Below, in pieces: positions 1 through 64,000 of a stretch of 64,000 nucleotides of DNA; within the stretch, counting starts at the first letter, position 1, and every line of letters begins with the position of its first letter. Where the stretch lies: the IMG/VR virus record IMGVR_UViG_3300014039_000035, one strand, 5' to 3'. The stretch comes from an uncultured virus (IMG/VR IMGVR_UViG_3300014039_000035). Taxonomy: Duplodnaviria > Heunggongvirae > Uroviricota > Caudoviricetes. The notes beneath the pieces are model-generated. The model made no database searches. It was given only the letters and a program-made list of their open reading frames with translations, and was not told the origin of the DNA. A program made the translations under genes and the position numbers.

Positions 1-88
1 AAAACCGCCACGACAACGGTCACGGAAGAGACCAACCCCGAAAAGACACCGGTTGACAACAACGCTTCCGGAAAATCAATACAGAACT

Positions 89-125
89 AAAAAAAAGAAG
101 GGACGCCATCACGGCGGCCCTTCTT
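89..125 (-). terminator. intrinsic terminator downstream of the DUF3127-like gene
   Basis: Stem AAGAAGGG.CGCC/GGCG.CCCTTCTT followed by a T-run on the minus strand. Confidence 0.6.
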
Positions 126-166
126 CGTAATATGTTCATACACACGTCTAACCCATCGGTTAAACA

Positions 167-511
167 TTAAAACGGCAGTCCGTCGCCTTTGTCCTGCGCT
201 GCCGCTGTCGCAGGGGCGTTATTTACGTTAGCAAACGCGCCTTCAACCTCCCACTCGAAGCAGGTGACGTTGTGGTAGTACCTGCCGTTGTACTCACGGC
301 TTGTGACATCATAGTGGCACGTCACGACCTGACCAAGACGTAGTTTGGCGAACTCGTCAGCCTTGAAGCTGTTATCCAGCGCCAGCTGGCTTGTGTAGCG
401 TCCGTCTTGAAACTCGATGACCACCGTCTGCCTTTTCCAAGGGCCTCTCTGACCCTCGCCCGTCGCCATCGGTGGCACGGCAACGACTCTTCCTTTTACA
501 ATATTATCCAT
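167..511 (-). CDS. DUF3127-family OB-fold protein, probable single-stranded DNA-binding protein
   Basis: W-K-R-Q and SREYNGRYY motifs; acidic tail ending GDGLPF as in SSBs. Confidence 0.8.
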   Translation of the reverse strand: MDNIVKGRVVAVPPMATGEGQRGPWKRQTVVIEFQDGRYTSQLALDNSFKADEFAKLRLGQVVTCHYDVTSREYNGRYYHNVTCFEWEVEGAFANVNNAPATAAAQDKGDGLPF

Positions 512-523
512 TAACTATTTGAA

Positions 524-690
524 TTAGAATGATTTCCCTCTGAACTTTTGAATAACAGCGAAAGTCGAAAGACAACCGACAAGAATCACAGTTATAGGCC
601 AAAACAGAAAACATAGCAAGACAGAAAGCCAATTTATGTTCTCTACCCGAACATCAGGCACACACCACAACAGCAGGATTAATGTGAATC
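524..690 (-). pseudogene. 3' part of a small membrane-protein gene whose 5' end is occupied by the 691-820 element
   Basis: Open frame FTLILLLWCVPDVRVENINWLSVLLCFLFWPITVILVGCLSTFAVIQKFRGKSF* with no ATG of its own. Confidence 0.45.
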
Positions 691-820
691 TGACTACTCC
701 CACAGCTAAAGCAGTGGGGTTCTTGGGGCAGGCACGGAGCTTCCTCCCACCTTATGCCCACAAAGGGCTAGTCCTTCCCTCGCTATAATCCCACCATTAA
801 AATAGTGGGTTTTCTCGCTT
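691..820 (-). mobile_element. non-autonomous IS200/IS605-type miniature element (PATE-like)
   Basis: Two related hairpins CCCAC-N10-GTGGG (699-718, 790-809); minus strand ends ...GTGGGAGTAGTCA like IS605-group right ends; no ORF. Confidence 0.6.
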
Positions 821-845
821 ATTTCTCATAATGTATTCATTTTCT

Positions 846-1316
846 TTACTGCATCTTAAAAAACTTGATAAGCGCCTCGGCATCGAACCCCGGAACAGGC
901 TTGAAGTTCGCTATCGCCTTGTGAACCCTTTGCCGCTTGTCGTTCCCCTGCGGGTCGCCGTCAACACGGGAATAGTAGAGTATCAGCAGACGCACAATGT
1001 CATCAGCATACGACTGCAACGCCTCAGTGCGCTCTTTCATACCCTCCGGAACACGGCACATGGCATAGTTGAACGTATCGTCAAATGCCACCTCCAAGCC
1101 TTTCAGAAAGGCGTTGATATTCTTCTTCGCCTCGTTGAAGGCGTGCTTCTTGCGCTGCACAAGACAGTTCTGCGCGCCTATCTTGTCAAGGGCACGCGCC
1201 ATGTGCGCTCCCATAGTCTGCATTCCCCATACCATTTCCAGAAGTACGCCCAAGGCAGCGTAACCCTCAGCTGAGAAGTCGGTGCAGTCCTTGTTTATCA
1301 GAATATTCCCGTTCAT
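846..1316 (-). CDS. hypothetical phage protein
   Basis: 156 aa ORF, translationally coupled to its neighbours. Confidence 0.7.
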   Translation of the reverse strand: MNGNILINKDCTDFSAEGYAALGVLLEMVWGMQTMGAHMARALDKIGAQNCLVQRKKHAFNEAKKNINAFLKGLEVAFDDTFNYAMCRVPEGMKERTEALQSYADDIVRLLILYYSRVDGDPQGNDKRQRVHKAIANFKPVPGFDAEALIKFFKMQ

Positions 1317-1912
1317 AACCCTTTTTGTTTGAAATCAAAGTAATGCCCCTTGTCGGGATTCCTGCCCTTCTTCTCCAGAACCGGGCAGCGGTTCGTATTC
1401 TCGTCGTACCACGCCACAAGGTTGTTCACGTCAACCTCGTAACCACGGCTGCGCAGATACCAAGTGTTCAGATGGAACTTTCTTCCTCTGTTGCGTACCC
1501 TCAGCTTCGTCTGCTGCGGAACGCCGAACATTCGCCTCGCACGCTCCTCTTTGAGCAGTTGCCTTCTGGTCTCGGCTGACTTCTCCAGACGCTGGCGTTC
1601 CTTTCTTGCGCCAAGCCGCTGAAGGGATGTCTCTCCGCTCTTGAAGCGGTGCTTCTCGCTTCCGGGGATTATGTAGCCTTTCGGTGGGAACGTTCCGTGG
1701 ATGATGTGCGATTCTTTAGCCTTGTCGGCGGCATTCCGCTGGCACTTGCGCATGAACTGCTTGGTCTTGGTAAGCCCCAACGCCCTCGCTGTCCTGTGGA
1801 GTGTGGAGAAGCTGACGCCCAGCTTCTCCATTATCACATCATTCGGCGTGTTCTTGAACATCTTTCGGAGCCGCTCGACCTTGTCGGCGTTCTCCGGTCT
1901 CTCGTGCCACAT
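1313..1912 (-). CDS. basic HTH-containing DNA-binding protein
   Basis: N-terminal HTH-like segment (IMEKLGVSFSTLHRTARALGL) and HRFKSG motif. Confidence 0.6.
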   Translation of the reverse strand: MWHERPENADKVERLRKMFKNTPNDVIMEKLGVSFSTLHRTARALGLTKTKQFMRKCQRNAADKAKESHIIHGTFPPKGYIIPGSEKHRFKSGETSLQRLGARKERQRLEKSAETRRQLLKEERARRMFGVPQQTKLRVRNRGRKFHLNTWYLRSRGYEVDVNNLVAWYDENTNRCPVLEKKGRNPDKGHYFDFKQKGL

Positions 1913-1913
1913 T

Positions 1914-2306
1914 TTAGAAACTTGCGGACTCTCTTGCGGCTATGAAACGCCGCTTCGATTCAAGAACAGCATTATGCAGCCCCTCCAGCTCGTCAAGCAT
2001 CTTGTCCGTGTACGGCTTCGGTGCGCCCTTGCACCACGATTGGAAGTTGATTCTTTTCGGACACTCAAGGAAATCAAGCCTTTGACAGTAGGCGGTCCAA
2101 TTCCATATCTCATTGATATGTAGTTTGTCGGCATTGTCGATGTCATAGCGGATGTCATCGAAGTTGAGGAAAACCTCGTCGTTGACGCATACAACCTCAC
2201 CCACGCCCTGACCTATCCAGTCCGCTGTTGATAGATTGTGCCTTTTGATGAATGCTTCGAGGTATGCCTTGCACACCTCGTCGAATTGTTGTTTCAGCTC
2301 TTTCAT
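1914..2306 (-). CDS. hypothetical phage protein
   Basis: 130 aa ORF in operon with ATGA overlap. Confidence 0.7.
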   Translation of the reverse strand: MKELKQQFDEVCKAYLEAFIKRHNLSTADWIGQGVGEVVCVNDEVFLNFDDIRYDIDNADKLHINEIWNWTAYCQRLDFLECPKRINFQSWCKGAPKPYTDKMLDELEGLHNAVLESKRRFIAARESASF

Positions 2307-2935
2307 TGCGAATCTTTTTCCCCTTCTTCCTTCAAATCCCGTGCCACGTCGAGCTGCGTCTGCGGTGTCAGAACAAGGCCGTTCTCCTCAGAGAAACGCT
2401 TGTACTTGCAGTACTGGCACTCGTCAACCGTATTCTCCTCACAGAAAAGGCGGTAGCGGCACTCCTGCATGCACGACACTGGAAGGTAACGCCTCGGCTT
2501 CTCCGGCTTCTCCTCGCCGCCGTCAAGAAGTGACAGCTTGTCAGCCATCTTCAAGACAAACTCCGGATCCTGCGCCTGCTCGATGTTGTCTATCATCGTC
2601 ATAGCGAACTCCATCAGCTTCGCCTTGGAAGCCGCCTTGCGCTCCGACATAGGCTTCTTCTCCGCTTCGGGTGCAGCCTTGGGATGAAGGAACGCATTCA
2701 GTGTTTCCTCGTATGCCTTGATGTAGTCAATGCTCTCCCTGCGGGCAAAGAACTGACGCACGTAGGAGTCTATCGCCGCCTGCGCCTTCGAGGACAGCAT
2801 ATCCGGCCTTGCGAAAAGAAGAAAGGCCGTCTTCTTCGGGCAGCACGATATGACATACCAGGAAAGTGCGGCCTGCTCTTCCTGGGTCAACGGAGAAATG
2901 AAATTCTCCGGACGCAATGGAATCAGTGGTTTCAT
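2303..2935 (-). CDS. hypothetical protein with Cys-rich C-terminus; possible small terminase subunit
   Basis: Helical N-terminus plus CxxxCxYxxxC...CxxC tail; the TerS assignment is a guess. Confidence 0.4.
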   Translation of the reverse strand: MKPLIPLRPENFISPLTQEEQAALSWYVISCCPKKTAFLLFARPDMLSSKAQAAIDSYVRQFFARRESIDYIKAYEETLNAFLHPKAAPEAEKKPMSERKAASKAKLMEFAMTMIDNIEQAQDPEFVLKMADKLSLLDGGEEKPEKPRRYLPVSCMQECRYRLFCEENTVDECQYCKYKRFSEENGLVLTPQTQLDVARDLKEEGEKDSQ

Positions 2936-3330
2936 TTTGATAGATAGTCTTTTAGAAGCGCCCGGAAGTCCTCGACTGTGCGTATGACCTCATAGCGGTA
3001 ACCTTGCGCCTCGACCATTTTCTGCCAGTCTTTCTGATATTGGGACTGGTGACCTACGGGAGTCTTCATTTCTATGCAGAGTCCGTGCCAACCGCCACGC
3101 GGAATCAGACACAAAAGGTCGGCGACACCACGCACGATGCCTTGCGCCTTGCGCCTTGCGCCAGCGACAATATCCGATCTGTTACTCTCGTTCTCAACGT
3201 GGAAAATGAGGTGCCTGGTGACAGGAAACTCGTTCCACGCAACCTTGACGCACTCCGCCTGGATACGCATCTCCTCCGAAGACCTGCGCTTCCTGTCAAA
3301 GGGATTCTCCTGTGTCGGTATTATTGCCAT
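2932..3330 (-). CDS. VRR-NUC domain nuclease (Holliday-junction resolvase-like)
   Basis: E..IQ, FHVENE, GVADL, IEMK, SQYQKDW motifs. Confidence 0.9.
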   Translation of the reverse strand: MAIIPTQENPFDRKRRSSEEMRIQAECVKVAWNEFPVTRHLIFHVENESNRSDIVAGARRKAQGIVRGVADLLCLIPRGGWHGLCIEMKTPVGHQSQYQKDWQKMVEAQGYRYEVIRTVEDFRALLKDYLSK

Positions 3331-3339
3331 GACACAAAG

Positions 3340-4871
3340 TTAACGTTTTCCGCCCGATTGTGCAAACAGCGACGGACCTGTGTCCTCTTTCTTCTTCACC
3401 TTGACCTTGGAAAGAATCTCCTTCTTGAAAAACCACCAGAACTTCGGGCTGATGTTTTCGCCGTGCTTTGTCCGCAGCACGTCTATGGCACGCATAAAAG
3501 CCTCCTTCTGGTTGTCGGCGTTCTTTATGCAGACGTTCACGAGAATCCAGTTGTTCTTCTTCCCCGCCAGCTTCTGACGTGCCACATACTGCTCCAATGT
3601 CTCCTCCTCGCCCGATGTGGTGGACACTATCTCTTGCAGTTCCGCTTGGTATGTCTCCTGCCTTGACGGCCAATGGTAGCCGCAGAACTTACAGTCTGTC
3701 CACGAAACGGGAACCAGCTTGTGACACTGCGGACACTCTTTGACGGGCGGGACACCGCCGCCCTGCCCGGTGTTGTGCCAAACCGACCAATCTCTGTTAT
3801 CCTCATACCTTCCCAACCTCTCGTAATTCCGTCCGAAATCCATACAGATAAACTCGCCGTTTTTTCCGTCGGCAATCCTTGAAGCCCTCCCAAGGCATTG
3901 CAGATACTTGACCAACGATGTCGTCGAAAACATCAGCATTACGACCTTGATGTCCGGAATGTCGATACCCGTGGTAAACAGACCGAAATTAACCAGAACA
4001 GGAAATTCACCCCTGGCAAAAGCATCTACCACCGCCTTGCGCTCACCGCTGTATTCCTCATCCTCGTCAAAACTGCCAGAAAGGCAGTATTTGGCCTTAA
4101 TGCCACGCTCGCAGAACTCGCGCGTAAGATTTATCGTCTGCTCACTTGAACAGCAGAATACGATACATTTCTGACCTTTACAAAGACGCTCGTAGTTCTC
4201 CACAGCTCCGACATAACGCGCCTTGGACTTGAACTTGGACGCCATCTGGCCAAGGTTGTAATCCCCACGGCTATAGTCCCACTCGACATCATCCATTGAC
4301 GGAGCGTCAAGCGAGAATAGACGGCATCGGCATAGGTAGCCCATATCTATAATTTCCTGCACCTGCGGGCCAACCACGATAGCGCCATAATCGAGTCCGA
4401 ACTGACGCATTTGTCCATAGCGGGCAGGGGATGCGGAAAGACCTACCACAAAAGCATCCTGCGTTACCCGTTGCTGAAAGACAGTATCAAACTCGGACCG
4501 ATGACACTCATCGAGAATTATAAACTTGAAAGTACAAAACCAATCAAGCCATTCTTGTTTCTTCAAACGCTGACGCAGTGTCTGCACCATCATAACGCAA
4601 CACTTCGAGTCTGGCATCTTTCGTGTTTTCGCATAAACCTCAGCCGAGTCCACGCCCCACTTCCTTGTATGCGCCGCATCTTGCTTGAGAATCTCCTCGC
4701 TATGTGCAAGAATCAAAACACGATAATTGCTCATCGATGCCATCGACCCGATAAGAACCCCTTTGCCGTTTAGCCTGACCCTGTTGGGCTTTGCACGATT
4801 ATGTGCTTATAGCTCGACAGGGCCAGTCTTGATTCGTCAATTAATTTTTGTTGATAAATACGTAAATTCAT
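3340..4871 (-). CDS. SF2 DEAD/DEAH-box helicase with C-terminal zinc ribbon; Walker A interrupted by an 8-nt insertion at 4765-4775
   Basis: Upstream mini-ORF 4871-4770 gives MNLRIYQ...VQSPTGSG*; main ORF continues GKGVLIGSM, with DECH, SASP, TGIDIP, QCLGRASR and CPQC/CKFC. Confidence 0.9.
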
Positions 4872-5212
4872 GCTTCATTCAATTCCACCAGAAACCAGTA
4901 GTCATCGACAAATCCCAGCCGACTGTTCCACATCGACCGGATGTTCACGAAAGGGAAGCCGAAACGCTGCCGGCACACGCAGTCCAGCTCGCCGTCGTAC
5001 ACGCCTCCCTTGTTGTTCCACGCCGCCACGAAACGGGGGCGCATCCTCTTGCCGTCAAGAGTCTCGAACAGCACGTCAACCTCGGCCTTTCTTACCCAGA
5101 ACGCGTCTTCCACGGCGTTTCTTGGCAGAAGCAGGGCGTCCGCGCCTCTTGCCTGCACGCGAAACGCGCGGGTCTCTATACACCTCGGCGGCCGGCTCTC
5201 GCTCTTCCTCAT
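4868..5212 (-). CDS. hypothetical phage protein
   Basis: Stop overlaps the helicase ATG (ATGA). Confidence 0.55.
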   Translation of the reverse strand: MRKSESRPPRCIETRAFRVQARGADALLLPRNAVEDAFWVRKAEVDVLFETLDGKRMRPRFVAAWNNKGGVYDGELDCVCRQRFGFPFVNIRSMWNSRLGFVDDYWFLVELNEA

Positions 5213-5573
5213 CTTGCTTGTCTATTACCACAAAAATACACTTGTCCTCAAAAAACACATCCTTGCCGTACCCTTCCATCCGGGCGTTCAGAAGCCACTT
5301 CTGGTACGCTATCCTCCACGCCACGCCGTAGCGGATCCGGCAAAGCAAATCGCAAAGGTCACCCTCAACCACCATCGCCTTGATGATGCGGCAGTCCGGG
5401 CCGTTGAAAAGACGAAGACGGTCGCCCCGCCTCGCCTTCAACACGCAGGCCGTCTTATCGTAGAAAAGGCCGTAGGGAAGCAGTATGTAGTCCAGACGGA
5501 ACTCGCCCGGCTCCTCGTGGCCCGTGCGGAACAGCTTCGGCTTCCTATCCTCTATGTCTATGCCCAGTCCCAC
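5076..5573 (-). CDS. hypothetical phage protein
   Basis: 165 aa ORF starting immediately after the methyltransferase stop. Confidence 0.55.
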   Translation of the reverse strand: MGLGIDIEDRKPKLFRTGHEEPGEFRLDYILLPYGLFYDKTACVLKARRGDRLRLFNGPDCRIIKAMVVEGDLCDLLCRIRYGVAWRIAYQKWLLNARMEGYGKDVFFEDKCIFVVIDKQDEEEREPAAEVYRDPRVSRAGKRRGRPASAKKRRGRRVLGKKGRG

Positions 5574-5574
5574 A

Positions 5575-6300
5575 CTAAAACAAACTCCCTTGCTCTATCC
5601 TGTGACCGCCGATGTCCTGCACGCCGTGGCACACACGCTCGAAGCGCTCCACCGACTTGTCGAAATATTCCTTGTCTATCTCTATGCCCGTGAAGTCCAA
5701 GTCCAGACCGTACGCAGCTATCCTTGACGAGCCGCTTCCAAGGTGCGTGTCAAGAACCCTGTCCCCCGGCTTGGCGAACTGCTTGAAGACCCAAGAATAC
5801 AACGCCACCGGCTTCTGCGTCGGGTGGAAACGCTGCTCCTTCGCGCTTCCCTGCGGCGCGCACTCGAACACCTTGGCGTTGCCGTTGAAACTTGTCCACG
5901 CGTACTCCGCCATGGCCATACTGAAACTTTCCGAAATGGTCAGCTTGCGCCAGACCAAAAAGCATCTTGTCGGAGGAAGCGAGAAGTAGTTCCCGCCCCA
6001 GATGACCTGATTCTTCGCGACACGGAAAAGCTCCCTGAAATATTCCTCGCCGGGTGCCACGTCCCAGCCTATGATTTTTTTCCGCACTTCGCCGACCAGC
6101 TGCCGCCCGTCCTTGTAACGGTCGAACCTTTGGCCGAAACGCCCCCCCCCATTGATACTGAGGTCGTTAGCGCCACCGTACGGCGGGTCAACCACAGCCA
6201 AATCAAAGCTCTTGTCCGGCTGATTCCTCAGGAACTCCAGACAGTCCATGTTGTAGACTTGACTCTTCATTTTCATTCGATTCTTTTTTGATTTCTTCAA
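5575..6300 (-). CDS. N6-adenine/N4-cytosine DNA methyltransferase (beta class)
   Basis: DPPY, HPTQKP, DTHLGSGSS, GIEID motifs. Confidence 0.92.
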   Translation of the reverse strand: MKKSKKNRMKMKSQVYNMDCLEFLRNQPDKSFDLAVVDPPYGGANDLSINGGGRFGQRFDRYKDGRQLVGEVRKKIIGWDVAPGEEYFRELFRVAKNQVIWGGNYFSLPPTRCFLVWRKLTISESFSMAMAEYAWTSFNGNAKVFECAPQGSAKEQRFHPTQKPVALYSWVFKQFAKPGDRVLDTHLGSGSSRIAAYGLDLDFTGIEIDKEYFDKSVERFERVCHGVQDIGGHRIEQGSLF

Positions 6301-6910
6301 TATCCCTTCTCACCTGGAACGTGAACCTCTGTCTGCCCCGCCACTTCCTTGTCAGGTCGTGTATCGCCCTCGCGTACTGCTCGAACGCTATGATGCTGAA
6401 ATCGCGCTCGTCCTCCGGCACCCTCCGGTACTCGAATGCGAACATATGCATATCAGACACGTAGTCCGTGCTGACCATCCTCAATGCCAGCTTGCCGTCC
6501 GGACTCCACCGAACCCTCGGCGTGGACATGAACGCGTCTATCGCCCTCGGCTCCGGCCTTTTAAGCCACTCGGACATCCCTTTCAGATAGAAGCGCATAC
6601 AGTACGGAAGGAAGTACCACAGATGGTTCTGACGGATGATCTCGTAGATGTAGAACTCCGCGAACTCGTTCATACCGCGCTCCTTCGCCCAGCGGTACAT
6701 AAGGAAACGCCATGTCTCCCAGTCAAGGTCGCCCGGCTCGCCAAGGACGGCGAACTTCCACGAGACCGTGTGCTCCTCAAGGAAGTTACGCACCTCGTAG
6801 TCGTCGCCGCGCTCGCAAGCGTCCCAGACCCCCCGCTTGTAGCAGTAGTCGAAGAAACGCACTATCGCAGGAGCGCTCCGCCTGTTCAGCGGCGTCCTGT
6901 ACTCGTACAT
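6203..6910 (-). CDS. hypothetical phage protein
   Basis: Long aromatic-rich ORF; ATG at 6910 overlaps the end of the upstream ORF. Confidence 0.6.
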   Translation of the reverse strand: MYEYRTPLNRRSAPAIVRFFDYCYKRGVWDACERGDDYEVRNFLEEHTVSWKFAVLGEPGDLDWETWRFLMYRWAKERGMNEFAEFYIYEIIRQNHLWYFLPYCMRFYLKGMSEWLKRPEPRAIDAFMSTPRVRWSPDGKLALRMVSTDYVSDMHMFAFEYRRVPEDERDFSIIAFEQYARAIHDLTRKWRGRQRFTFQVRRDIEEIKKESNENEESSLQHGLSGVPEESAGQEL

Positions 6911-7134
6911 CTTCCTGTCGGCCTCCGGGGGCCTTCTTCTCTGACCAAAACCCACGTTAATTCCTCCTCGTTGTCCATCAACCAGCTCAGCATCTCGAAA
7001 TACAAGCCGATGGAGCACCCCGGCATAGGAAAGAGCCTCGCGCTCCCGTCCTCGCCCTGCCGGAGACGCCCCATTCGGCGACCGTCAACACTGATATAAA
7101 AATTATCCAGTAACACTTTTCTTCTCTTTTTCAA
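6886..7134 (-). CDS. hypothetical protein
   Basis: 82 aa ORF filling the operon gap. Confidence 0.45.
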   Translation of the reverse strand: MKKRRKVLLDNFYISVDGRRMGRLRQGEDGSARLFPMPGCSIGLYFEMLSWLMDNEEELTWVLVREEGPRRPTGRCTSTGRR

Positions 7135-7864
7135 CCTTCACCAACCTGCCGTCCACAAGCTCCCAGCCCTCCTTCATCTTGGAAGGGTTCATGTCCGAGT
7201 CTATGAACGCGTCGAAAAGAAGCACCCTGCGGCGCATATCCTCGATGCTTTCGGCGTAGTCCTCCCTGCGGAAACGGAACACTACGCCGCGCCAAGGGGC
7301 GAGCAGAGAGTCCAAGTCCTTCATTATGTCATCCCTAACGGGAGCGTACTTCACAAGCACCACGCTCTTAACCTTCGGATTCGACAGGAACAGCCCAAGA
7401 ATCTGCGGGCCGTGGTCCTTGAACACACGGAAGGACTTCTCCTCGCCGCTTGTCCGCTCGTCGCAGAAGAACTCGACCGTCTCGTTCCCGACCATCGTCT
7501 TGAACTCCAGGACAACGCTATCATCCTCGGAATAGGCGTCCGGACTCGCCCCGAACATCGGCATACCCTCCGGAATCCAGAAAGGCACCTCCGGAAGGTC
7601 CTTCGAGTACACGAAACGCGCCGCCTTGCACTCCGGAAGATTCCCGACCGCCCAGCGGAAGATGTCCGGCTCGGTCTCGTTGCCGATGTCCATAGCCCTT
7701 GCCGAAACGGGCAGGGAGAACCCGTGACGCCGCTCGAATCTCTTCGCCCGGACATACGACACGTTACTGTCTATAACCTTGCCGGAAGCCGACACCAGCT
7801 GCCCCAGCTCGCTCGCGGTTATCCGCCCGCAGCGCTTCTCCATCCAGACCTCGTTCTTGTCCAT
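7103..7864 (-). CDS. YqaJ/lambda-exonuclease-like recombination nuclease
   Basis: W...RCGRITASE, G...EP, GASPD, LEFK motifs. Confidence 0.9.
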   Translation of the reverse strand: MDKNEVWMEKRCGRITASELGQLVSASGKVIDSNVSYVRAKRFERRHGFSLPVSARAMDIGNETEPDIFRWAVGNLPECKAARFVYSKDLPEVPFWIPEGMPMFGASPDAYSEDDSVVLEFKTMVGNETVEFFCDERTSGEEKSFRVFKDHGPQILGLFLSNPKVKSVVLVKYAPVRDDIMKDLDSLLAPWRGVVFRFRREDYAESIEDMRRRVLLFDAFIDSDMNPSKMKEGWELVDGRLVKVEKEKKSVTG

Positions 7865-7866
7865 CG

Positions 7867-8493
7867 CTATTCAGGCAAATCGTCACTCTCCTGCGGCTTG
7901 GCGGCTATCCCGTCAGCCACCGCGTCCTCCACCGTCTGGCTCTCGAAGTCGTAACGCTCCTTTATCGCCGCCATGTCAAGGCCGTTCTTCAACGCCCAGT
8001 CCACGATGACACCGACCTTGTCCTCGGTTATGACCTTTTTCGCGGCAGGAGCCTGTGCGGGTGCGTAGCCGTTCTCGACAAGCCACTGCTGCATCTCCTC
8101 TACCGAGGCCGCCGGATAGCGGCTGATGCGGAGGCCGTAGGTGGTCCCGCCGTTTTGTACATCGCGTGCCTCCTCTTTGGTCAGCCTGACCGGAATGTTG
8201 TGGAGCAAGTCAATCCTACCCTCGCAAGGACGTCCGTCCTCAACGATGTCGTTCCAGTGCGCCTTGGCAATCCGGGTTCGGTTCGTAACATTTCCGACCA
8301 TGCTCTTTTCCGTAAAAGGATTCGGTGCGAACTTGAACAACCACACGTCTTTTTCCTGTCTTCCGTTCACTCGCAGGCTTTCATGAAATTCGATGCTTTC
8401 GATGATTATGCGAGGAATGTCTTGCCCACCGGGCAGCATATCCACGCTCGCATAGTCACTTTTCGTGCCTTTCTTGTAATAAGTCCCTAACAT
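7867..8493 (-). CDS. putative ssDNA-annealing/binding partner of the exonuclease
   Basis: Adjacent to YqaJ; NVTNR motif; acidic tail DDLPE. Confidence 0.5.
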   Translation of the reverse strand: MLGTYYKKGTKSDYASVDMLPGGQDIPRIIIESIEFHESLRVNGRQEKDVWLFKFAPNPFTEKSMVGNVTNRTRIAKAHWNDIVEDGRPCEGRIDLLHNIPVRLTKEEARDVQNGGTTYGLRISRYPAASVEEMQQWLVENGYAPAQAPAAKKVITEDKVGVIVDWALKNGLDMAAIKERYDFESQTVEDAVADGIAAKPQESDDLPE

Positions 8494-8568
8494 TTGTTTT
8501 GTTTTTAGTCTGTTCCGCCGATATGGCTTCACTTCGTATCTTTTCCTCTTACAAATTCTGTGCCCTAA

Positions 8569-9138
8569 TTATCTATCTTCATATCTCCAAAAATACCCGC
8601 CAGCCGTTCTGTTAGGATTTAGGCAAGCTCTTGATATATTACTAATGCCAGTCTCACGGCCAGCTTCAAGAGTGCCATAAAAAGAGCGTATAAAATTACC
8701 ATCCAAACTATATTGAGAAACCTTTTTTGAATTTGGACATAATTTTCCAGTTTTCCCACGGGCAGCATCCGAAGTATGTTTTATAGCAAGCTCAAAATTA
8801 CTATTCTCTTTTGGTGTACACCATCTTAGATTTTCTACTCTATTATTTCTTCTATCCCCGTCAATATGATCAATAAACGGCTTATTATGTGGATTTGGAA
8901 TAAATGCCGTACCCACAAGAGTGTGCACGAGCTTATATTTCTTTCCTGACGAATTGGATAAGGATACGAACTCGTAACCTCGGTTTTGAACAGCAGTTTT
9001 GAGGATTCGTTCTTTAACCGTAATCCTTTTTCCATTTCCCTGCACAATGACTCTCGTCAAGCTTTTTACTCGGCCCAAATTACTTACATCATAAAATCCC
9101 TCGTAACCAACAACCGGTTTCCAAATTTCTGTTTCCAT
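8569..9138 (-). CDS. NUMOD4-HNH-NUMOD1 homing endonuclease
   Basis: EIWKPVVGYEGFYDVSNLGRVKS, VHTLV, DHIDGDRRNNRVENLRWCT; AT-rich relative to flanks. Confidence 0.93.
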   Translation of the reverse strand: METEIWKPVVGYEGFYDVSNLGRVKSLTRVIVQGNGKRITVKERILKTAVQNRGYEFVSLSNSSGKKYKLVHTLVGTAFIPNPHNKPFIDHIDGDRRNNRVENLRWCTPKENSNFELAIKHTSDAARGKTGKLCPNSKKVSQYSLDGNFIRSFYGTLEAGRETGISNISRACLNPNRTAGGYFWRYEDR

Positions 9139-9151
9139 TTTTAGTAAAACA

Positions 9152-9252
9152 ATCCCCAGCGTTCAAATAGCGGTGGAAGCACTATTCTACTAACAGGGGA
9201 TGCTAATTGTCTATTTTGCTATCTTCCACATAGCAATAACTATGCAAAAATA
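9152..9252 (-). promoter_or_regulatory. TAnnTTTG promoter plus kissing-loop leader of the HNH gene
   Basis: TATTTTTG at 9252-9245; hairpin loops GTGGAAG and CTTCCAC are complementary. Confidence 0.7.
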
Positions 9253-9264
9253 ATAGTTATCAGA

Positions 9265-9759
9265 TTATTTTGCAAGCGTTTCAGCTTTTTTTACTGATTT
9301 ACGAAATCGACCATTTATCTCTCTCTCCATCTTCCTGCGCTCCCTCGCGCCCATCTCGACGTACTCCTGCACGCCCCTGACCTCCTCCATGGCCGCCTTC
9401 TCCTCCTCCGGGTCATCCTCGGCCTTCTCCTTCTCCTCCACGCGCTTCTCGTAGTCCACAAGGGCCTTCTGCACCTCGTCCACAAGCCGCTGGTCGGTCG
9501 TCATCGTCATCGTCAGGTAGTACAGCACGTTCGCGAAGCCGAACACGTTGTCCTCCTTGCCCTGCTCGACGCTCGCCCTTAAATAGCCGAACGGATGCTC
9601 GCACGCCGTCACCCTCATCCGCCAGTTGCCGCTCACGGTCCGCAGCTCCAGCGTGTAGCGGCGGAAAACATACCTGAACCCGCCCTTCTCGCCGCTTGCC
9701 TCGACCGGGTTCATCACATTGAGGCACCAGAACCTCACAATCTTGTCCCAAATTTTCAT
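9265..9759 (-). CDS. hypothetical phage protein
   Basis: 164 aa; TATCTTTG promoter element about 30 nt upstream. Confidence 0.7.
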   Translation of the reverse strand: MKIWDKIVRFWCLNVMNPVEASGEKGGFRYVFRRYTLELRTVSGNWRMRVTACEHPFGYLRASVEQGKEDNVFGFANVLYYLTMTMTTDQRLVDEVQKALVDYEKRVEEKEKAEDDPEEEKAAMEEVRGVQEYVEMGARERRKMEREINGRFRKSVKKAETLAK

Positions 9760-9841
9760 TTATTTTCGTTTTAACGGGGTTTTGACCCCAAAGATATACA
9801 TTTCCTCGCTTTTACGCAAAAACGCGCCCAAAACGCGAATT

Positions 9842-10780
9842 TTAACCTTTTACGTTCATATCGCGAATCCTTTTCCAGACTATCATGTCTCCGATGTCCG
9901 ATTTTTCCGGTATCTCCCTGACTCCCCACTTCTCCCACCATGGCCATATCTCACCCCTCTCCTGCCACTCGAACCGGCAGTCCATGTCCGGAAGCAAAAC
10001 CATGTTGGCGTCCACATCCCGGAGGTTCCCCTTGCCGCCCGTGGCCACGCACTGACGCCCCGGATAGGCCAAGGCGACCAGAAGACACGTCTTCTCGCTC
10101 TCGCAGACGTACACCTTGCGCCCCTGATCGACCAGATGCGCCCCGAAATAGCACCTCCCGGTGTAGCCGTCGCCCACGCGGTACTTCCTGCCGGGGAAGA
10201 AGTCCCTCAGCCTGTGCCCGTCCTCGCCGTATGCTATCCGCTTTTCGAACAGCACCCTGCCCGCGGAGTCCGTGTACCAGAACACGGCGTTCCCCTTCGA
10301 GTCCGTCGTCACGTTGAACCTCTCCCAGACATCCCTCACCGCCGCCTCCGGGAAAAGCCCGCACATCCAGCGGAAAAGCGGGCATCTGCCGAGGTCATAC
10401 GCCCGCGCGGCTTCCAGCACGTCCTTCGGCACGTACTTCACCTCCGGAGACACTATCCTGCGGAACTCCCGGTTCCAGTCCACAGACTGAGGCTCGCCGT
10501 TGATCATCCGAACCGCGTCGCGGTAGGTCTCCGCCCCGCCGAACTCGCGCAGCCACTGCGTCAGCGACACGCACCTGCCGCCCTCCTCGCTTATCCACAC
10601 GCTCCCCCTGCTCACGAAGACCTTGAGCTTGTCCCTGCGGTAAGGATGCCGGTCACCGTTCAGGTAATACCCGCCCTGAAGACCGCTCCCGTGCGGCACA
10701 AGCTCCATCCCCAGCAGCTTCGGGCAGTTCGCCAAGGCCGCCAGGGGATCGTAGTCGAACCTGAAACTATCCTTCCCCAT
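9842..10780 (-). CDS. Toprim-domain primase-like protein (Bacteroidetes DUF6371-like)
   Basis: CYFGAHL, VCESEKTC, ATGG, LLPDMD, DIGD motifs. Confidence 0.75.
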   Translation of the reverse strand: MGKDSFRFDYDPLAALANCPKLLGMELVPHGSGLQGGYYLNGDRHPYRRDKLKVFVSRGSVWISEEGGRCVSLTQWLREFGGAETYRDAVRMINGEPQSVDWNREFRRIVSPEVKYVPKDVLEAARAYDLGRCPLFRWMCGLFPEAAVRDVWERFNVTTDSKGNAVFWYTDSAGRVLFEKRIAYGEDGHRLRDFFPGRKYRVGDGYTGRCYFGAHLVDQGRKVYVCESEKTCLLVALAYPGRQCVATGGKGNLRDVDANMVLLPDMDCRFEWQERGEIWPWWEKWGVREIPEKSDIGDMIVWKRIRDMNVKG

Positions 10781-11300
10781 TATCCCTGTCCAATCGCATC
10801 ACCGTCATCACGCAGTAGTTCGCAAGATCCATCAGCGTGTCCCTGATGGACTCGCCCTTCACCAGCGCCTCCTTGCCGTCGGCCAGGCTCGCGAACCTGT
10901 TAGCCTTGTCGCATATCCGCACCGCCGCCGACACAAGCCCGAAGCGGTCTATCCCGTCGTCGAAGCTGCACCCGTAGTCCGCGTTCTTCGCCTTCCACGT
11001 CCGGTGCATCTCCTCCGTCACCCGCTCGAAGACGTCCGGCCCCTCGACAGTGTGCTTCAACGGCTTGAATACAATCTGGTCAACCGTGTTCAGAATCGTG
11101 CGGACGGAATGATACCGCTCAGCCATCGTCACCAGCGCCGCCGTCAACGGAACGGTGTCACCGTTCACATAGTGCGTCAGCGCCGTCCCCGTGCTGGCGA
11201 CACACAACAGATTCACCCCCGCCTTCGAGCACACACCCTCCAGCTCCTTCATCTTCGCCGAAATCTCATCCGGCACAAGTCTAACTTCCTTTTCTTCCAT
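10767..11300 (-). CDS. nucleotide-modification-associated (DUF1599-like, MazG-like helical) protein
   Basis: KNADYGCSF, RICDK..R, ESIRDTLMDLANY. Confidence 0.85.
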   Translation of the reverse strand: MEEKEVRLVPDEISAKMKELEGVCSKAGVNLLCVASTGTALTHYVNGDTVPLTAALVTMAERYHSVRTILNTVDQIVFKPLKHTVEGPDVFERVTEEMHRTWKAKNADYGCSFDDGIDRFGLVSAAVRICDKANRFASLADGKEALVKGESIRDTLMDLANYCVMTVMRLDRDNGEG

Positions 11301-11304
11301 GACT

Positions 11305-11556
11305 CTATGATTTTAACGTTTTCACCTCCTTGTCACACTCCTCAACTACGGCGCACGCTCTGTGCAGAACCGCCCGGAATTCCGGATTCCTCTGCGCCTC
11401 AGAAGCCAAAGCCGCGACAATCAGAACTTTTTCGCCACCTATCATGACGCTGTATTTATCCTCGTCCGACACGAGGCACACCGCACTGCATCCTTCGTTG
11501 CCGGAGAAATCCTTGATTTTCTCCAGATACCCTTGAATCTCTTCTGTGATTTTCAT
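11305..11556 (-). CDS. hypothetical protein
   Basis: 83 aa ORF, loosely similar to the N-terminal half of the downstream gene. Confidence 0.55.
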   Translation of the reverse strand: MKITEEIQGYLEKIKDFSGNEGCSAVCLVSDEDKYSVMIGGEKVLIVAALASEAQRNPEFRAVLHRACAVVEECDKEVKTLKS

Positions 11557-11559
11557 AAC

Positions 11560-11769
11560 CTATTGATTTTTAATATACAACCCACAGCAACACTCGTCCT
11601 CCTCCCGGTACGCCTTGCACGGACACACATCAAATTCCGTGCCAGCGTACCTGTTGTGGCAAGGGCAGTGACCGCCGCACCTCTCCACGCCCCTCACTAT
11701 CGCCCGCACCACCCTCTCATCCGGGTTCAGCCTGAACCCCGGCTTGATGAAAAACTTAAACTCGCTCAT
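11560..11769 (-). CDS. ferredoxin-thioredoxin reductase catalytic-domain-like small Fe-S protein
   Basis: LNPD, CPC, CPC, CCCGLY pattern. Confidence 0.75.
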   Translation of the reverse strand: MSEFKFFIKPGFRLNPDERVVRAIVRGVERCGGHCPCHNRYAGTEFDVCPCKAYREEDECCCGLYIKNQ

Positions 11770-11782
11770 TATAACTAATTGA

Positions 11783-13237
11783 TTAAAAAGGCAAATCTGC
11801 CATCACATCCTTTTCCTCAGCCTCCGGCAGCTCCACCTTCCGCTCCAGATAGTACCACATACCGTCACCACGCCTGGACTTCGCCGCCCCCATCTTCGAG
11901 AACATGTCCGTCACCGCGCTCCTGGACCTCGGCGTCTCCCCCCAGTCCTTGCAGTAGTTGATGTACTCCTGCACCCACTCCTTCAGCGGACGCCAGCCCT
12001 CGCCGGTCCGCTGCCTCGGCTCCGCGGCCACATACCCCTCCGTGTCCAGCCAACGCCTGAGCGAGTTCGCGCTCGCCTTCATCTCCTCCACGACATCACG
12101 CACCGACTGCGGCACGTCTATCTTCCCACCGTTCGCCACGAACTCACGGTAGCCCTCCAGCATCCAGTCGAATATCGCCGCCTTCACCTCCGGAGCCGCC
12201 AGCTTCCGCTCCAGCTGCGGGTCCTTGTCACGGTCGTCAACCTTGTTCGGCGCCAGGACCACCAGGAACCTTCTGAAATACCCCTCCGAGTCGTCCGTCG
12301 TCGGCGGTATCTTGTTCGCGCAGCACAGCATCAGCGGAACCTTGTCCACCTTCGTCGGACGCCTGGAGTACGGATGACGCCCCGTGAAAGGCGCCCCAGA
12401 CACGAACATCTTGAAGTCGCCCCCGGAGAAGTCCTTGTTCGACACGTCGTCGCAGTAGTTCACCACCTTCCCGTTCACGTCCGCGAGGTGGTAGTCCCTC
12501 TGGCTGCTCTTGAACAGCTGCTCCGGGTTGTAGCTGCTCGCCACCCTTCTCCCCAGCGTGTTCACCACCGCCTTGCATATCACGCTCTTTCCGTTCTGAC
12601 CCTCGCCGACCACGAACGTTATGTACTCTATCTTGTACTCCCGCCGGTCCGCGAGCATGCACCCGCAGAACTGACGGAACGCCGCGCGCATCCCCGGATC
12701 CGGGACCGTCCGCTCCAGCACGCTATCCCACAGCCGCGACCTCGCGTCCGCGTCGAACGCGTAGTCCATCACCATGTCCGTCACGTACTCCGGGCCGAAC
12801 CCCAGCAGGCGCCCCTCCCGGATGTCGTACACCCCGTTCGTGAAGCACACCCACCGCCGGTCCGGCACGAACCTGCACCGGGACTCCCCCACCAGCGCGT
12901 TCTCGCAGAAGTCACGGACGGCCCTCGCCGACGACGTGTGGTACACCAGCCCCACGTCCAGACGCTCCATCACCCTTATCACCAGCTCCAGCAGCGCCTC
13001 CTCCGTCACCAGCTCGTACCACCGCCCGTTGTACCCGTACAGCTGCCCGTCCTCGTCGGCGAGCATAAGCCCGCCCGACTCGCCGCCCTCCACGCCGCAC
13101 AGCATCCGACGGAAGACCTTGCACAGCCCGGCCTCCGTACGCTTGTTCACCCGCTCGTCAGACGCCCCCAGCCCGACGAGCGTGCCCGCCTGCTCCTGGA
13201 CCCCGACGAGGCGGTCCTCTATGAATTTCCAGTCCAT
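11783..13237 (-). CDS. P4/D5-family SF3 primase-associated helicase
   Basis: FTNGVYD (D5_N), Walker A GEGQNGKS, YCDD, CANKIP, FRRF. Confidence 0.92.
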   Translation of the reverse strand: MDWKFIEDRLVGVQEQAGTLVGLGASDERVNKRTEAGLCKVFRRMLCGVEGGESGGLMLADEDGQLYGYNGRWYELVTEEALLELVIRVMERLDVGLVYHTSSARAVRDFCENALVGESRCRFVPDRRWVCFTNGVYDIREGRLLGFGPEYVTDMVMDYAFDADARSRLWDSVLERTVPDPGMRAAFRQFCGCMLADRREYKIEYITFVVGEGQNGKSVICKAVVNTLGRRVASSYNPEQLFKSSQRDYHLADVNGKVVNYCDDVSNKDFSGGDFKMFVSGAPFTGRHPYSRRPTKVDKVPLMLCCANKIPPTTDDSEGYFRRFLVVLAPNKVDDRDKDPQLERKLAAPEVKAAIFDWMLEGYREFVANGGKIDVPQSVRDVVEEMKASANSLRRWLDTEGYVAAEPRQRTGEGWRPLKEWVQEYINYCKDWGETPRSRSAVTDMFSKMGAAKSRRGDGMWYYLERKVELPEAEEKDVMADLPF

Positions 13238-13253
13238 CGATTCTTTTCAATAA

Positions 13254-13436
13254 CGAGCGGCGCGCAAGGGACTCGAACCCTCCGGGGGACCTGAAATCCC
13301 CACGCGCCGGAGCGGCTGCCGAGGATGGGGCTATGAAATTTACGCCCGGTACCCCGCTCGGATCGGAGGGCAGAATTCCTTCGGGGAAACCCTCCTCACT
13401 CATCCACGGCCTGACCAAGACGGTGTGCGCCGCCCG
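13254..13436 (-). ncRNA. about 183-nt tRNA-like structured leader RNA
   Basis: T-arm GAGGG-TTCGAGT-CCCTT; 3' GCGCGCCGCTCG pairs with 5' CGGGCGGCGCAC. Confidence 0.55.
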
Positions 13437-13473
13437 CACCCCCGCTCGCACCGGGCCACCCCTTTTAGACCCG

Positions 13474-13505
13474 CAAATATATCAATCTTTCACCAAATCC
13501 GCAAA
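13474..13505 (-). promoter_or_regulatory. Bacteroidetes-type -33/-7 promoter
   Basis: TTTG-N20-TATATTTG upstream of the tRNA-like RNA and the helicase. Confidence 0.7.
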
Positions 13506-13853
13506 CTCCACTTCCCTCCCGCGCGGCACGTCGCCGCGCTTCCTGTCCAGCGCGAGCCTGCAACGCACCAGCCTGTCCGTCAGCACCGCTATCTCCCGCT
13601 CCAGCTCCTCCGGCGACATCCTTTCGGGAGCCACAGACCGCTCACTCTTGACCTTGGGCGGCCTCCCCCGCCTCTTCTTCGCAATCTCTTCCATATCCAA
13701 ATCATTTAAGTCTTCCCAAATCCACCTTCGCCCGCACCGAGCCACCCTCCAGCTCCTCGTACACCACGCCCGGCAGGTCCAGCTCCTCCCGCCAGACATC
13801 CCGCCACATCAGCTCCTTCAGCCGCGCGAGCGCCTCGGCCCGCGTCCGGCCCG

Positions 13854-14288
13854 TCACAGCCATCTCCATAGCAGCCCCCCGCAACTACCTTTCCTGTCCG
13901 CGGCCGACCTTATCCCGGACGGCCTCAGACCCGTCGCCCGCGCCGCCTCCACGACGCCGCTCCACGACCCGGCGGGATTCCCGGCCCCGTCCCACGCCCC
14001 CACCGGACGCGGACTCGCCTTCCTCCCGACCCGTCTCCACACCTGCGGCGACTCGCTCCACGCCAGGTTCTCCGCCCGGCTGTCCCGCACGTCACCGTTC
14101 AGGTGAACCAGATACGGCCGCCCCTCCGGGTTCGGCACGAACGCACGCGCCACGAGCCAGTCCACCCTCCTGCGCTTCCCCCCTATCGAGACCCACACGC
14201 CACGCACCGGACTCAGCGGAAGCCCCCCGGAGAGCACCTCCCCGGCGTCCGTCACCTCGTACCGGCCCTCTATCCTCTTCCGCCGCAT
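13854..14288 (-). CDS. degenerate NUMOD4/HNH/NUMOD1-like protein
   Basis: YEVTDAGEV, VDWLVARAFVPNPEG, HLNGD...ENLAW, EAARATG. Confidence 0.7.
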   Translation of the reverse strand: MRRKRIEGRYEVTDAGEVLSGGLPLSPVRGVWVSIGGKRRRVDWLVARAFVPNPEGRPYLVHLNGDVRDSRAENLAWSESPQVWRRVGRKASPRPVGAWDGAGNPAGSWSGVVEAARATGLRPSGIRSAADRKGSCGGLLWRWL

Positions 14289-14523
14289 ACCCCTATCTCC
14301 CCGTAACCGCACACAACATACTCGCCTTCCCCGGTAAGAACACCGAGGCTCGTCTGCGTGAGGGCGTCTATCGTGCCCCTCCGACCCGTCGCCAGAAGCA
14401 GGACCTCCTGCCCCAGACGAAGACTTTCCTTCGCTACCATAACGACCCGCCCAAGCCTTCAAAGACCGTGCCGGAAACACGAATGTATCTTTATACACTT
14501 AAAAATTTATGACCACTATTGAT

Positions 14524-15024
14524 AATCAATTACTTACATTTTTCACCCTTTTCAGTGTAGTTACACTACATTGAAACTACACTGGCGCAACTGACGGAGA
14601 GTGAATGAATTACAGCCGTCCAGTGTAGTTGTGTAGTCAGTGTAGGGCATCTCTAACTTTTTTCTCGTCTGTGTGCGTTCCTATAATATATACGCAGGAG
14701 AGTTTTTTAATGTTACGTGTGTATATAACTACATTACTACACTACATCTTCATAATTTACCACAAATCAATGCGTTATACCTATGTAGTTTGCGGTGATT
14801 TCTTATGCGATAGAGATTTATCGGCTTCAAAACTACATTGTGCCATTTTTTGGCACAAGCTCCCTATGGGTAAGGGCTGAAAATATCGAAAAAAAATTTT
14901 TTCAGGGTCACACCACCGCACCCTCGGTTTTCCTTGAAAACCCCCGCAACCCTTTGAATATCAAATAGTTACAGCCCTATTACGATGAAATGAATCTTGT
15001 AACTACTTGAAAATCAATGAGTTA
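14524..15024. other. putative replication origin or genome-end region with iterons and IHF-like sites
   Basis: 10 copies of ACTACA/TGTAGT in 14556-14837; four WATCAA-N4-TTA matches; lies between divergent arms. Confidence 0.6.
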
Positions 15025-15345
15025 ATGTTTCAACTTTTGAAACATTTTGAAAAAGCGTTTTAAGGCCGTTTTTAGCGCGTTTCACCCCAAAAATGATACG
15101 GAGTACCACTCAAGGTGTAAACGTGTATTACAGGCTAAAATAAAACGTTTTCTTGTCAAGTCTGGTATTTGTTTGCGGTGTGCCTACGTGCGTGTATGTG
15201 TGCCTATATATTGCGTTACCGTGAGTCTTAAAGTTTTTCGGAGTCGTTGTGTATCAAATTTCAAAGTTCGTCAAAAATAAAAGTGCCTTGGAGTGCTTTC
15301 TATTGCGGTTTGAACTAAAAATTTTGATAAATTGCAAGAAAAAAA

Positions 15346-15376
15346 TTTGCAATTACAGGAATTTGTAATATATTTG
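15346..15376 (+). promoter_or_regulatory. early promoter (-33 TTTG, -7 TATATTTG)
   Basis: Consensus Bacteroides promoter with 19-nt spacer. Confidence 0.8.
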
Positions 15377-15422
15377 CAATGTCAACAAAAAAGGAAGGCA
15401 CCGAAGAGGCTTCCAGTTGGCA

Positions 15423-15433
15423 GCTCTTTGACA
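15423..15433 (+). promoter_or_regulatory. boxA-like antitermination signal
   Basis: GCTCTTTGACA about 45 nt after the promoter. Confidence 0.6.
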
Positions 15434-15662
15434 ATACTGAGCACCGTGCGGAGAATGTAAGGGAGTGCTGTGCCTGTGCGTGGACGAAATGTCTTTTAGC
15501 GAAACGCTTTGAGCGTACAAATAGAGTAGGCCCTTGGGTTTTCCGAACCACACGGGAAATCTGACAATTTGTCAGTATGTCACGATGTCAGGAGGCGTAA
15601 GCAAACTAATACTAGCGGTCGGCTGGCACGGGTGGAGGCAGAGGCCTCTGGTGGCATTAATT

Positions 15663-15710
15663 AGGGGGCAAAGGTTTTTTTTTATGGTGGTTCAATTCCA
15701 CCAGCCCTTT
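15663..15710 (+). ncRNA. tRNA-minihelix-like element 1
   Basis: AGGGGGC..15 nt..TGGTGG-TTCAATT-CCACCA-GCCCTTT. Confidence 0.55.
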
Positions 15711-15738
15711 CCAAAGTTTAACAATTAAAAAAAAAGTT

Positions 15739-16089
15739 ATGAACAAAGCTAATTTCAGTGCAAAGGCACTCAAGGAATTCAGAACTCTTGTCAACAGAGA
15801 ACACAAGTCACTCTCTTCATGTCTCAGGACCATTAGGGATAATTGGGCCATGGTTGAATCACTTGCCGAGGCGGACGGTCTTGGCTTGGAGGATGTCACT
15901 CCAAAATATATTGTGAATCACCTTCACAACGACAATTACAACCGTGCCGGTGTGCTCGGTCGTATGGTCAAAGTCGAGGGCTCTGAGGATAAGGAGTTTC
16001 GGGCTTGGGAGACCTGGACACCGGCAAGGGCTCTGGACTACTTAAGGAGAGCCTCGGCTTGCCACTTCAGGGAGTTATGTAAGAAATAA
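15739..16089 (+). CDS. first early protein, unknown function
   Basis: 116 aa ORF with A-rich initiation region. Confidence 0.75.
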   Translation: MNKANFSAKALKEFRTLVNREHKSLSSCLRTIRDNWAMVESLAEADGLGLEDVTPKYIVNHLHNDNYNRAGVLGRMVKVEGSEDKEFRAWETWTPARALDYLRRASACHFRELCKK

Positions 16090-16093
16090 TAAT

Positions 16094-16138
16094 AGCCCCG
16101 CATGGTGCGTTGTGCCGGATCGTTTCCGGCACGGGGCT
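16094..16138 (+). ncRNA. tRNA-minihelix-like element 2
   Basis: AGCCCCG..12 nt..TGCCGG-ATCGTTT-CCGGCA-CGGGGCT. Confidence 0.55.
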
Positions 16139-16166
16139 CGAACAACTTTAAAAAAACATTTTAGAA

Positions 16167-16406
16167 ATGAGAATTAGAATTAGCGACAAACGCCTCCGTA
16201 ATGGGGAGTTGAAATTGGATGTAACCAATTTTTGCACGGACGGCATTGTAATGGTTTTCAGCCTTGACGGTGAACGGTATTTTACCTATTTTGTGGTACC
16301 CGCTGTAAAAAACGGTATGGTACAAAGAGCCTTCCGCAACGCGGGGGCTAACTCTTGGATGGTAACGATGGACGCAAAATATTTGACAGGACTATTTAGC
16401 GAGTAG
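16167..16406 (+). CDS. hypothetical early protein
   Basis: 79 aa ORF, A-rich leader. Confidence 0.65.
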   Translation: MRIRISDKRLRNGELKLDVTNFCTDGIVMVFSLDGERYFTYFVVPAVKNGMVQRAFRNAGANSWMVTMDAKYLTGLFSE

Positions 16407-16561
16407 TGTTATGCTGAACGGTAAAAAAGCGACAAAGTCGCTATATAAGAGCGAGTTCCATAGCCTTTATGAGGCGGTGTGCGAGGCTCAGACTATCCTC
16501 GATGACGTCCGAATACTTGCGGATACGGGCAAATGCCTGCGTGTGATCAGGCGGTATAAAT

Positions 16562-16606
16562 AGCCGTGCTTTGGGGTTCGGGGAGGATCGAGGCCTCCCC
16601 ACGGCT
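16562..16606 (+). ncRNA. tRNA-minihelix-like element 3
   Basis: AGCCGTG..12 nt..GGGAGG-ATCGAGG-CCTCCC-CACGGCT. Confidence 0.55.
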
Positions 16607-16630
16607 CGAATAACATTAACTAACAGAATT

Positions 16631-19600
16631 ATGATGAAAAGAAAAGAGGCGGCTGAACGGCTGCAAGTGGTGTACAACACCCTCGAAGTGCGTAAAGTGA
16701 AGTACGCAACTATTTACAGGAGAATCTTTAGGCAGGGAGACTGCTGGAGACTTATCGGATATGCTCACGATTACACGGTATAACATTATGGAAGTAACGA
16801 CAATGAAATGGAGGGTTGCCGAGGTGCATTGCCTTTTCACCGGTGAGCAATACGTGTTCACGAATAGTTTTTTTGGACTGTTGGCGGTTGCCGAAAGGTC
16901 GGACGAGGATAGCAACTTGTTTACGGTCATATATGGCAATGAGAACGCTGCCGGAGGTTCTTTAGGCGGTGACGTGTGCGCCATTTTGGCAGAACGGTTC
17001 ATTCGCAAGAACGAACAACGCTATTTGCAAAAGGTGGTAACGTTCAAGCGCAAGAACGAGGATTTGCGCAAATATTATGTTGATTGTGAGGCAAAGAGAT
17101 TTTAACTAACAAAAAACGCTGCGCTATCGGCGACACGGGCGAATGAAATGAAAATACTTTTTAGAACAAAAGACGATGCCCTCAGGGCGATGAAAGAGGT
17201 CGGCAAGACCGGCTATCTGTCAGAGGCTGACCACAGAAGCGGCCTCGATATCGACTATGACAGCTTCGGAGGCGACTTCTGTTGGTCGGGCGAGGTTCAG
17301 GCCTACAGAACTGATGATGATGACATCTTCGCCTGGTGGGAGTAAAACAAAAAAATAGATGCATATGAAACAGAAGTTTGAAAGGAGAATGTCGTTCGAT
17401 ATCGTTGCGGTGTCGGACGAGGCGATGAGTTTTGCCAAGGCGAAGAAATTCGCAAAAGAGCACGGGGGCAGGCTACCCGACCAGACGGAGGCGGCTGAAA
17501 TACTGAAGAATGCCGAGCACCCTGAATTGTCGCCTGAAAAAAGTTACGGCTACTGGTGTGAGTTCCGTCCTTATTACAAAATGGGCAGCGAAAGCGGGAT
17601 CGGGGCTTTCCACGGCGGTTATTTGGCGGCTTTTAGTTATGATACATGGAAGGACAGAAGATGGTGGTGCAACGCCATTGTAGTTAAGGATGTGGAGGAG
17701 TAGGCTGTATGGAGACGATAGTAATAAATGTAAAAGCACCTTACACGGTCAACGACTTTCGTGGACACAATCCGTTGGAGACATTCAACAACTTGAGGGC
17801 TGCGATCGGGATATATAGCGGCATAAGCTCGCCACAAATGGACGGACAGGGGCGCATCAAGCAACCAAGATTGAATTTCGCTTTGTGGCAGTCCAAAGAT
17901 AAGCCCGAACGGTGGATGATGGCGGTCGGGCAACGCAGGGGGTTCAAGGCAGTAACGTTTACTTTCGTATGAGATTGCCGACCGAGAACGTGGCACGTAT
18001 TTCGTGCGAGGGTCTTGGCGAGTTCCGGGCCTTCTACAGGCATGGTGCGCTGTGGGAGGCTTGGATCAAGCCTGACGGGAAAGTTGAATTAGAATGTAAG
18101 GAGAAGGCCGGCGTCCTGCGGGATGAGGCCGTAAAACGAATGGAAAATGAACGAGAATAAATGGTTGGTCTTGGCTTATTATCCGAGTCTCGACCGCATT
18201 GTTAGAAAGGTGTTTGACAATCTGGCAGACGCACAGGCCGAATTTCGTGCCATTGTGACGGATTTTCGGAGGATGTATTGGGGAGATAACAACGAGGACG
18301 GAACAAGGCGCGCGGGGGCTTTCGTGTCGTTCCGTATGTACATCCCCGAATTTACGGGAACGGCATACGTAGAAATTGTGAAGATATGAGTACTATCTGG
18401 AAAAGACGTTTGGCGTGGTGGGCAATAATAACTTTGCCCATCGTGCTTGTGGCGATAAAGTGGCACGGCAACGGCCTTATGTTGCTCGGTTTGATATGGG
18501 TGTTTAATCTTAATTACTTGGAGGACAGGTTGAATGAAGAGAGAGATAATAGCAGTGAATGTTAGCACGGGGGAAAAGCGGATTTATCCGGATACTGGAG
18601 TCTGTGCCGCTGATTTGGGAACGACACGGCAGAATATAATGCAGCAGCTGAACCGCAACGGCAATGTAGGCTCGTGGCGTCTGTATGACACGCAGGAGAC
18701 GCTGCAAAGACGTGTTTATGAACTGCAAAGGCTGATTAAGGAGGTTGAATCGTTATGAGAACTTATGTGAAGTTTGACGGCAAGGATGCCGTGCCGGAAT
18801 GGGTTGAGGATTGCTTCGAGTGTATAAGCGATCCTGCGCTGGGTGTCTGGGCTTTCTTCTGCGGTGGTTGCTTGTGGGAGGCGGTTCTTTCTGAGGATAA
18901 AACTGAAATGACATTCCATGACATGAACGGATGGAATTTCTATCAGGAACTTTTATTTGATATACGGGCTTATGCGGATGGTCTGGACGAGTTGCGTATG
19001 GAATATAATATCATTGATGATAGGACAATTAAAGTACGATTCTATTATGATAATTGATTTGATTTTAGACCGCAGGGCGGGCGAAGAGTATGACCCAAGG
19101 CTATTCTATGCCGAGGTGTCCGAATACGGTGAGATATGGCCGGATCTGGCCTATCCGATAGCACGGGCGATGGACGGTGGCGAGGAGTCTGACGTCAAGG
19201 CGGCTCTTTGCGACTACGTGGAGGGCAACGGCTACCCTGAGGATATAGCCGAATATGTTAACAGTGTAAATTGGTTGCGATATGAAAAAGATATGGCTTA
19301 GGCTTGGCGTGACGATAGAGGCAGACGCTAAGGAGACGGTGGCGATATTGGCTGGTGATGGGAAAGTTCTTGCGGAGGTTATCCGCAAGAACGGGTTCGC
19401 TTTAATGGGGAATAGTTGTATTCCGGCAGAATCGAATAAAGAGTTAGGCATCGATAGTAACATTGTAATTGAATTGAATTAACGATGAAGAATATAATAG
19501 TTGTCAGAAAGACTTTTTACCCACCTCAAATTAAGGTCAGGGAGGGTTGTTGGCCGGTTGTGCAACTCGTGTCAAATAAAGGAAGTCGTGACATTGAGGA

Positions 19601-19763
19601 GGTACAGAGGTTTACTATTGATGCACCGGGCTCTTGGTTCATTGATAGTTGGAACTGTCACGTAGACGGCAGCGACTATGAATTTAAGTCGATGAAAGAG
19701 GCTGTCGAATGGGGCTGCGAAGTTTTAGGCATAAAGGATTATGTTATATCTGTTGAACTTTAA
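16631..19763 (+). other. dense run of about 12 small early ORFs (e.g. 17148-17345, 17359-17703, 17709-17972, 18147-18389, 18534-18758 NUMOD1-like, 18755-19057, 19282-19482, 19485-19763)
   Basis: Co-oriented, abutting or ATGA-coupled ORFs of 50-115 aa with no recognisable enzyme motifs. Confidence 0.7.
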
Positions 19764-19777
19764 AATCGGTTTGTGAT

Positions 19778-20287
19778 ATGGAGAATCCGAATAGAATTTG
19801 GATTGCGGTGGCGATAGCGTCGCAATTCGCTTGGGCTGGCGCGGTGATAGCGTGCCACGCTGATAGTCCACTTGAAAGAAACGATGAACCGGAGGCCGTT
19901 GTGTATGAACCGCAACGGCAGCCGGGGCTTGACGAAAGGGGGCTGCTGATACTGTCGATGATGTACGTTGAGAGCCGTTTCGATCCGCTTGCGGAGGGCA
20001 GGGACAGCGACACGGGGATATTGCAGATAACGCCTGTATATGTAAGGGAAGCGAACAGGATTCTCGGCAGGGAGGAGTTCACCTTGGATGACGCAAGGGA
20101 TATAAAGCGATCCTTGGATATGTTTGACGTTGTTCAGGGTGAGCACAACGGCAAGGGCGACTGGGCTATGACGGTGTACTGGCACAACAAGAGCGATGCT
20201 TATCGTGACCGGGTTGTTCAGGCATACAATTTGTTCCTGAATTATGAAAGGATGCGAGAGGTTGTGGTGGGGAGATATGGTAAATAA
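19778..20287 (+). CDS. membrane-anchored lytic transglycosylase (SLT/lysozyme-like)
   Basis: N-terminal hydrophobic segment; YVESRFDP, GILQI, WHN motifs. Confidence 0.8.
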   Translation: MENPNRIWIAVAIASQFAWAGAVIACHADSPLERNDEPEAVVYEPQRQPGLDERGLLILSMMYVESRFDPLAEGRDSDTGILQITPVYVREANRILGREEFTLDDARDIKRSLDMFDVVQGEHNGKGDWAMTVYWHNKSDAYRDRVVQAYNLFLNYERMREVVVGRYGK

Positions 20288-20304
20288 CTAATCAAATAAT
20301 CTTT

Positions 20305-20601
20305 ATGAAAAAGAAAGAAGAACTGGTGACATTCGGACTCACCGAAAAGCAGGCCGAAGAGGTGATGCTGTTGGAATCACGGATGATGGATGAGGCGGTC
20401 AAGTTCCGCTTTGTCAAGAAGGACGGCACGATAAGGGAGGCCGTTGGAACTCTGAAACGTTCGCTTATGAAGTTGGCTGACGGTACGCTCTGGCAGCCGA
20501 AAGGAGAGCCAAGGCCTGACACGGTCGGGCTTATGAAGTATTGGGACTGCGAGAAACAGTCTTGGAGGTCATTCAACGTGGAGGGGCTGCTATGGAGGTA
20601 A
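20305..20601 (+). CDS. SH3 beta-barrel (WYL_2/DUF2693-like) protein
   Basis: VKFRFVKKDGTIREAVGTL...YWDCEKQSWRSF. Confidence 0.85.
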   Translation: MKKKEELVTFGLTEKQAEEVMLLESRMMDEAVKFRFVKKDGTIREAVGTLKRSLMKLADGTLWQPKGEPRPDTVGLMKYWDCEKQSWRSFNVEGLLWR

Positions 20602-20891
20602 TGCTGGTGTTTGGCGATGCGGAAATCTGTGACCGCATCAACGAGGGAGGGCATCAAGATATGAAATTATTCGGAACAAGCAGGTTTATGCAAAATTCGG
20701 CCAGCGAATATATGCATCAGTTCAAAGATTTATCAAGAATCGGTTTCCATATCATGCAAAAAGATTCCGCCTTTGGAGAAATGACGCCTATTAGAGAGGT
20801 TGATTTTGCTTATAAAGCCGGTATGAGAAAAATGCTGGAAAAGGTCTATGAGTATCTTCCGGAAGAAGTTAGAAAAGATTTGTTGAAATGA
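20592..20891 (+). CDS. hypothetical protein
   Basis: ORF coupled to both neighbours. Confidence 0.55.
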   Translation: MEVMLVFGDAEICDRINEGGHQDMKLFGTSRFMQNSASEYMHQFKDLSRIGFHIMQKDSAFGEMTPIREVDFAYKAGMRKMLEKVYEYLPEEVRKDLLK

Positions 20892-21289
20892 GAATAGTTG
20901 AGTATGCGTTGAGATTCGCCAAGACTGACAGGCAGATTGACATGACGGGCGAGAAAATTACGCCTGTTTCAGCCTTACTGCGTTTGTATGCTGAATACAA
21001 GGATGATTCGGTCTTTGTCCTGCTTTGCGGTGAGAGGGCCGGAATCAAGGGTTATGTGAGATTCCCGAAAGACATAGACCAGACGGATCTCCACCACGAG
21101 ATTATAAGGGTGTCGATAGATACCAAGGTGTCCACGGTCATAGTCGGCACACGTCACGACTGGCCGCCTTTCAGGGATATGGAAAAGACCCTCAAGGCGC
21201 ATGGCATTCACCTGTTGAACGGCATCATAATCGGCGAGGACAGTTACTATATGTTTCACCAAGATCAAGTTTATCGTTATGGAGATTAA
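20888..21289 (+). CDS. degenerate JAB/RadC-like protein
   Basis: VFVLL...GIHLLNGIIIGEDSYY resembles the RadC C-terminus but lacks HNHPS. Confidence 0.5.
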   Translation: MRIVEYALRFAKTDRQIDMTGEKITPVSALLRLYAEYKDDSVFVLLCGERAGIKGYVRFPKDIDQTDLHHEIIRVSIDTKVSTVIVGTRHDWPPFRDMEKTLKAHGIHLLNGIIIGEDSYYMFHQDQVYRYGD

Positions 21290-21575
21290 GATTTGGGTTG
21301 TGACCTACACAACGTGGTCGGATGATGACCAAGACCTGTACAACGAGGTGCAGGTTTGCGCAAGCAAGGAGGAGGCTGTCGATACGTTGAAACAATACAA
21401 GCGTTCAGAACTTGACAGCGGACATTTCTCATTTGTTATCGAGAATGAGTTTGATGGCTATCCGGACAGGTTTTTGACGGAATCAGCCTATGTGACAAAG
21501 GACACTGAAACCTGCTTCGAGTGTGTGGATGATTTCTATACGCTGCGGGTGAAGATAGAGGAGGCTGTGGTATGA
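21279..21575 (+). CDS. hypothetical acidic protein
   Basis: 98 aa ORF. Confidence 0.6.
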   Translation: MEIKIWVVTYTTWSDDDQDLYNEVQVCASKEEAVDTLKQYKRSELDSGHFSFVIENEFDGYPDRFLTESAYVTKDTETCFECVDDFYTLRVKIEEAVV

Positions 21576-21697
21576 TGTGGATATTGATTATATTGATGTG
21601 GATAGCATACCTTCCGGAGTTGTTCGATGACAGAAGGAGGGACAAGTGATGTTTTTGGCATATCTTGACGATCTGCTTGCAAGGAGGTAAAATAAAA

Positions 21698-21967
21698 ATG
21701 GCAAGTTACAAGAAAGAGTTCCTGGAATGGAAAAAACAGTACAAGGAAGACGAGTTCTACGACAGTCTTCCCGGTGTTGACTTGAAGATTGGCGACAAGG
21801 TGATGTTCACCAATTCGTCAGGGATAACGTTCGGGCCGTATGAGATTCTGGCCTTTCAGACACCCGATAAATATGGGCGGTGCGTCTTCATAGACCACGA
21901 CAGCTATTGGTTTCCGGCAACTTTAGAGTCATTGAGGCCATGTGGAAAAGAAAGAGCCGGAAGATAG
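21698..21967 (+). CDS. hypothetical SH3-like protein
   Basis: LKIGDKVMFTN motif. Confidence 0.55.
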   Translation: MASYKKEFLEWKKQYKEDEFYDSLPGVDLKIGDKVMFTNSSGITFGPYEILAFQTPDKYGRCVFIDHDSYWFPATLESLRPCGKERAGR

Positions 21968-22722
21968 ACATCAAGCCGATAGGCGATTCAAGGCCGTATG
22001 TCTTGTGGCGAAGGGTTTCCACGCAGGAGCAGGAGGTCTCTGGCCTTGGCTTGGAGGCGCAGTTGACCATAGCGAAGATGTTCATGGCAAGGGAGCCTGT
22101 GGCGGTGTTCACGGATGTCCATTCAGGAACGAAGTTGAAGGAGTGTGACCAGCTGTGGGAGGCGATACGCTACTGCAAGGCAAATGATTACGTCCTTTGC
22201 ATAGCGAAGAGTGACCGTCTGAGATCAGTGTCTGAGGCCTTGGACATTATAGACGCGATGGGCGAGCGCAATGTTGTGATATGCGATTTGCCTACTTGCG
22301 ACAGGTTTGTGCTGACCATCATGTTCGCGGTTTGGGAACGTCAGGCGCAGATGATACAGATAAACACACGTCTTGCGTTGGCGGAGCGTCAGAGACAGAT
22401 TGAGGTCAACGGCGGATTTTTCTCGAAGTCCGGTCGCTGGGTGAAGAAACTTGGCAGTCCAAAGGGTTATATGCCACGTCAGGCGATAGTTGCGGCAAAT
22501 GAGGCGTCAGCGGCCAAGGCGGTCGAATGGCGCAAGGAGTCACCTCTTTTCGCTTGGGTCGAGTTGCAGGTTTTCAAGCACCGGGCGAGGGTTGACATTC
22601 TGGCGGATGCGCAGGAACTTTACCGCAAGCATCCGGAGAAGTACGGTACACGCAACGGATGTCCGCTGAGTAAGGGTATATTAAGCAAGTGGATAAAGAT
22701 AATACAATTAAGCAATGACTAA
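21940..22722 (+). CDS. serine recombinase (resolvase family)
   Basis: RVSTQEQ..SGLGLEAQ, D..SG, K.DRL, ER..I..NT..AL. Confidence 0.9.
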   Translation: MWKRKSRKIDIKPIGDSRPYVLWRRVSTQEQEVSGLGLEAQLTIAKMFMAREPVAVFTDVHSGTKLKECDQLWEAIRYCKANDYVLCIAKSDRLRSVSEALDIIDAMGERNVVICDLPTCDRFVLTIMFAVWERQAQMIQINTRLALAERQRQIEVNGGFFSKSGRWVKKLGSPKGYMPRQAIVAANEASAAKAVEWRKESPLFAWVELQVFKHRARVDILADAQELYRKHPEKYGTRNGCPLSKGILSKWIKIIQLSND

Positions 22723-23017
22723 AATGAAATTAAGTGAAATGGATTTTGAGAGCGTTGTTAAGGCTCTTAAAAAGAAAGAAAAATCATTCTATATGCACTA
22801 TAATGCGAGTGATGAAATCGCACTGGTGGTAAGCCAAAAGTCGTTAGAAACAGTTAAGGACAATTTGAGGTCTAAATATGGTGATGTCGAGGTTGAACTT
22901 TATCCGGAAGCGTGTTGGTCAAGACAGGTCACCATTAAGGACGAGAAGTTCCAAAAAGACCTCGACGAATACTATAAACGCAAAAGCGCGTGGTGCGCCA
23001 AATATGGTTGTGACTGA
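22715..23017 (+). CDS. hypothetical protein
   Basis: 100 aa ORF ending WCAKYGCD. Confidence 0.65.
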   Translation: MTKMKLSEMDFESVVKALKKKEKSFYMHYNASDEIALVVSQKSLETVKDNLRSKYGDVEVELYPEACWSRQVTIKDEKFQKDLDEYYKRKSAWCAKYGCD

Positions 23018-23279
23018 TGTGTAGGTTATTCAAGGTTTAAGCCACGGTCCGGCACGAGGACTGGAATGGTGAAGTGTACAGCATATCGATAGAATGTGAC
23101 TGCTGGGCAAATAATGAAGAAGAAGCAAAAAATCTTGTCGAGGAATATCCCTTCGATACATACAAAGGTATGGATTTTGTAGGTGTTACGGTGGACACCG
23201 TGAAATTCGTGTCGGACTCGTTCGAGGACAATTACCCTCCAGCGATGACGAACTGGGAATATACGGTTTAAGAAAAAAC

Positions 23280-23391
23280 TCCCCGAAGAGCCGGATAGGA
23301 TGCTCCGGCAACGAAGGATGAAGACGCCCTGTGACACACTTCATCCGAAGCGTAGGACGGCAGTGTGGTTCGATTCCACACCGGGGAGCCA
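23280..23391 (+). ncRNA. tRNA-like RNA A (CCA-encoded, non-canonical core)
   Basis: Acceptor TCCCCG/CGGGGA-G-CCA, T-arm TGTGG-TTCGATT-CCACA, 6-bp D-like stem, 8-bp third stem. Confidence 0.7.
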
Positions 23392-23465
23392 CTCAAAGTC
23401 TTGGCAGACTTTCTTGGGGTCCTGAGAAAACCAACTGAAAAGTGTAGCGGTGTGAATCGCGAACA

Positions 23466-23570
23466 ATGCCGGGAGAAGGCCGTCACGGGACGGCAGGGAA
23501 TACGTGAATATAGCCAAAAACACAATCACGATGAATGTTTGAAAAGGCGGTTCGACTCCGCGCCCGGCAT
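23466..23570 (+). ncRNA. tRNA-like RNA B
   Basis: ATGCCGGG/CCCGGCAT closing stem, GCCGTC/GACGGC hairpin, CGTGA/TCACG hairpin, GCGG-TTCGACT-CCGC T-arm. Confidence 0.6.
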
Positions 23571-23595
23571 CAAGTTTATTGTTTAATTTATAGTT

Positions 23596-24096
23596 ATGAA
23601 AGAAGCAAAAGAATTGAATCTCTGCGAGATTCTCAAAGATTGCCCGAAAGGGACTAAATTATATACGCCGCTTTATGGTGTATGTAGTTTATATTCGGTT
23701 GATGACAAATTCATAACAATCGATTATGTCGGAGAGGTAAATATAATCTGTAATGAGACATTTTTCGCTAATGGAACAATCTCCACTTTAGGTGATGAAT
23801 GCCTATTGTTTCCCTCCAAAGATAACCGTGACTGGTCTACTTGGAAGAATCCAAAGCCAAAGGTTGAACGTTTTAACCCGAAGACGTTTGAGCCGTTCGA
23901 CAAGGTGCTGGTAAGAGAGGATGATGAAGATTGTTGGATACCAACCTTTATTAGTTATTTTGATAGGTGGCTAAAAAAGATAATTACGGTATCTGACCAA
24001 GCGTATAGTCGAGTCATCCCTTACAACGACGACACCAAGCATCTTATTGGTACGTGTGATGAGGCTCCGGAGTATTACAGATATTGGGAGAATTAA
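23596..24096 (+). CDS. conserved Bacteroidales phage protein
   Basis: LNLCEILKDCPKGTKLY, LFPSK..RDW, FEPFDKVLVR, IPYN..TKHLIGT. Confidence 0.75.
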   Translation: MKEAKELNLCEILKDCPKGTKLYTPLYGVCSLYSVDDKFITIDYVGEVNIICNETFFANGTISTLGDECLLFPSKDNRDWSTWKNPKPKVERFNPKTFEPFDKVLVREDDEDCWIPTFISYFDRWLKKIITVSDQAYSRVIPYNDDTKHLIGTCDEAPEYYRYWEN

Positions 24097-24098
24097 TC

Positions 24099-24362
24099 AT
24101 GATTTGGATTTGTATAATAATAGGCTTGATTTCTTTTGCTGGTCTTGTATATTCAATAATAGAAACAGATGGTTTTGCAATACTTGCTATTTTTTCTGTA
24201 TTTGGGTTAATATGCTCATTTGTCGGAATATTAGATTTATCTTCAGAGAAAAATAAATCTTATGAATATTCAGCAACTGAATACACTCTCGAATACAAGG
24301 TAACTACTATTGGAGAGCAGAGTGATACTACTTATGTATTGACAAAAATTAAAGAAGATTAG
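24099..24362 (+). CDS. small membrane protein
   Basis: Two hydrophobic helices. Confidence 0.6.
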   Translation: MIWICIIIGLISFAGLVYSIIETDGFAILAIFSVFGLICSFVGILDLSSEKNKSYEYSATEYTLEYKVTTIGEQSDTTYVLTKIKED

Positions 24363-24520
24363 GATATGAATTATACAGTGAAATTTTTTAGTCCATTAAG
24401 AAATGAAATAATGTTTCGTAAAATAGAGGCTAACAATGCTGAAATAGCACAAAAAACGATACAAATGTACTATAAAGTGCCTGAAAAAGATATTTTATCA
24501 ATCATCGAGGAGGATTAATT

Positions 24521-24703
24521 ATGGCATGGATAGCAAGAGATGGAAATCTCAATTTATGTATTTTCGACGATATGCCGGAAAGGTGTGTTTCAAGGGCGGT
24601 ATGGATTCCCTTTTATGGAGAAATCACAAATTTTATAGAACTTCCCTCCGATGCTGATGAAAAGTTAATTGGAAGACATATCACTTGGGGATATCAGCAG
24701 TAG
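24521..24703 (+). pseudogene. small phage gene truncated by the TnpB element (original end EDEPVEI* at 26543-26566)
   Basis: Removing 24689-26542 restores ...GRHITW-EDEPVEI* in frame. Confidence 0.8.
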
Positions 24704-24783
24704 ATAAAAAAATACTCAAAAATATCTAAAATTATTTAAACATATTATTAACATTTTTCAAAATTGATACTATTTATATTTAG

Positions 24784-24883
24784 AAAACAAAAGTCAGACG
24801 TTGTTTTGGAATATTAGAGAAATTTAAGTTACAATACCTTCATGGCATCGTCTGACTTTAGTGCCAAGAAGGTTTTGTAACTT
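24784..24883 (+). promoter_or_regulatory. kissing-loop leader of tnpB
   Basis: Loops AAGTCAGACG (24791-24800) and CGTCTGACTT (24849-24858) are 10/10 complementary. Confidence 0.7.
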
Positions 24884-24894
24884 TTTTTATTTTT

Positions 24895-26535
24895 ATGATT
24901 ATTGACAGCAAATATACAAAAGTGTTCGTCTCCGATGATATAACCCGTTTGAAATATAACGAGTTACACGATGTTGCTGTCAATATCAGAGACCATAAGA
25001 ACAAGGTATCTGAATTCGTTTCCCATAACCTCCTAAAATATTTGGATTATTCCAATCTGACGTTTATGAAGGAAATGAGAACTGAATTCAAAAACCAAGT
25101 GGGTTCTTCGTTTGATGCTCAACTCTATACACAAGTACTGACTTGTTATCAAAACAAATTTGATAACATAAGAAAAAATCTTACTTTTGAAAAAGTCACT
25201 TATTCCCATTGTGAACTCTACAAAAGGAGCATCAAGATAAACAAGAAAGGTGATTTCAAAAAAGTAGTTAACAAACACGAAACCACAAGGTTGTCCATCT
25301 GTTTAAGTTACCTTGCACGATACGGGAATGATAATACCGTTGAATATATTAATTCTCAGATGCCTACTTGTGATGATAATAAGAAAGGCTATTACCAATC
25401 CATTTTGGATTGCTGCTCCAAGTTTGGATTCGAGCGATTGATGGGATTGGCGATGCAGAAACGTCAGCGAGCAATAGACAGATACAAGGATAACCCCATC
25501 GAATTCAAATCCCTTACATTCAGTGGCAGAAGCCGTAAAAAGAAAATCCTCGATTGGAACAAGAACTACAATTCTGAGATTAACGCATTCGTATCATTGT
25601 CAGGATTTGATAGGAAATCCATGGATATCCCCGTTAAATTTGCAAAGGATTACCACGGCTCGATGGGTGATTATTTCAAGGCGAATCCTGATTACGAATA
25701 CACCATTGTATTCAATGAACGAAAGAAATCGGTATCCATCAATCTTTGTAAGGACGGTGAAAGGTTTATCCCGGAGGCGGGTAATAACCTTATCGGGATT
25801 GACGTAAATTGCAAGCATAACTTATTCTCATTATCAGATAACTCTACGTATGATTATGACCGTCAGTTGGTTAATGATTATTGTAGGTTAGCGTTGGATA
25901 TAGATAAACGCAAGAAAAAGGATAAGGAGTACCAACCGGGAAAGAGAACCCAATGGAAACTGGATACCCTCAAAAAGAAAATGGACAAATCCGAGCAGAA
26001 CCTCATTGCCTTGATGTGCAAACAATTGGCATCAGAGGGATATAACCACATAGTGATGGAGGATTTGGATAATGGATTCGGAAAATGCTTTGTTAAGGAT
26101 AAGGATAATGAGGATATCAACTATAACCGCAAGGTCAAATTTCTTGGATTGTCAAGCCTCAAGAATGAGGTGGAGCATATTGCGAGGAACTACGGAATAG
26201 CGTTGTCCACGGTGCAAGCGAGTTACACGTCCAAGATGTGCCCAATATGCGGCTGTATCGAGGACGAGAACCGTCCCGACCAAGAGACATTCTGTTGCGT
26301 TGAATGTGGTCATTCAAGCAATGCTGATTTCAATGCGTCGGTGAATATAAGGAACAGAGTCAGCGAAGCCGTGCTTCGAGATAGGCTCTTAAAACAAAAG
26401 GATAATGGTGCCTACGAACCTAAAAAGATGAAAAGAGAAAAGGTTAAGGAGGTATTGTTATCGTTTCGGAAACACCTGCAAAAGGCAGGGAGTGAATGTA
26501 TTCAAACGGAGTTAAACACTTTTGAATATGTTTAA
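24895..26535 (+). CDS. tnpB: TnpB-family RNA-guided endonuclease (546 aa)
   Basis: RuvC GIDVN / VMEDL / NADFNA, YTSKMCPICG...CVECG zinc ribbon. Confidence 0.93.
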   Translation: MIIDSKYTKVFVSDDITRLKYNELHDVAVNIRDHKNKVSEFVSHNLLKYLDYSNLTFMKEMRTEFKNQVGSSFDAQLYTQVLTCYQNKFDNIRKNLTFEKVTYSHCELYKRSIKINKKGDFKKVVNKHETTRLSICLSYLARYGNDNTVEYINSQMPTCDDNKKGYYQSILDCCSKFGFERLMGLAMQKRQRAIDRYKDNPIEFKSLTFSGRSRKKKILDWNKNYNSEINAFVSLSGFDRKSMDIPVKFAKDYHGSMGDYFKANPDYEYTIVFNERKKSVSINLCKDGERFIPEAGNNLIGIDVNCKHNLFSLSDNSTYDYDRQLVNDYCRLALDIDKRKKKDKEYQPGKRTQWKLDTLKKKMDKSEQNLIALMCKQLASEGYNHIVMEDLDNGFGKCFVKDKDNEDINYNRKVKFLGLSSLKNEVEHIARNYGIALSTVQASYTSKMCPICGCIEDENRPDQETFCCVECGHSSNADFNASVNIRNRVSEAVLRDRLLKQKDNGAYEPKKMKREKVKEVLLSFRKHLQKAGSECIQTELNTFEYV

Positions 26536-26669
26536 GTTTTCGGAGGATGAACCAGTAGAAATTTAGAGTTATGAAAACAAAAGAACAAATACTTAAATGG
26601 CTTGACAAGCAGCCTTGGAAGAATGAATTTTACAGACTTGTTGGAAACCGCTAAACCGTTGTTGTAATT

Positions 26670-27091
26670 ATGACTATCGAAGAAAAAGCAAAAGAGTACG
26701 TAGAGACTTGTATTGATGATGACCCAGTAAATCCATTTGCTGCAATAGCCAGAGTTGAAGGAAGAGATGCGTTTAAGCGAGGCGCACAATGGATGCTTGA
26801 AAAAGCAAAGTTGTGGCTAATTAAAAATCTTAAATACACCGACGATATATCTAATTTTCAAAAAGCTATGGATGAATAGTTATGACGGAAGACGAATTGA
26901 TATTTCATGATTTACTTATGGCTACACATACAGTCAAAGCAGTAGAAAAAGCACGTAAAGAGGTGATTGAAAAGGCTGCTAATTGGTTTACAAATTATCT
27001 TGCAGAAATAGGTTATCCAGATGATTGGATAAGAGACTCAAAAGTACAACAAAGCGGAATGGAAAGATTTCGTAAAGCAATGGAGGAATAA
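26670..27091 (+). other. two small related ORFs (26670-26879, 26882-27091)
   Basis: Both contain EKA..W and end F.KAM.E. Confidence 0.6.
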
Positions 27092-27092
27092 T

Positions 27093-27454
27093 ATGAAACA
27101 GTTTAGTTTAGAGGAATATCTCAAGAACCCCAACAGGAGGATTATTACAAGAGACGGCAGAAAGGCGAGGGTTATTTGTACTAACAGAAGCAGCGTATAT
27201 CCTATTGTAGCCCTTGTTGATAATGGTATCGAAGACATATATATATATATAGCGAAACAGGTATCTGTTCGGAAGGTCGTGACAAATTAGACCTCTTATT
27301 CGCGCCAGAAAAGCATATGGGTTGGATGAATATATACAAAGCCGCGTACAGCCCTATTGGGGGCGGGGTGTATGGTTCAAAAGAAGAAGCGGAGAGAAAT
27401 ATAGGTTTCAACCAAGACTATATCAATACATGTAAAGTAGAATGGGAGGAATAA
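27093..27454 (+). pseudogene. phage protein frameshifted at an (AT)7A microsatellite
   Basis: Deleting one AT unit at 27237-27251 joins MKQFSLEEYLKNP... to ...LDLLFAPEKHMGWMNIY...KVEWEE*. Confidence 0.75.
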
Positions 27455-27456
27455 TT

Positions 27457-27867
27457 ATGAAAGTATCAGAACTTCAATTAGGCGACATCGTTAGTTGCCT
27501 TGACGACCCCGTGAGGGTCGTGTCGTTAAGCCTCAAAGACGATGAGCCTATCGGCATAATGTCACCTTTAAAGACGATAGAGACGTTCAGGGAGGAGGAT
27601 GTCAAGCCTTTACCTCTAACGTCTAAAATCTTGTTGGCTAACGGATTTGAATTTGACGAAGAGGTAAAGCGCGGATATGTCCTATATCTCGACGAGGGTA
27701 AGACGTGGTATGTGGCGGTATCGCTCAGATATAATGACGAGCCACGTATGACCGAGATTAGTTTCGAGAGATGTGGAGTTGTAAAACCGATACAATACGT
27801 TCACGAGTTGCAGCACGCCCTGCGCTTGGTTGGACTTAATGATTTGGCGAAAAACCTTAAAGTATGA
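27457..27867 (+). CDS. YopX-like phage protein
   Basis: ELQLGD, PLPLT..IL..NGF, IQYVHELQHAL. Confidence 0.7.
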   Translation: MKVSELQLGDIVSCLDDPVRVVSLSLKDDEPIGIMSPLKTIETFREEDVKPLPLTSKILLANGFEFDEEVKRGYVLYLDEGKTWYVAVSLRYNDEPRMTEISFERCGVVKPIQYVHELQHALRLVGLNDLAKNLKV

Positions 27868-28166
27868 AGTGGGTTAAATTAGCGGAGATGATACCGCTTG
27901 ACGCACCTTGCGAGTGCCCCTACGATTGCAGGGGCTGCGAGCATCTGAAAGGAGTTGTGTTTCACGGTAACGATGATGTCGAGGTCGAGTGCGACTTGGA
28001 CGAGGAGGACTGGCAATGACGGTAAAGGAACTTATAGCGGCCTTGCAGGCGATGCCGCAGGACAGCGAGGTGGTGATGTTCGATGGGCCGAGCCAGTACA
28101 CCCCGTGCAAGGTCTATGTGGCAGAGTGGGGAGGAAAGGGCATCAAGGGGAACGTGGTGATTGATT

Positions 28167-28182
28167 AGGCACGTTTCTTGCA
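28167..28182 (+). promoter_or_regulatory. sigma-54-like -24/-12 promoter
   Basis: AGGCAC-GTTTC-TTGCA with exact GG-N10-GC spacing, intergenic. Confidence 0.45.
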
Positions 28183-28278
28183 GGTAAACGAATACCGCTT
28201 TTGCCGCCGAAGTGTGTTTCAAGCCAAGCCATTCAACATAGATAAAGGGAAGGGGCGGCCTTCCCTTAACTTTTAGAC

Positions 28279-28941
28279 ATGGGTAAAAAAGAGAAAAAAT
28301 GCTCCTTGTTCGAGGAGATGCTGATGTGGACTTCCTACCGTTATGCGATAGGAAGCAAGACATACGTGTCGTGTCTCGCCTACGAGATACCACAACACTA
28401 CTATCACAGGCTGACACCGGAAAGACGGCAGTTCACTGCGTATGACATACGCAGGGAGATATACGAGCGCTTGCGGATAGTGTTGCCGTTCGGGTTCAGA
28501 ATAGACCGGATGACAGATAAGGACAAACTCAATCCACTTGAAACGCTGTTCACTTTCTTTAATAGTGAAGTAGACTCGTTTGACGTGATGCAGACCTTGG
28601 CAAACCTTGTATATGACGCTCATTCCAATACATACAAGGTCGAAGAAAAGAAACCAATCTTCGAAAGTTCATTTTCTGTCAGCGACATCAACCACTTTAT
28701 ACCGTGGGAGACGTTCGCAAGTTGTTTCGACGATTCGGAGCATATAGTGGTAAACGGAAAGACGCTGTTCAAGACTTGGCAGCGAAAACTCGTCCCGGTT
28801 CCCGGCAAAGAATGTTGTTTTAGACAAGACAATTTCGGCTGGGAGCCAATATGGTATGACTTGGATAACTTCCTCGCAAACGGAGAGTATTCCGGGTATT
28901 GGACTGAAAAGGAGTTGGAAGAATGGCGAAAGTCGAAATAA
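28279..28941 (+). CDS. hypothetical protein
   Basis: 220 aa, SYRYAIGSKTY motif. Confidence 0.7.
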   Translation: MGKKEKKCSLFEEMLMWTSYRYAIGSKTYVSCLAYEIPQHYYHRLTPERRQFTAYDIRREIYERLRIVLPFGFRIDRMTDKDKLNPLETLFTFFNSEVDSFDVMQTLANLVYDAHSNTYKVEEKKPIFESSFSVSDINHFIPWETFASCFDDSEHIVVNGKTLFKTWQRKLVPVPGKECCFRQDNFGWEPIWYDLDNFLANGEYSGYWTEKELEEWRKSK

Positions 28942-29240
28942 ATCCGGGCGACCGTTTCGGCCACTGGGTTGTCCAGTCTTTCGCAGGATCAAAACTGCCG
29001 AGCAAGAACGCACCTTCCAAGTGCAAATATTTTCTTTGCAAATGTGACTGCGGAACAATCAGAGAGGTTAAAGGCTCGGACTTGAAGCGTGGCGTGTCGG
29101 AGAGCTGCGGATGTCTGAAAGGCGAACGCAGGTGGCACAAGGAAATCAAGTGGGAGCCGAGGGTAGCGGAGATTAAAGCGAAGCCGTACAGGCCGAAGCA
29201 CCCCGAAATGTTTAATGATGACTGGATGTTTAGTTTTTGA
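28923..29240 (+). CDS. Cys-rich domain protein (CKCDCG...SCGC, as found N-terminal to phage HNH/AP2 proteins)
   Basis: GDRFGHWVV, CKCDCG, SCGC. Confidence 0.7.
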   Translation: MAKVEINPGDRFGHWVVQSFAGSKLPSKNAPSKCKYFLCKCDCGTIREVKGSDLKRGVSESCGCLKGERRWHKEIKWEPRVAEIKAKPYRPKHPEMFNDDWMFSF

Positions 29241-29242
29241 AA

Positions 29243-29620
29243 ATGAAGACAGATATTCACTTTGACAAAGACGCATTTGTTGGCGTTCAGAAGATAGACG
29301 GCATTGAATGCAAGATTCTGTTTGTCACCCCGTCTCTGCGACTTTTTGCGTGGAGGCTTGACAAACCAGAGTTGGTTGTTTTTGGATTGACGGAAAAGGA
29401 AGATTTTGTGGTCAATCCAGAAGAGGCTGGATTCAATTTGGATGAAAACGGCTGCTGGGTTAAGCCCAATGGAGATTCTGTGTTAGTATTTTTCGACAGG
29501 GACATTTCGTTCGGCGAATATGACCGTCTTTTCGAGAAATATTTTCCGAGGGAATATGAAATAAATAGAAAGACTCAGGAAGAGGGGCTTCGCATAAACT
29601 ATTTTGATGACAATGCTTAA
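29243..29620 (+). CDS. hypothetical protein
   Basis: ORF in operon. Confidence 0.6.
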   Translation: MKTDIHFDKDAFVGVQKIDGIECKILFVTPSLRLFAWRLDKPELVVFGLTEKEDFVVNPEEAGFNLDENGCWVKPNGDSVLVFFDRDISFGEYDRLFEKYFPREYEINRKTQEEGLRINYFDDNA

Positions 29621-30278
29621 TCTTTTCTGCGGTGACTGCACGACAATCTTGAAAGAAATTCCTGTGCCATCCAATTCAGTCATAGTCACTGACCCGCCAT
29701 TCAACATAGGCTACAAGTACAAGTCCTACGGAGATAAAAGAAAGGAGACGGAATATCTTGCTTGGCTTGTTTCTGTCATAGGCGATAGACCGTCCGTGCT
29801 GATTCACTATCCAGAGATGTTGTTCAAGATTGCGAAAGCATTGGACAAGGTTCCCCAAAGAGTCATTTCTTGGTGCTACAATTCCAATACGGCACGGCAG
29901 CATCGGGATGTTGCATTTTTCGATGTCAAGCCTGTAATGAAACAAGTGACGCAGCCATACAAAAATCCAAACGATAAGCGCATAAAAAAAAGGTTAGCAA
30001 TGGGCTACACTGGTGCGGCGATGTACGACTGGTTCGTCGTGAATCAAGTCAAAAACGTAAGCAAGGCAAAGAATGGAATCAATCATCCGTGCACAATGCC
30101 TTTGGAAGTCATGGAACGGATAGTTGGTGTTCTTCCAAAGGGCGTGACGGTCATTGACCCGTTCATGGGTGCAGGGACAACCGGAATGGCCTGCAAGAAA
30201 TTTGGGTACGATTTCATTGGCATTGAATTGGATAAAGACTATTTTCGTTTAGCGCAAGAGCGCATTAAAACAATTTAA
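29613..30278 (+). CDS. N4/N6 DNA methyltransferase (beta class)
   Basis: TDPPF, HPCTMP, DPFMGAGTT, GIELD. Confidence 0.92.
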   Translation: MLNLFCGDCTTILKEIPVPSNSVIVTDPPFNIGYKYKSYGDKRKETEYLAWLVSVIGDRPSVLIHYPEMLFKIAKALDKVPQRVISWCYNSNTARQHRDVAFFDVKPVMKQVTQPYKNPNDKRIKKRLAMGYTGAAMYDWFVVNQVKNVSKAKNGINHPCTMPLEVMERIVGVLPKGVTVIDPFMGAGTTGMACKKFGYDFIGIELDKDYFRLAQERIKTI

Positions 30279-30280
30279 TA

Positions 30281-30712
30281 ATGATAAAGGTGAAAATCAA
30301 GCGGCTCACCCCCGGAGCGGTGATGCCAAGCAAAGGAACGGAGAAATCAGCCGGTTTTGATTTGACGGCAATATCCGCATCATGGGACAAAGAGAGAGAG
30401 CAAATCAAGTACGGATTCGGACTCGCATTCGAGATACCGGAAGGCTATGTAGGATTGATTTTCCCAAGGTCGTCAGTCTGCAAGAAGGATATGTCGCTGT
30501 CGAACTGCGTGGGTGTCATAGATTCCGATTATCGTGGCGAGGTTACGGCGGTGTTCAACGTGCCCGACCCTTTCACGGCTAACGTCTATGCTGTCGGCGA
30601 CAGAATAGCGCAGATAGTGTTTATGAAGTTGCCGGAAGTGGAGGTAATTGAGGCGAATGAATTGTCTGAAACACAAAGAGGAGAAGGCGGTTATGGCAGC
30701 ACAGGCAAATAA
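30281..30712 (+). CDS. dut: trimeric dUTPase
   Basis: AGFDL, PRSS, GVIDSDYRGE, RIAQ, RGEGGYGSTG. Confidence 0.97.
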   Translation: MIKVKIKRLTPGAVMPSKGTEKSAGFDLTAISASWDKEREQIKYGFGLAFEIPEGYVGLIFPRSSVCKKDMSLSNCVGVIDSDYRGEVTAVFNVPDPFTANVYAVGDRIAQIVFMKLPEVEVIEANELSETQRGEGGYGSTGK

Positions 30713-30959
30713 AAAACCGGCCAAAATAGCCGTGACTTTCGCCGAGGACGGGACAATCACCGCCTCGTACTGCGAAAAAGAAAGTAAGGGCGAGAATGTC
30801 TATCTTGCCAAGGGAGCGATAATCCAAGGCCTTCTGGAACTGTCTAATGCTCTGATAAAAAGAGCGGAGCGTGCGGATGCCAACGGACTGACAAAGAAGA
30901 TTGCCAAGGAGCGTGTCAATACCGTGGTTCAGATAATCAACCAAATCAACAAATTCTGA
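30693..30959 (+). CDS. hypothetical protein
   Basis: ORF between dut and the HTH gene. Confidence 0.55.
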   Translation: MAAQANKKPAKIAVTFAEDGTITASYCEKESKGENVYLAKGAIIQGLLELSNALIKRAERADANGLTKKIAKERVNTVVQIINQINKF

Positions 30960-31222
30960 TGAATCCCGGCAAAGTATTCAAGAAAGCGCGTCTGGAGTGC
31001 GATGAGAGCCTCCGGACATTCGCCGCACGTCTTGGCGTGTCAAAAAGCACGCTGTGGAAGATAGAGCGAGGCACCACACCGCCAAGCAAGGACACCATAT
31101 ACAAGTTCCTTGTGCTGATGGGTTACTCTATGGTCCAGTTCTGCATCGAGTCTTTCGACGACTGCGACTACGTTGGAGCGAAATTGTACAATCCTTTAAT
31201 TGCGGAGAAAAACAATGCTTAG
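30959..31222 (+). CDS. XRE-family HTH regulator
   Basis: SLRTFAARLGVSKSTLWKIERG. Confidence 0.88.
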   Translation: MNPGKVFKKARLECDESLRTFAARLGVSKSTLWKIERGTTPPSKDTIYKFLVLMGYSMVQFCIESFDDCDYVGAKLYNPLIAEKNNA

Positions 31223-31787
31223 GGTTGAGAATGTGAGGGTCTATGACTTGAAGGAATCGGTCATAGCGTGCCGCAACTCGATGCGGCTTGAACTGCCGGA
31301 ATACACTAACGAGGAGTTCGAGAAGTCTCTTGAGAGGGCGAAAAAACTTGCACCGCTTGGCGGCGGTCACTCCAACTTCTTATCCGGGATCCGTGTCGCC
31401 TTTGACTTGGTATATCCGAACTACATCAGTCCGGAACTGCAACGGTACACTTTCTTAAAGATAGTGAACTCCAGCAGCAAGATGCACAAACTCTACATGA
31501 TGGATATAGGCAAATGCTGTAACAAATATGTTACAGAGAATACCATAAAAGAGGTTTCGGCTCTGCAAAAGGCGTATTTGGAATCTCCGACATACGAGAA
31601 CTTCATGCGTTTGGTGTCGAATTGTCCGCAAGGCATAGAGTTGTTCATGCGCTGCACGACCAACTATCTGTGCCTTAGGAATATCTATTCGCAGCGAAAG
31701 AGCCACCGCCTTGCAGAAGACTGGTCCGCTTTCTGCGACTTCATACGGTCTTTGCCGTATGCCAAAGAGTTCCTTCTTGACGATTGA
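31215..31787 (+). CDS. divergent ThyX-like (flavin-dependent thymidylate synthase fold) protein
   Basis: GHSNFL, ELQRY...S.S.MH, NY..L.NIY.QRK.HRL.EDW; next to dut. Confidence 0.6.
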   Translation: MLRVENVRVYDLKESVIACRNSMRLELPEYTNEEFEKSLERAKKLAPLGGGHSNFLSGIRVAFDLVYPNYISPELQRYTFLKIVNSSSKMHKLYMMDIGKCCNKYVTENTIKEVSALQKAYLESPTYENFMRLVSNCPQGIELFMRCTTNYLCLRNIYSQRKSHRLAEDWSAFCDFIRSLPYAKEFLLDD

Positions 31788-31829
31788 CAAAAGCGCCGCG
31801 CGAATCCCACCGCACGGCGCTTGTTTTGA
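31788..31829. terminator. bidirectional terminator between convergent arms
   Basis: AAAAGCGCCG.GCG...CGC.CGGCGCTTGTTTT. Confidence 0.7.
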
Positions 31830-31850
31830 CAGACGGGCAACTTGCCGCCC

Positions 31851-32264
31851 CTATCTGCCCTCACCGCATCCGGCGCAAAGGTACATCCTTGCGACCGGAT
31901 ATGTTTTTGCCCCTATCTCGCCGGCAAGGTATTGCAGTTCCTCGCCGAAAGGGTCTATCCCGATGGCCTTTGCTATGTGCATTGTGACGTGTCCCTTTTC
32001 GTGGTCGTAGGTGTTCTGAAACTCGAACACGGATGATGCCCTGCCTATCACGCAGACGGAGGTTCTTGAATTGAAGGATGAGGCGGTGAGGCCTGTGTTG
32101 GACTGGATGTGTGAAAGGATTCTTTCTGCGGCCTCAATCTTGTCGATTGAAATTCCCGCCTCGTCCATCAAATCAAGAATTGTGTCCGTGTCATCGGCTA
32201 CCGCGTCGTAGCAGAACATCACGTTCCACCGCCAATCGGGCAAAGAGACACGCTGAACCATCAT
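31851..32264 (-). CDS. HExxH zincin-like protein
   Basis: NTYDHEKGH...EELQY. Confidence 0.65.
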   Translation of the reverse strand: MMVQRVSLPDWRWNVMFCYDAVADDTDTILDLMDEAGISIDKIEAAERILSHIQSNTGLTASSFNSRTSVCVIGRASSVFEFQNTYDHEKGHVTMHIAKAIGIDPFGEELQYLAGEIGAKTYPVARMYLCAGCGEGR

Positions 32265-32683
32265 AATATGCTCTCCCAATCTACGGGGATGCCGGAACGC
32301 ACTGTGTCGGCATACCAACGGTTGAAGATGAATCCGTCAGCCTGGTCCAGATCGTCAATGACATCCTTGACATACTTGGCAAGGTGCGCCTCGTCCTCTA
32401 TGCTTGAACCAAAGAAATCAGCCTTGGCCATGTTAGCCACGAAAACATAATCGTGTCCGACGGCGTTCTCCAAGGTTATCCCGTTACGTTTCAGCATGTC
32501 ATCGACCTGCTCTTTACCCCACGCGTCGATGCGCTCCATCTTTCCGGTTGCCGGGTTCTTCTTGCGCATCTGCGAGGATGCGAACTCCTGCGCCTTGCCG
32601 TTGAAGTGCATTCCGTTGTGACGGAGGTAGGCGACCATAGCCGCCGGCCTCTCGTCGTAAATGTCAAGCGGTTCCCTGTACAT
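32261..32683 (-). CDS. conserved phage accessory protein
   Basis: YL..NG.HFN, YVFVANMAKADF, FNRWYAD. Confidence 0.7.
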   Translation of the reverse strand: MYREPLDIYDERPAAMVAYLRHNGMHFNGKAQEFASSQMRKKNPATGKMERIDAWGKEQVDDMLKRNGITLENAVGHDYVFVANMAKADFFGSSIEDEAHLAKYVKDVIDDLDQADGFIFNRWYADTVRSGIPVDWESIL

Positions 32684-32685
32684 GG

Positions 32686-32925
32686 CTAATAGCGGTATCT
32701 GCGACGGCGCTCACCGAAGTCATCACCGTCATAATCATCGCGTTCGTGCCTGCGCCTCATAGTAGACATGGAACGATAGTCCCCGTCGCCCCCGCGCATG
32801 TTGAATCCGCTCTCCTCGCCCAGCTCGCTGATGCAGTGCATCAGTCTTCCCCCGGCGGTCAGCATTTCCTCAGCCAAGTCGGACATCTTGTCCAGCTTGC
32901 TTTCTGTTATCTCAATTATTCTCAT
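32686..32925 (-). CDS. small Arg/Asp/Gly-rich protein
   Basis: 79 aa, low-complexity tail. Confidence 0.65.
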   Translation of the reverse strand: MRIIEITESKLDKMSDLAEEMLTAGGRLMHCISELGEESGFNMRGGDGDYRSMSTMRRRHERDDYDGDDFGERRRRYRY

Positions 32926-32939
32926 GATTCTGTCTTGTT

Positions 32940-33446
32940 TTATTTAGAGACCTTGTTCAGCGCCTTGACCAGCAGCTCCTTCATATCACCTATGGATTCC
33001 TCCATGCCGCCAAGCCGTTTTTCAAGCGTTTCAATCTTTTCCTTTTGTTCCCTTTCCTCGGCAAGCCGCGGATTGAGTGAGCACATGATGGACTCGCAGG
33101 CCTCCAGAGCGTTCTTGTGATAGTCCACGCTCCCAAGGACTTCCTTGCTTGTCCGTATCATGTTCTCAACCTCGGCTATCATGGCGTCACGGCTTTCGGA
33201 AATAACCATGTTGCCGGAAGATGCGATGACCGCCGCGGACGGAAGTTGCTTGAAGGTCAGCAACTCGTCGCCTGCCTTCACGGTCAAGTCTATGACAGTA
33301 TCCTGCTGGAACTGTCCCGGCATCAGTTGCGTGCCGAATTTCGTGACCGGAGAAGAAACCGATTGAACCACACCCGTCTTCAGGGTCGGGATGTCACCCT
33401 TTGTCAGTAGATACACTGTGCCTGACTGTCTCAATGCGCTGAACAT
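32940..33446 (-). CDS. conserved accessory protein with coiled-coil C-terminus
   Basis: MFSALRQ...LNP..A.E.EQ. Confidence 0.7.
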   Translation of the reverse strand: MFSALRQSGTVYLLTKGDIPTLKTGVVQSVSSPVTKFGTQLMPGQFQQDTVIDLTVKAGDELLTFKQLPSAAVIASSGNMVISESRDAMIAEVENMIRTSKEVLGSVDYHKNALEACESIMCSLNPRLAEEREQKEKIETLEKRLGGMEESIGDMKELLVKALNKVSK

Positions 33447-33465
33447 GTCTCTGATGATTTAATTG

Positions 33466-33813
33466 TTACGCAAGTCCTGTAAGGAGTTGCAATGTTCCTG
33501 TTGAAGCCTCATAATAGGCGATGTAGATTCCCGTGCCGCTGATGTTGTTCACGGTGACGGCTGCGTTGTCTAAGGTAGTTACGGCCTGGTCGCCGGAAGC
33601 CACGGAGGAGAATACCACTGGCAGTGTCCCGGTAGTTCCCGTCGGTATCGCCTGCGCAAGCCAGACAGCGACGAATCCGCTGAAGTTCCTTGCGAACCGT
33701 GCGTCACTTGTGAAGTTGAACCTCACGTCAGTAGCGGTGACGGTCACGCTTTCGGATTTTACTCTTGGAATCCCGCCTCTGTTGGCCATGAAATAAAACG
33801 GTATCATACTCAA
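33466..33813 (-). CDS. conserved beta-rich accessory protein
   Basis: NRGGIP, QAIPTGTTGTLPV. Confidence 0.7.
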   Translation of the reverse strand: MSMIPFYFMANRGGIPRVKSESVTVTATDVRFNFTSDARFARNFSGFVAVWLAQAIPTGTTGTLPVVFSSVASGDQAVTTLDNAAVTVNNISGTGIYIAYYEASTGTLQLLTGLA

Positions 33814-33850
33814 AAGTATTATGGGCCGTCAAGAGGCGGCCCGGTTCAAC

Positions 33851-34771
33851 TTACAGCCAAGGGCCGTTGCCGATTACACCTGTGCCAAGTCCGTTCAAAC
33901 CGTTAAGGCCAAGAAGTGTGGCTTGACAAGGGGACAGATAGACACCGTTCTGTGCTGGTACGACCTGCGTCTGCGGGAGCTTGCACTTGATTCCGTCAAC
34001 CTCTGACTGCAACGCCGCCAAAGCCGAGTTGAGCGGTGTGAACGCATGGTTGATGTACTGTCCTATCTGCGCGGTTTGGTTGGCCTGTGAAATCTGTCCC
34101 AGAAGGTTTGACCTTTCCTCGCGGAGAGCGTCAATCTTGTTCTGCAACTCACGCTGCTCCAACTGACAGAACTTGTCGTTGATAAGCACGCTCTGCTGGT
34201 CAATCTTCGAGCCGAGGATGTTGGTCTGCTCGGAGATGGCGATTCGGTTCTCATAGCCCTGCTGTGTAGTGAGAAGCCTGTTGTCGCAGCAGCACTGGGC
34301 GAGCTGCCTTTCGATAGAGCAGTTGCCGCTCTGGATGGCGTTGATGATGGCCTGCCCAGACATACCGACTTGATTGCCGAGTGACTGGAGCTGTGTCATC
34401 ACGCCGTTGATGGACTGTTGAATCTGTCCTACGGAGCAGTTCAGTGTAGAAGCGAGTTGGCTGATGGCTGTCCCGTTCCCGTTGATGGCCTGCATCAGCA
34501 AGTCCCTGCCGTTATCCCCATTGATAAGGGACGCAAGGTCGGCTGTGCCTTGGCCGTTTCGTCCGAAGCCGCCCCAACCGTTGCCGCCCCAAAGGAGGAT
34601 AAGGAACAAGAACCAAATCCAGCCGCCGTTTCCCCAGCCGCCGTTGTTGTTCATCATCGCCAGAACGTTCGGGTCAACTCCCCTGTTCTGCGCAAGATTG
34701 GCGAGCCAGCCCCACATTCCGCTGTTGCCCGTGCCGGTGCCGTCGCCGATTACATAAGTTTTTGTCTCCAT
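33851..34771 (-). CDS. Gly/Asn/Gln-rich membrane protein with CCC motif
   Basis: WIWFLFLILLWGGNGWGG hydrophobic segment, QLAQCCCD; own TAACTTTG promoter at 34822-34815. Confidence 0.75.
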   Translation of the reverse strand: METKTYVIGDGTGTGNSGMWGWLANLAQNRGVDPNVLAMMNNNGGWGNGGWIWFLFLILLWGGNGWGGFGRNGQGTADLASLINGDNGRDLLMQAINGNGTAISQLASTLNCSVGQIQQSINGVMTQLQSLGNQVGMSGQAIINAIQSGNCSIERQLAQCCCDNRLLTTQQGYENRIAISEQTNILGSKIDQQSVLINDKFCQLEQRELQNKIDALREERSNLLGQISQANQTAQIGQYINHAFTPLNSALAALQSEVDGIKCKLPQTQVVPAQNGVYLSPCQATLLGLNGLNGLGTGVIGNGPWL

Positions 34772-34856
34772 GATATTGGTATTAGTGTGTTTCGACCGCC
34801 ATTCGGTCTTGGCACAAAGTTACTACATCGCGGAGGGAATAGAGAAGGAAGTTACG

Positions 34857-35156
34857 TTATATCCTTAAATCGTTTCTACTGCGCCAACTGTCTGGAACAA
34901 TACGATGTATTTTGTGGAACGGATAAAGCACCTTGCGGATAGGTTTATCCAGAAGTTTGCGGAAGATGTTGACACGGATAGTTGTCTCAGGCTTGTTGTA
35001 GAAGTCCGCGATGTCGCTGATTGAGCCGTAAACTTTCATACTGGACTCGATAGCCTGTGTCGCACTGTTGATTTCCTCCATGGTGCAAGAATCGCTTTGC
35101 AACTTCTTGATGTAGAACTCAAGAATCTCGATTAGATAGTCTTTAGGATTAAACAT
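34857..35156 (-). CDS. hypothetical protein, possible HTH
   Basis: ISDIADFYNKPETTIR. Confidence 0.5.
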   Translation of the reverse strand: MFNPKDYLIEILEFYIKKLQSDSCTMEEINSATQAIESSMKVYGSISDIADFYNKPETTIRVNIFRKLLDKPIRKVLYPFHKIHRIVPDSWRSRNDLRI

Positions 35157-35637
35157 AATGATGTGGTTTTAGAAAAACATTGTATGCAGCCGCAAGCAGC
35201 AGAATGGTCATGCAAACGGTGATTCCGTTCAGGATATATACGGCAATATCTGTAAGTTCTATCAGATAAGCGTCGATGATTGTGAAGCAGAATGGCACAA
35301 GCGGTATGGCGCTGGCAAGGCGATGCCATCTGCAAAGACGCAGTATCCTTGAGAATATCAGCATTATGATGATAATTGGCGGTGGCGTGAAAAGGATGAT
35401 ACTGAACAGCCATGCCGTGTCCACCGGGCAGAATGTCTGGACAATGATACCAACAATATAAAAAAGGGACACCACAAACGGTGCTATCTGTACCGCAAGT
35501 GTAATATCCCTTAATGTAAGTATCAGTCGTTTTATACGTTCATCGCTTTCGTCTTGGTTGTCCATGGCTATTAACTTTAGGGCTAACGGTGATTTGAATG
35601 CCTTTGCCCATGAGTCTTTCTCCGTTGGGGTTGTCAT
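35149..35637 (-). CDS. four-TM membrane protein
   Basis: Hydrophobic segments. Confidence 0.65.
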   Translation of the reverse strand: MTTPTEKDSWAKAFKSPLALKLIAMDNQDESDERIKRLILTLRDITLAVQIAPFVVSLFYIVGIIVQTFCPVDTAWLFSIILFTPPPIIIIMLIFSRILRLCRWHRLASAIPLVPFCFTIIDAYLIELTDIAVYILNGITVCMTILLLAAAYNVFLKPHHYV

Positions 35638-35726
35638 TCTTCACCACTTTGATTGGTAGTGCCGCAAGTTTCGTGCCAGACTTCTTGCCTTTCTGGACTT
35701 TTATCTTAAATTTTGCTTTGCTCATG

Positions 35727-36200
35727 TCAGAATGTAATTAAAACGCCGCCCGTAATACCTAGACCGTAAGCGAACCGCCCGTCCGGTGTGAGACATGCCG
35801 ACGGCCCCGTCGCAAGGCCGAAACGAAACTTTCTTTGCGACTCTGTAACCGTCTTTGTGATTATCTTTGTCTCTGGAAAAACCTTGACGTATTCGAGATT
35901 TGTGTGGAAGCCAGACACTGCTATATCATAATCCTTTGTTGTATAACGGTCAAGGGTGATAGGGACGGCCACGGAGACTGTATCGTGAATATAAAGTGTG
36001 TCTGTGGCCACCAGACGCACAGTGTCCTTCCTGATAATCCTTGTCTCTTTCAGAATCGGCCTGTAATCGACGATTGTGTCACGGATGGCCAATGTATCCA
36101 CTTGGACTGTAACCGTCTCTTTACGGGCGTTTCTGCCGCCAAGGAAGCCAAGCGTGGCGGAGATTGCCATACATATTAAAAACAAAACTTTCTTTTCCAT
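35727..36200 (-). CDS. putative spanin-like lysis accessory protein
   Basis: N-terminal TM, repeated DT motifs, C-terminal beta-hairpin ending in F; downstream of the endolysin. Confidence 0.6.
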   Translation of the reverse strand: MEKKVLFLICMAISATLGFLGGRNARKETVTVQVDTLAIRDTIVDYRPILKETRIIRKDTVRLVATDTLYIHDTVSVAVPITLDRYTTKDYDIAVSGFHTNLEYVKVFPETKIITKTVTESQRKFRFGLATGPSACLTPDGRFAYGLGITGGVLITF

Positions 36201-36323
36201 GTTTTTTTGCAAAAAAAAGTCTCCACACCTCACGGCGGGGAGACCGAAAACTCATTAACTAACCATTTATGAAATGAAAAAAGAAGTAATACAACGTTCT
36301 TAATCACCGACACAAATATAGCA

Positions 36324-36740
36324 CTATCTTTTCACACCGCCAAGTCTATCCGCCCATTTCTCCGTGAAAAAAGAATAATAATCCACGGTCTGGAACTTTT
36401 TGAACGTCGAGTGCATCCACGCCCATGTGATTGACGGTATGCCTATCACAAGGAGGAAGAGCCAGCCGAGGCGCAGCGACTGCCTCGTGTGGCCGTACTC
36501 ATGCTTGTGCGTCTTCTCGATGAACGAGCCTTTGCCGTACTCCCTGTACTTCCAAGGCAGTATAATATACCTCCCGAGGCTGATGCCGCCTTTCATTTTC
36601 TCCGAGTAGAGGACACGGGCATCACCGTAGGGTGATTCCATACAGTAGCAATCAATGCTGTAAATCTGGAAAAGGGTAAACCCCAAGAGGTTCTGCGGAA
36701 GTTCCCACAGATACCTCAAAACTTTAACAAACTTTGTCAT
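36324..36740 (-). CDS. membrane-associated HExxH protein
   Basis: WELPQNLLG, HEYGH..QS, FTEKWAD. Confidence 0.7.
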   Translation of the reverse strand: MTKFVKVLRYLWELPQNLLGFTLFQIYSIDCYCMESPYGDARVLYSEKMKGGISLGRYIILPWKYREYGKGSFIEKTHKHEYGHTRQSLRLGWLFLLVIGIPSITWAWMHSTFKKFQTVDYYSFFTEKWADRLGGVKR

Positions 36741-37183
36741 AATGTGATGTTTAGAAATTGTCTGCGTTGCTTTCCGCCCGGTCCTTTCAGACCGATGTGG
36801 AGCCATCTCGCACCTGTCTTGGTGTTCCGCTCGGTTATGCACTGGTCAAACGCGGTGTCTGTGCGTTTCAGCCAATCCACGGCAAATCTCGTAAAACCGG
36901 CGATGTCGCCGTTCATTGGCTGCAAATCAGCGGCAAAGCCGGTAAGATGCGCCGATGTCGCCGCACCGCCGACAGCCTTGTTCAGAGCGGGACAGCGATA
37001 GCCAGATGTGATTCTTATGCCGCTGCCGTAAGCGTCACGGAGCGGCTGCAATAACTTTTCCGCAAGTTCCTTGACCGCGGACTTGACGGCCAGGTTCGGA
37101 AGACTGTTGTCAATCCCCCTTGCCATGGCCGTGCTCGATTCAGTGAACTCCTCGTAGGAGAAATTTTTTGTTAAGTCAGACAT
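36737..37183 (-). CDS. endolysin, peptidase M15A family
   Basis: NFSYEEF, ITSGYRC..LN.AVGG...SAH..G.AAD, WLH. Confidence 0.92.
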   Translation of the reverse strand: MSDLTKNFSYEEFTESSTAMARGIDNSLPNLAVKSAVKELAEKLLQPLRDAYGSGIRITSGYRCPALNKAVGGAATSAHLTGFAADLQPMNGDIAGFTRFAVDWLKRTDTAFDQCITERNTKTGARWLHIGLKGPGGKQRRQFLNITL

Positions 37184-39656
37184 TGAAATCCTCCAGTCTT
37201 GCAATCATGAACATGACCTGCACCTCGCTAACATAATTGCCTTTCAGGCTCATGGTGTCAACGATGAACGATCCTGTTGATTTTGTATACACCGATGCGC
37301 TTGCTGGATTATCGCTTGTGGTTCGTCCCAACGTGGTGAGCTGCACAAGATAGTTGCTTCCCCATGCTGACGGGATAGTGACCTTGAACGTTCCGTTCGA
37401 TTGCCAAGACACTGATATTTTGTCCGTACTCGTTGCCTTGACCATCTTGTACGTTCCCATTGATGGGGACGTGGACTTGAGGTTCATCGTTCCCATGGCC
37501 AGCACACCGAGAGGCAGCCCGTAGGTAGGAATAAGGCTCTTCCAACCCTCAGATGCACCTCTGCGGAACTTGATGCCGTTGTTCGAGAAGTCGAATCCGT
37601 AGCCACCGTTCTCCATCTTCATCCGCATGCCACCGGAGGCTTGATTATACAACGAAATGTAATTGTCGCTTCTCACGCCAAGGCACAGCCCGTTGGCGAA
37701 GTAACGTGAGACGTAAAACTCCGAGCTGAAGGTCACCCCCGACAGTGCCGTCGGCTGTCCCCATGCCGCGGATGCGGTACTGCCCGGGTTCACTGCGGAC
37801 ATGTTGCATTCTATCGTTATCCTGTGCCATCCCGCCACTGTCTGTGCCTTGCGTCCAGCCCAATCCACTGTTGACGCGCGTTCAACTGCGCTGTCTTGTT
37901 CAAAGGTGACCCCTAACAGTCCATAGGCCAATGTCGCTGTGCCTATTTTGGTTGTGCAGGCCTCATCCGAGTATGTTGTCACTACAAGGTGGACCGCGAC
38001 TGACGCACCGGACAGGGCGATGGGTCCCTCCACGTCTGTGGAAGGCTGCGTCCCGGACTTTGCGGTGAGTGATACTTTTCCCGCCCCCAAAGTTATTTCA
38101 GTCGGGGTTGACGTGTGGAATGGTCCGCACAGATTCACCGTCCTTGAATAGGCTCTGGAGGGGTCGCTGATTGGCCCACCCGAAAGTTCGGGGAACGAAC
38201 CGATACCCATTGACACGCCCGCTGCCTGTCCCCATATATATGCGGTTCTCTCTGATAGTTCTACTTGGCCGGTGGCTGTACCGAACAGAGCCGCTATGTC
38301 CGTGTATTTGTTCCCCTCGAACGTGGATGCCAAAGTACCATCGGCATCGTAGATGTTGATGGACTTGTTGTCCGGGGTTATCTCCACCCTCTGCCCGTTC
38401 TGGATTCCCGCGACGAGCCTGTTCACCGTGAGGCTGTCAATGAACGCTGAGTTGGCGGCTAGATTCTCGACATCGATGAAGTTCGCTTTGATTCTATCAG
38501 CAATCACAAGAGCCGACAGTATCGGGGCCATTGAGTTTATCTGCGCCCAGTATTCCCCGACCGCAAGCGGGATGGGGGTTGGAGAGACTGACAGAATCTC
38601 CACAACCACGTTGTCGTTGTTGGCATCGCCTGATGAATCCTTGGCATAACCTGCATAGAAATAATGCTCACCACGCGTTGGAACGGTTATCTCCACCGTC
38701 TGCGTGTTTGTCCCTGACACCTTGGCAAGATAGTCGCTGGTGCTGTAAGCCTTGTCCAGGCCGCAGACGTAGCCCCAGTCGTAGTTCGCCTCGCTGGACG
38801 CTGTAATCTTCACAGTGATTACCGTGTTGGCCGCGTAGGTAAGGAATTTTATCTTCGCCCACGTGGATTGGACTCCTTTGTTAGACGTGAACGTGTTCCC
38901 GCTCTGTGTCCAACCGCCTTCTGACGAGAACTCTACCGTGTTCCCTGACGTGTGCGTCTTGCGGCAAATGAACGCCTTCGGACGCGTTGTGTCATCGTTA
39001 GGGTCGTACATGCTTAGGGACTCTGTGAGCACCACGTCTATGAAGCCCTGCCCGTTGCTGTCCCGGTAATACGGATTGTTGTCGTTCCGGTACTCCACTC
39101 CAGCCGCCCATTTCGAGTAGCGGTAGGACAGGCCATCTTTCCCGTCCTTCCCATCTGTACCGTTCGTTCCGTCCTTGCCGGGTACCCCTTGGTCTCCCTT
39201 GAACTTGCTCCACGTGTACTTGCTTGGGTCTGTCCCCTCTGTCTGTGTAGTCTGATTGACCGCAATGCCGATGTACTCCGTCGTGGTCTTCGGAGTGTCG
39301 TACATGCTCGTAGGATAGCCGGAAGTACCGAGTGAATCAGCGTACTTTATCCACGTGTAGTAAGTCTTGCCGTCAGCACCCGGCTGCCCCGGAAGGCCGT
39401 CGGCTCCGTCTGTCCCCTTGAATAGAGACCAAGTGTATTCTGCGGCAACGTTGCTCTCAATTGGAGTGGTTTTGTTGTAGGCGAAACCGATATACTTCTT
39501 AAGCTCTCCGCCCACAACAGGGCTATCGCTGATTCCACCGCCTTGCGCGTCATCAGCGTACTTTATCCATGTGTATAGAGACTTCCCGTCCTTGCCGTTC
39601 TCTCCGTCCTTGCCGGGCCGTGCCCTAGTGACCATTTGACTTCCCTGAGCATTCAT
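37176..39656 (-). CDS. tail fibre / host-specificity protein with collagen-like repeats
   Basis: G-X-Y runs and two YTWIKYAD...YTWS.FKG modules. Confidence 0.8.
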   Translation of the reverse strand: MNAQGSQMVTRARPGKDGENGKDGKSLYTWIKYADDAQGGGISDSPVVGGELKKYIGFAYNKTTPIESNVAAEYTWSLFKGTDGADGLPGQPGADGKTYYTWIKYADSLGTSGYPTSMYDTPKTTTEYIGIAVNQTTQTEGTDPSKYTWSKFKGDQGVPGKDGTNGTDGKDGKDGLSYRYSKWAAGVEYRNDNNPYYRDSNGQGFIDVVLTESLSMYDPNDDTTRPKAFICRKTHTSGNTVEFSSEGGWTQSGNTFTSNKGVQSTWAKIKFLTYAANTVITVKITASSEANYDWGYVCGLDKAYSTSDYLAKVSGTNTQTVEITVPTRGEHYFYAGYAKDSSGDANNDNVVVEILSVSPTPIPLAVGEYWAQINSMAPILSALVIADRIKANFIDVENLAANSAFIDSLTVNRLVAGIQNGQRVEITPDNKSINIYDADGTLASTFEGNKYTDIAALFGTATGQVELSERTAYIWGQAAGVSMGIGSFPELSGGPISDPSRAYSRTVNLCGPFHTSTPTEITLGAGKVSLTAKSGTQPSTDVEGPIALSGASVAVHLVVTTYSDEACTTKIGTATLAYGLLGVTFEQDSAVERASTVDWAGRKAQTVAGWHRITIECNMSAVNPGSTASAAWGQPTALSGVTFSSEFYVSRYFANGLCLGVRSDNYISLYNQASGGMRMKMENGGYGFDFSNNGIKFRRGASEGWKSLIPTYGLPLGVLAMGTMNLKSTSPSMGTYKMVKATSTDKISVSWQSNGTFKVTIPSAWGSNYLVQLTTLGRTTSDNPASASVYTKSTGSFIVDTMSLKGNYVSEVQVMFMIARLEDFNV

Positions 39657-39659
39657 ACG

Positions 39660-40043
39660 CTATGCGCTTATCTGTCCAACGGTTGCGGTCGCCACCTCTT
39701 TCGCCTTCGCGCGCCAAGCCTGAAACGCCTCGTATTCGGCTTTGTACTCAGCCCGCTTGTCCTCTGTCAGGGATGAGGTCGAATCCATCGCCTCCTGATA
39801 GTTGGCCATTATGGCTTCCACTTTGTCAGCCGCGTAGCGGTCCCGGACTATCGCGTTCACGATGTCACCGTAATCGGAACTCTCCACGTCCACGTTCTCG
39901 GCTGTCAGAACGGTGACGTCCTCCCCGTCCATGTCCTTCCTCGTCTCCGTTGAATAATCGAAGAAAACCCTTGTGGTCAACCCCTCACGTACCGCCTTCA
40001 CTCCGGAAGGCACCGTTCCGCTGTAATCAAAATAACACTTCAT
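39660..40043 (-). CDS. small tail-associated or DGR-adjacent protein
   Basis: IVRDRY....EAI.AN...EY..FQ.WR..AK. Confidence 0.6.
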   Translation of the reverse strand: MKCYFDYSGTVPSGVKAVREGLTTRVFFDYSTETRKDMDGEDVTVLTAENVDVESSDYGDIVNAIVRDRYAADKVEAIMANYQEAMDSTSSLTEDKRAEYKAEYEAFQAWRAKAKEVATATVGQISA

Positions 40044-40047
40044 AATA

Positions 40048-40659
40048 CTATAAGTCTTGAAATTTATATGTCGATTTGCCTCCTCCGAGGTCCTGTTTCC
40101 TTATCATCACGTTCTCGACGGGGAATATTTTCGTTCCCGCCCGCTCCATTGTCTTGCACTGGTCAAGCACGTCCTTAAGCGACTGTGACCCGGTGATGAA
40201 CTTAACTCTGTCCCCGTCCTTTATCTGGACCATCACAACGTATTTGTCCATGTTCTGCTTCGACCGGTCATGGATGTCCCTTGTTCTGATGTTCGACTCG
40301 AAGTCAAGAACCGTCAGCGGCATATTGATTATGTCGGTCAGAGGTACCTGCTTGACGTCGAATATCCGTTTCCCGTCCCGGTCCCTCTGGCTTATCATCG
40401 TTATGCCTTTGTCAGCGAATCCCATTTTCTTCCCTGTTATTTTTCTCCAAAGGTTCTTGCAGTCCCCGTGCTCGCACCAACCCTTGTAGCTGTCCAGTAT
40501 CTGTCTTTTTCTCTTTCGGCTTTTGACGCGCCCCATCCCCGCTGCGAAGCGTTTCTTTATGCCCTTGCGAAGCCTCACATCCTCCTTCGAGAACACATAT
40601 CCGAGGAAATCGATGCCTCGGCCCGCGTTGACGCTTCCGTCTGTGCCGTTTCTTCTCAT
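40048..40659 (-). CDS. DGR reverse transcriptase part 3 (motif 7 and thumb) fused in frame to an accessory domain with a possible internal ATG at 40425
   Basis: RGIDFLGY, LRK.IK, SY.GW....D..NLW; then MGFADKG...IINMPLTVLDFE. Confidence 0.8.
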   Translation of the reverse strand: MRRNGTDGSVNAGRGIDFLGYVFSKEDVRLRKGIKKRFAAGMGRVKSRKRKRQILDSYKGWCEHGDCKNLWRKITGKKMGFADKGITMISQRDRDGKRIFDVKQVPLTDIINMPLTVLDFESNIRTRDIHDRSKQNMDKYVVMVQIKDGDRVKFITGSQSLKDVLDQCKTMERAGTKIFPVENVMIRKQDLGGGKSTYKFQDL

Positions 40660-40915
40660 AGTGGAGAATCGGTGCGTAGTAACTGTTTGCCTTTACCGTC
40701 ATCCCGCGCTCCTCCGCCAAGCGGTCGTAGGCGTTCAGGAGGAACCTCGCCTCTCCCTTTGTCCTTGCCAGCATGACCATGTCGTCGCAATTCCGCTCCA
40801 GCTTCACCCCGTACCTTTCTGTGAGGATGTGGTCTATCTCCATGTGGGCGAGGTTGCCAATCATCCCGCTTATGTACGCGCCAATTCGCACGCCCCGCCT
40901 TCTTCTCTCTTTCAT
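40412..40915 (-). CDS. DGR reverse transcriptase part 2 (palm motifs 4-6, NCDD)
   Basis: GVRIGAYISGMIGNL...IDH...RNCDDMVM...GMTVK. Confidence 0.8.
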   Translation of the reverse strand: MKERRRRGVRIGAYISGMIGNLAHMEIDHILTERYGVKLERNCDDMVMLARTKGEARFLLNAYDRLAEERGMTVKANSYYAPILHYEKKRHRRKRQRGPRHRFPRICVLEGGCEASQGHKETLRSGDGARQKPKEKKTDTGQLQGLVRARGLQEPLEKNNREENGIR

Positions 40916-41492
40916 CTTCAATCTCCTTTTCAATGTCCTCCCCGCAATAGTAGTCGAGCACGCAGATCTCCATTAGCCGGATGAAACGCTCGTCCTTGAA
41001 ATGATGCCTGAGAACCCTCAGCATATACCCGTGATCCAAACCTTGATAATACTTCTTGCAGTCTGACTTCGCAGTCCACGTGTGGTCCGGATAACGCCTG
41101 AGCAGACGCTTCATGCGCCTAACCCCGTAGAGGTTGCCCCGTCCCTTGATGCAGCTGGAAGTGTCCGCTATCATCTTCCCGTTGATGACCGGCTCTATCA
41201 CCTGCATTATGGCGTGGCTCATTATCTTCCACGGCATATAGTCCTCATCATCGAGACGCCTCATCTTCCCGCTGTCTGCCTTGCGGTTGACCACGCGGCT
41301 GCGATGCTCCGGGAAATCAAGGTTGAGAATCATTCCCCTCAATCTCTCCACGGTCGCGTCAATGTCCGCGTTCACAGCCCGGATGTCGCTCCGTCTTTTC
41401 GCCTTGCCGCCCCTCTGTGAGTTCTTTATGGCAAGACGTAGATTGCCATCATCCGCTATCCGCTCCAAAATAAAACCTTTCTTTTTCGTCAT
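40656..41492 (-). CDS. DGR reverse transcriptase part 1 (motifs 1-3)
   Basis: NL..A...Q.GK, GK.R, HAIMQVIEP, SCIKGRG, KSDCKKYY..LDH. Confidence 0.85.
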   Translation of the reverse strand: MTKKKGFILERIADDGNLRLAIKNSQRGGKAKRRSDIRAVNADIDATVERLRGMILNLDFPEHRSRVVNRKADSGKMRRLDDEDYMPWKIMSHAIMQVIEPVINGKMIADTSSCIKGRGNLYGVRRMKRLLRRYPDHTWTAKSDCKKYYQGLDHGYMLRVLRHHFKDERFIRLMEICVLDYYCGEDIEKEIEDEREKKAGRANWRVHKRDDWQPRPHGDRPHPHRKVRGEAGAELRRHGHAGKDKGRGEVPPERLRPLGGGARDDGKGKQLLRTDSPL

Positions 41493-41707
41493 ACTTTCAT
41501 CAATTATCAAAACCTGCATAGTTTGACTGCCCGGAACGTTCGAGACCTTGCGGCCCTACATTAGCCCCGCTCGCGACCGACACAAAGGGCCGCTCTCCCG
41601 CATTCGAGATGTTCTGACTCTCCGGCGCGACCTGCCACCGGGGTCAAGGCTGAGGGGATTCGCTGCCCCGTAGCTATCGGGGATGACGATGACAGGATTG
41701 TATGTAT

Positions 41708-41813
41708 GACGGGCGCCGTAATTCGAGTTCGTGATCGACCAAGCGTTGTTCGAGTTGACGTAGAACGGACCCGAGTTCGCCCCGTTATTAGCGGAACCAC
41801 CGACGAGACAAAC
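41708..41813 (-). repeat. DGR template repeat (TR)
   Basis: 106-bp ungapped match to the VR, rich in AAC/AAT codons. Confidence 0.95.
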
Positions 41814-41834
41814 TCCAACGACGACACTTATCCC

Positions 41835-41893
41835 CTCCCGCCTACCACAGGCGCGGGAGCGGCTCTGGCCGCTCAAAGCGACCAGCCCGCTCC
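41835..41893 (-). other. two GC-rich hairpins between the target gene and TR
   Basis: GAGCGG-G-CTGGTCGCT-TTG-AGCGGCCAG-AG-CCGCTC and CTCCCG-C-GCCT/AGGC-GGGAG. Confidence 0.55.
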
Positions 41894-41937
41894 ACCGTGG
41901 ATTACGTTTACGAGTATATGCTCTATTCAGCATCATC

Positions 41938-43254
41938 CTAAATGGACCCTCCTCCCACTATTGTCACCGGGCCGTAGAATGCAGGACGGGCGCCGCAAGA
42001 CGAGTCCGCGACCGACCAAGCGTAGCTCGAGGTGACGTAGAACGGACCCGAGGTCGCCCCGTGAGGCGCGGAACCACCGACGAGACAAACCTGTCCTGTA
42101 TCATTGCCCCAAAAGTAATTGCACCAATAGGACGATGAGTCTCCCGACAGCCCAGAAGGGATGAGGTCGAAGTACTCTCCCTTTAGCATCTTTGACACAT
42201 AGCCGGAAGATGCCAGTCTTGTGAGCTTGCGGTAAAGCCCGTTCGGATGCGAAGCCAGCTCGGAGGCTGATGGCATTCTGTTGCCGGTGTAGACGAACAT
42301 TTCCGTGCCGTCCTGCCCCTCGTTGGCTGAGTTGCCGCAGAACAGGCCTTGGATGAAGTTCCACTGGCTGTTCCACCAGTCCTCCACACCGAGCACCGAC
42401 ACATGGCTTGAGTCCGACTTGGCGTCAGAGTCACTTATTGCCACGCTGCCGGTCGCGTCACCGAGACCCTTGGTTCCACCGGTCTTCCTTAGCGTGGTTG
42501 ACGCGAGGAACGCTGTCCAGTCTAATCCCGCTGCGCCTCCGACACCCTGTCCGATGCCGGCCTGAATGTTGGCGTTGCCCCCCGTCTCACAGAGGCACAT
42601 CATCCCTATCCAGCGCATGATGTCATAGTCAACGATGCCCCAGTTCGAGCCGAATGCCTGCGCGGCATTCCAGTATGCGTTGATGGAATACCCACCGGTG
42701 AAAAAGTCAACGCCTGAGCGTGACACAAGCTTGCTGGAGACGATGGAGCCTTGGTAAGCACCAACGACAATCTTCTCTCCGTTGTCTGCCGTGCCTATGA
42801 ACCGCTTGCTTATCGGCTGCTGAGACATCCACAGGTACGGGATGTTCGTCTCGGCATCCACCTGATAGAGATAGTAGAGCTTCGGGGCGATGACCACGAC
42901 GTTGCCCTTTGTCTCATCGAGTGTCGTGCCGTCAGCGAACACCCCTGAGTTGTTCGGGTGCAGCTTGGCCGCCCGTCCGTTGGCGTCCATGAGATACCTC
43001 CCCACCTGCGCCTTGTAGGCGTTGTAGGCGGCTGTGTTGCCTACCATACCCCAAGCCGGTGATGATTGAAGCTCGTCCTTGATTGGGATACCCCAAGCCA
43101 CGGAGTGCAGAAGCTGCGTCTGCCCTGAGTTGACAGCCGCAAGGAACTCCTCCACGGTGATCCTCCGTATGGAACCGCCCACCTCCACGATGAGCGAGTC
43201 CGATTTCAGTAGTGACGCAACAGTTGTGACCGTGCCTAATTCCTGATTTGCCAT
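41938..43254 (-). CDS. DGR target protein, probable receptor-binding tail protein with C-type lectin-fold C-terminus
   Basis: GVEDWWNSQWNF, then GG.A..G...G...GAR carrying the VR. Confidence 0.88.
   Translation of the reverse strand: MANQELGTVTTVASLLKSDSLIVEVGGSIRRITVEEFLAAVNSGQTQLLHSVAWGIPIKDELQSSPAWGMVGNTAAYNAYKAQVGRYLMDANGRAAKLHPNNSGVFADGTTLDETKGNVVVIAPKLYYLYQVDAETNIPYLWMSQQPISKRFIGTADNGEKIVVGAYQGSIVSSKLVSRSGVDFFTGGYSINAYWNAAQAFGSNWGIVDYDIMRWIGMMCLCETGGNANIQAGIGQGVGGAAGLDWTAFLASTTLRKTGGTKGLGDATGSVAISDSDAKSDSSHVSVLGVEDWWNSQWNFIQGLFCGNSANEGQDGTEMFVYTGNRMPSASELASHPNGLYRKLTRLASSGYVSKMLKGEYFDLIPSGLSGDSSSYWCNYFWGNDTGQVCLVGGSAPHGATSGPFYVTSSYAWSVADSSCGARPAFYGPVTIVGGGSI
41985..42090 (-). repeat. 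DGR variable repeat (VR)
   Basis: 14 differences from TR, 13 of them at TR adenines. Confidence 0.95.
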
Positions 43255-43270
43255 ATTCTTGATTTTTGAA

Positions 43271-44341
43271 TTACATTTCCCATTCGACCTCCGACACGAC
43301 CACCACATCCTTCTCCGCCCCGTCTACGTCCGTCTGTGTTGTCGTGACCGTCACAAGGTTGGTAGCTCCCGTGTTCTGCCCCGTGGCCGGGATTCTCAGA
43401 AGCGACTGCCACGTGTCCTTGTCCATGATGTTGGACACCCACTTTGCCCCGGTGATGCCGGTGAGCTCTGTGTTCGTCCGCACGTTAATCACATAGGCCT
43501 CCAGATAGACCGGCTTCCCATCGCTGACCTCCCTGTTCGCCCCGTTGGTGCTCCGGTCTGATGCCGAGACCACGAAGCGGTGCTCCAGATGGTAGTCGTC
43601 AAGGGTGTCGGTTATTCGTATTGCCGCCCTGAACACCGGAGCGGTGTCATCGGCTGACTTGTAGAACTCAGCTATGATGAGCTGTGTCCCGTCCACGTCG
43701 CTGCGCGTGACAGTTATCGTTGCACCGCTCTTGTCGGACCAGAGGGTGTCATCCTTGTACCATTTCACCACATAGCCGGTCTGTTCCGTGCCTCCAAGGT
43801 AGAGTTTGGTCATGACCGCTGTCGACTTCACATTCTCGGTAAGCTGCTCCGAAGTCGCATTGATGGTACCGATATAGGAAGACGAGCCCATCGGCTGGAT
43901 CTGAATGTCAATGCTCTTCGTGAGCTGGTAATCGACACCACCGGATGAAGCGGTGCATGAATATGTCAGAGTGTCGCTTGCCTGATTGTCCTTGCTCGCA
44001 AGGTTGGCGATTATCCTCAAAGCCCCCGTGACGGTGTTCATCTGGAACTTGCCCGTGGAATCCGTCCGCCAATCGCCCGACACCGCACCGTTGAAGTTCA
44101 GCGTGCTGGTGTTGTACTTCCATTGATGAGCTCCGAGAGTCACCGTGTTGACCCTTGCTGATGTCACCTGCGGGGTCAGCACCGGCTGGTTGTCCGGCAC
44201 CGTCCAGTCCGGTGTGGGAGAACCAGTGTCTGGATCCACGGCTTGGAAAAGCGGTTGACTGCTTCCGATGCTGATGAAGAAGGTGTCACCGCTTCTGAGG
44301 CGTTTCACCGTTAGACTGTTCTGCGTGCTGTAGTTGTTCAT
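43271..44341 (-). CDS. tail structural protein (Ig-like, beta-rich)
   Basis: Position in tail module; PDW...QP.L.P, KWYKD. Confidence 0.7.
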   Translation of the reverse strand: MNNYSTQNSLTVKRLRSGDTFFISIGSSQPLFQAVDPDTGSPTPDWTVPDNQPVLTPQVTSARVNTVTLGAHQWKYNTSTLNFNGAVSGDWRTDSTGKFQMNTVTGALRIIANLASKDNQASDTLTYSCTASSGGVDYQLTKSIDIQIQPMGSSSYIGTINATSEQLTENVKSTAVMTKLYLGGTEQTGYVVKWYKDDTLWSDKSGATITVTRSDVDGTQLIIAEFYKSADDTAPVFRAAIRITDTLDDYHLEHRFVVSASDRSTNGANREVSDGKPVYLEAYVINVRTNTELTGITGAKWVSNIMDKDTWQSLLRIPATGQNTGATNLVTVTTTQTDVDGAEKDVVVVSEVEWEM

Positions 44342-44550
44342 GACCAACCTCCTTCTTTAAGGGCCTTCTTTATTCCCTCATCAGAATATACCTTGCCGCC
44401 AAGAGCCTTTGCCTTCTTGGCAGGGGTGTCGCCCGGAACGTCCGGGAGTTCCTTCTCGTTGACTATGACAAGACTACCGTTCGTCCTGTGCCCGAACAGG
44501 CTTATCCCGAAGCCCGCTGCCTTCACTTTGTCCGCTATGATGTAATACAT
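44338..44550 (-). CDS. small tail-module protein
   Basis: 70 aa coupled ORF. Confidence 0.65.
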   Translation of the reverse strand: MYYIIADKVKAAGFGISLFGHRTNGSLVIVNEKELPDVPGDTPAKKAKALGGKVYSDEGIKKALKEGGWS

Positions 44551-44551
44551 A

Positions 44552-45784
44552 TCAGTTGATGATTAAAATGTTACCGCTTTCATCCACGAGCGTGTCACTG
44601 CCCGACACCGCCACCTTGTGGGCTTCCTTTATCTCAGATTCTGTGTAGATGTCCAGCCAGTCATCCCCGTAGTTCCTGCCTATCATCGTCTTGTCAAGCT
44701 CGAAGAGGGTCTTGCCCCCTTCATTGTGTTCCAACCCAGTCAGATAGGCAGAATCCGTCTTCCAGACAATGCGTATGATGCTCTCCGGACAATCAACCAC
44801 ATTGCCATCAGACTGCACCATCGCCTTGTCGAAGCGCATCACATCTATTGGAAGGATAGACGCACCGTTCGTTGGGCTTATCTTGTAGTCCGGATAGACC
44901 CTGCCAACAGAGAACTGGATCTGAGGAGCCGGGCCTTTATTTCCCTCTATTACAGCCTTGACAAGGAAATCCGCCTTGGCTATCAGCCGAAGGTCGAGCG
45001 ACACACCCGATGCAGACACCGACACCACTTCCGGATCGGCTGCCGTCATCTTCGTGAACTTGCTTGCCCCGTCAACGCGGTACAGCTCCAGCGAAAAACC
45101 AGAAGTCAGCTTTGTCCCAGCCTTATAGACGGCAACAGGGATAGCCCTGATGTAAGAGTTCTTATCCGTGGCCGCGGCCTTGGCTGAATCGCTTGCGGCA
45201 ATCAGCCCATGGGCCACCTTGTACTCGTACAGGTGCAGCTTGTCCTTGAAAGGGTTGTACTGGATGATCTGGTCGTCACCGATGCCTATCGAATAGGAAT
45301 CCTCCGACTTGTCCTGCGTGGACAGAAGGAACGTCTCCGTGGCAATCTGGATGTTCGTCCCAAGGCGCGGATCTGCGACCACCGCCTTGAACTGCAATGA
45401 ATATGGCTGCCCCGGAGGAACGTTCTTTCTTATCGTCAGGGCTCCCCGATAGTTGGAAGAGGATTCGTCAATTGAATAGAGAGCCGCCCCGTCATCCGTC
45501 GTCCCCTGAAAGTCCGGATGCTCTGAGATGAGCGTCCCGTTGACGTACCACCGCATCTGCGCAAGGACGGAGTTCGCATACTGGTTATCCCACGACCCGT
45601 CCGAGGCATTGGCATTCACCTGCGGCCAGAACTGCGAAGGGCTCGCTGCCCTGTCCGGGTCGTACTCCCCGGTTGCCGAGTTGTACACCTGCATGGCCGA
45701 AGACGCGGGCGTCAGGCACTCCACCGACACCGCCACGTTCAAAGGCGCGTAATCTATCCCTATTCGTTGCTTGTTGCTTTTCAT
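44552..45784 (-). CDS. tail structural protein
   Basis: QVYN..TGEYDPDR; TAACTTTG promoter just upstream. Confidence 0.7.
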   Translation of the reverse strand: MKSNKQRIGIDYAPLNVAVSVECLTPASSAMQVYNSATGEYDPDRAASPSQFWPQVNANASDGSWDNQYANSVLAQMRWYVNGTLISEHPDFQGTTDDGAALYSIDESSSNYRGALTIRKNVPPGQPYSLQFKAVVADPRLGTNIQIATETFLLSTQDKSEDSYSIGIGDDQIIQYNPFKDKLHLYEYKVAHGLIAASDSAKAAATDKNSYIRAIPVAVYKAGTKLTSGFSLELYRVDGASKFTKMTAADPEVVSVSASGVSLDLRLIAKADFLVKAVIEGNKGPAPQIQFSVGRVYPDYKISPTNGASILPIDVMRFDKAMVQSDGNVVDCPESIIRIVWKTDSAYLTGLEHNEGGKTLFELDKTMIGRNYGDDWLDIYTESEIKEAHKVAVSGSDTLVDESGNILIIN

Positions 45785-45812
45785 GATTTTAATTACAAAG
45801 TTACAAAAAATA

Positions 45813-48800
45813 TCAGAAAGCCAACGAGTAATTGGTTGTATCACCACTTGATAAAGTAGCTGTAATGGTGAACAACGTGCTGACCCCGATGTTACCAAGG
45901 TCGCTGTACTCCTTGCCATGCTCTATCGTTATGCTGCCGTTGAAATTCTTCGCCTTGTCAAGCAGCGCCCATGCCGCATCCTCTGTTGGGTTGCCGGTGT
46001 CACGGGCTATCTTCCAAGAAGTCACCTTCGAGGTGATGTCATCCCATCCCTTGTAGACGGTGCATGTGACGTTCAGCGATTCCCCGTATGCGAGCGTGTC
46101 CTGCCCCTCAGTGTCTATCTCCAGACGCAGCGGGAGGTTCAGGAACTGCTCGACCACACCGGACATGTAGATGTTGTTCAGATAGGCGGAGTAGCCGGTC
46201 ATGTTCAGATTGAACACGTTGAGATTGGACAGGTCGCCGAACTGCGCACCTATGTTGTCCTTGGTGAACTCCCAACTGTTCACGCCTTTCAGATAACGCT
46301 CGTAAGTCCTTGTCGAATAGCGTGATGTCTGCCTTGTCGTGTCTGAGAAGTTTCCGTAGCCGACGAAGTGCATCGCCTCGCAAGGATGATGTGTTTCAGT
46401 CCAAGTGTCGCTTGCCGGTCGAATGGCGTAGCGGAACACATGGTTGTCACCTGCAAGTATCTCGGTCACACGGAAATAAGTAGTGTAGAACCCGGAGAAG
46501 TAAAAGTTTCCGATGCCGTCGTCCGAATCCGCGAGTGCGTTGGTGTCTGCCGTGATGCCGTCGTGGTAGATGCCCATGCAGATGTCATCCAAGGCGACCA
46601 TACCAATCTCGCCTTCCTCCAAGTGAAGGTAGATGACTCCGGAGTTCAGCATGTTGCCGTCAGCGTCATAGTCCGGCTCCACACGCTCGATAATGCCGCC
46701 TCCCGAAGCGTTCCACCTGTTTCCTATCTGTATTGAAACTCGGTTGTACCGTAGTTCCGGAACTTCAAGGAAATGCCGTATGGTCAGCTCGTCCAACTCG
46801 CCCCGTCCCTTGGAATCAATTTTGCCGCCGAATCCGGTGATTCCGCTCGCATAATCGCCGAAAGACGAACCCTGCTGCATCGTGATGTGTCCCACGGCAA
46901 CGTCATCCTTCTCCTTTGAAAGATACACCATAGGCAGCATGGCGTTCTGCTGCTGAATCTTGTTGACCGTGGATTCAAGGTTCGCTATGATGGTCTCCGG
47001 CGACAAGGTGGAAGAGCCGGAAGACCTCGCCAAGACATTCTCGGAAAGCACCACATCGACGGTTGGAAGCATCACAGTGTCGTTCGCCCACGTTATCGTC
47101 ATTGACCGTATGGCAAGGAAAAGAATCTGACCGCCAGAGAACCGCTTGTCGTATATCTGCATCACAACGCCTGTCCCAAGGCGTGACATCAACGTTGCAG
47201 TCTCATCGCCGACAAGGGTATTGATTCGTATCTTATCCAGCTGAACCGCCCAAGTTGGGTTGGTGTAAGCCTTGCTTTCCAAGGCGGTCTGCTTCTCTTT
47301 GTTAAGTTTCTTCTCGGCCCACTCTACATAGATGTGCGGCATATCTATGCCGATGAAGTAGAAATGGTCACCGCCGACAGGCTTCGGGCTTGTTGCGTTC
47401 GGAAGGTATTTTCCGGTAGCCTCGTAGTCCACGTCGGATTTGGCGAGTGTGAGCATCCACTCTGAGGAAACGCCGTCGATAGTCTTTGTCCTATCCACGG
47501 TCGGCCAATCGACAATGGTGAACTCATAGTCGCTGCTTGCGGACATCCAGCCGTCGGAGAAAACCAATTTGGCCTCATTCCCCACACGGTCGCCAAGGAC
47601 AGGCTCCCACACACGCTTCATATATTGCAGGTCGGTCTCGCTTGTGCCCTGCGTGGTCTGGAACACGTTCTTTATCCAGACGTTGAAGGTCTGTGCAGTG
47701 TCTGCGCCGGATGCCACCTTGACGGAGGATGTCAAGGTTATGTTCTTGAATCCCACTTCTCTTGTGGCGCTCACCTCACCGCGAAGAATGGTATTGATTG
47801 ACACGACGAACTTTACCTTCAAGTGATAGCTCGTTCCTCCGGGAATGCTGCTAACATTGAACAAAGTGCCGTCACTGTCACGGACCGCGAATATCTCGGT
47901 CTCTTTCGGTTCATAAATAAAAGCAAAATCACGTGCATTTTTCCGCTCGACATAAGGCGAATAATCAATCTGCCCAATGAACCCTTCTGGAACACTGAAA
48001 GACGCCCCCTCTATTGTGACTGAATCTGTGACATTGCGGTTAGGCGTATAGGACTTGTTACTGGTCAAGTCAGCAAGCATATCCGGAAGTGATGTCTTCT
48101 TTTCGCCGCTCTCATCCGTCTCTACGCCGTCGCTTCCGTCGGTAATAGAACCCACGGCCACAATCTCGTCAATCCTGCCGTAAGGGTCAACAGTAACATT
48201 CTGGATTGTCGGGTAGATGTCGTCGTTGTCATCCAGTTTTCCCTGCCGCACGCCGTACTTGGCTATGGAATCGTCATCCTTGACATACTCCACGGGACGG
48301 AACTTCTCGTCTGTCAATCCTTTCTGATATGCCCACGAAGACGTGACCTCATCCGGCTCGGTTGTTGTAGGCACGGGATAATCGGCGTTCGCCGGGCGGT
48401 TCGGATTCCGCAGCCAACCTTTGACGTAATAACGGAAGTTGATGTCCAGAAGCCTCTCGAAATAGACCGTGGATAACTCGGCGCAAGCATCGGGGTCTCC
48501 GGCAAAGGCGGTGTTGTTCGGGTCTTCCTTCTTGAAGTATCTGTAAGGCAGATTCTTGTCGCCGCCACGGCCAAGAAGCTGGTTGTAAATATCCGCGTCC
48601 TCTATCTGCCTTTCGATGCGCGTGAGACCGCCTTGGTAGCCGTATTGGAATACATGGTCTTGTATGGTCTGCATCTGACCACCAACGGTTATGGTGTAGC
48701 CGTTCACGTCCTTTGTGACGTGCCAAGTCAGACCGTAGATGTCGTAGAAGACCGGAAGCACATCCCAAAGGTAGGTGTATTCTATCGACACGTCCTTGAC

Positions 48801-49259
48801 CTCTGGGGAAAGCTCGATGCCCTGCGCCGCCACGATTCGGAACTTGTTCGACCCGAAGTAGTAATCCAGCACACGGTTGAAGGCTGTGATGAAATCGGTC
48901 ACGTTCAGACGCAGCGACGCTATGTATTTGTCAACGATGACCGTGCCCACCTCGACCTCGGAAATCTCGATAAAGAAGTACCGTTTCAACTCGGACTCTA
49001 TCGAGGAAATAAAGGTAAGGTCAAGTATCGACTTCTGCGTGGTCGTGTCCTTCGTCGCCTGCGGAGTCTTGGTGTTCAGTATGAACTCCTCGCCGTTGTA
49101 GACCAGCTTCCACTCCTTGCTCTCGAAGTCGGGCGTCACGCCGCCGTCTATCTTGACCTGTGTGGTTATGGTGCGGCTGCCCATCTCCTCCAAGGAGACG
49201 GTCGCCTGACTCAACGTCGCATAGGACGGAAAATTGACCTCTGTAATGCCTTTAATCAC
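45813..49259 (-). CDS. tail tip / baseplate hub (Tal-like) protein
   Basis: 1148 aa after Dit; GGDKNLPYRY, IYPTI, LEVPELRYNR. Confidence 0.8.
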   Translation of the reverse strand: MIKGITEVNFPSYATLSQATVSLEEMGSRTITTQVKIDGGVTPDFESKEWKLVYNGEEFILNTKTPQATKDTTTQKSILDLTFISSIESELKRYFFIEISEVEVGTVIVDKYIASLRLNVTDFITAFNRVLDYYFGSNKFRIVAAQGIELSPEVKDVSIEYTYLWDVLPVFYDIYGLTWHVTKDVNGYTITVGGQMQTIQDHVFQYGYQGGLTRIERQIEDADIYNQLLGRGGDKNLPYRYFKKEDPNNTAFAGDPDACAELSTVYFERLLDINFRYYVKGWLRNPNRPANADYPVPTTTEPDEVTSSWAYQKGLTDEKFRPVEYVKDDDSIAKYGVRQGKLDDNDDIYPTIQNVTVDPYGRIDEIVAVGSITDGSDGVETDESGEKKTSLPDMLADLTSNKSYTPNRNVTDSVTIEGASFSVPEGFIGQIDYSPYVERKNARDFAFIYEPKETEIFAVRDSDGTLFNVSSIPGGTSYHLKVKFVVSINTILRGEVSATREVGFKNITLTSSVKVASGADTAQTFNVWIKNVFQTTQGTSETDLQYMKRVWEPVLGDRVGNEAKLVFSDGWMSASSDYEFTIVDWPTVDRTKTIDGVSSEWMLTLAKSDVDYEATGKYLPNATSPKPVGGDHFYFIGIDMPHIYVEWAEKKLNKEKQTALESKAYTNPTWAVQLDKIRINTLVGDETATLMSRLGTGVVMQIYDKRFSGGQILFLAIRSMTITWANDTVMLPTVDVVLSENVLARSSGSSTLSPETIIANLESTVNKIQQQNAMLPMVYLSKEKDDVAVGHITMQQGSSFGDYASGITGFGGKIDSKGRGELDELTIRHFLEVPELRYNRVSIQIGNRWNASGGGIIERVEPDYDADGNMLNSGVIYLHLEEGEIGMVALDDICMGIYHDGITADTNALADSDDGIGNFYFSGFYTTYFRVTEILAGDNHVFRYAIRPASDTWTETHHPCEAMHFVGYGNFSDTTRQTSRYSTRTYERYLKGVNSWEFTKDNIGAQFGDLSNLNVFNLNMTGYSAYLNNIYMSGVVEQFLNLPLRLEIDTEGQDTLAYGESLNVTCTVYKGWDDITSKVTSWKIARDTGNPTEDAAWALLDKAKNFNGSITIEHGKEYSDLGNIGVSTLFTITATLSSGDTTNYSLAF

Positions 49260-49746
49260 TTGTCTGTGCAGTTAGATTGAAATCACAAAGACTTGGTTTA
49301 GTCACACGTATTTTCCACTCCACGACCACCACATCGTGCCACTCACCCTTGGAATCGCGCCAGAAGTCCGTGGCCTCCGATATGGGGTAAGGATAGCCGA
49401 CAATCAAAGTCTTCTTATAGTCGTTGTAGAACCACACCCGCTTGAATGTCTTCACGCCGTTATCATCCTTGTCGAACAGCGCGGCGTTGAATGCAGCAAT
49501 CTTCTGGTTTGCGTTTTCAAGGCTGCCCTCAGCCTTGACGTAGAACTTGACCTTGTAATCGAACGCCGCGTCAACCGTCTTGGTCAGAAGATGCTCACCC
49601 TCCTCCTCCGGGTAGGCCGTGGACTCGAAAGCCTTGATGTCCGGGCCGAGGCGGTTGTCGGCTGACACATAGACAAGGCCATAGGTCTCGTCCGTGTAGA
49701 CCGGGCTTCCGTCACCGTCCCCTATTTTAAGACGCACTCTCAGCAT
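49252..49746 (-). CDS. distal tail (Dit-like) protein
   Basis: Position after the tape measure; YPEEEGE, YNDYK. Confidence 0.65.
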   Translation of the reverse strand: MLRVRLKIGDGDGSPVYTDETYGLVYVSADNRLGPDIKAFESTAYPEEEGEHLLTKTVDAAFDYKVKFYVKAEGSLENANQKIAAFNAALFDKDDNGVKTFKRVWFYNDYKKTLIVGYPYPISEATDFWRDSKGEWHDVVVVEWKIRVTKPSLCDFNLTAQTSD

Positions 49747-50116
49747 CGTCTTCCTCCTTTTTCAGATGACAGGTGTCGCAATCCGGCGATTCGTCATACT
49801 TCTCCTCAAGAAGAAGCACCGGACAGCCGTCACCCATATTCGTGTACTTGCACTTGCTCGCCCGTCTGATGCACTTGGACTTCTTGTCCAGCTTCGCCTC
49901 AAGACGCTTGTTCATCGCCCTTGTCTCCTCAATCGTGCCCTGCTGCTCCTCAATATATTTCTTCTGGAGTCCGAGAATCTGCGTCACATTGTCGAGGACG
50001 TCCTTGTCCTTCTTCTGACGGCTGCGCCAGACGTTACCGAACCACCCCATGATGCCCGTGACCAACGGAAGTCCGAGGTTCTGCAATATGTCCGAAAGTA
50101 TTGGTGTCTCACCCAT
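49727..50116 (-). CDS. putative holin-like protein (TM plus coiled coil)
   Basis: N-terminal hydrophobic helix, coiled coil, Cys-rich tail. Confidence 0.5.
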   Translation of the reverse strand: MGETPILSDILQNLGLPLVTGIMGWFGNVWRSRQKKDKDVLDNVTQILGLQKKYIEEQQGTIEETRAMNKRLEAKLDKKSKCIRRASKCKYTNMGDGCPVLLLEEKYDESPDCDTCHLKKEEDDAESAS

Positions 50117-50118
50117 AA

Positions 50119-50601
50119 TTATTTGGTATTTAGATATTTCAGACAATGCAGTCTTGCAGACTCCTCGGCCTCAACCTTGCTGTCACCATAGATGTAAAGC
50201 GGAACCCGGACAGGGTACGGCATATTGTCTGCGTTGCAGCTCTCCACTTTCATGTCGCATCCGTTGGCGAAATGCAGCATAGGGATTATCGCCTTGTCAA
50301 CGTTCAGCCCCGTGCGAATAGTCCCGGTGCAGTTGTGGAAGACATAGACCTGCTGGTCATCAAGGACCTCGCCGTCAAAGTGGCGGTCAACGAATACACC
50401 GGAGGCGTCGGCGTCGCTGAAATGGCGGCGTATAATCTCCAAATCGGGATAACCCTCCTTTATCGCCCAGTCCACGGTTTTCTTGTATAAGGCGACGGCC
50501 TCCACCTTGGACTGCACCTCCGAAAGCGCCGCGCGGTTCTCCCCGCACATGTGGTGCAGGGAGGCCTCGTGACGCAGCTGTTTTTTCCAGTCTTTCTCCA
50601 T
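50119..50601 (-). CDS. hypothetical protein
   Basis: 160 aa; TACCTTTG 4 nt before the ATG. Confidence 0.65.
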   Translation of the reverse strand: MEKDWKKQLRHEASLHHMCGENRAALSEVQSKVEAVALYKKTVDWAIKEGYPDLEIIRRHFSDADASGVFVDRHFDGEVLDDQQVYVFHNCTGTIRTGLNVDKAIIPMLHFANGCDMKVESCNADNMPYPVRVPLYIYGDSKVEAEESARLHCLKYLNTK

Positions 50602-50619
50602 GTCGCAAAGGTACGAAAA

Positions 50620-53600
50620 TTAACTCTTTGTGCCAACACAATGGGTGTTGATATTGGCCGACTTCGGCGTTATCACGCTGCGGATCATCTGGTATATCCC
50701 GGCGACGTTCTCGTCTATCCTGCTCATCTGCCCACGGAACGTCTCGTCGCCAAACTGAACAGAGGTGGCCTGCGGCGTGGCCACGGTGTTAGGTGTAGAG
50801 CCACCCTGTATCGCCACAAGGATAGCGGCGACGTTTCGGTCTATGTTCGGCATATAGGACATATAGAAGTTCTGCGTGTTGATGCCCGCCGCAAGGGCGT
50901 TGATGGACTCCTCGGAAGCACCGGCGATGTCCTTGGATATTCCGGAAAGGGTTGAGCCGGTGGCACGGATATTCATTCCGGCTGCGGTGAATCTGTCCAT
51001 CAAGGCGGTAAAGGATGTCTGTATATCCTCGTTTACCGCCGTGGTCAACTCCGCGATTTTTGCTATATCATCCACGGAAAGCTCACCATCCTCAGAATAA
51101 TCCTCAATGGCATCAAACACCGGCTTCAAGATTTTCTGCATCATCTGCCCGGCGACTGACTTCACAATCATGTTGTCTATCATCTCCTTGAACTTGTCCT
51201 TCATGGCCGATGTTGTGCTTGAGAACTCACGGTACGCGTCAATCCAAGATTGCGCAAAATCCTCAGCCGCGGAAGTCAAGTCTGTACCCGAAAAGAACTC
51301 GCTGAGCTGATGCTTCATCTCATCCATCTTCTCCAAAACGTCATCCATACTCTCTTCGTATTCCTTTATCTTGTCATCATCGGCCTTGTGCCCCTTGCTT
51401 CTTTCAGCGTCAGCCATCTTCTGATAAGCATCGGCCTGCGCTTGGAGGTTCTTCATCTGCTCTTGGTAGTTGTAGATGTAGTCTGAGCCGAATGAATCCT
51501 CCATAGCCTTCTCCAACCTCTTATACGCCTTTTCAAGATTGTCCACTATCTCTTGTTGATTCTCTATCTCGCGGTTCGCCTTGGCGGTGGACAGATTGCT
51601 CATTATCATGCCCAGTGCGGCGACAGACGCAATTATGGCGGAAATAGCAAGAACTACCGGGTTGGTCTCCAAAAGGGTGAACATTGCGTTGATGAACACA
51701 AGGGCCGTGCCAACCATAGTAAGACCGGCGGCGATGCCTTGCAGTACTGCTTCACCGTCAGAAGCTTCGTCAAGGTTCAGAATATCGGAAACAGAACTTA
51801 CGATTGAAGAAAATGTATTGAAAGTAGTGCTGACATCATTTACCGATTTCTCGGTAGATTTCATAGCCTTGCGCATAGAGTCTTGCGCTTTCTTATACTC
51901 TTGAGTACCTTTCTTACCCTCTTTCTCCAATCTGTTTGCCGTCTGCTTGGCCTTGATATAATCCTTTATACCTTTTATCGCGCCTTGGTAAGGATTTCTT
52001 TCCGTAATCTGCGCCTGCGCCTGCTCTAATGCCTGGACAGCCGCCTTCAACGACTCCGGAGCGTCACCGGAATCCTTCCACTTGTCGATGTACGAGGTCA
52101 GCAAGGCGATGAGGTTGTTCAGCGTTGCCGTTGATACGTTATCCATATCCTCGAACGCCTTTGTCCACTCGTAAGTGGCTTTCAACGCCTCCATTTCGAT
52201 ATTGGACACCTCCTTCGCCTCCTTGCTGGTTGAAGCCGCCTGCATCTGCGTCGAAGTGGCCTTGACCTTGGCTTTGGCGGCGGTTTTCTCCTCGGTGGTC
52301 TTGGTCGAATCCTTGTCTATCGCCGCAATCTGCTCCGCCTCCCACTGCTGAATCTCAACCCGTTTCTGTGCCTCACGCTGCTGCGTCTCGGTGATGCGCT
52401 CCTCGAAAGTTTTGTGCTTCTGATACGAGGTGACCAAATCTTTCAGCCATTGGGCGTTGTACTGGATTGAACTGTTGGCGGCATCTTGCAGCACCTTCTG
52501 CCACTCCTGCGAGAACTTGTCCAGATTGGAGAGGATATACCCGAAGTCCTGCGTGTCTATGGCCGCCTTCATCTCCGGGGTCTGGTCGGCTTCCGAAAGG
52601 CTCGCGAAAGCCTTGTCCAGCTGCGACTGAATCCGGCCCTTGAAGTCCTTTCCGATGTCGCCGTAGACCGAGACGGTCAGCGTCGTGGCGAGCTGCTCGT
52701 CTCCTGTCTGGCCGAGGATGTCGTTGTAGAAGTTGCGTGCAGCCTCGCTGTTCTTTAACTCGGTGCTGAGCTGTTTTATCGCCTTGTCAAGGTTCTTTGA
52801 CATCTGAGACGTGTCTATGTCAGTCTTTGCGTCAAAGATGGACTGTATCAAGGACTGATATTCACGAAGCACACCGGAATCAATTTTCAAACCGAGGAAA
52901 TCCAGAACATCACCTTTCGCGCCCTTCTTTTGCGCCTCGGCAAAAACCGTCTTCTTCAAGTCCTCGAACCAGCCGGAAAGGTCGGTCGCAGCGCGTTTCT
53001 GTTCAGCCGGGTCAATTCCCAAGGCCACACCACGCCCCTGCATAATGCTTCCCTCTTTCTGCAAAGCGGATGAAGCCGACATAAATTTCAGTAGGGATTC
53101 ATAACCCTTCTGGAAATCCTTCATGAACTTGATACGATTCTGCATCAATAGGATGAAAGAATCCTTTGTCGTGCCACCGCTGCCATTTGAAGCCGTCAGA
53201 TACATCGCATTATTGTCGGTCAGTATCTTTGTGTACATGGCAAGCTGCGCCTTTGCGTCAGCAAGGGCTGCGGCCATCTGTTCTTTCTTTCCTCCTGTAG
53301 CCGCACCATAAGCGTGCTGATAGAACTCGACTGCCTCTTTCTGTTCTTTATAGCCTTTTGCCGCATCATCGAGAGCGTCTTTCAGCGATGTGAAGTTCTC
53401 AATCTGCTCGTTGGTGAAGGCGCGGACCTTCTGACCGGTGCTTGACATCGTGTATGCGTAGCCAGTGAGGGACAGCCGCCATTTGTCATCAAAAAAGTCC
53501 AACCAAACGCCAACCTCACCGGAATAGCCTTCCAACTGTTTATTCGCGTCTTCGACTAACGTCAGATACTGTTTTATCTCGGCTTCTAGTTCGGTGATAC

Positions 53601-55851
53601 GCCGTCCACGTGCGGCCCGCTCTTCTTCGGTTAAATCATCTTCGTATTGTGTGTTATAAGGACCAAAACGAGTGATTTTACCGCGCTCCAGCTCGCGCGC
53701 TATCTTGTCACGTTCAACCTCGCGTTTTGCAAGTTCGGCCTCGGCACTTGTCTTATCTTGCATCAAGGCTAATTTTATAGCTTCTTTAACCGCGTCGTTG
53801 TTGGCTTGTATCGCCTTGGTATTTATCTTCAAAGAACCTGTCTGTGCATCCACACCAGCCACAGCAGATGGATAAGCCTTTGCCAAATCCTTGGTGATTC
53901 GAGTCAATTTTTTTTGCTCCTCCGCAGTCTTGTCCGTCTTCTTGCTTAACTCGTCATAAGATGTACACAAATCATCAATATCCTTGGCGTGGGACTTTGA
54001 CTGCTTGAAAGATTCCAAAGACTTCTCGAAATCATCAACGCTTATCTTCGCCTTGTTGGCATTGGTCATCAACTGATACAAGCCATACCCCAACGCCGTT
54101 ATCCCCGCTATCGCCAGAGCATAAGGGTTTTTAAGCAAAGCCGCCGTCATCTTGTAGAACGCCTTGGTGAACAGGTTGGTGGCAGCGGCCTCCCGTGTCT
54201 TCGCCGCCACATAGGCGTTGCTCAAGGCTATCTGCACCTTCTTCGCAGCAGTCTCGCCGAAAATCAAAGTTATGGTCTTGCTTATGCCAACCTGCTTTTG
54301 CCACTCAATCTTTAACTCGGCCAATTTCGCAGCAGTAAGTGCCTTGGTTGCCATTGAAGAAGCAATAACCGCCACTTTATATGCCGTCATAGACGCGATA
54401 ACCCCGCCAAGAACCTTGCTGACCGTTTGCCAATTATCCATCAATGATTTTGCAGATGAAATCATAAATTCCATGGCTTTATGAACAACCTTTGTGTTAC
54501 CTATCTCATCATACATGATAGCGACGGAATCCTTCAAGTTCATCCATTGGCCTTGCAGAGTCTCGGACTGCTTCTCCTGCATTTTGTAGAATATACCGCC
54601 GGCATTGGTCATATCCTCAAATATCTCCTTGACCATCTTGAAGGACACGGCGCGCTTAGATATAAGGTCAAAAACCTCTGCCGTGTTCACCATACGCCCG
54701 GAAAGCTGTGTGAACTTGTCGGCCAGCAACTCCACTAATGGGATTCCTGCCTCGGTGAACTGCCGCAGTTCCTGTCCACGAAGCACAGAAGCAGCACGGA
54801 CCTGACCATAGGCAAGGATTATACGCCCCATATCAACACCGAGACCGGAAGATATGTCTGCTAAGCGCTGTGTCGTCTCAAATAACTGGTCTGTCTCTAT
54901 TCTGTACGCAGAAAGCTGCTTGGTGTAAGACACCAAGTCTTTGATTTCAAAAGGAGATTTGATAGCTGCGGCCTTAATCTGTTTAAAGAGTTCGCTCGCC
55001 TTGTCACTATCCTGTATGATGCCGCCCAAGGCTACCCTCTGCATCTCGAACTCGGCAGTCACGGCACGGATGTTACGAAGAAAGTTCGTCACTTGATGCA
55101 ACGCAAAATAGGCTGCTGTACTTTTTATCAAGGTGCCGAGCCGTGAATGGCTTTTTGACAACTCCGTGTTATAGGTCTTCTGCTCACTTGTAGCTGACTT
55201 TATCTTAGCACGCACATCCGTCAGACGGGTCTCGTAATCCTTAAAGGCCGTAGAACCTATCGCCACCTGCCCCATAGCCGCCGACAACAAAGATTCCTGC
55301 TTACGGAGTTCATTCAGCGTATTTGCCGGAGCGGACATCATGAGTTTAGCGGGCATCATGAGTTTATTGTCACGTGTAGCCTGCGCACGTTTGGCGAGCT
55401 TGTCCTGCTCCGCCGCCCAGCGCGAGGTCAGCGATGCGTTCTTATCCAACGCCTTCGCTATCCGCTTGTATTCATTGTACAGCTCCTTGGCCTCAGCGGT
55501 CAATGCACCCCTCGCCGTGAACTTCTGTGCGCTGCCCATTTCCTCCCACCTGCGGTTCACCGAGGCGAGGTCGGCGGTCAGTTGCTTAATGCTTCCGTCG
55601 TTGGCAGACAAACGCCGCATCTTGTCGTTCGCCACGTCAAGCGACTGCGCAAGACCCTGCACCCATTTTGTCGCGTCTTTCCAGTCCTGACTGTCTATCG
55701 GCGCCTCGGCCATAAGTTGACGCGCCATGTTCAGTTCCTGTGACAGCTGCTCTATCGTGTTCTTCAACGGACGCATCGCCGAAGGCAGCTTCTTTATGGC
55801 GTCGTCAAACGCCTTGTCAATGTCAATGACTACCGGTATCTCCACCGCCAT
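50620..55851 (-). CDS. tape measure protein
   Basis: 1743 aa, Ala-rich helical; SPFE..DL...KQL.AY, GQELRQFTEAGIP. Confidence 0.95.
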   Translation of the reverse strand: MAVEIPVVIDIDKAFDDAIKKLPSAMRPLKNTIEQLSQELNMARQLMAEAPIDSQDWKDATKWVQGLAQSLDVANDKMRRLSANDGSIKQLTADLASVNRRWEEMGSAQKFTARGALTAEAKELYNEYKRIAKALDKNASLTSRWAAEQDKLAKRAQATRDNKLMMPAKLMMSAPANTLNELRKQESLLSAAMGQVAIGSTAFKDYETRLTDVRAKIKSATSEQKTYNTELSKSHSRLGTLIKSTAAYFALHQVTNFLRNIRAVTAEFEMQRVALGGIIQDSDKASELFKQIKAAAIKSPFEIKDLVSYTKQLSAYRIETDQLFETTQRLADISSGLGVDMGRIILAYGQVRAASVLRGQELRQFTEAGIPLVELLADKFTQLSGRMVNTAEVFDLISKRAVSFKMVKEIFEDMTNAGGIFYKMQEKQSETLQGQWMNLKDSVAIMYDEIGNTKVVHKAMEFMISSAKSLMDNWQTVSKVLGGVIASMTAYKVAVIASSMATKALTAAKLAELKIEWQKQVGISKTITLIFGETAAKKVQIALSNAYVAAKTREAAATNLFTKAFYKMTAALLKNPYALAIAGITALGYGLYQLMTNANKAKISVDDFEKSLESFKQSKSHAKDIDDLCTSYDELSKKTDKTAEEQKKLTRITKDLAKAYPSAVAGVDAQTGSLKINTKAIQANNDAVKEAIKLALMQDKTSAEAELAKREVERDKIARELERGKITRFGPYNTQYEDDLTEEERAARGRRITELEAEIKQYLTLVEDANKQLEGYSGEVGVWLDFFDDKWRLSLTGYAYTMSSTGQKVRAFTNEQIENFTSLKDALDDAAKGYKEQKEAVEFYQHAYGAATGGKKEQMAAALADAKAQLAMYTKILTDNNAMYLTASNGSGGTTKDSFILLMQNRIKFMKDFQKGYESLLKFMSASSALQKEGSIMQGRGVALGIDPAEQKRAATDLSGWFEDLKKTVFAEAQKKGAKGDVLDFLGLKIDSGVLREYQSLIQSIFDAKTDIDTSQMSKNLDKAIKQLSTELKNSEAARNFYNDILGQTGDEQLATTLTVSVYGDIGKDFKGRIQSQLDKAFASLSEADQTPEMKAAIDTQDFGYILSNLDKFSQEWQKVLQDAANSSIQYNAQWLKDLVTSYQKHKTFEERITETQQREAQKRVEIQQWEAEQIAAIDKDSTKTTEEKTAAKAKVKATSTQMQAASTSKEAKEVSNIEMEALKATYEWTKAFEDMDNVSTATLNNLIALLTSYIDKWKDSGDAPESLKAAVQALEQAQAQITERNPYQGAIKGIKDYIKAKQTANRLEKEGKKGTQEYKKAQDSMRKAMKSTEKSVNDVSTTFNTFSSIVSSVSDILNLDEASDGEAVLQGIAAGLTMVGTALVFINAMFTLLETNPVVLAISAIIASVAALGMIMSNLSTAKANREIENQQEIVDNLEKAYKRLEKAMEDSFGSDYIYNYQEQMKNLQAQADAYQKMADAERSKGHKADDDKIKEYEESMDDVLEKMDEMKHQLSEFFSGTDLTSAAEDFAQSWIDAYREFSSTTSAMKDKFKEMIDNMIVKSVAGQMMQKILKPVFDAIEDYSEDGELSVDDIAKIAELTTAVNEDIQTSFTALMDRFTAAGMNIRATGSTLSGISKDIAGASEESINALAAGINTQNFYMSYMPNIDRNVAAILVAIQGGSTPNTVATPQATSVQFGDETFRGQMSRIDENVAGIYQMIRSVITPKSANINTHCVGTKS

Positions 55852-56158
55852 TTTTTTGTTCCTCCTTGATTATGTATGACTGTAAATCCTCTTCGCCTGT
55901 CGGCAACCCAAAGTTACGAAGAATATTGTTAACCTCGGCCTTTGACTTGCGAGTTCCCGAAACGGTAAGTAGCTTGTCCTCCTGCTCATAGTCGTAGTCG
56001 TAATACCCCTTGTCCACCATCCACATCGTCACGAGGTTGGCGGAGTCCAGATACCAGTAACGCAGCCACGACCAGAAGTTGTAGTTCCCGTAGACGTTCT
56101 TTATCCGCTCGTTGTGCGTCGAGGTCTCAAAGGCAGACCCTACTTGTCTTCCTTTTTT
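55823..56158 (-). CDS. -1 frameshift extension of the tail assembly chaperone (gpGT-like)
   Basis: -1 frame open from both G GGT TTT (56296-56290) and A AAA AAG (56158-56152) to 55823. Confidence 0.65.
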   Translation of the reverse strand, partial: KKGRQVGSAFETSTHNERIKNVYGNYNFWSWLRYWYLDSANLVTMWMVDKGYYDYDYEQEDKLLTVSGTRKSKAEVNNILRNFGLPTGEEDLQSYIIKEEQKNGGGDTGSH

Positions 56159-56667
56159 ATCCCCAAACCGTCCTTCTCCAACATATTTAGTGTATTCTCC
56201 AGCCGCTCGCGCGCTTCTTTGGCGGCTTCGCCAACCGGCCTCATAAACAGTTCGCGTTCCTGCCTTGAGAGCTGCCAGTTGGCTTTGGAAAAACCCACGT
56301 CCTCGCTCACGGCCCCCGCCCCGTTTATCTTGAACGTCACCTCATCGCCACGGAGCTGCAACAGCCGCCACTTTATAGCCCAGAGCCAAGGACAGAATAT
56401 CGCCCAGTTACCCAAAAGGTAGTAAGCCGCCTTCTTCGAGTGCAGCGAATAGAGTTTCTTTGTCAGCCGCCTCGCCGTCTTGCTGTCAACGCCCATCTTG
56501 CCTTTCGCCTCAAGCACCTGCGCCTCCTGCTCAAGCAAGGCTATCCGCTCCTTGACCGCCTGCGCCACCTGCCTGACCTTGTATTTCCGACCGCCAGCCT
56601 CTATCACGCACGGCGCCTGCATCACGGTCTCGTACTCGCCGGATATGAATTTGTCCGATTTTTCCAT
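56140..56667 (-). CDS. tail assembly chaperone (gpG-like)
   Basis: Between the major tail and tape measure genes; contains slippery heptamers. Confidence 0.75.
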   Translation of the reverse strand: MEKSDKFISGEYETVMQAPCVIEAGGRKYKVRQVAQAVKERIALLEQEAQVLEAKGKMGVDSKTARRLTKKLYSLHSKKAAYYLLGNWAIFCPWLWAIKWRLLQLRGDEVTFKINGAGAVSEDVGFSKANWQLSRQERELFMRPVGEAAKEARERLENTLNMLEKDGLGIKKEDK

Positions 56668-56694
56668 AATTGTTCTAATTTTCCTTTTTTATCG

Positions 56695-56728
56695 AAAAAA
56701 GGGGACGGAACAAAACATTCCGTCCCCG
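56695..56728 (-). terminator. intrinsic terminator after the major tail gene
   Basis: GGGGACGGAA/TTCCGTCCCC 10-bp stem followed by T6 on the minus strand. Confidence 0.85.
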
Positions 56729-56756
56729 CGATTCGCTCCTCGAAAGAAGGATACCA

Positions 56757-57404
56757 TTAACCGCCGTCTTCGCCTGCTGTGCCGTCAAGGGTCGCCGCAG
56801 TGATGCTGCCATCAGCGTAGTCAACGCTGGTTGTAGAAGACAGAATCATGCAGGTCTTGAGGGTCGCACTGTCCATGAACTCAGCTGTGGCCACAACGTG
56901 AAGCCTCCAAAGGTTGTCGCTCCAAGAAAGGGAGGCCGCCATCTTCGCCTTAGGGAAGAAGATTGCCCTGTTGCCCTCGTCGTTGGTAATCATGAGAGGA
57001 CGCACCTTGACCGGAAGTTTGTGTCCGAAGCCGTAGCAGGTAACGGTGCCGTCCTTGAACACAGCCGTAGCGCCACCAGTAGCCACGGTGATTGATTCCG
57101 CGCCAAGGAACGCCGCAATGAAGTCAGCCTCAAGGTCGGCAAGGTCGAAGGACACCTGATGGGTTCCGTTGGTAGCCCTTGAGGTGATTACGTCGCCCTG
57201 CTCGTCAAGAATCTGACTGAAAGACACCTGCTCGCCGTCCCACGAGGTTGAGTCCTGTACGACCTGCCCAAGGCTCGCGCCGTTGGTCAGAACGTTGGCA
57301 AGCGTGGTGGAGGAGGTATAACCGCCGGCTGGCGCGCTGAACACGATGATGTCGCCCTGTCCGGCAAGAAGCTGCTGTGAGCCTCCAAGATTTTTTACTG
57401 CCAT
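56757..57404 (-). CDS. major tail tube protein
   Basis: 215 aa, synteny, downstream terminator. Confidence 0.75.
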   Translation of the reverse strand: MAVKNLGGSQQLLAGQGDIIVFSAPAGGYTSSTTLANVLTNGASLGQVVQDSTSWDGEQVSFSQILDEQGDVITSRATNGTHQVSFDLADLEADFIAAFLGAESITVATGGATAVFKDGTVTCYGFGHKLPVKVRPLMITNDEGNRAIFFPKAKMAASLSWSDNLWRLHVVATAEFMDSATLKTCMILSSTTSVDYADGSITAATLDGTAGEDGG

Positions 57405-57406
57405 AA

Positions 57407-57859
57407 TTATTGCTTGTTAAAATTGTTGTTCGTATGCCACCTCAAATTGAGGCTTGTGACTGAATAGCCCGAAGTCTGGTTCGGTGATGTAGGGGTTATG
57501 AAACGCTCCATGTCGTATCGGTAGACGTAGTTTTCCGTCACCGCTCCCTCCACGAGTTTGTCGAACTGCTCCAGAATCTTCTTGACGCGGTTGGCCTTGA
57601 CCGATCCGTCATCATTCAGTTTGGAGTAGAGACTCACAAGAAGGTAGCCCGATGCGTAGTCCACTTTCGCACCTACGCCCTCGATGTCGCCGTTCACGTA
57701 GATGACTATGAAATCCGCGGGCAGTCCGTTGGTCGGGCGCTCCCAGTCGCTGTAAACAGTGACCTTCTCCGTCTTGCCGCCGGGCTGGCCAACGCTTATC
57801 TTGCCGTCAAGCAGCGCTTTCAGCTCCGTGTCCGGGTTTATGTGCGATGCGTGCATCAT
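57407..57859 (-). CDS. tail terminator / completion protein
   Basis: Synteny. Confidence 0.6.
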   Translation of the reverse strand: MMHASHINPDTELKALLDGKISVGQPGGKTEKVTVYSDWERPTNGLPADFIVIYVNGDIEGVGAKVDYASGYLLVSLYSKLNDDGSVKANRVKKILEQFDKLVEGAVTENYVYRYDMERFITPTSPNQTSGYSVTSLNLRWHTNNNFNKQ

Positions 57860-58383
57860 ATATTACCGTCTTTTGACAATCCAAGGGCAGGAAGCCTTGA
57901 TTCCAGTGTGTTGTTGAACGTCTCTTGCAGCCAATCCAGATAACCCGGCTTCGAGCTGTCCTCGTCAGCGGCTCCGGCGTAAGGCACGGCGACGATAAGC
58001 GTCGAGCCGATGCCTTTCGACAAAGGCTTGCTGTCCCGGACAGCCTTGATGGCCTCACGATAACCCCAGATTTTCTTGTAGCGGCTTTCGCCGTTGTCGG
58101 TCTTCGGGGCGCTTATCTTCGTGACGTGCTGCGGCTTTGAGGCAAGCTGTGGCATATAGCAGGCCCTTATTACTCGGCCGCTCTTCGACACATACGCGGC
58201 GATACTGTCATGCAGGTTGCCGGTGTAAACCGGGATGGATTCCCGATTGCGGTCAACAAACGCCAGAAAGGACTGCGTTGCGTCGGTCATAAGCCTTTCA
58301 GCCCTGCGGTTGAAGCCCTTGGCCGATTTCAGCAGCTCCTCCTGAAATTGTCTCTGCGTTGTGTTCCACTTTGTCCTTGACAT
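57856..58383 (-). CDS. HK97 gp10-like neck/tail completion protein
   Basis: PVYTGNLHDSI, VPYA. Confidence 0.75.
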   Translation of the reverse strand: MSRTKWNTTQRQFQEELLKSAKGFNRRAERLMTDATQSFLAFVDRNRESIPVYTGNLHDSIAAYVSKSGRVIRACYMPQLASKPQHVTKISAPKTDNGESRYKKIWGYREAIKAVRDSKPLSKGIGSTLIVAVPYAGAADEDSSKPGYLDWLQETFNNTLESRLPALGLSKDGNI

Positions 58384-58385
58384 GG

Positions 58386-58721
58386 TTAATCCCCCTGCGC
58401 CTGTTTCAGTTCAACCCTTGTACACTGCAAATTGGCTCTCCAAGGCATGTTTATGTCCCTGACTATCTCCGCAACCCCCGTGATTTCACGTCCCTGCTCG
58501 GTCGTGACCGAAACAGAGTCGTTTATCATCACCATAACCTCATTGCCCGGCAGATAGACGGAAGGAACCCTCGTCACGATTGACCGTGAATATCCGGTGC
58601 CGCCCTCCTCGTAGAGGCACGGACCAGAATAGACCACGGAACGCTCCGGGTTGTCCCATTCGTCCTTCTTTCCCGTCAGACGGCTTATGGTGCATTTGTC
58701 GCGGAAACCTATCAGTCGCAT
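58386..58721 (-). CDS. head closure protein
   Basis: CTISR...DEW.....VVYSGPC; synteny. Confidence 0.65.
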   Translation of the reverse strand: MRLIGFRDKCTISRLTGKKDEWDNPERSVVYSGPCLYEEGGTGYSRSIVTRVPSVYLPGNEVMVMINDSVSVTTEQGREITGVAEIVRDINMPWRANLQCTRVELKQAQGD

Positions 58722-58724
58722 GAA

Positions 58725-59156
58725 CTACTTGCTCCTCAGATAACTTGCGTCATACATTTCGCTGGAGGACTCATCCTCCTCGACGTCGAGACCCCACTTC
58801 AAGCGGAGCGCGTCGCCCATCGCCTTGAACCTCGCGCGGTCTGCCATCGTGATGGTGTAACCGCCTCTGGAAGCACGGACGTCGCCGACCTGCTCGGAGT
58901 AGCCCCCGCCAGCGAAAACCCCCAACACCGAATAGTAGATTGTCGAAGAGGCATAGTCCAGACGCTTCTGGAAATCCTCGTCCTTCGAGCGGTCGGACAC
59001 CACCTCGCCGTCCTCACCATAGACGTAATCAACATCCTCCGTGAGGGTGAGGCGGTCAAGCCCTATCTCGATGGGACTCCTTGCCGCGCGGGCAACAACT
59101 GTGTCCTGCAAGTCCAAACCTTGCACCAAACTACGCAGATACTCTTCGACAGTCAT
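58725..59156 (-). CDS. head-tail adaptor protein
   Basis: MTVEEYL..; directly after the capsid gene. Confidence 0.65.
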   Translation of the reverse strand: MTVEEYLRSLVQGLDLQDTVVARAARSPIEIGLDRLTLTEDVDYVYGEDGEVVSDRSKDEDFQKRLDYASSTIYYSVLGVFAGGGYSEQVGDVRASRGGYTITMADRARFKAMGDALRLKWGLDVEEDESSSEMYDASYLRSK

Positions 59157-59171
59157 ACTTCGGTTTTATTT

Positions 59172-60386
59172 TTAGCTCGTGTAAGTGATGAGATAGTACA
59201 TCTCCTTCGGACGGGTCGGAACGCAAAGCGCGTTCAGCTCTGACCACCAGTCCTGTGTCCTCGAACGCTTGTCGTAATCGTACTGGATAAGACCCCTGCC
59301 GTCGAAGAACTTAGCGTAGATTGCGCTGTCATCCGGTGTGAGAGCAAGCGTGGTCTTGATTGTTCCGATAGGACCCGCAGGATAGAACACGTAGGTGTTC
59401 GCGTTGAAGGTCCTAAAGGTCTTGCGCACGAGCTTGGCGTCAGGGCCCTTGCCTTCAAGTGTCTCCACTCCGGCAAGACCCTTGCGCAGATGCACGTTTG
59501 CAGCCGGGATGCCGATGACCTTGGCGAAAAGGCTCACAAGCTCCTCGTCACCAGCCGCGTTGCCGACGGCAAGGGCGTTGGAGTCGTTGTTGCCAATCAC
59601 AAGGTCAGGACGGAGAATGTAGCCGAAAGCGGTGCGCCACTTCGGATGATCCATGTCCTCGAGGAATGAGATGTAGTCTACCTCGCAGACGATGTCCATG
59701 TAACCGGCTCTCTTCATCTTGCGGATGATGGCCTTAACGTCGCTTACAGGGTCTGCGTCAGTGTTGGCGTTAGCCGTGGTCTTCTCGGTGTCGCTGTTGA
59801 ACCATCTCTTCGCCTTGGCGACGGTGGTCACGTTGGCGGCAGGAACGTCAGCCTCGAACACGAGACCCTTGATGCCCCTTGGGTTGTTTTTGGCGTCAAG
59901 CGACAGCTTCCTGTTGGAAACCATCTGGTCGCGCTGGTAGGTCATTGAAAGTTCGTGCGCGCTCTGGATGTCCTTCATTCCGTTGAAGAGAAGGTCAAGA
60001 GCGTACTGCTTCGCCGTCTTGTCCTGGAAGTCAAGGTCCTGAAGGGCGGCGAGGTACTTGCGGTAGTCGTCAGCATCCCAGAGGAAGCGTGCCTTCATCG
60101 TAGGCACAACGCCGCTTGTCTCCTCGAATCCCTCCGTGCCGAAAGGGATCGCCTCGGAGTCCTTGTCGGTGTAGGTGGCCATCACCTTCACGCGGTTGGA
60201 CATCACAAGGTTCTTGAAGTCGAAAGTAAGGGATGAATATTCGTCCCAGTTGAAGCCGTCAAGGTTGAGTCCCTGAATGTTGTTGAACCCAACCACGTCG
60301 TTGATGTAGAGACCAAAGCTCTTGGAGGACAGGATACCCGCCTCGCTCATCAAGGTGTAGAAACCTTTTGCGTACTTGTTTGCCAT
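59172..60386 (-). CDS. major capsid protein
   Basis: 404 aa following scaffold and decoration genes. Confidence 0.8.
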   Translation of the reverse strand: MANKYAKGFYTLMSEAGILSSKSFGLYINDVVGFNNIQGLNLDGFNWDEYSSLTFDFKNLVMSNRVKVMATYTDKDSEAIPFGTEGFEETSGVVPTMKARFLWDADDYRKYLAALQDLDFQDKTAKQYALDLLFNGMKDIQSAHELSMTYQRDQMVSNRKLSLDAKNNPRGIKGLVFEADVPAANVTTVAKAKRWFNSDTEKTTANANTDADPVSDVKAIIRKMKRAGYMDIVCEVDYISFLEDMDHPKWRTAFGYILRPDLVIGNNDSNALAVGNAAGDEELVSLFAKVIGIPAANVHLRKGLAGVETLEGKGPDAKLVRKTFRTFNANTYVFYPAGPIGTIKTTLALTPDDSAIYAKFFDGRGLIQYDYDKRSRTQDWWSELNALCVPTRPKEMYYLITYTS

Positions 60387-60403
60387 ATTCTATTCCTCCT
60401 TTT

Positions 60404-61036
60404 TTAAGCGGTCTCGTTCTCGAATGTGATTCCAGGCATCGCCGCCTTGTAGAAGTCAGGCACAGCAGCGATTCTGTCGCCAAGAATCTGGCCCTTGGTA
60501 ACAACCGCCACAGTACCCTTGCCGCCCTCGGCGTCAACGTAAATCTGTCTCCAAGACAGTCCGTCCGGAAGCACGGCGGCCTTGTTCTCGCCAGCCTCGG
60601 ACACGATGTAGAGCTTATCGCCCTTGGCTAATGTGCCGAGTGCATTGGCGGTGATAGTGAAAGTGTAAACGCCATCCGCAACGGACGGTGTTCCTGAAAG
60701 AGCCGCTGCAAGGGCAGCCTTCCCGGTAGAGTCGCACTTGCCGAGGATAAGGCCAGCCTTAGGCACAACAGCACCGTTGAGTGGCTTTATCTTCAATGTA
60801 GTGGCGGAAGCGGACACGGCGGCCTCGACCTCAAAAGTCTCAAGGAACTTCGCCTCGCCGCCCATGGTCTTGAGCGACACAGGAATGCCGAGAGGTATCA
60901 ATGTACCCTTCGCCACGCCCGTAAGGTCAACGGTTCCACCCGCGACCTTGCGCTCCTTCACCTCAAGCCACACCGGCATCGTAGCCGCGTCGTACTGCTT
61001 TGAGTCGGAGCCGTAGAAATTTCCAAAATTGCTCAT
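60404..61036 (-). CDS. head decoration / minor capsid protein
   Basis: Synteny; GTLIPLG.PV motif. Confidence 0.65.
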   Translation of the reverse strand: MSNFGNFYGSDSKQYDAATMPVWLEVKERKVAGGTVDLTGVAKGTLIPLGIPVSLKTMGGEAKFLETFEVEAAVSASATTLKIKPLNGAVVPKAGLILGKCDSTGKAALAAALSGTPSVADGVYTFTITANALGTLAKGDKLYIVSEAGENKAAVLPDGLSWRQIYVDAEGGKGTVAVVTKGQILGDRIAAVPDFYKAAMPGITFENETA

Positions 61037-61061
61037 TTGTTAAACATTTAATGGGTTGATG

Positions 61062-61772
61062 TCACTTTGTGTCGGGAAGCAGACCCTGCGCCTTCTTCCG
61101 GGCAATCTCTGCGCTCCAGTCAACCGTGCCGTCCTCCTCGTTCTTAGGAGGGTCAGCCTTGAACGGCTGCGACGTGTCCACGCCGAGACGGGACACCGCC
61201 TTGTTGAAGTAGCCGGACGCCTTCGCCGAAAGCTCCTCAGCGGTCATCTTGCTTCCCGTCGCCTCGTTCAGCTCCACGGCGCGCTCCCATGCCTCGTCCG
61301 CCTGGTCCTTGTACTTCTTGGCGTAGTCGCCGTTGAAGAAGGACTCGTGCGCCGCGCTGAGGGCAGCCTTCGCTGTGTTCGAGGTCTCCAGAGCCGTAAT
61401 CTTCTCGTTGAGCGGGGCGACTGCCTCGGCTATGGCCGCCTTGACTATCGATGCGATGTCTGGCGAGCCTTCACCCTCTTTGCCTTCATTACCCTCGCCC
61501 CCCTTGTCCTTGTCTGGCTCCGGGTGCGCCGCCTTGTAAGCCTCAAAAGCACGCTGAGACTCGCTGTTCCTCTGAATAGCCTGGTCACGCTGCCTCTGAA
61601 TCTCCTTGGCAATCAAGTCCAACGTGGTCGCGTCAGCAACCGCTCCCTCGATGTCCTCCTCCTTCTCGACAGTCTTTTCACGAAGCGACGCAATCCTGTC
61701 AAGAGCGTCGTTGCTCAATCCGTATGCCTTGTACTTCGTCTTGAGCGCCTCTAAAATCTGTTCTTTCAACAT
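61062..61772 (-). CDS. capsid scaffolding protein
   Basis: ILEALKTKY..YGLS; acidic, helical; TAACTTTG promoter at 61797-61790. Confidence 0.75.
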   Translation of the reverse strand: MLKEQILEALKTKYKAYGLSNDALDRIASLREKTVEKEEDIEGAVADATTLDLIAKEIQRQRDQAIQRNSESQRAFEAYKAAHPEPDKDKGGEGNEGKEGEGSPDIASIVKAAIAEAVAPLNEKITALETSNTAKAALSAAHESFFNGDYAKKYKDQADEAWERAVELNEATGSKMTAEELSAKASGYFNKAVSRLGVDTSQPFKADPPKNEEDGTVDWSAEIARKKAQGLLPDTK

Positions 61773-61830
61773 ATTTCCAACTTTTTATGCAAAGTTATAA
61801 GGATTTTTCTAAAGTTTGGCATAATTTGTG

Positions 61831-61933
61831 TAACTTTGTTCCGTGTCGAGGTCCAGACGACAAAAGAAGAAAGTTATACGTCCCCCGTGCGAGTACGTCT
61901 GTGCTGGACCCACCGACCGAAAACACGAGGGAC
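61831..61933 (+). promoter_or_regulatory. TAACTTTG promoter plus kissing-loop leader of the endonuclease gene
   Basis: Loops GGTCCAG (61850-61856) and CTGGACC (61904-61910) are complementary. Confidence 0.7.
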
Positions 61934-61946
61934 TTTTTGTGTTATC

Positions 61947-63119
61947 ATGGGTATACGAAAAACTCAAGAGCAATTCATCAAGGAAGCCTATGCACTCCAC
62001 GGAGACCATTATGACTTCTCAAAAGCCGTCTATACGAACAGCAAAGACAAAATGTCAGTCTACTGCAACATTCACCACAAATTCTTCTCGACGACGCCAA
62101 ATCAGATATTGCGTGGTTCGGGTTGCCCGGAGTGCGGACTTGCGTCGAGAATAGCAAAAAGAACCGACACGACAGAATCTTTCATTGCGAAAGCAAGAAA
62201 GGTTCACGGTGACAAATATGATTACTCTAAAGTTGTCTATGAAAAATCAGACATACCGGTGACAATCACATGCAAAAAGTGCGGAAAAGACTTCAAGCAG
62301 TCACCTAACACTCATCTGATGGGCCACGGATGCGAGGCTTGTTCTTACAAGGAAAGGGGAATCCGAAGAGCAAAGGGGATTGATATTTTTACGGCCGAGG
62401 CAAGAGCTGTATGGGGCGAGGCTTATGACTATTCATCGGTTGTTTACAAAAACAGCAAAACCAGAGTAGATATAATATGTCCAAAACACGGCGTTTTCTC
62501 TACTACACCATATCAACATTTGAAAGAAGGCGTGGGGTGTCCGCAGTGCAAAAGAGAATCCCGGTTGCTATATGGTATCGCTGTGAACGATGTGCCAAAC
62601 TGCAATCCTAAATGCTTACAAACCTGGGTTGGGATGTTGCATAGATGTTATTATGAAAAAGAACTGGAGCGCCATCCGACATACCGTGGATGCTCCGTGT
62701 GTGAAGAATGGCTTAGACTGTCTGGATTCGTGCCGTTCTGGGAGGCAAATTATCGCCCAAAATATGAGTTGGAGAAAGACATCCTTGTGAAAGGCAATAA
62801 AGTGTACAGTCCGGACACTTGTTGCTTTGTGCCACGACGGATTAATCTCCTACTTACAAACAGAAAGCGATTCCGTGGAAATTTGCCCATCGGGGTGTCA
62901 CTCTCTGAAAGCGGACTTAGATACAAGGCTACCTATGACAGAGACGCGAAAGCAACACTTGTTGGGTATTTCGACACGGTAGAAGAAGCATTCCTCGCAT
63001 ACAAAAAAGCAAAAGAAGAATATATCAAGAAGGTGGCGCAAAAATACTACGATTCCGGTAAAATTGGCCAAAAGGTTCACGAAGCCCTTCTTCGTTATCA
63101 AATCGAAATCACCGACTAA
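61947..63119 (+). CDS. putative homing endonuclease: three HGDKYDYS/zinc-ribbon repeats plus HNH-like and AP2-like C-terminus
   Basis: 3x YD(Y/F)S..Y...C..(H)G...GC..C; W.GMLHRCY, LEKDIL..GNKVYSP.TCCFVP, GYFDTVEEA. Confidence 0.8.
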   Translation: MGIRKTQEQFIKEAYALHGDHYDFSKAVYTNSKDKMSVYCNIHHKFFSTTPNQILRGSGCPECGLASRIAKRTDTTESFIAKARKVHGDKYDYSKVVYEKSDIPVTITCKKCGKDFKQSPNTHLMGHGCEACSYKERGIRRAKGIDIFTAEARAVWGEAYDYSSVVYKNSKTRVDIICPKHGVFSTTPYQHLKEGVGCPQCKRESRLLYGIAVNDVPNCNPKCLQTWVGMLHRCYYEKELERHPTYRGCSVCEEWLRLSGFVPFWEANYRPKYELEKDILVKGNKVYSPDTCCFVPRRINLLLTNRKRFRGNLPIGVSLSESGLRYKATYDRDAKATLVGYFDTVEEAFLAYKKAKEEYIKKVAQKYYDSGKIGQKVHEALLRYQIEITD

Positions 63120-63157
63120 TTTATGAATACCGCAGAAATATTTGCTATTTTTGCGGT

Positions 63158-64000
63158 ATGTTTAGACTTCTAAAAGAACATAAACCCTTTCCCACACAGT
63201 ATGACCATATTGTGCGCAAAAATCCCACAAAAAACAGCAAGGGATATGACAAAATGGTCGGACCGGAAGGGGAGTTTTATCTTCGGGACAAAATAGACTT
63301 TGCCCCACAAAAAGGTCTTCAAGAAAACGCTTGCCGTGACGATTCTGATGTAATATTCCTTGCCGGTGCCATTCAGATGGGCAAAACATATTTGCAGATG
63401 CTCAAAGCGCTATACGGTATAGACAAACCGGGGTATTCCGGCAGGTTCATTTCAGTAAGACTGCAAGACTCGAAAAAAGGTAGCTCGCTTTATCGTGACG
63501 CCGTGGAGATATGGGGAAACTTTGCGGATTGTCAATACACATCAAGCGATTATCCGGCTTTCACTTGGCCGCAGACCAATTCAAGTATTCTGATGACGCA
63601 CTCGAATTTTAATGTGGACAATCCATCGGAATACCTTGATTTTAAGGAGTTTGCCAAGAAGAATAGTGCCAGTTTTATCGCAGTGGACGAATTTTCAGAC
63701 ATGAGCTTCAAAATGTGGACATATTGGTTCGGGCGAAATCGCGATGCCTCTGGTATGAAACCTTGTATGATAGCGAGCTTCAATCCCGAATATCAACATT
63801 TCTCTACACAGATGCTGCTTGACGGCGGCTATATCGGGAGCGACTACTTCGTTATCCCCGAAATGGTCGGCAAGCAACGCTTCTTCTACATAGACGGTGA
63901 CGAACCAGAAAACATCATCTGGGGCGACACAAGAGCGGAAGTGGCTTCAAGAGCCAATATCGTGATAACCGAAAAGGAAGCAGCGGCGGGTATCACACCG
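63158..64000 (+). CDS. terminase large subunit, 5' part (runs off the window)
   Basis: Manual translation: PQKGLQE, Walker A IFLAGAIQMGKT, Walker B FIAVDE, NRD, SFNP. Confidence 0.85.
   Translation, partial: MFRLLKEHKPFPTQYDHIVRKNPTKNSKGYDKMVGPEGEFYLRDKIDFAPQKGLQENACRDDSDVIFLAGAIQMGKTYLQMLKALYGIDKPGYSGRFISVRLQDSKKGSSLYRDAVEIWGNFADCQYTSSDYPAFTWPQTNSSILMTHSNFNVDNPSEYLDFKEFAKKNSASFIAVDEFSDMSFKMWTYWFGRNRDASGMKPCMIASFNPEYQHFSTQMLLDGGYIGSDYFVIPEMVGKQRFFYIDGDEPENIIWGDTRAEVASRANIVITEKEAAAGITP

Follow-up and report, generated by a model that had tools for sequence, protein, structure and literature searches.

DGRs are, to our knowledge, the only natural systems known for the targeted hypermutation of proteins. 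In Bordetella phage BPP-1 the reverse transcriptase (RT), bRT, is one chain of 328 amino acids which works with Avd. This enzyme (PDB accession number 8ub7) shares its RT motifs and the A-specific mutagenesis from template repeat (TR) to variable repeat (VR) with the RT described here, which comes from a 64,000-nucleotide stretch of an uncultured virus (IMG/VR IMGVR_UViG_3300014039_000035), the whole of which is called the window below. It differs in that the window RT lies in three frames, with extra segments at the junctions and a C-terminal domain of ~125 amino acids. The RT of Hankyphage (Bacteroides phage p00, BK010646) belongs to the same family and possesses the C-terminal domain, with 37.9% identity to our ORF3; this protein and the fused relatives P0074–P0136 are, however, single ORFs without the polybasic tract of our second junction.

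A 2021 paper (Microbiome, PMC8008677) describes the same RT layout in Quimbyvirus, of the LoVEphage group, and suggests that two frameshifts are programmed there. The three-frame layout is therefore not new, having already been published for related Bacteroides phages. A literature search for the Quimbyvirus RT in overlapping frames returned this paper alone, and one for split reverse transcriptases together with DGRs found no paper among main texts; the word "frameshift" is absent from the main text of LoVEphage papers PMC8525569 and PMC12629997. Within this type, the L012 cluster shares with the window the two junctions, their ATGs and the polybasic tract, and its ORF3 is 53–54% identical to that of the window over residues 13–202, equal to LoVEphage MW660583, BI-TP1 and PV4-TP1. 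By contrast, Quimbyvirus has two VRs (PMC8008677) where one was found in the window, and the present comparison favors separate initiation over the two programmed frameshifts of that paper. The window RT forms a separate lineage, with an ORF3 ~54% identical to the Quimbyvirus type and, as its nearest named relative, a Cryptobacteroides MAG at 58%. The RT region had no blastn match in the phage collection, and its DNA had none in the closest genome (G001) or virus record (G002).

A +1 change of frame is also found in prfB (RF2), where the site is fixed: CUU-UGA-C with an in-frame stop. Window-type junctions differ from it in sharing no site, and in that the stop comes after the switch and not at it. 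The prfB mechanism operates in Bacteroidia as well (PMC10798248). Lastly, the frameshifted DGR RTs of the DiGReF survey (PMC3521204) resemble the present one in having a TR/VR pair with only A-mutations.

DGR cassette and reverse transcriptase of the window

The cassette comprises the following features.

41938..43308, minus strand: DGR target gene, tail protein of 456 aa (phrog_5302, E 1.5e-36)
41975..42090, minus strand: VR, at the 3' end of the target gene
41698..41813, minus strand: TR
41519/41492..40656, minus strand: ORF1, N-terminal piece of the RT, motifs 1–3, fingers
40915 (ATG; TTG at 40933)..40412, minus strand: ORF2, palm piece, motifs 4–6
40659..40048, minus strand: ORF3, motif 7, thumb helices and C-terminal beta-rich domain
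40913..40915, minus strand: putative start ATG of ORF2 (junction 1), formed within GAT-GAA of the ORF1 frame
40657..40659, minus strand: putative start ATG of ORF3 (junction 2), formed within TAT-GAG of the ORF2 frame
40622..40657, minus strand: polybasic tract EKKRHRRKRQRG, end of the conserved part of ORF2

TR and VR (116 nt) differ at 18 positions, 17 of them TR adenines, which bears out the A-specific change that the earlier note had reported for the VR. The window shows this single VR, which lies at the C-terminus of the target protein and ends 37 nt ahead of the target stop; 206 nt separate the TR from the start of the RT. The locus thus combines a TR/VR pair with adenine mismatches, a VR at the target's 3' end and a DGR-clade RT beside the TR. 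Mutagenesis at adenines is ongoing: the VRs of related strains differ at TR-adenine columns, and between the window and the related X1 contig 13 of the 14 VR differences listed fall on such columns. The "SQ" dipeptide in motif 4, a hallmark of the DGR RT clade (PMC3521204), is absent from the window, which reads IGAYISGMIGN (SG) against a consensus of GAYxSQPIGNF in 25 relatives; the clade of the window departs from this hallmark and still shows A-mutagenesis.

No candidate ORF for avd was located between target, TR and RT, save a frame across the TR itself, and no avd-like ORF stands beside the RT in the ORF list of 38500–43500, as judged from the list and not from folds. A 127-aa ORF after the RT gave no accepted Pfam match (FKBP_N, E 0.051, below the cut-off) and no PHROG match. 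Phage structural genes are present in the window, and a tRNA scan of it for a frameshift-suppressor tRNA returned 0 genes.

As the earlier note had proposed, the RT is encoded (41492–40048, minus strand) in three overlapping ORFs, each +1 to the preceding one and, as in Quimbyvirus, with breaks between motifs 3/4 and 6/7. When the fused relative P0074 is aligned to Bordetella bRT (8ub7_A; E-value 1.2e-13), break 1 immediately precedes "VGIPIG" (motif 4) of bRT and break 2 lies at its "APVS-RGINFLGY" (motif 6/7), so that both fall between motifs as claimed. PHROG phrog_1423 ("Reverse transcriptase") matches ORF1 (E 1.9e-30) and ORF3 (E 3.7e-14); ORF2 has only a sub-threshold match to Pfam RVT_1 (18.4 bits vs a cut-off of 29.6) and carries GVRIG...NCDD.

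The conserved part of ORF1 (41492..40902) ends in the acidic stretch CGEDIEKEIEDEREKK (40946..40902) and is followed by an out-of-frame tail (40901..40656). In ORF2, GVRIG begins at 40894 and the catalytic NCDD lies at 40792..40781; its conserved part (40915..40622) is likewise followed by an out-of-frame tail (40621..40412), and the polybasic tract EKKRHRRKRQRG, despite its position beyond the ATG of ORF3, is read in the frame of ORF2. ORF3 consists, in order, of a variable N-terminus (residues 1–12), GR.IDFLGY (motif 7), the thumb and the beta-rich domain of ~125 aa, the latter beginning at invariant Met79 (40425). Comparison of relatives revealed that its frame is constrained from G13-R14 onward, and residues 1–17 have a pLDDT <50 in the structure model. 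A Foldseek search of the ORF3 model against the PDB gave nothing at E <= 0.001, the best match being weak and OB-fold-like (PrgE, E 0.012).

The finer points of the earlier description fared unevenly. The ~12–20 extra codons per break are roughly right (junction 1 compared with L074/L080, junction 2 with L074/P0013/P0022), each break has its in-frame ATG and purine run, and in the window the ORF1 TGA does overlap the ORF3 ATG (ATGA). The possible fourth ATG (40425) exists, but it is the in-frame Met79 of ORF3, invariant in A2, and the stop of ORF2 near it is not conserved, 25 of 40 lineages stopping at the I-D codons of IDFLGY.

Conservation among relatives

The three-frame pattern is present in 93 of 108 related stretches, and the two break points that the earlier note had singled out are both kept across 40 lineages (related sequences under 90% nucleotide identity); since these are phylogenetically related, counts over them are not independent trials. 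All named hosts are Bacteroidales, with 22 genome-contig relatives checked. The layout occurs in the isolates B. acidifaciens DSM 15896, B. oleiciplenus YIT 12058, B. intestinalis AF14-32 and Paramuribaculum intestinale DSM 100749, and in the induced phages BI-TP1 and PV4-TP1. Phages with this RT family are highly prevalent and rank with the commonest temperate ones of the human gut; LoVEphage was found in about 8% of 1,241 viromes (PMC12629997). Because the mode of RT production decides the dosing of DGR activity, it matters how the three frames are expressed, and the cultured lysogens now available make either answer below testable.

The X1 contig, ~98% identical to the window (72 substitutions and 0 gaps over 3501 nt), keeps both breaks. 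In the ORF1 frame 12 of the 14 listed X1 substitutions in 40959–41400 are synonymous, and the one at 40640 is synonymous in ORF2 and changes D to G in ORF3. Each RT segment is under purifying selection, and the comparison shows which frame is selected at each nucleotide of the overlaps. The breaks conserved in 40 lineages and the diversification of VRs at A columns support a functional RT, not a decaying one. Conservation of the breaks also rules out here the inactivation by which the DiGReF survey (PMC3521204) had read such frameshifts.

Fused RTs of 372–493 aa (n=63) were also found. The split and fused states interconvert among close relatives and the tree needs at least five changes of state, with fused P0030 adjoining split L067 and the break-1-only forms P0013/P0022 inside the window's clade; a metagenome scan for the DNA of the latter did not recover it. 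The 73 near-length matches resembling ORF3 are mostly stand-alone proteins, with M and a variable stretch before GR.IDFLGY.

The junctions

At junction 1 the downstream frame contains an ATG 5–9 codons before the G of G[VI]xIG in 39 of the 40 lineages, L075 having TTG; at junction 2 it is found in 40 of 40, 11–21 codons before x-IDFLGY. Intervals of that size would contain 0.16 and 0.33 ATGs, respectively, by chance. Both ATGs are formed by an upstream-frame NAT codon and the following G. The residue specified by this codon varies (D21/N15/Y3 at junction 1, N15/D9/Y8/H8 at junction 2) and its third-position T does not, being invariant at junction 1, where all other third positions tabulated have an entropy >=0.87, and showing zero entropy at junction 2. 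In the background, NAY codons followed by G end in T 653 times and in C 339 times. In L115/L125 the usual ATG of junction 2 is lost (CAC AAG GAA) and TAT GCG supplies one 7 codons upstream, at a site which is TAC in seven other sequences (six relatives and the window). By this comparison of sequences, the ATGs are themselves under selection.

Segments of 43 nt at the two junction ATGs fold at -2.8 and -3.6 kcal/mol, as against -2.7 for the true ORF1 start and a mean of -7.0 for 582 other ATGs in the +1 frame, and are A- and purine-rich. In low folding energy and A-richness, the start context taken from PMC6847099, the junction ATGs thus resemble the ORF1 start, unlike the 582 background ATGs. 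The purine-rich context may merely reflect the coding of K, R and E. An A at -3, which the earlier note had pointed out, does not discriminate, its frequency being 0.7 and 0.4 at junctions 1 and 2, respectively, as against 0.3 for the ORF1 start and 0.5 for the background. One lineage of three contigs (L111/L112/L114) lacks the ATG of junction 1 (GAT>TCA), and its open +1 frame offers just one start-like codon, GTG, which lies 18 codons upstream. Its VRs differ at 21 columns, all 21 of them on TR adenines, so this ATG is not indispensable.

Conservation bounds the zones in which the frame is switched: in the upstream frame it extends to DE... (junction 1) and RxR[QK]R[GS] (junction 2), and in the downstream frame it begins at RG and GR.IDFLGY, respectively. 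All 40 lineages have the polybasic motif RxR[QK]R[GS], with ORF2-frame coding periodicity (entropy 0.90/0.41/1.51); fused forms lack it, the tract being lost on re-fusion. The switch zone of junction 2 (-2 to 13 nt) contains no motif common to the 40 lineages, and between the ATG and RG of junction 1 these share no shift motif (slippery, hungry or stop). RNAalifold gave 0 conserved pairs at either junction (40 sequences).

Translation of the reverse transcriptase

We cautiously favor a split RT composed of three separately initiated polypeptides; the preference rests on conserved, relocating ATGs and on the absence of any shift site. This keeps the multi-subunit enzyme proposed in the earlier note and drops its leapfrog coupling. 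P1 would be the fingers piece, with motifs 1–3 and the acidic C-terminal stretch; P2 a palm of ~100 aa, with motifs 4–6, the catalytic NCDD and a conserved polybasic tail, (K/R)n-RKRQRG; and P3 would contain motif 7, the thumb and the C-terminal beta-rich domain. P2 and P3 would each begin at an internal ATG, located within the ORF before it but in its +1 frame; in Bacteroidales an ATG can serve as start without a Shine-Dalgarno sequence where its surroundings are A-rich and unstructured. The three chains would then join non-covalently into an active DGR RT. We infer initiation at these ATGs, the assembly of the pieces and any role of the acidic and basic tails. We know of no precedent among RTs for a palm fragment of ~100 aa as a separate chain. 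Initiation in Bacteroidetes is not led by Shine-Dalgarno pairing and is tuned by mRNA structure (PMC6847099). When the pieces were modeled as separate chains, complex prediction gave 0.79 (partner, the ORF2 piece) and a control with chain 3 replaced gave 0.73, scores too close to count for or against assembly. The out-of-frame tail of ORF1 has a median of ~35 codons vs ~16 expected from the density of stops in the shadow frame; with no selection for early termination, P1 would carry junk sequence.

A heterotrimeric DGR RT would, on balance, hold for phages of the Quimbyvirus/LoVEphage type in general, and the published reading of two programmed frameshifts would then be revised. It would be the first RT known to us with its catalytic core in separate chains. 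It would also imply that an RT core can withstand being split between fingers and palm and between palm and thumb, a property useful for engineering split RTs, and that Bacteroidales ribosomes can initiate efficiently within an ORF that is being translated.

Two programmed +1 ribosomal frameshifts, giving one full-length RT whose level could be held low by low efficiency, are possible but unlikely. This option of the earlier note agrees with the proposal published for Quimbyvirus (PMC8008677), but no conserved signal for it was found. The upstream frame is selected right up to the point where the downstream one takes over, so a continuous polypeptide is possible, and the lineage of L111/112/114 is active without the junction-1 ATG. 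In the window's lineage GGG-C occurs at both junctions (GCG GGG CGT and CGC GGG CCG), where Gly-tRNA could re-pair in +1, and contig L119, with one G fewer, is open across the junction as EREKKAGVRIG. Ribosomes could be stalled by the conserved polybasic peptide, whose conservation just before the frame change and loss on re-fusion would likewise agree with a nascent peptide that stimulates frameshifting. Of the 40 lineages, 25 stop ORF2 right after the switch and 26 encode the Ile of IDFLGY by ATT, as against 31% ATT in the background. There is, however, no slippery or hungry site common to the 40 lineages, nor any conserved RNA structure at the junctions (RNAalifold, 40 sequences). The downstream RG/GR codons impose the recurrent AAG-AGG and NGG-N patterns, which occur in frame without a break elsewhere in these genes (AAG-AGG 12 times, GGG 161 times). 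AGG as a hungry codon was rejected, since it is the commonest in-frame Arg codon (315/1487). The model leaves unexplained the invariant ATG and its relocation when lost. Even the +1 shift of prfB reaches only ~7% in F. johnsoniae (PMC10798248), so that two weaker sites in series would yield very little product. The Shine-Dalgarno-like AAGGAGAGG of the window's clade was considered as a prfB-type stimulator and rejected, since it overlaps codons of the already shifted "RRG" and such pairing is unused by Bacteroidia ribosomes (PMC10798248). Double +1 recoding without a canonical site, if true, would represent a new kind of frameshift signal.

A mixed scheme, in which ORF3 is made by termination-reinitiation and ORF2 is started independently or by a frameshift, seems improbable. 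Ribosomes ending ORF2 at the TGA or TAA over "I-D" would scan back 38–68 nt to the ORF3 ATG, and back-scanning after termination is known in bacteria. The distance is short and fixed where ORF2 stops at +5 nt (25/40), the median tail of ORF2 being 1.7 codons vs ~14 expected; but ORF2 ends elsewhere in the other 15 lineages, among them the window (+203 nt), and the ORF1 stop is never near the ATG of ORF2.

Restoration of frame by RNA-polymerase slippage or ribosomal bypassing (hopping) is highly improbable. Both junctions have purine-rich tracts, and Gly codons flank the gap at junction 2 in 28 of 40 lineages, yet most lineages lack a long homopolymer run, and no stop codon or hairpin occurs at the take-off site. 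Only some lineages are compatible with bypassing between matched Gly codons for take-off and landing, the upstream motif ending in Ser rather than Gly in 11 of 40, where the two codons mismatch.

Leapfrog coupling, by which the ORF1 stop over the ORF3 ATG would couple translation, is scarcely credible. The ATGA overlap of the window is a quirk of its lineage, the ORF1 stop being scattered 23–278 nt after the GVRIG glycine codon in the 40 lineages (in L001/L004/L005, for example, ORF1 ends at 3879/3708/3654 and ORF3 starts at 3834/3834/3807).

Sequencing or assembly error, or a decaying pseudogene, may be virtually dismissed: frameshifted DGR RTs were earlier taken as recently inactivated, e.g. 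in Bacteroides sp. 9_1_42FAA (PMC3521204), and genuine decay exists in the family (L059/L060, where 11 nt including the YCDD motif are lost), but both breaks recur in isolate genomes and induced phages, each segment is under purifying selection, and the VRs are still being rewritten at A columns.

The DGR cassette and its reverse transcriptase

The window carries a whole diversity-generating retroelement (DGR) on the minus strand, with target gene, variable repeat (VR), template repeat (TR) and reverse transcriptase (RT) in that order:

43308..41938, minus strand: DGR target gene, a tail protein matching phrog_5302
42090..41975, minus strand: VR, at the 3' end of the target gene
41813..41698, minus strand: TR
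41492..40656, minus strand: RT ORF1 (motifs 1-3), matching PHROG phrog_1423 'Reverse transcriptase'
40915..40412, minus strand: RT ORF2 (GVRIG...NCDD; motifs 4-6), with a sub-threshold Pfam RVT_1 match only
40659..40048, minus strand: RT ORF3 (motif 7/thumb), matching PHROG phrog_1423 'Reverse transcriptase'

The RT runs from ORF1 through ORF2 to ORF3, each lying +1 relative to the preceding one. Across 116 positions, TR and VR show 18 mismatches, 17 of these at TR adenines. Bordetella bRT (8ub7_A) was aligned with P0074, a related protein in which the RT is fused (E 1.2e-13); break 1 (ORF1/ORF2) falls immediately before the motif-4 'GIPIG', and break 2 (ORF2/ORF3) between 'APVS' and 'RGINFLGY'. 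The ORF layout, RT matches and TR/VR mismatches thus bear out the earlier note's description of an RT in three ORFs accompanied by an A-biased VR.

Conservation of the three-frame layout

The ORF1 protein as query retrieved five viral contigs at 59-65% identity. The same three ORFs are present in the related loci L001, L004 and L005, whose DNA aligns without gaps over break 1 and with 6/9-nt indels only at break 2. An alignment of ORF3-like proteins (A2), used as a further query, added 80 viral loci (of 90 found), 22 from species-representative genomes and 17 from metagenomes. Frames were classified by local tblastn with three window segments in 107 loci plus the window, some loci being one contig fetched twice. 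Both breaks were kept (+1,+1) in 93 of the 108 stretches; three were fully fused (L074, L106, L107), three had break 2 only (L080, L082, L083), four showed other patterns (L011, L059, L060, L105) and five were incomplete. The 17 metagenome loci comprised 14 with +1,+1, one fused at break 1 (L119) and two incomplete. The 90 near-complete three-frame loci reduced to 65 distinct sequences and 40 clusters below 90% nucleotide identity, here termed lineages. Both breaks also persist in a contig from sequencing run X1, which over 3501 nt matches the window at ~98%, differing by 72 substitutions and no gap; among the 40 of 72 differences listed, 12 of 14 in the conserved part of ORF1 are synonymous.

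The three-frame RT is therefore confirmed. Sequencing or assembly error and decay, the latter entertained in the earlier note, are excluded as causes, since the breaks are conserved, the X1 contig is gapless and the VR is still changing. Genuine decay is found in two relatives of L048 (L059:2150-2470 and L060), where, unlike at the conserved breaks, an 11-nt deletion takes out GCGATGATAAC, the catalytic YCDD motif, and brings an additional frame change. At junction 2 of L011, a LoVEphage-type locus, the A-run before the ORF3 ATG holds 8 A instead of 6, so that ORF2 and ORF3 share one frame; this may reflect a sequencing error in homopolymer length or genuine variation.

Named hosts of the relatives are Bacteroidales in every case, including the isolates B. 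acidifaciens DSM 15896, B. oleiciplenus YIT 12058, B. intestinalis AF14-32 and Paramuribaculum intestinale DSM 100749. The ORF3 piece recurs at 53.7% identity in the induced phages BI-TP1 and PV4-TP1 and in LoVEphage records, and the BI-TP1 annotation gives the RT region as three separate CDSs. The phenomenon is already known, and to it the window adds a new, divergent example: the layout was reported for Quimbyvirus, with adenine-specific VR substitutions, and two programmed frameshifts were proposed (PMC8008677). Quimbyvirus and LoVEphage (PMC8525569) are both given as ~95% identical to one B. dorei prophage (CP011531), and the word 'frameshift' is absent from the accessible text of PMC8525569 and of PMC12629997, a 2025 Nature paper on induced gut prophages. 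An older survey (PMC3521204) enters a frameshifted RT of Bacteroides sp. 9_1_42FAA as inactivated; that RT may or may not belong to the present family.

Frame usage at the breaks

At break 1, constraint in the ORF1 frame extends up to and including (D/N)-E, and in the ORF2 frame begins at R-G (R 40/40, G 39/40). At break 2, the polybasic motif RxR[QK]R[GS] occurs in the ORF2 frame in all 40 lineages, downstream of the ORF3 ATG, and its tract shows coding periodicity in that frame (entropy 0.90/0.41/1.51 by codon position). Constraint in the ORF3 frame begins at G-R-x-I-D-F-L-G-Y (G 39/40, R 40/40), spaced -2, 1, 4, 7, 10 or 13 nt from the polybasic motif. Two X1 substitutions agree with these frames: that at 40640 is silent in ORF2 (D>G in ORF3), and that at 40618 is silent in ORF3 (R>G in ORF2).

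Separate initiation or frameshifting

From the sequence patterns, we lean towards three separately initiated RT pieces. A downstream-frame ATG lies 5-9 codons upstream of the motif-4 glycine in 39/40 lineages at break 1 (TTG in L075; chance 0.16), and 11-21 codons upstream of x-IDFLGY in 40/40 at break 2 (chance 0.33). Each consists of an NAT codon of the upstream frame followed by G; this codon can specify different residues (D21/N15/Y3 at break 1; N15/D9/Y8/H8 at break 2) but always ends in T, whereas background NAY codons before G end in C in one third. L115 and L125 have lost the usual break-2 ATG and carry TAT GCG seven codons upstream, where the six other relatives listed and the window have TAC. 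In their A-rich, weakly folded context the junction ATGs resemble the start of ORF1 and differ from 582 other +1-frame ATGs of these genes; PMC6847099 describes Bacteroidetes lacking Shine-Dalgarno use, with start signals of this unstructured A-rich kind. Of the earlier note's multi-subunit RT with leapfrog coupling, in which the ORF1 stop overlaps the ORF3 ATG (ATGA), the split is thus favoured by these conserved, relocating ATGs, and the coupling is rejected because the ORF1 stop position is not conserved across the 40 lineages. This out-of-frame stop lies exactly 110 nt past the motif-4 glycine codon in 13/40 lineages and 38 nt past it in 7/40, probably as a shadow of conserved ORF2 codons.

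Several observations speak against separate starts. The L111/L112/L114 lineage lacks the break-1 ATG, its open frame offering only a GTG 18 codons upstream, and its three VRs vary at 21 columns, 21/21 on TR adenines. The ORF1 out-of-frame tail is longer than expected (median ~35 versus ~16 codons) and the ORF2 tail much shorter (1.7 versus ~14). IDFLGY has ATT as its Ile codon in 26/40 lineages against a 31% background, and GGG-C stands at both junctions in the window's own lineage. L119:911-996, on a 1910-bp contig ~98% identical to the window and labelled cov 2.2 (low coverage), reads through break 1 as EREKKAGVRIG: it has GGG where the window has GGGG, and with one G fewer ORF1 and ORF2 share a frame. 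Its two possible readings are an error due to low coverage and a naturally occurring fusion. At the protein level the polybasic motif is kept directly upstream of the switch and is missing from the re-fused P0013, P0022, P0030, L074 and P0074, which would fit a nascent peptide that stimulates frameshifting as well.

Two +1 ribosomal frameshifts seem the less likely explanation. No heptamer is common to the narrow switch windows of the 40 lineages, and RNAalifold on 40 sequences found no conserved RNA structure at either junction. The downstream RG / GR codons account for the recurrent AAG-AGG and NGG-N patterns. Within these genes Arg is most often encoded by AGG, and in-frame AAG-AGG and GGG are also present at other sites. 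In F. johnsoniae, even the canonical prfB +1 site gives a shift of only ~7% (PMC10798248). Mixed or other routes take up the remaining probability.

Evolution of fused and split forms

A quick IQ-TREE analysis used 59 rows, comprising 40 three-frame lineages (one row per cluster, other members left out), 6 other loci and 13 database proteins. All three-frame forms fell in one 45-row clade (SH-aLRT 99), which also includes the fused P0074/P0075 and the break-1-only P0013/P0022 and P0030; L067 is sister to P0030 (SH-aLRT 95). The sister clade contains fused L074 and break-2-only L080/82/83, whose insert (NETKTRKRKRGKR) is similar to that of the main clade. Since the tree requires at least five state changes, fused and split states have interconverted. 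The root was set by the chosen outgroup and long branches were flagged, so no order of events is claimed. At junction 1, P0074/P0075 read ...EEQERKKRYCRWA..., then 19 residues up to RGVTIG; the ORF1-frame tail of split forms, an out-of-frame shadow of RGV(R/P)IG (...KKERCANW), resembles this stretch, a likeness that could be accidental or left over from the origin of break 1.

Ongoing mutagenesis

Strain comparisons show that the DGR is active. Within the VR, 13 of 14 differences between X1 and the window, among those listed, fall on TR-A columns. L116 and L117, whose RT pieces match the window's at 98-100% identity, each show 15/15 VR mismatches to their own TR at adenines, and their VRs as listed differ from that of the window. 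Motif 4 of the window's clade reads IGAYISGMIGN (40894-40862, minus strand), with SG in place of the SQ hallmark seen in most relatives and in DGR RTs at large; A-mutagenesis continues all the same.

Neighbouring features

No avd-like gene was found near the RT among the ORFs of 38500-43500. After the thumb, ORF3 carries an extra domain of ~125 aa (residues ~79-203; 40048-40425, minus strand) that starts at an invariant Met and alone matches phrog_19665 (105-aa profile). The predicted fold, at pLDDT ~80, is rich in beta strands and has a single helix; Foldseek returned weak OB-fold-like rows only (PrgE, E 0.012). Elsewhere, a 546-aa ORF (24895-26535, plus strand) has its match in phage transposase families (phrog_506, E 3.4e-26); the window's other genes include those for helicase, primase, major head, tape measure and tail. 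Immediately after the RT lies a 127-aa acidic ORF (39660-40043, minus strand) with no accepted Pfam or PHROG family, kept at the same position in L001 (4442-4798) and L004/L005 (4467-4814). Next comes an 826-aa tail-fibre-like protein (37176-39656, minus strand); its PHROG matches are to 'host range and adsorption' and tail groups, and G-x-x repeats of collagen type lie close to the N-terminus.

What the first reader, a model, noticed from the sequence alone, without database searches (positions are those of the whole stretch)
61831..61947. Kissing-loop leader RNA, copy 3, upstream of the zinc-ribbon/HNH-like endonuclease
Seen: a TAACTTTG promoter, TGTCG-[AGGTCCAGA]-CGACA, a spacer, a long hairpin GTCCC.CGTG...GTC.GTG-[CTGGACC]-CAC.GAC...CACG.GGGAC, a U-tract and ATG 61947. 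The loops are 7/7 complementary. Three independent occurrences, each before a different selfish nuclease and not noticed before other genes, argue against chance. This also places the true start at 61947 rather than 61836.
Basis: partly seen in the sequence, partly recalled or inferred. Interest (0 to 1): 0.8.

Follow-up and report, generated by a model that had tools for sequence, protein, structure and literature searches.

The report
Kissing-loop leader RNA of phage nucleases
The stretch is one copy of a real folded RNA leader, not in Rfam, whose two hairpin tips pair with each other; Bacteroidales-type phages carry it with its own promoter in front of selfish DNA-cutting-enzyme genes, probably to keep those genes weakly expressed.

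Summary
The two loops are 7 of 7 complementary.

The window holds three copies, each directly before a nuclease gene:
- 9139-9252 (-), before a NUMOD4/HNH_3 gene;
- 24775-24894 (+), before a TnpB-like gene;
- 61831-61946 (+), before the Zn-ribbon/AP2-type endonuclease gene.

A covariance model finds 4, 3, 1 and 2 further copies in four related phage records. All eleven copies in the window and the three fully fetched records end at most 19 nt before a nuclease start codon.

In 13 aligned leaders the loop-loop helix, which the model did not encode, pairs in 100% of cells. Six of its 7 positions change on both sides. I saw twelve different complementary loop pairs in all. The stems also covary, frequent G-U pairs point to sense-strand RNA, and an AGUA/GAA internal loop is kept in 12 of 13.

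Rfam has no match, and three literature searches found no description. A relative without the nuclease gene has terL directly behind its own promoter, so promoter, leader and nuclease gene form an inserted cassette. ATG 61947 is the true start.

Function is inferred. The long hairpin looks like an elaborated intrinsic terminator 13 nt before the AUG, so it most likely throttles nuclease expression. Earlier notes of this scan describe the same family in other genomes.

The parts
61831..61838 (+). Promoter -7 box TAACTTTG (Bacteroidetes type TANNTTTG). With G at -5 the predicted transcript start is about 61843, one base before hairpin 1.
   Evidence: Consensus and numbering from PMC6847099 (passages). 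A box of this type lies 3-9 nt before hairpin 1 in the nine leaders counted.
61844..61862 (+). Hairpin 1: 5-bp stem TGTCG/CGACA and a 9-nt loop. The loop heptamer GGTCCAG (61850-61856) is kissing partner 1.
   Evidence: All 5 stem pairs covary (helix 1).
61863..61879 (+). Single-stranded purine-rich linker of 17 nt. An AGAAA-like core recurs in the family.
61880..61933 (+). Long hairpin. From base to tip: GC-rich outer stem; internal loop AGUA (61892-61895) opposite GAA (61919-61921); inner stems; 7-nt apical loop CTGGACC (61904-61910), which is kissing partner 2.
   Evidence: helices 3 and 4 are 93-94% paired, and 13 of their 16 pairs change on both sides.
61934..61946 (+). U-rich tail (TTTTTGTGTTATC), 13 nt between the stem base and the start codon.
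   Evidence: Tails read are mostly 12-14 nt (19 in L014).
61947..63119 (+). Endonuclease gene of 390 aa. It has CapR/DUF4379/DUF723 zinc ribbons and an AP2-like C-terminal part, and matches PHROG 'HNH endonuclease' families.
   Evidence: Start codon supported.
63146..63160 (+). terL's own promoter box TATTTTTG, 4 nt, then ATG 63158. It marks the downstream edge of the inserted cassette.
   Evidence: The nuclease-less relative L193 has the same arrangement directly after the scaffold-gene intergenic region.
9139..9252 (-). Second copy in the window. Parts: -7 box at 9245-9252; hairpin 1 at 9216-9236 with loop GTGGAAG; long hairpin at 9152-9201 with loop CTTCCAC and AGUA/GAA; tail at 9139-9151. 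The ATG at 9138 starts the NUMOD4/HNH_3 gene 8569-9138.
   Evidence: 23 bits; 79 bits.
24775..24894 (+). Third, divergent copy. Parts: near-consensus box TATATTTA; hairpin 1 at 24784-24807 with loop GTCAGACG; long hairpin at 24828-24881 with loop CGTCTGAC (8 of 8); 13-nt T-rich tail. It has no AGUA/GAA. It precedes the TnpB-like gene 24895-26535.
   Evidence: 13.8 bits, E 0.5, so weak by the model; found by the sequence-blind descriptor; homologue L213 keeps the design with other letters.

Best explanation
**What it is.** This is one copy of a conserved, pseudoknotted 5' leader RNA that belongs to mobile nuclease-gene cassettes of Bacteroidales-type phages. A host-type promoter (TANNTTTG) starts the transcript at or just before a small hairpin. 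The seven loop bases of that hairpin pair with the seven-base apical loop of a long second hairpin, a 'kissing' contact. The second hairpin carries a sarcin-ricin-like AGUA/GAA internal loop. Its GC-rich base is followed by a U-rich run, and it ends 13 nt before the AUG.

**Shown here.** The fold, the loop-loop pairing, its link to nuclease genes, and that it travels with the nuclease gene as an insert.

**Inferred.** The long hairpin acts as a promoter-proximal intrinsic terminator, an attenuator. Most transcripts would stop after about 95 nt, and only read-through makes nuclease, so a potentially harmful selfish enzyme stays scarce and insulated from neighbouring genes. The kissing contact and the AGUA/GAA loop would lock the fold. 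Alternatively, they are the point where a protein tunes read-through.

**My odds.**
- Real structured RNA: 0.97.
- Cis-acting control element of the cassette: 0.85.
- Attenuator as the main mechanism: about 0.45.
For: **Structure.**
- One search used 13 leaders and 28 pairs. 95.8% of cells are paired, against 68.5% in shuffles (0 of 500 reach it) and 31-45% when partners are slid by 1-3 columns.
- The kissing helix was not part of the model that made the alignment. It is paired in 100% of cells, with 6 of 7 pairs changed on both sides.
- Orthologous leaders L071 and L070 differ by two matched double changes: GTACGAG/CTCGTAC against GGTCGAG/CTCGACC.
- G-U is the commonest pair at three positions, which fits sense-strand RNA.

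**Association with nuclease genes.**
- R2 finds 4 copies in G003, 3 in G004, 1 in G005 and 2 in G002. All eleven copies in the window, G003, G004 and G005 end at most 19 nt before a nuclease ATG.
- The sequence-blind descriptor gave 11 hits on 264 kb. Nine lie before nuclease genes, 2 lie inside long open frames, and none lies before any other gene.

**Cassette.** L193 lacks both the leader and the nuclease gene. terL sits behind its own promoter there, and the window keeps that promoter after the nuclease stop codon.

**Terminator likeness.**
- Every copy whose tail I read has a GC-rich stem base followed by a U-rich run. That includes divergent ones whose sequence is unrelated.
- In L148 a run of eight U comes before a separate GGAGG.
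- The only three R2 matches in 121 bacterial genomes are plain A-tract/hairpin/U-tract terminators that match the leader's base.

**Precedent.** T-even homing endonuclease genes are held down by terminators and RNA hairpins (PMC2988022, passages).
Against: - No expression data exist. No RNA run was listed, so termination, read-through and the transcript start are all unproven.
- In some copies the U run starts 2-4 nt after the stem (L070, L196).
- A terminator does not by itself explain the tight stem-to-AUG distance, the kissing contact or the invariant AGUA/GAA loop.
- The single-sequence fold is not unusually stable (z -1.09).
- The leader is not universal. Two of the window's five nuclease-like genes lack it (13854-14498 and 28923-29240). 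Of 9 HNH_3 genes in G003 and G004, 4 have it, 3 have a different leader and 2 have none. Of 47 loci with relatives of the 8569-9138 gene, R2 finds only the window's own copy; one more (L056) was seen by eye.
- The descriptor gives 2-8 hits in shuffled sequence, and it missed copy 3 itself because the outer stem is interrupted.
Confidence: 0.55

Rival explanations
1. Translation control. The compact fold ends at about -14, the edge of the ribosome's footprint. It would set how often the 30S subunit loads on these mRNAs, which lack a Shine-Dalgarno sequence. It could block standby binding, or insulate the start region from upstream RNA.
For: The stem-to-AUG distance is mostly 12-14 nt in the tails I read. 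This holds in the unrelated-looking TnpB-type (13 in both) and L056 (13) versions. Bacteroidetes initiation is tuned by structure between -20 and +20, and bS1 is placed near -12 to -15 (PMC6847099, passages). Phage 25 seg43(25) has a stable hairpin just upstream of its ribosome-binding site that does not sequester it (PMC2988022).
Against: The start codon and the 13 nt before it are left unpaired, so there is no classical occlusion. U-rich tails are not the A-rich context reported as favourable. L014 (19 nt) and L148, where a separate GGAGG follows the U run, break the spacing rule.
Confidence: 0.2
2. The product is a stable RNA of about 95 nt in its own right. It could be a protein decoy or a trans-acting RNA, or it could multimerise through intermolecular loop-loop pairing. 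The nuclease gene would merely ride on read-through.
For: The element has a consensus promoter, a 5'-terminal hairpin and a terminator-like 3' end, which is the anatomy of a small RNA gene. The AGUA/GAA sarcin-ricin motif is a known docking site for proteins and RNAs (PMC5737476, passage). Each copy within a genome has a different loop pair.
Against: Every copy is fused at a nearly fixed distance to a nuclease start codon and is never found alone. No conserved single-stranded seed exists apart from the short linker. The loops are complementary within one molecule.
Confidence: 0.12
3. Operator for a phage or host protein. The protein would recognise the shape of the kissing complex, with the AGUA/GAA loop, rather than its sequence. 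It would time all nuclease cassettes together, for example through antitermination late in infection.
For: The loop letters vary freely while the geometry, the AGUA/GAA loop and the linker core stay fixed. Recalled, not tested here: ColE1 Rom binds RNA I/RNA II kissing complexes irrespective of loop sequence.
Against: No candidate protein was identified. The TnpB-type and L056 versions lack AGUA/GAA.
Confidence: 0.1
4. Chance palindromes, or a DNA-level signal such as a transposon end or a homing-site feature.
For: The heptamer alone is not enriched. The loose descriptor hits shuffled DNA 2-8 times per 264 kb. The copy before TnpB could in principle be an insertion-sequence end.
Against: Twelve different, perfectly complementary loop pairs were seen. 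Compensatory changes occur in all four helices. G-U pairs would be C-A mismatches on the other strand. Orientation relative to the promoter and the ATG is always the same.
Confidence: 0.02

Closest known systems
Regulatory RNA structures and terminators of T-even phage homing-endonuclease genes: I-TevI/II/III, segB, Aeh1 mobE, the T4 mobE and segF internal terminators, and the phage 25 seg43(25) hairpin (PMC2988022, passages read)
   Same: These are cis RNA structures next to selfish nuclease genes in phages, thought to keep expression low or late. About 30% of transcripts stop at the mobE terminator. seg43(25) has a stable hairpin just upstream of the start region that does not sequester it.
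   Different: Those are single hairpins. Most hide the ribosome-binding site and have a late promoter inside them. Here the promoter lies upstream, the start region is free, two hairpins kiss, an AGUA/GAA loop is conserved, and the element moves with the gene across at least three nuclease families.
Intrinsic (Rho-independent) terminators and leader attenuators
   Same: A GC-rich stem base, an upstream A-rich run and a downstream U-rich run. Model R2 picks up ordinary Bacteroidales terminators through this part.
   Different: The stem is extended by about 35 nt of conserved structure, and its tip is tied to a 5' hairpin. No alternative antiterminator pairing was found. Termination is untested.
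Loop-loop (kissing) RNA regulators: ColE1 RNA I/RNA II with Rom, the guanidine-II (mini-ykkC) riboswitch, and purine-riboswitch L2-L3 (all recalled, not tested here)
   Same: Seven-base loops that pair completely. The contact stabilises a regulatory fold.
   Different: Here the contact is presumably within one molecule, between a 5'-terminal hairpin and a terminator-like hairpin. The loop letters are free, whereas guanidine-II has fixed ACGR loops. No ligand is known. Rfam models gave no match.
Sarcin-ricin / bulged-G motif, GAA-AGUA (PMC5737476, passage read)
   Same: The same two strands, AGUA opposite GAA, flanked by helices. They are kept in 12 of 13 aligned leaders.
   Different: Identified from sequence alone, with no structural proof. 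Absent from the TnpB-type and L056 versions.

Membership tests
Kissing-loop nuclease-gene leader (uncatalogued; defined here by model R2) | Match to the covariance model | tested here: met
   61842-61943 scores 90.8 bits, E 3.6e-22. It also scored 46 bits with R1, which was built only from two foreign sequences.
Kissing-loop nuclease-gene leader (uncatalogued; defined here by model R2) | Loop of hairpin 1 fully complementary to the apical loop of the long hairpin | tested here: met
   GGTCCAG/CTGGACC, 7 of 7. Across the family 100% of cells are paired.
Kissing-loop nuclease-gene leader (uncatalogued; defined here by model R2) | TANNTTTG box just upstream, U-rich tail, and the start codon of a nuclease gene within about 20 nt | tested here: met
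   Box at 61831-61838, 13-nt tail, ATG at 61947, PHROG 'HNH endonuclease' gene.
Any Rfam 15 family (including HEARO, mini-ykkC and self-cleaving ribozymes) | Score at or above the gathering threshold | tested here: not met
   0 hits in the whole window at gathering score. Only noise up to E 10 around copies 3 and 1.
Intrinsic terminator / attenuator | GC-rich hairpin directly followed by a U run | tested here: inconclusive
   The feature is present by eye in every copy I read, and R2 cross-matches true terminators. The simple scan finds none here because of the long loop and internal loops.
Intrinsic terminator / attenuator | RNA 3' ends at the U run in vivo or in vitro | not testable with these tools
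   No RNA run was listed.
T-even type hairpins that sequester the ribosome-binding site of endonuclease genes | Start region paired inside the hairpin, with a late or middle promoter embedded in it | tested here: not met
   The AUG and the 13 nt before it lie outside both hairpins. The promoter lies upstream of hairpin 1.
TnpB/IscB guide (omega) RNA | Scaffold RNA at the element end with a free guide segment | tested here: not met
   No Rfam match. Both variable segments pair with each other. The same leader precedes HNH genes that are not RNA-guided.

The most novel reading that the evidence does not exclude
The leader is a portable, conditional expression switch that selfish nuclease genes of unrelated families carry with them between phages. 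Its terminator would be opened or closed through the kissing complex and the sarcin-ricin-like loop by a factor that reads shape rather than sequence. Each cassette's private loop pair would prevent cross-talk between co-resident copies. That would be a dedicated RNA control system for genomic parasites, and a ready-made regulatory part for Bacteroidota.
Probability: 0.25. Interest if true: 0.8.

Novelty: new variant of a known kind. Interest (0 to 1): 0.7.

Why it matters
- It is a structured RNA family with clean covariation, including a proven-by-covariation loop-loop contact. It is absent from Rfam 15, and three literature searches found no description.
- It ties together three or more unrelated selfish nuclease families. 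That makes the old question of how phages tolerate homing endonucleases testable outside T4, in gut and rumen Bacteroidota phages.
- It corrects gene starts. Here it removes 37 spurious codons.
- It marks cassette boundaries and insertion hotspots, such as the site upstream of terL.
- It offers a compact promoter-plus-leader part for Bacteroides engineering.
- Earlier notes of this scan report the same design in at least 21 other genomes. The family is therefore broad, and this copy is one more well-documented member rather than a first sighting.

Tried and rejected
- **RNA evidence:** no RNA holder was listed for window 56000-64000.
- **Own assembly:** it is not held.
- **MAFFT alignments:** alignments of the divergent copies put the outer stem out of register. 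I therefore seeded the model from two near-identical foreign sequences and let Infernal align the rest.
- **Hairpin-1 pattern scan:** Of the 80 loci fetched, 5 had the loop's complement downstream: 4 true leaders and 1 chance hit. It served only as a control.
- **Bacterial relatives:** 3 of 121 genomes matched, and all three matches are plain terminators.
- **Relatives of the 8569-9138 HNH gene, the TnpB-like gene and the capsid gene:** among 58 loci R2 found only the window's own copy and one plain terminator.
- **L056 and the TnpB-type leaders:** these are seen by eye and by the descriptor but not significantly by the model. I call them the same design, not proven homologues.
- **A leader before the HNH-like gene 13854-14498:** none found.
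- **Antiterminator-type alternative pairing:** I looked by eye for pairing between hairpin 1 or the linker and the outer stem and found none.
- **Linker/U-run pairing:** it is possible, but the sequence is too simple to judge.
- **Phage collection search:** blastn of 61000-64000 against the 'phages' collection gave no match.
- **Earlier notes by place and by sequence:** nothing.
Full report
**Observation.**
- The box TAACTTTG lies at 61831-61838. The alternative TTG start at 61836 lies inside it.
- Hairpin TGTCG-[AGGTCCAGA]-CGACA lies at 61844-61862.
- A 17-nt purine-rich linker follows.
- A 54-nt hairpin spans 61880-61933 and has the apical loop CTGGACC.
- Then come TTTTT and, 13 nt after the stem, ATG 61947.
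- GGTCCAG (61850-61856) and CTGGACC (61904-61910) are exact reverse complements.

Taken alone this is not beyond chance. The heptamer occurs 8 times in the window against 7.4 expected. The fold of the single sequence has a z-score of only -1.09.

**The other copies in the window.** A first simple two-hairpin script found a twin on the minus strand at 9152-9236. It lies between a TATTTTTG box and the ATG of a NUMOD4/HNH_3/NUMOD1 gene at 8569-9138. Its stems have other letters and its loops are GTGGAAG/CTTCCAC.

I seeded covariance model R1 only from two foreign leaders, L013 and L016. In the window it found three matches:
- 61842-61943, at 46 bits;
- 9141-9237 (-), at 23 bits;
- 24791-24890, weakly, at 13.8 bits and E 0.5.

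The third lies before the TnpB-like gene 24895-26535, which matches Pfam Cas12f1-like_TNB. It has a 7-bp hairpin 1 with loop GTCAGACG, a long hairpin with CGTCTGAC in its tip (8 of 8), and a 13-nt T-rich tail.

**Relatives.** Protein and pattern searches of viral contigs brought in related records, and model R2 was run on whole records.
- G003 (73.7 kb, complete) has 4 strong copies.
- G004 (68.7 kb) has 3.
- G005 has 1.
- G128 (72.8 kb, complete) has 2.
- G002, a fragment of the window's own phage, has 2.

All eleven copies in the window, G003, G004 and G005 end 0-9 nt before the ATG as measured from the model's end, which is at most 19 nt from the stem. In each case the ATG opens an endonuclease-type frame. 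Pfam gives NUMOD4/HNH_3/NUMOD1 (I-HmuI-like) for most of them. For the relatives of the 61947 gene it gives zinc ribbons of the DUF723, DUF4379 and CapR types. In L196 an 87-aa frame stands between the leader and the nuclease gene.

I saw twelve complementary pairs:
- GGTCCAG/CTGGACC
- GTGGAAG/CTTCCAC
- GGACGAG/CTCGTCC
- GTACGAG/CTCGTAC
- GGTCGAG/CTCGACC
- ATGACGG/CCGTCAT
- GTAGAAG/CTTCTAC
- ATGCGAG/CTCGCAT
- GTCAGACG/CGTCTGAC
- GTGGAAGC/GCTTCCAC, before a TnpB homologue of 59% identity (L213)
- CCACCAC/GTGGTGG (L056)
- a 10-base pair in L196

**Covariation.** I used the 13-row alignment that R2 produced (A8). The model has no pseudoknot, so the alignment was not fitted to the loop-loop pairing.
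- 95.8% of 357 cells are paired, against 68.5% in shuffles. None of 500 shuffles reaches the observed value.
- When partners are slid by 1-3 columns, pairing falls to 31-45%.
- 24 of 28 pairs change on both sides.
- The kissing helix is paired in 100% of cells, and 6 of its 7 pairs change on both sides.

Two caveats apply. The 13 rows contain near-duplicates, so they hold only seven independent loop pairs. The nested helices were fitted by the model.

G-U is the commonest pair at three positions and frequent at two more. That fits a structure on the sense-strand RNA and not on the opposite strand. An internal loop with AGUA on the 5' side and GAA on the 3' side is kept in 12 of 13 rows. That pair of strands forms the sarcin-ricin, or bulged-G, motif, a known docking site (PMC5737476, passage). 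The identification here rests on sequence only.

**Specificity.** I wrote a descriptor that uses no sequence information. It requires:
- hairpin 1 with at least 5 bp;
- an exact complement of at least 7 nt in the tip of a later hairpin;
- an enclosing stem of at least 6 bp;
- an ATG 6-24 nt further on.

On the window plus G003, G004 and G005 (264 kb, both strands) it gave 11 hits. Nine are the leaders before nuclease genes, 2 lie inside long open frames, and none lies before any other kind of gene. Ten shuffles gave 2-8 hits, so the descriptor alone is weak. It also missed copy 3 itself and the G005 copy, because their outer stem is interrupted.

The leader is not universal for nuclease genes.
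- In the window, 13854-14498 and 28923-29240 (PHROG HNH matches) lack it.
- Of 9 HNH_3 genes in G003 and G004, 4 have it, 3 have a different structured leader and 2 have none.
- R2 found it in none of 46 foreign loci that hold relatives of the 8569-9138 gene. L056 has the design by eye.
- In 121 bacterial genomes around the nearest held genome, the only three matches are ordinary terminators.

**Cassette and gene start.** L193 is a relative with terL at 78% identity and no nuclease gene. Its terL ATG follows its own TATCTTTG box after 6 nt, and there is no leader. The window keeps the same arrangement, TATTTTTG then 4 nt then ATG 63158, after the nuclease stop codon. Promoter, leader and nuclease gene are therefore an insert upstream of terL. 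L194/L195 and L196/L197 carry other inserts at that site.

In L013 and L016 an in-frame stop lies 45-48 nt before the ATG, with no other start codon. Their N-termini (T.EEFI.KA) align with MGIRKTQEQFIKEA. 61947 is therefore the start, and 61836 is an artefact of an open frame running through the leader.

**Host.** The TANNTTTG box is the Bacteroidetes -7 element, with its G at -5 (PMC6847099, passages). That puts the transcript start at about 61843, one base before hairpin 1. In the nine leaders counted, hairpin 1 starts 3-9 nt after the box. The capsid protein has an 84% identical match on a contig titled as a Bacteroidales MAG and a 31% match in a Dysgonomonas genome.

**How it most likely works (inferred).** The base of the long hairpin is 4-5 G-C pairs followed by a U-rich run in every version I read, and an A-rich linker precedes it. 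In L148 a run of eight U comes before a separate GGAGG. The model cross-matches true Bacteroidales terminators through exactly this part. I therefore read the long hairpin as an intrinsic terminator extended at its tip. The whole element would be a promoter-proximal attenuator that lets only a fraction of transcripts reach the nuclease gene. This matches what is described for T-even homing endonuclease genes: terminators in mobE and segF, and hairpins at I-TevI, segB and Aeh1 mobE (PMC2988022, passages).

The kissing contact and the AGUA/GAA loop then either lock the fold or give a protein a sequence-independent handle. The main rival is translation control. The distance from stem to AUG is mostly 12-14 nt, even in the unrelated-looking TnpB-type versions. 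That places the fold at the edge of the ribosome footprint in a phylum where initiation depends on local structure. A free-standing small RNA and a protein operator are also not excluded. No RNA data were available.

**Comparison and novelty.** Rfam 15 has no match at the gathering score in the whole window. Nothing meaningful appears up to E 10 around two copies. Three full-text searches returned nothing describing such a leader; for those papers I saw listings only.
- **Nearest known kind:** the regulatory hairpins and terminators of T-even endonuclease genes.
- **Differences:** the upstream promoter, the free start region, the loop-loop pseudoknot, the sarcin-ricin-like loop, and portability across nuclease families.
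- **Classification:** a new variant of a known kind.

After I had reached this reading, the scan's own notes showed that other agents had described the same design. They report it before HNH, GIY-YIG and tnpB genes in at least 21 other genomes and reach the same tentative function. Those are unchecked AI notes. They agree with my reading but are not independent evidence.

**Verdict.** The structure is as good as proven by covariation. The function is plausible but untested.

Noticed in passing
L200 (G003) about 10088-10215 (-) and 3219-3345 (-); L207 (G004) about 130-263 (+): A second, different structured leader stands before other NUMOD4/HNH_3 genes. After a TANNTTTG box comes a long-range stem. 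The stem encloses a hairpin with the conserved loop AGTAGCTA and a 7-nt box (GCTGACA or GCAACGG). The complement of that box occurs twice downstream, the second time right before the ATG. The letters covary between paralogues.
   Followed up: partly
window 63146-63160; L193, L194/L195, L196/L197: terL is read from a promoter only 4-6 nt before its start codon, so it is probably leaderless. The site just upstream of terL is an insertion hotspot: empty in L193, a different Cys-rich gene in L194/L195, and an 87-aa frame plus a nuclease gene in L196/L197.
   Followed up: partly
window 21880-22722 and 24895-26535: A serine-recombinase (Resolvase) gene lies 2 kb upstream of the 546-aa TnpB-like gene, with small frames between them. 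I did not examine whether they form one IS607-like element, or where its ends lie relative to the leader.
   Followed up: no
window 14560-14860: The intergenic region between divergently oriented gene blocks is dense with TGTAGT/ACTACA repeats in both orientations. They could be operator or origin-like iterons.
   Followed up: no
L041 about 1400-1500: Before another HNH gene stands a terminator-like hairpin whose loop (TGTAAATGC) is complementary to an upstream segment (GCATTTACA). This may be a further pseudoknot-leader variant. R2 does not match it.
   Followed up: no
window 9253-9283 (-): An AT-rich hairpin overlaps the -7 box of the promoter of the 9139-9252 leader copy.
   Followed up: no
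window 41702-41813 and 41979-42090: A 112-nt direct repeat at 86% identity, spaced 277 nt apart, within the minus-strand gene block 33851-61772.
   Followed up: no
window 28236-28281: A plain GC-rich hairpin (GGGAAGG/CCTTCCC) and a short T run end 11 nt before the ATG of the 220-aa frame 28279-28941. So hairpin-then-start is not unique to nuclease genes, but this one has no kissing partner.
   Followed up: no
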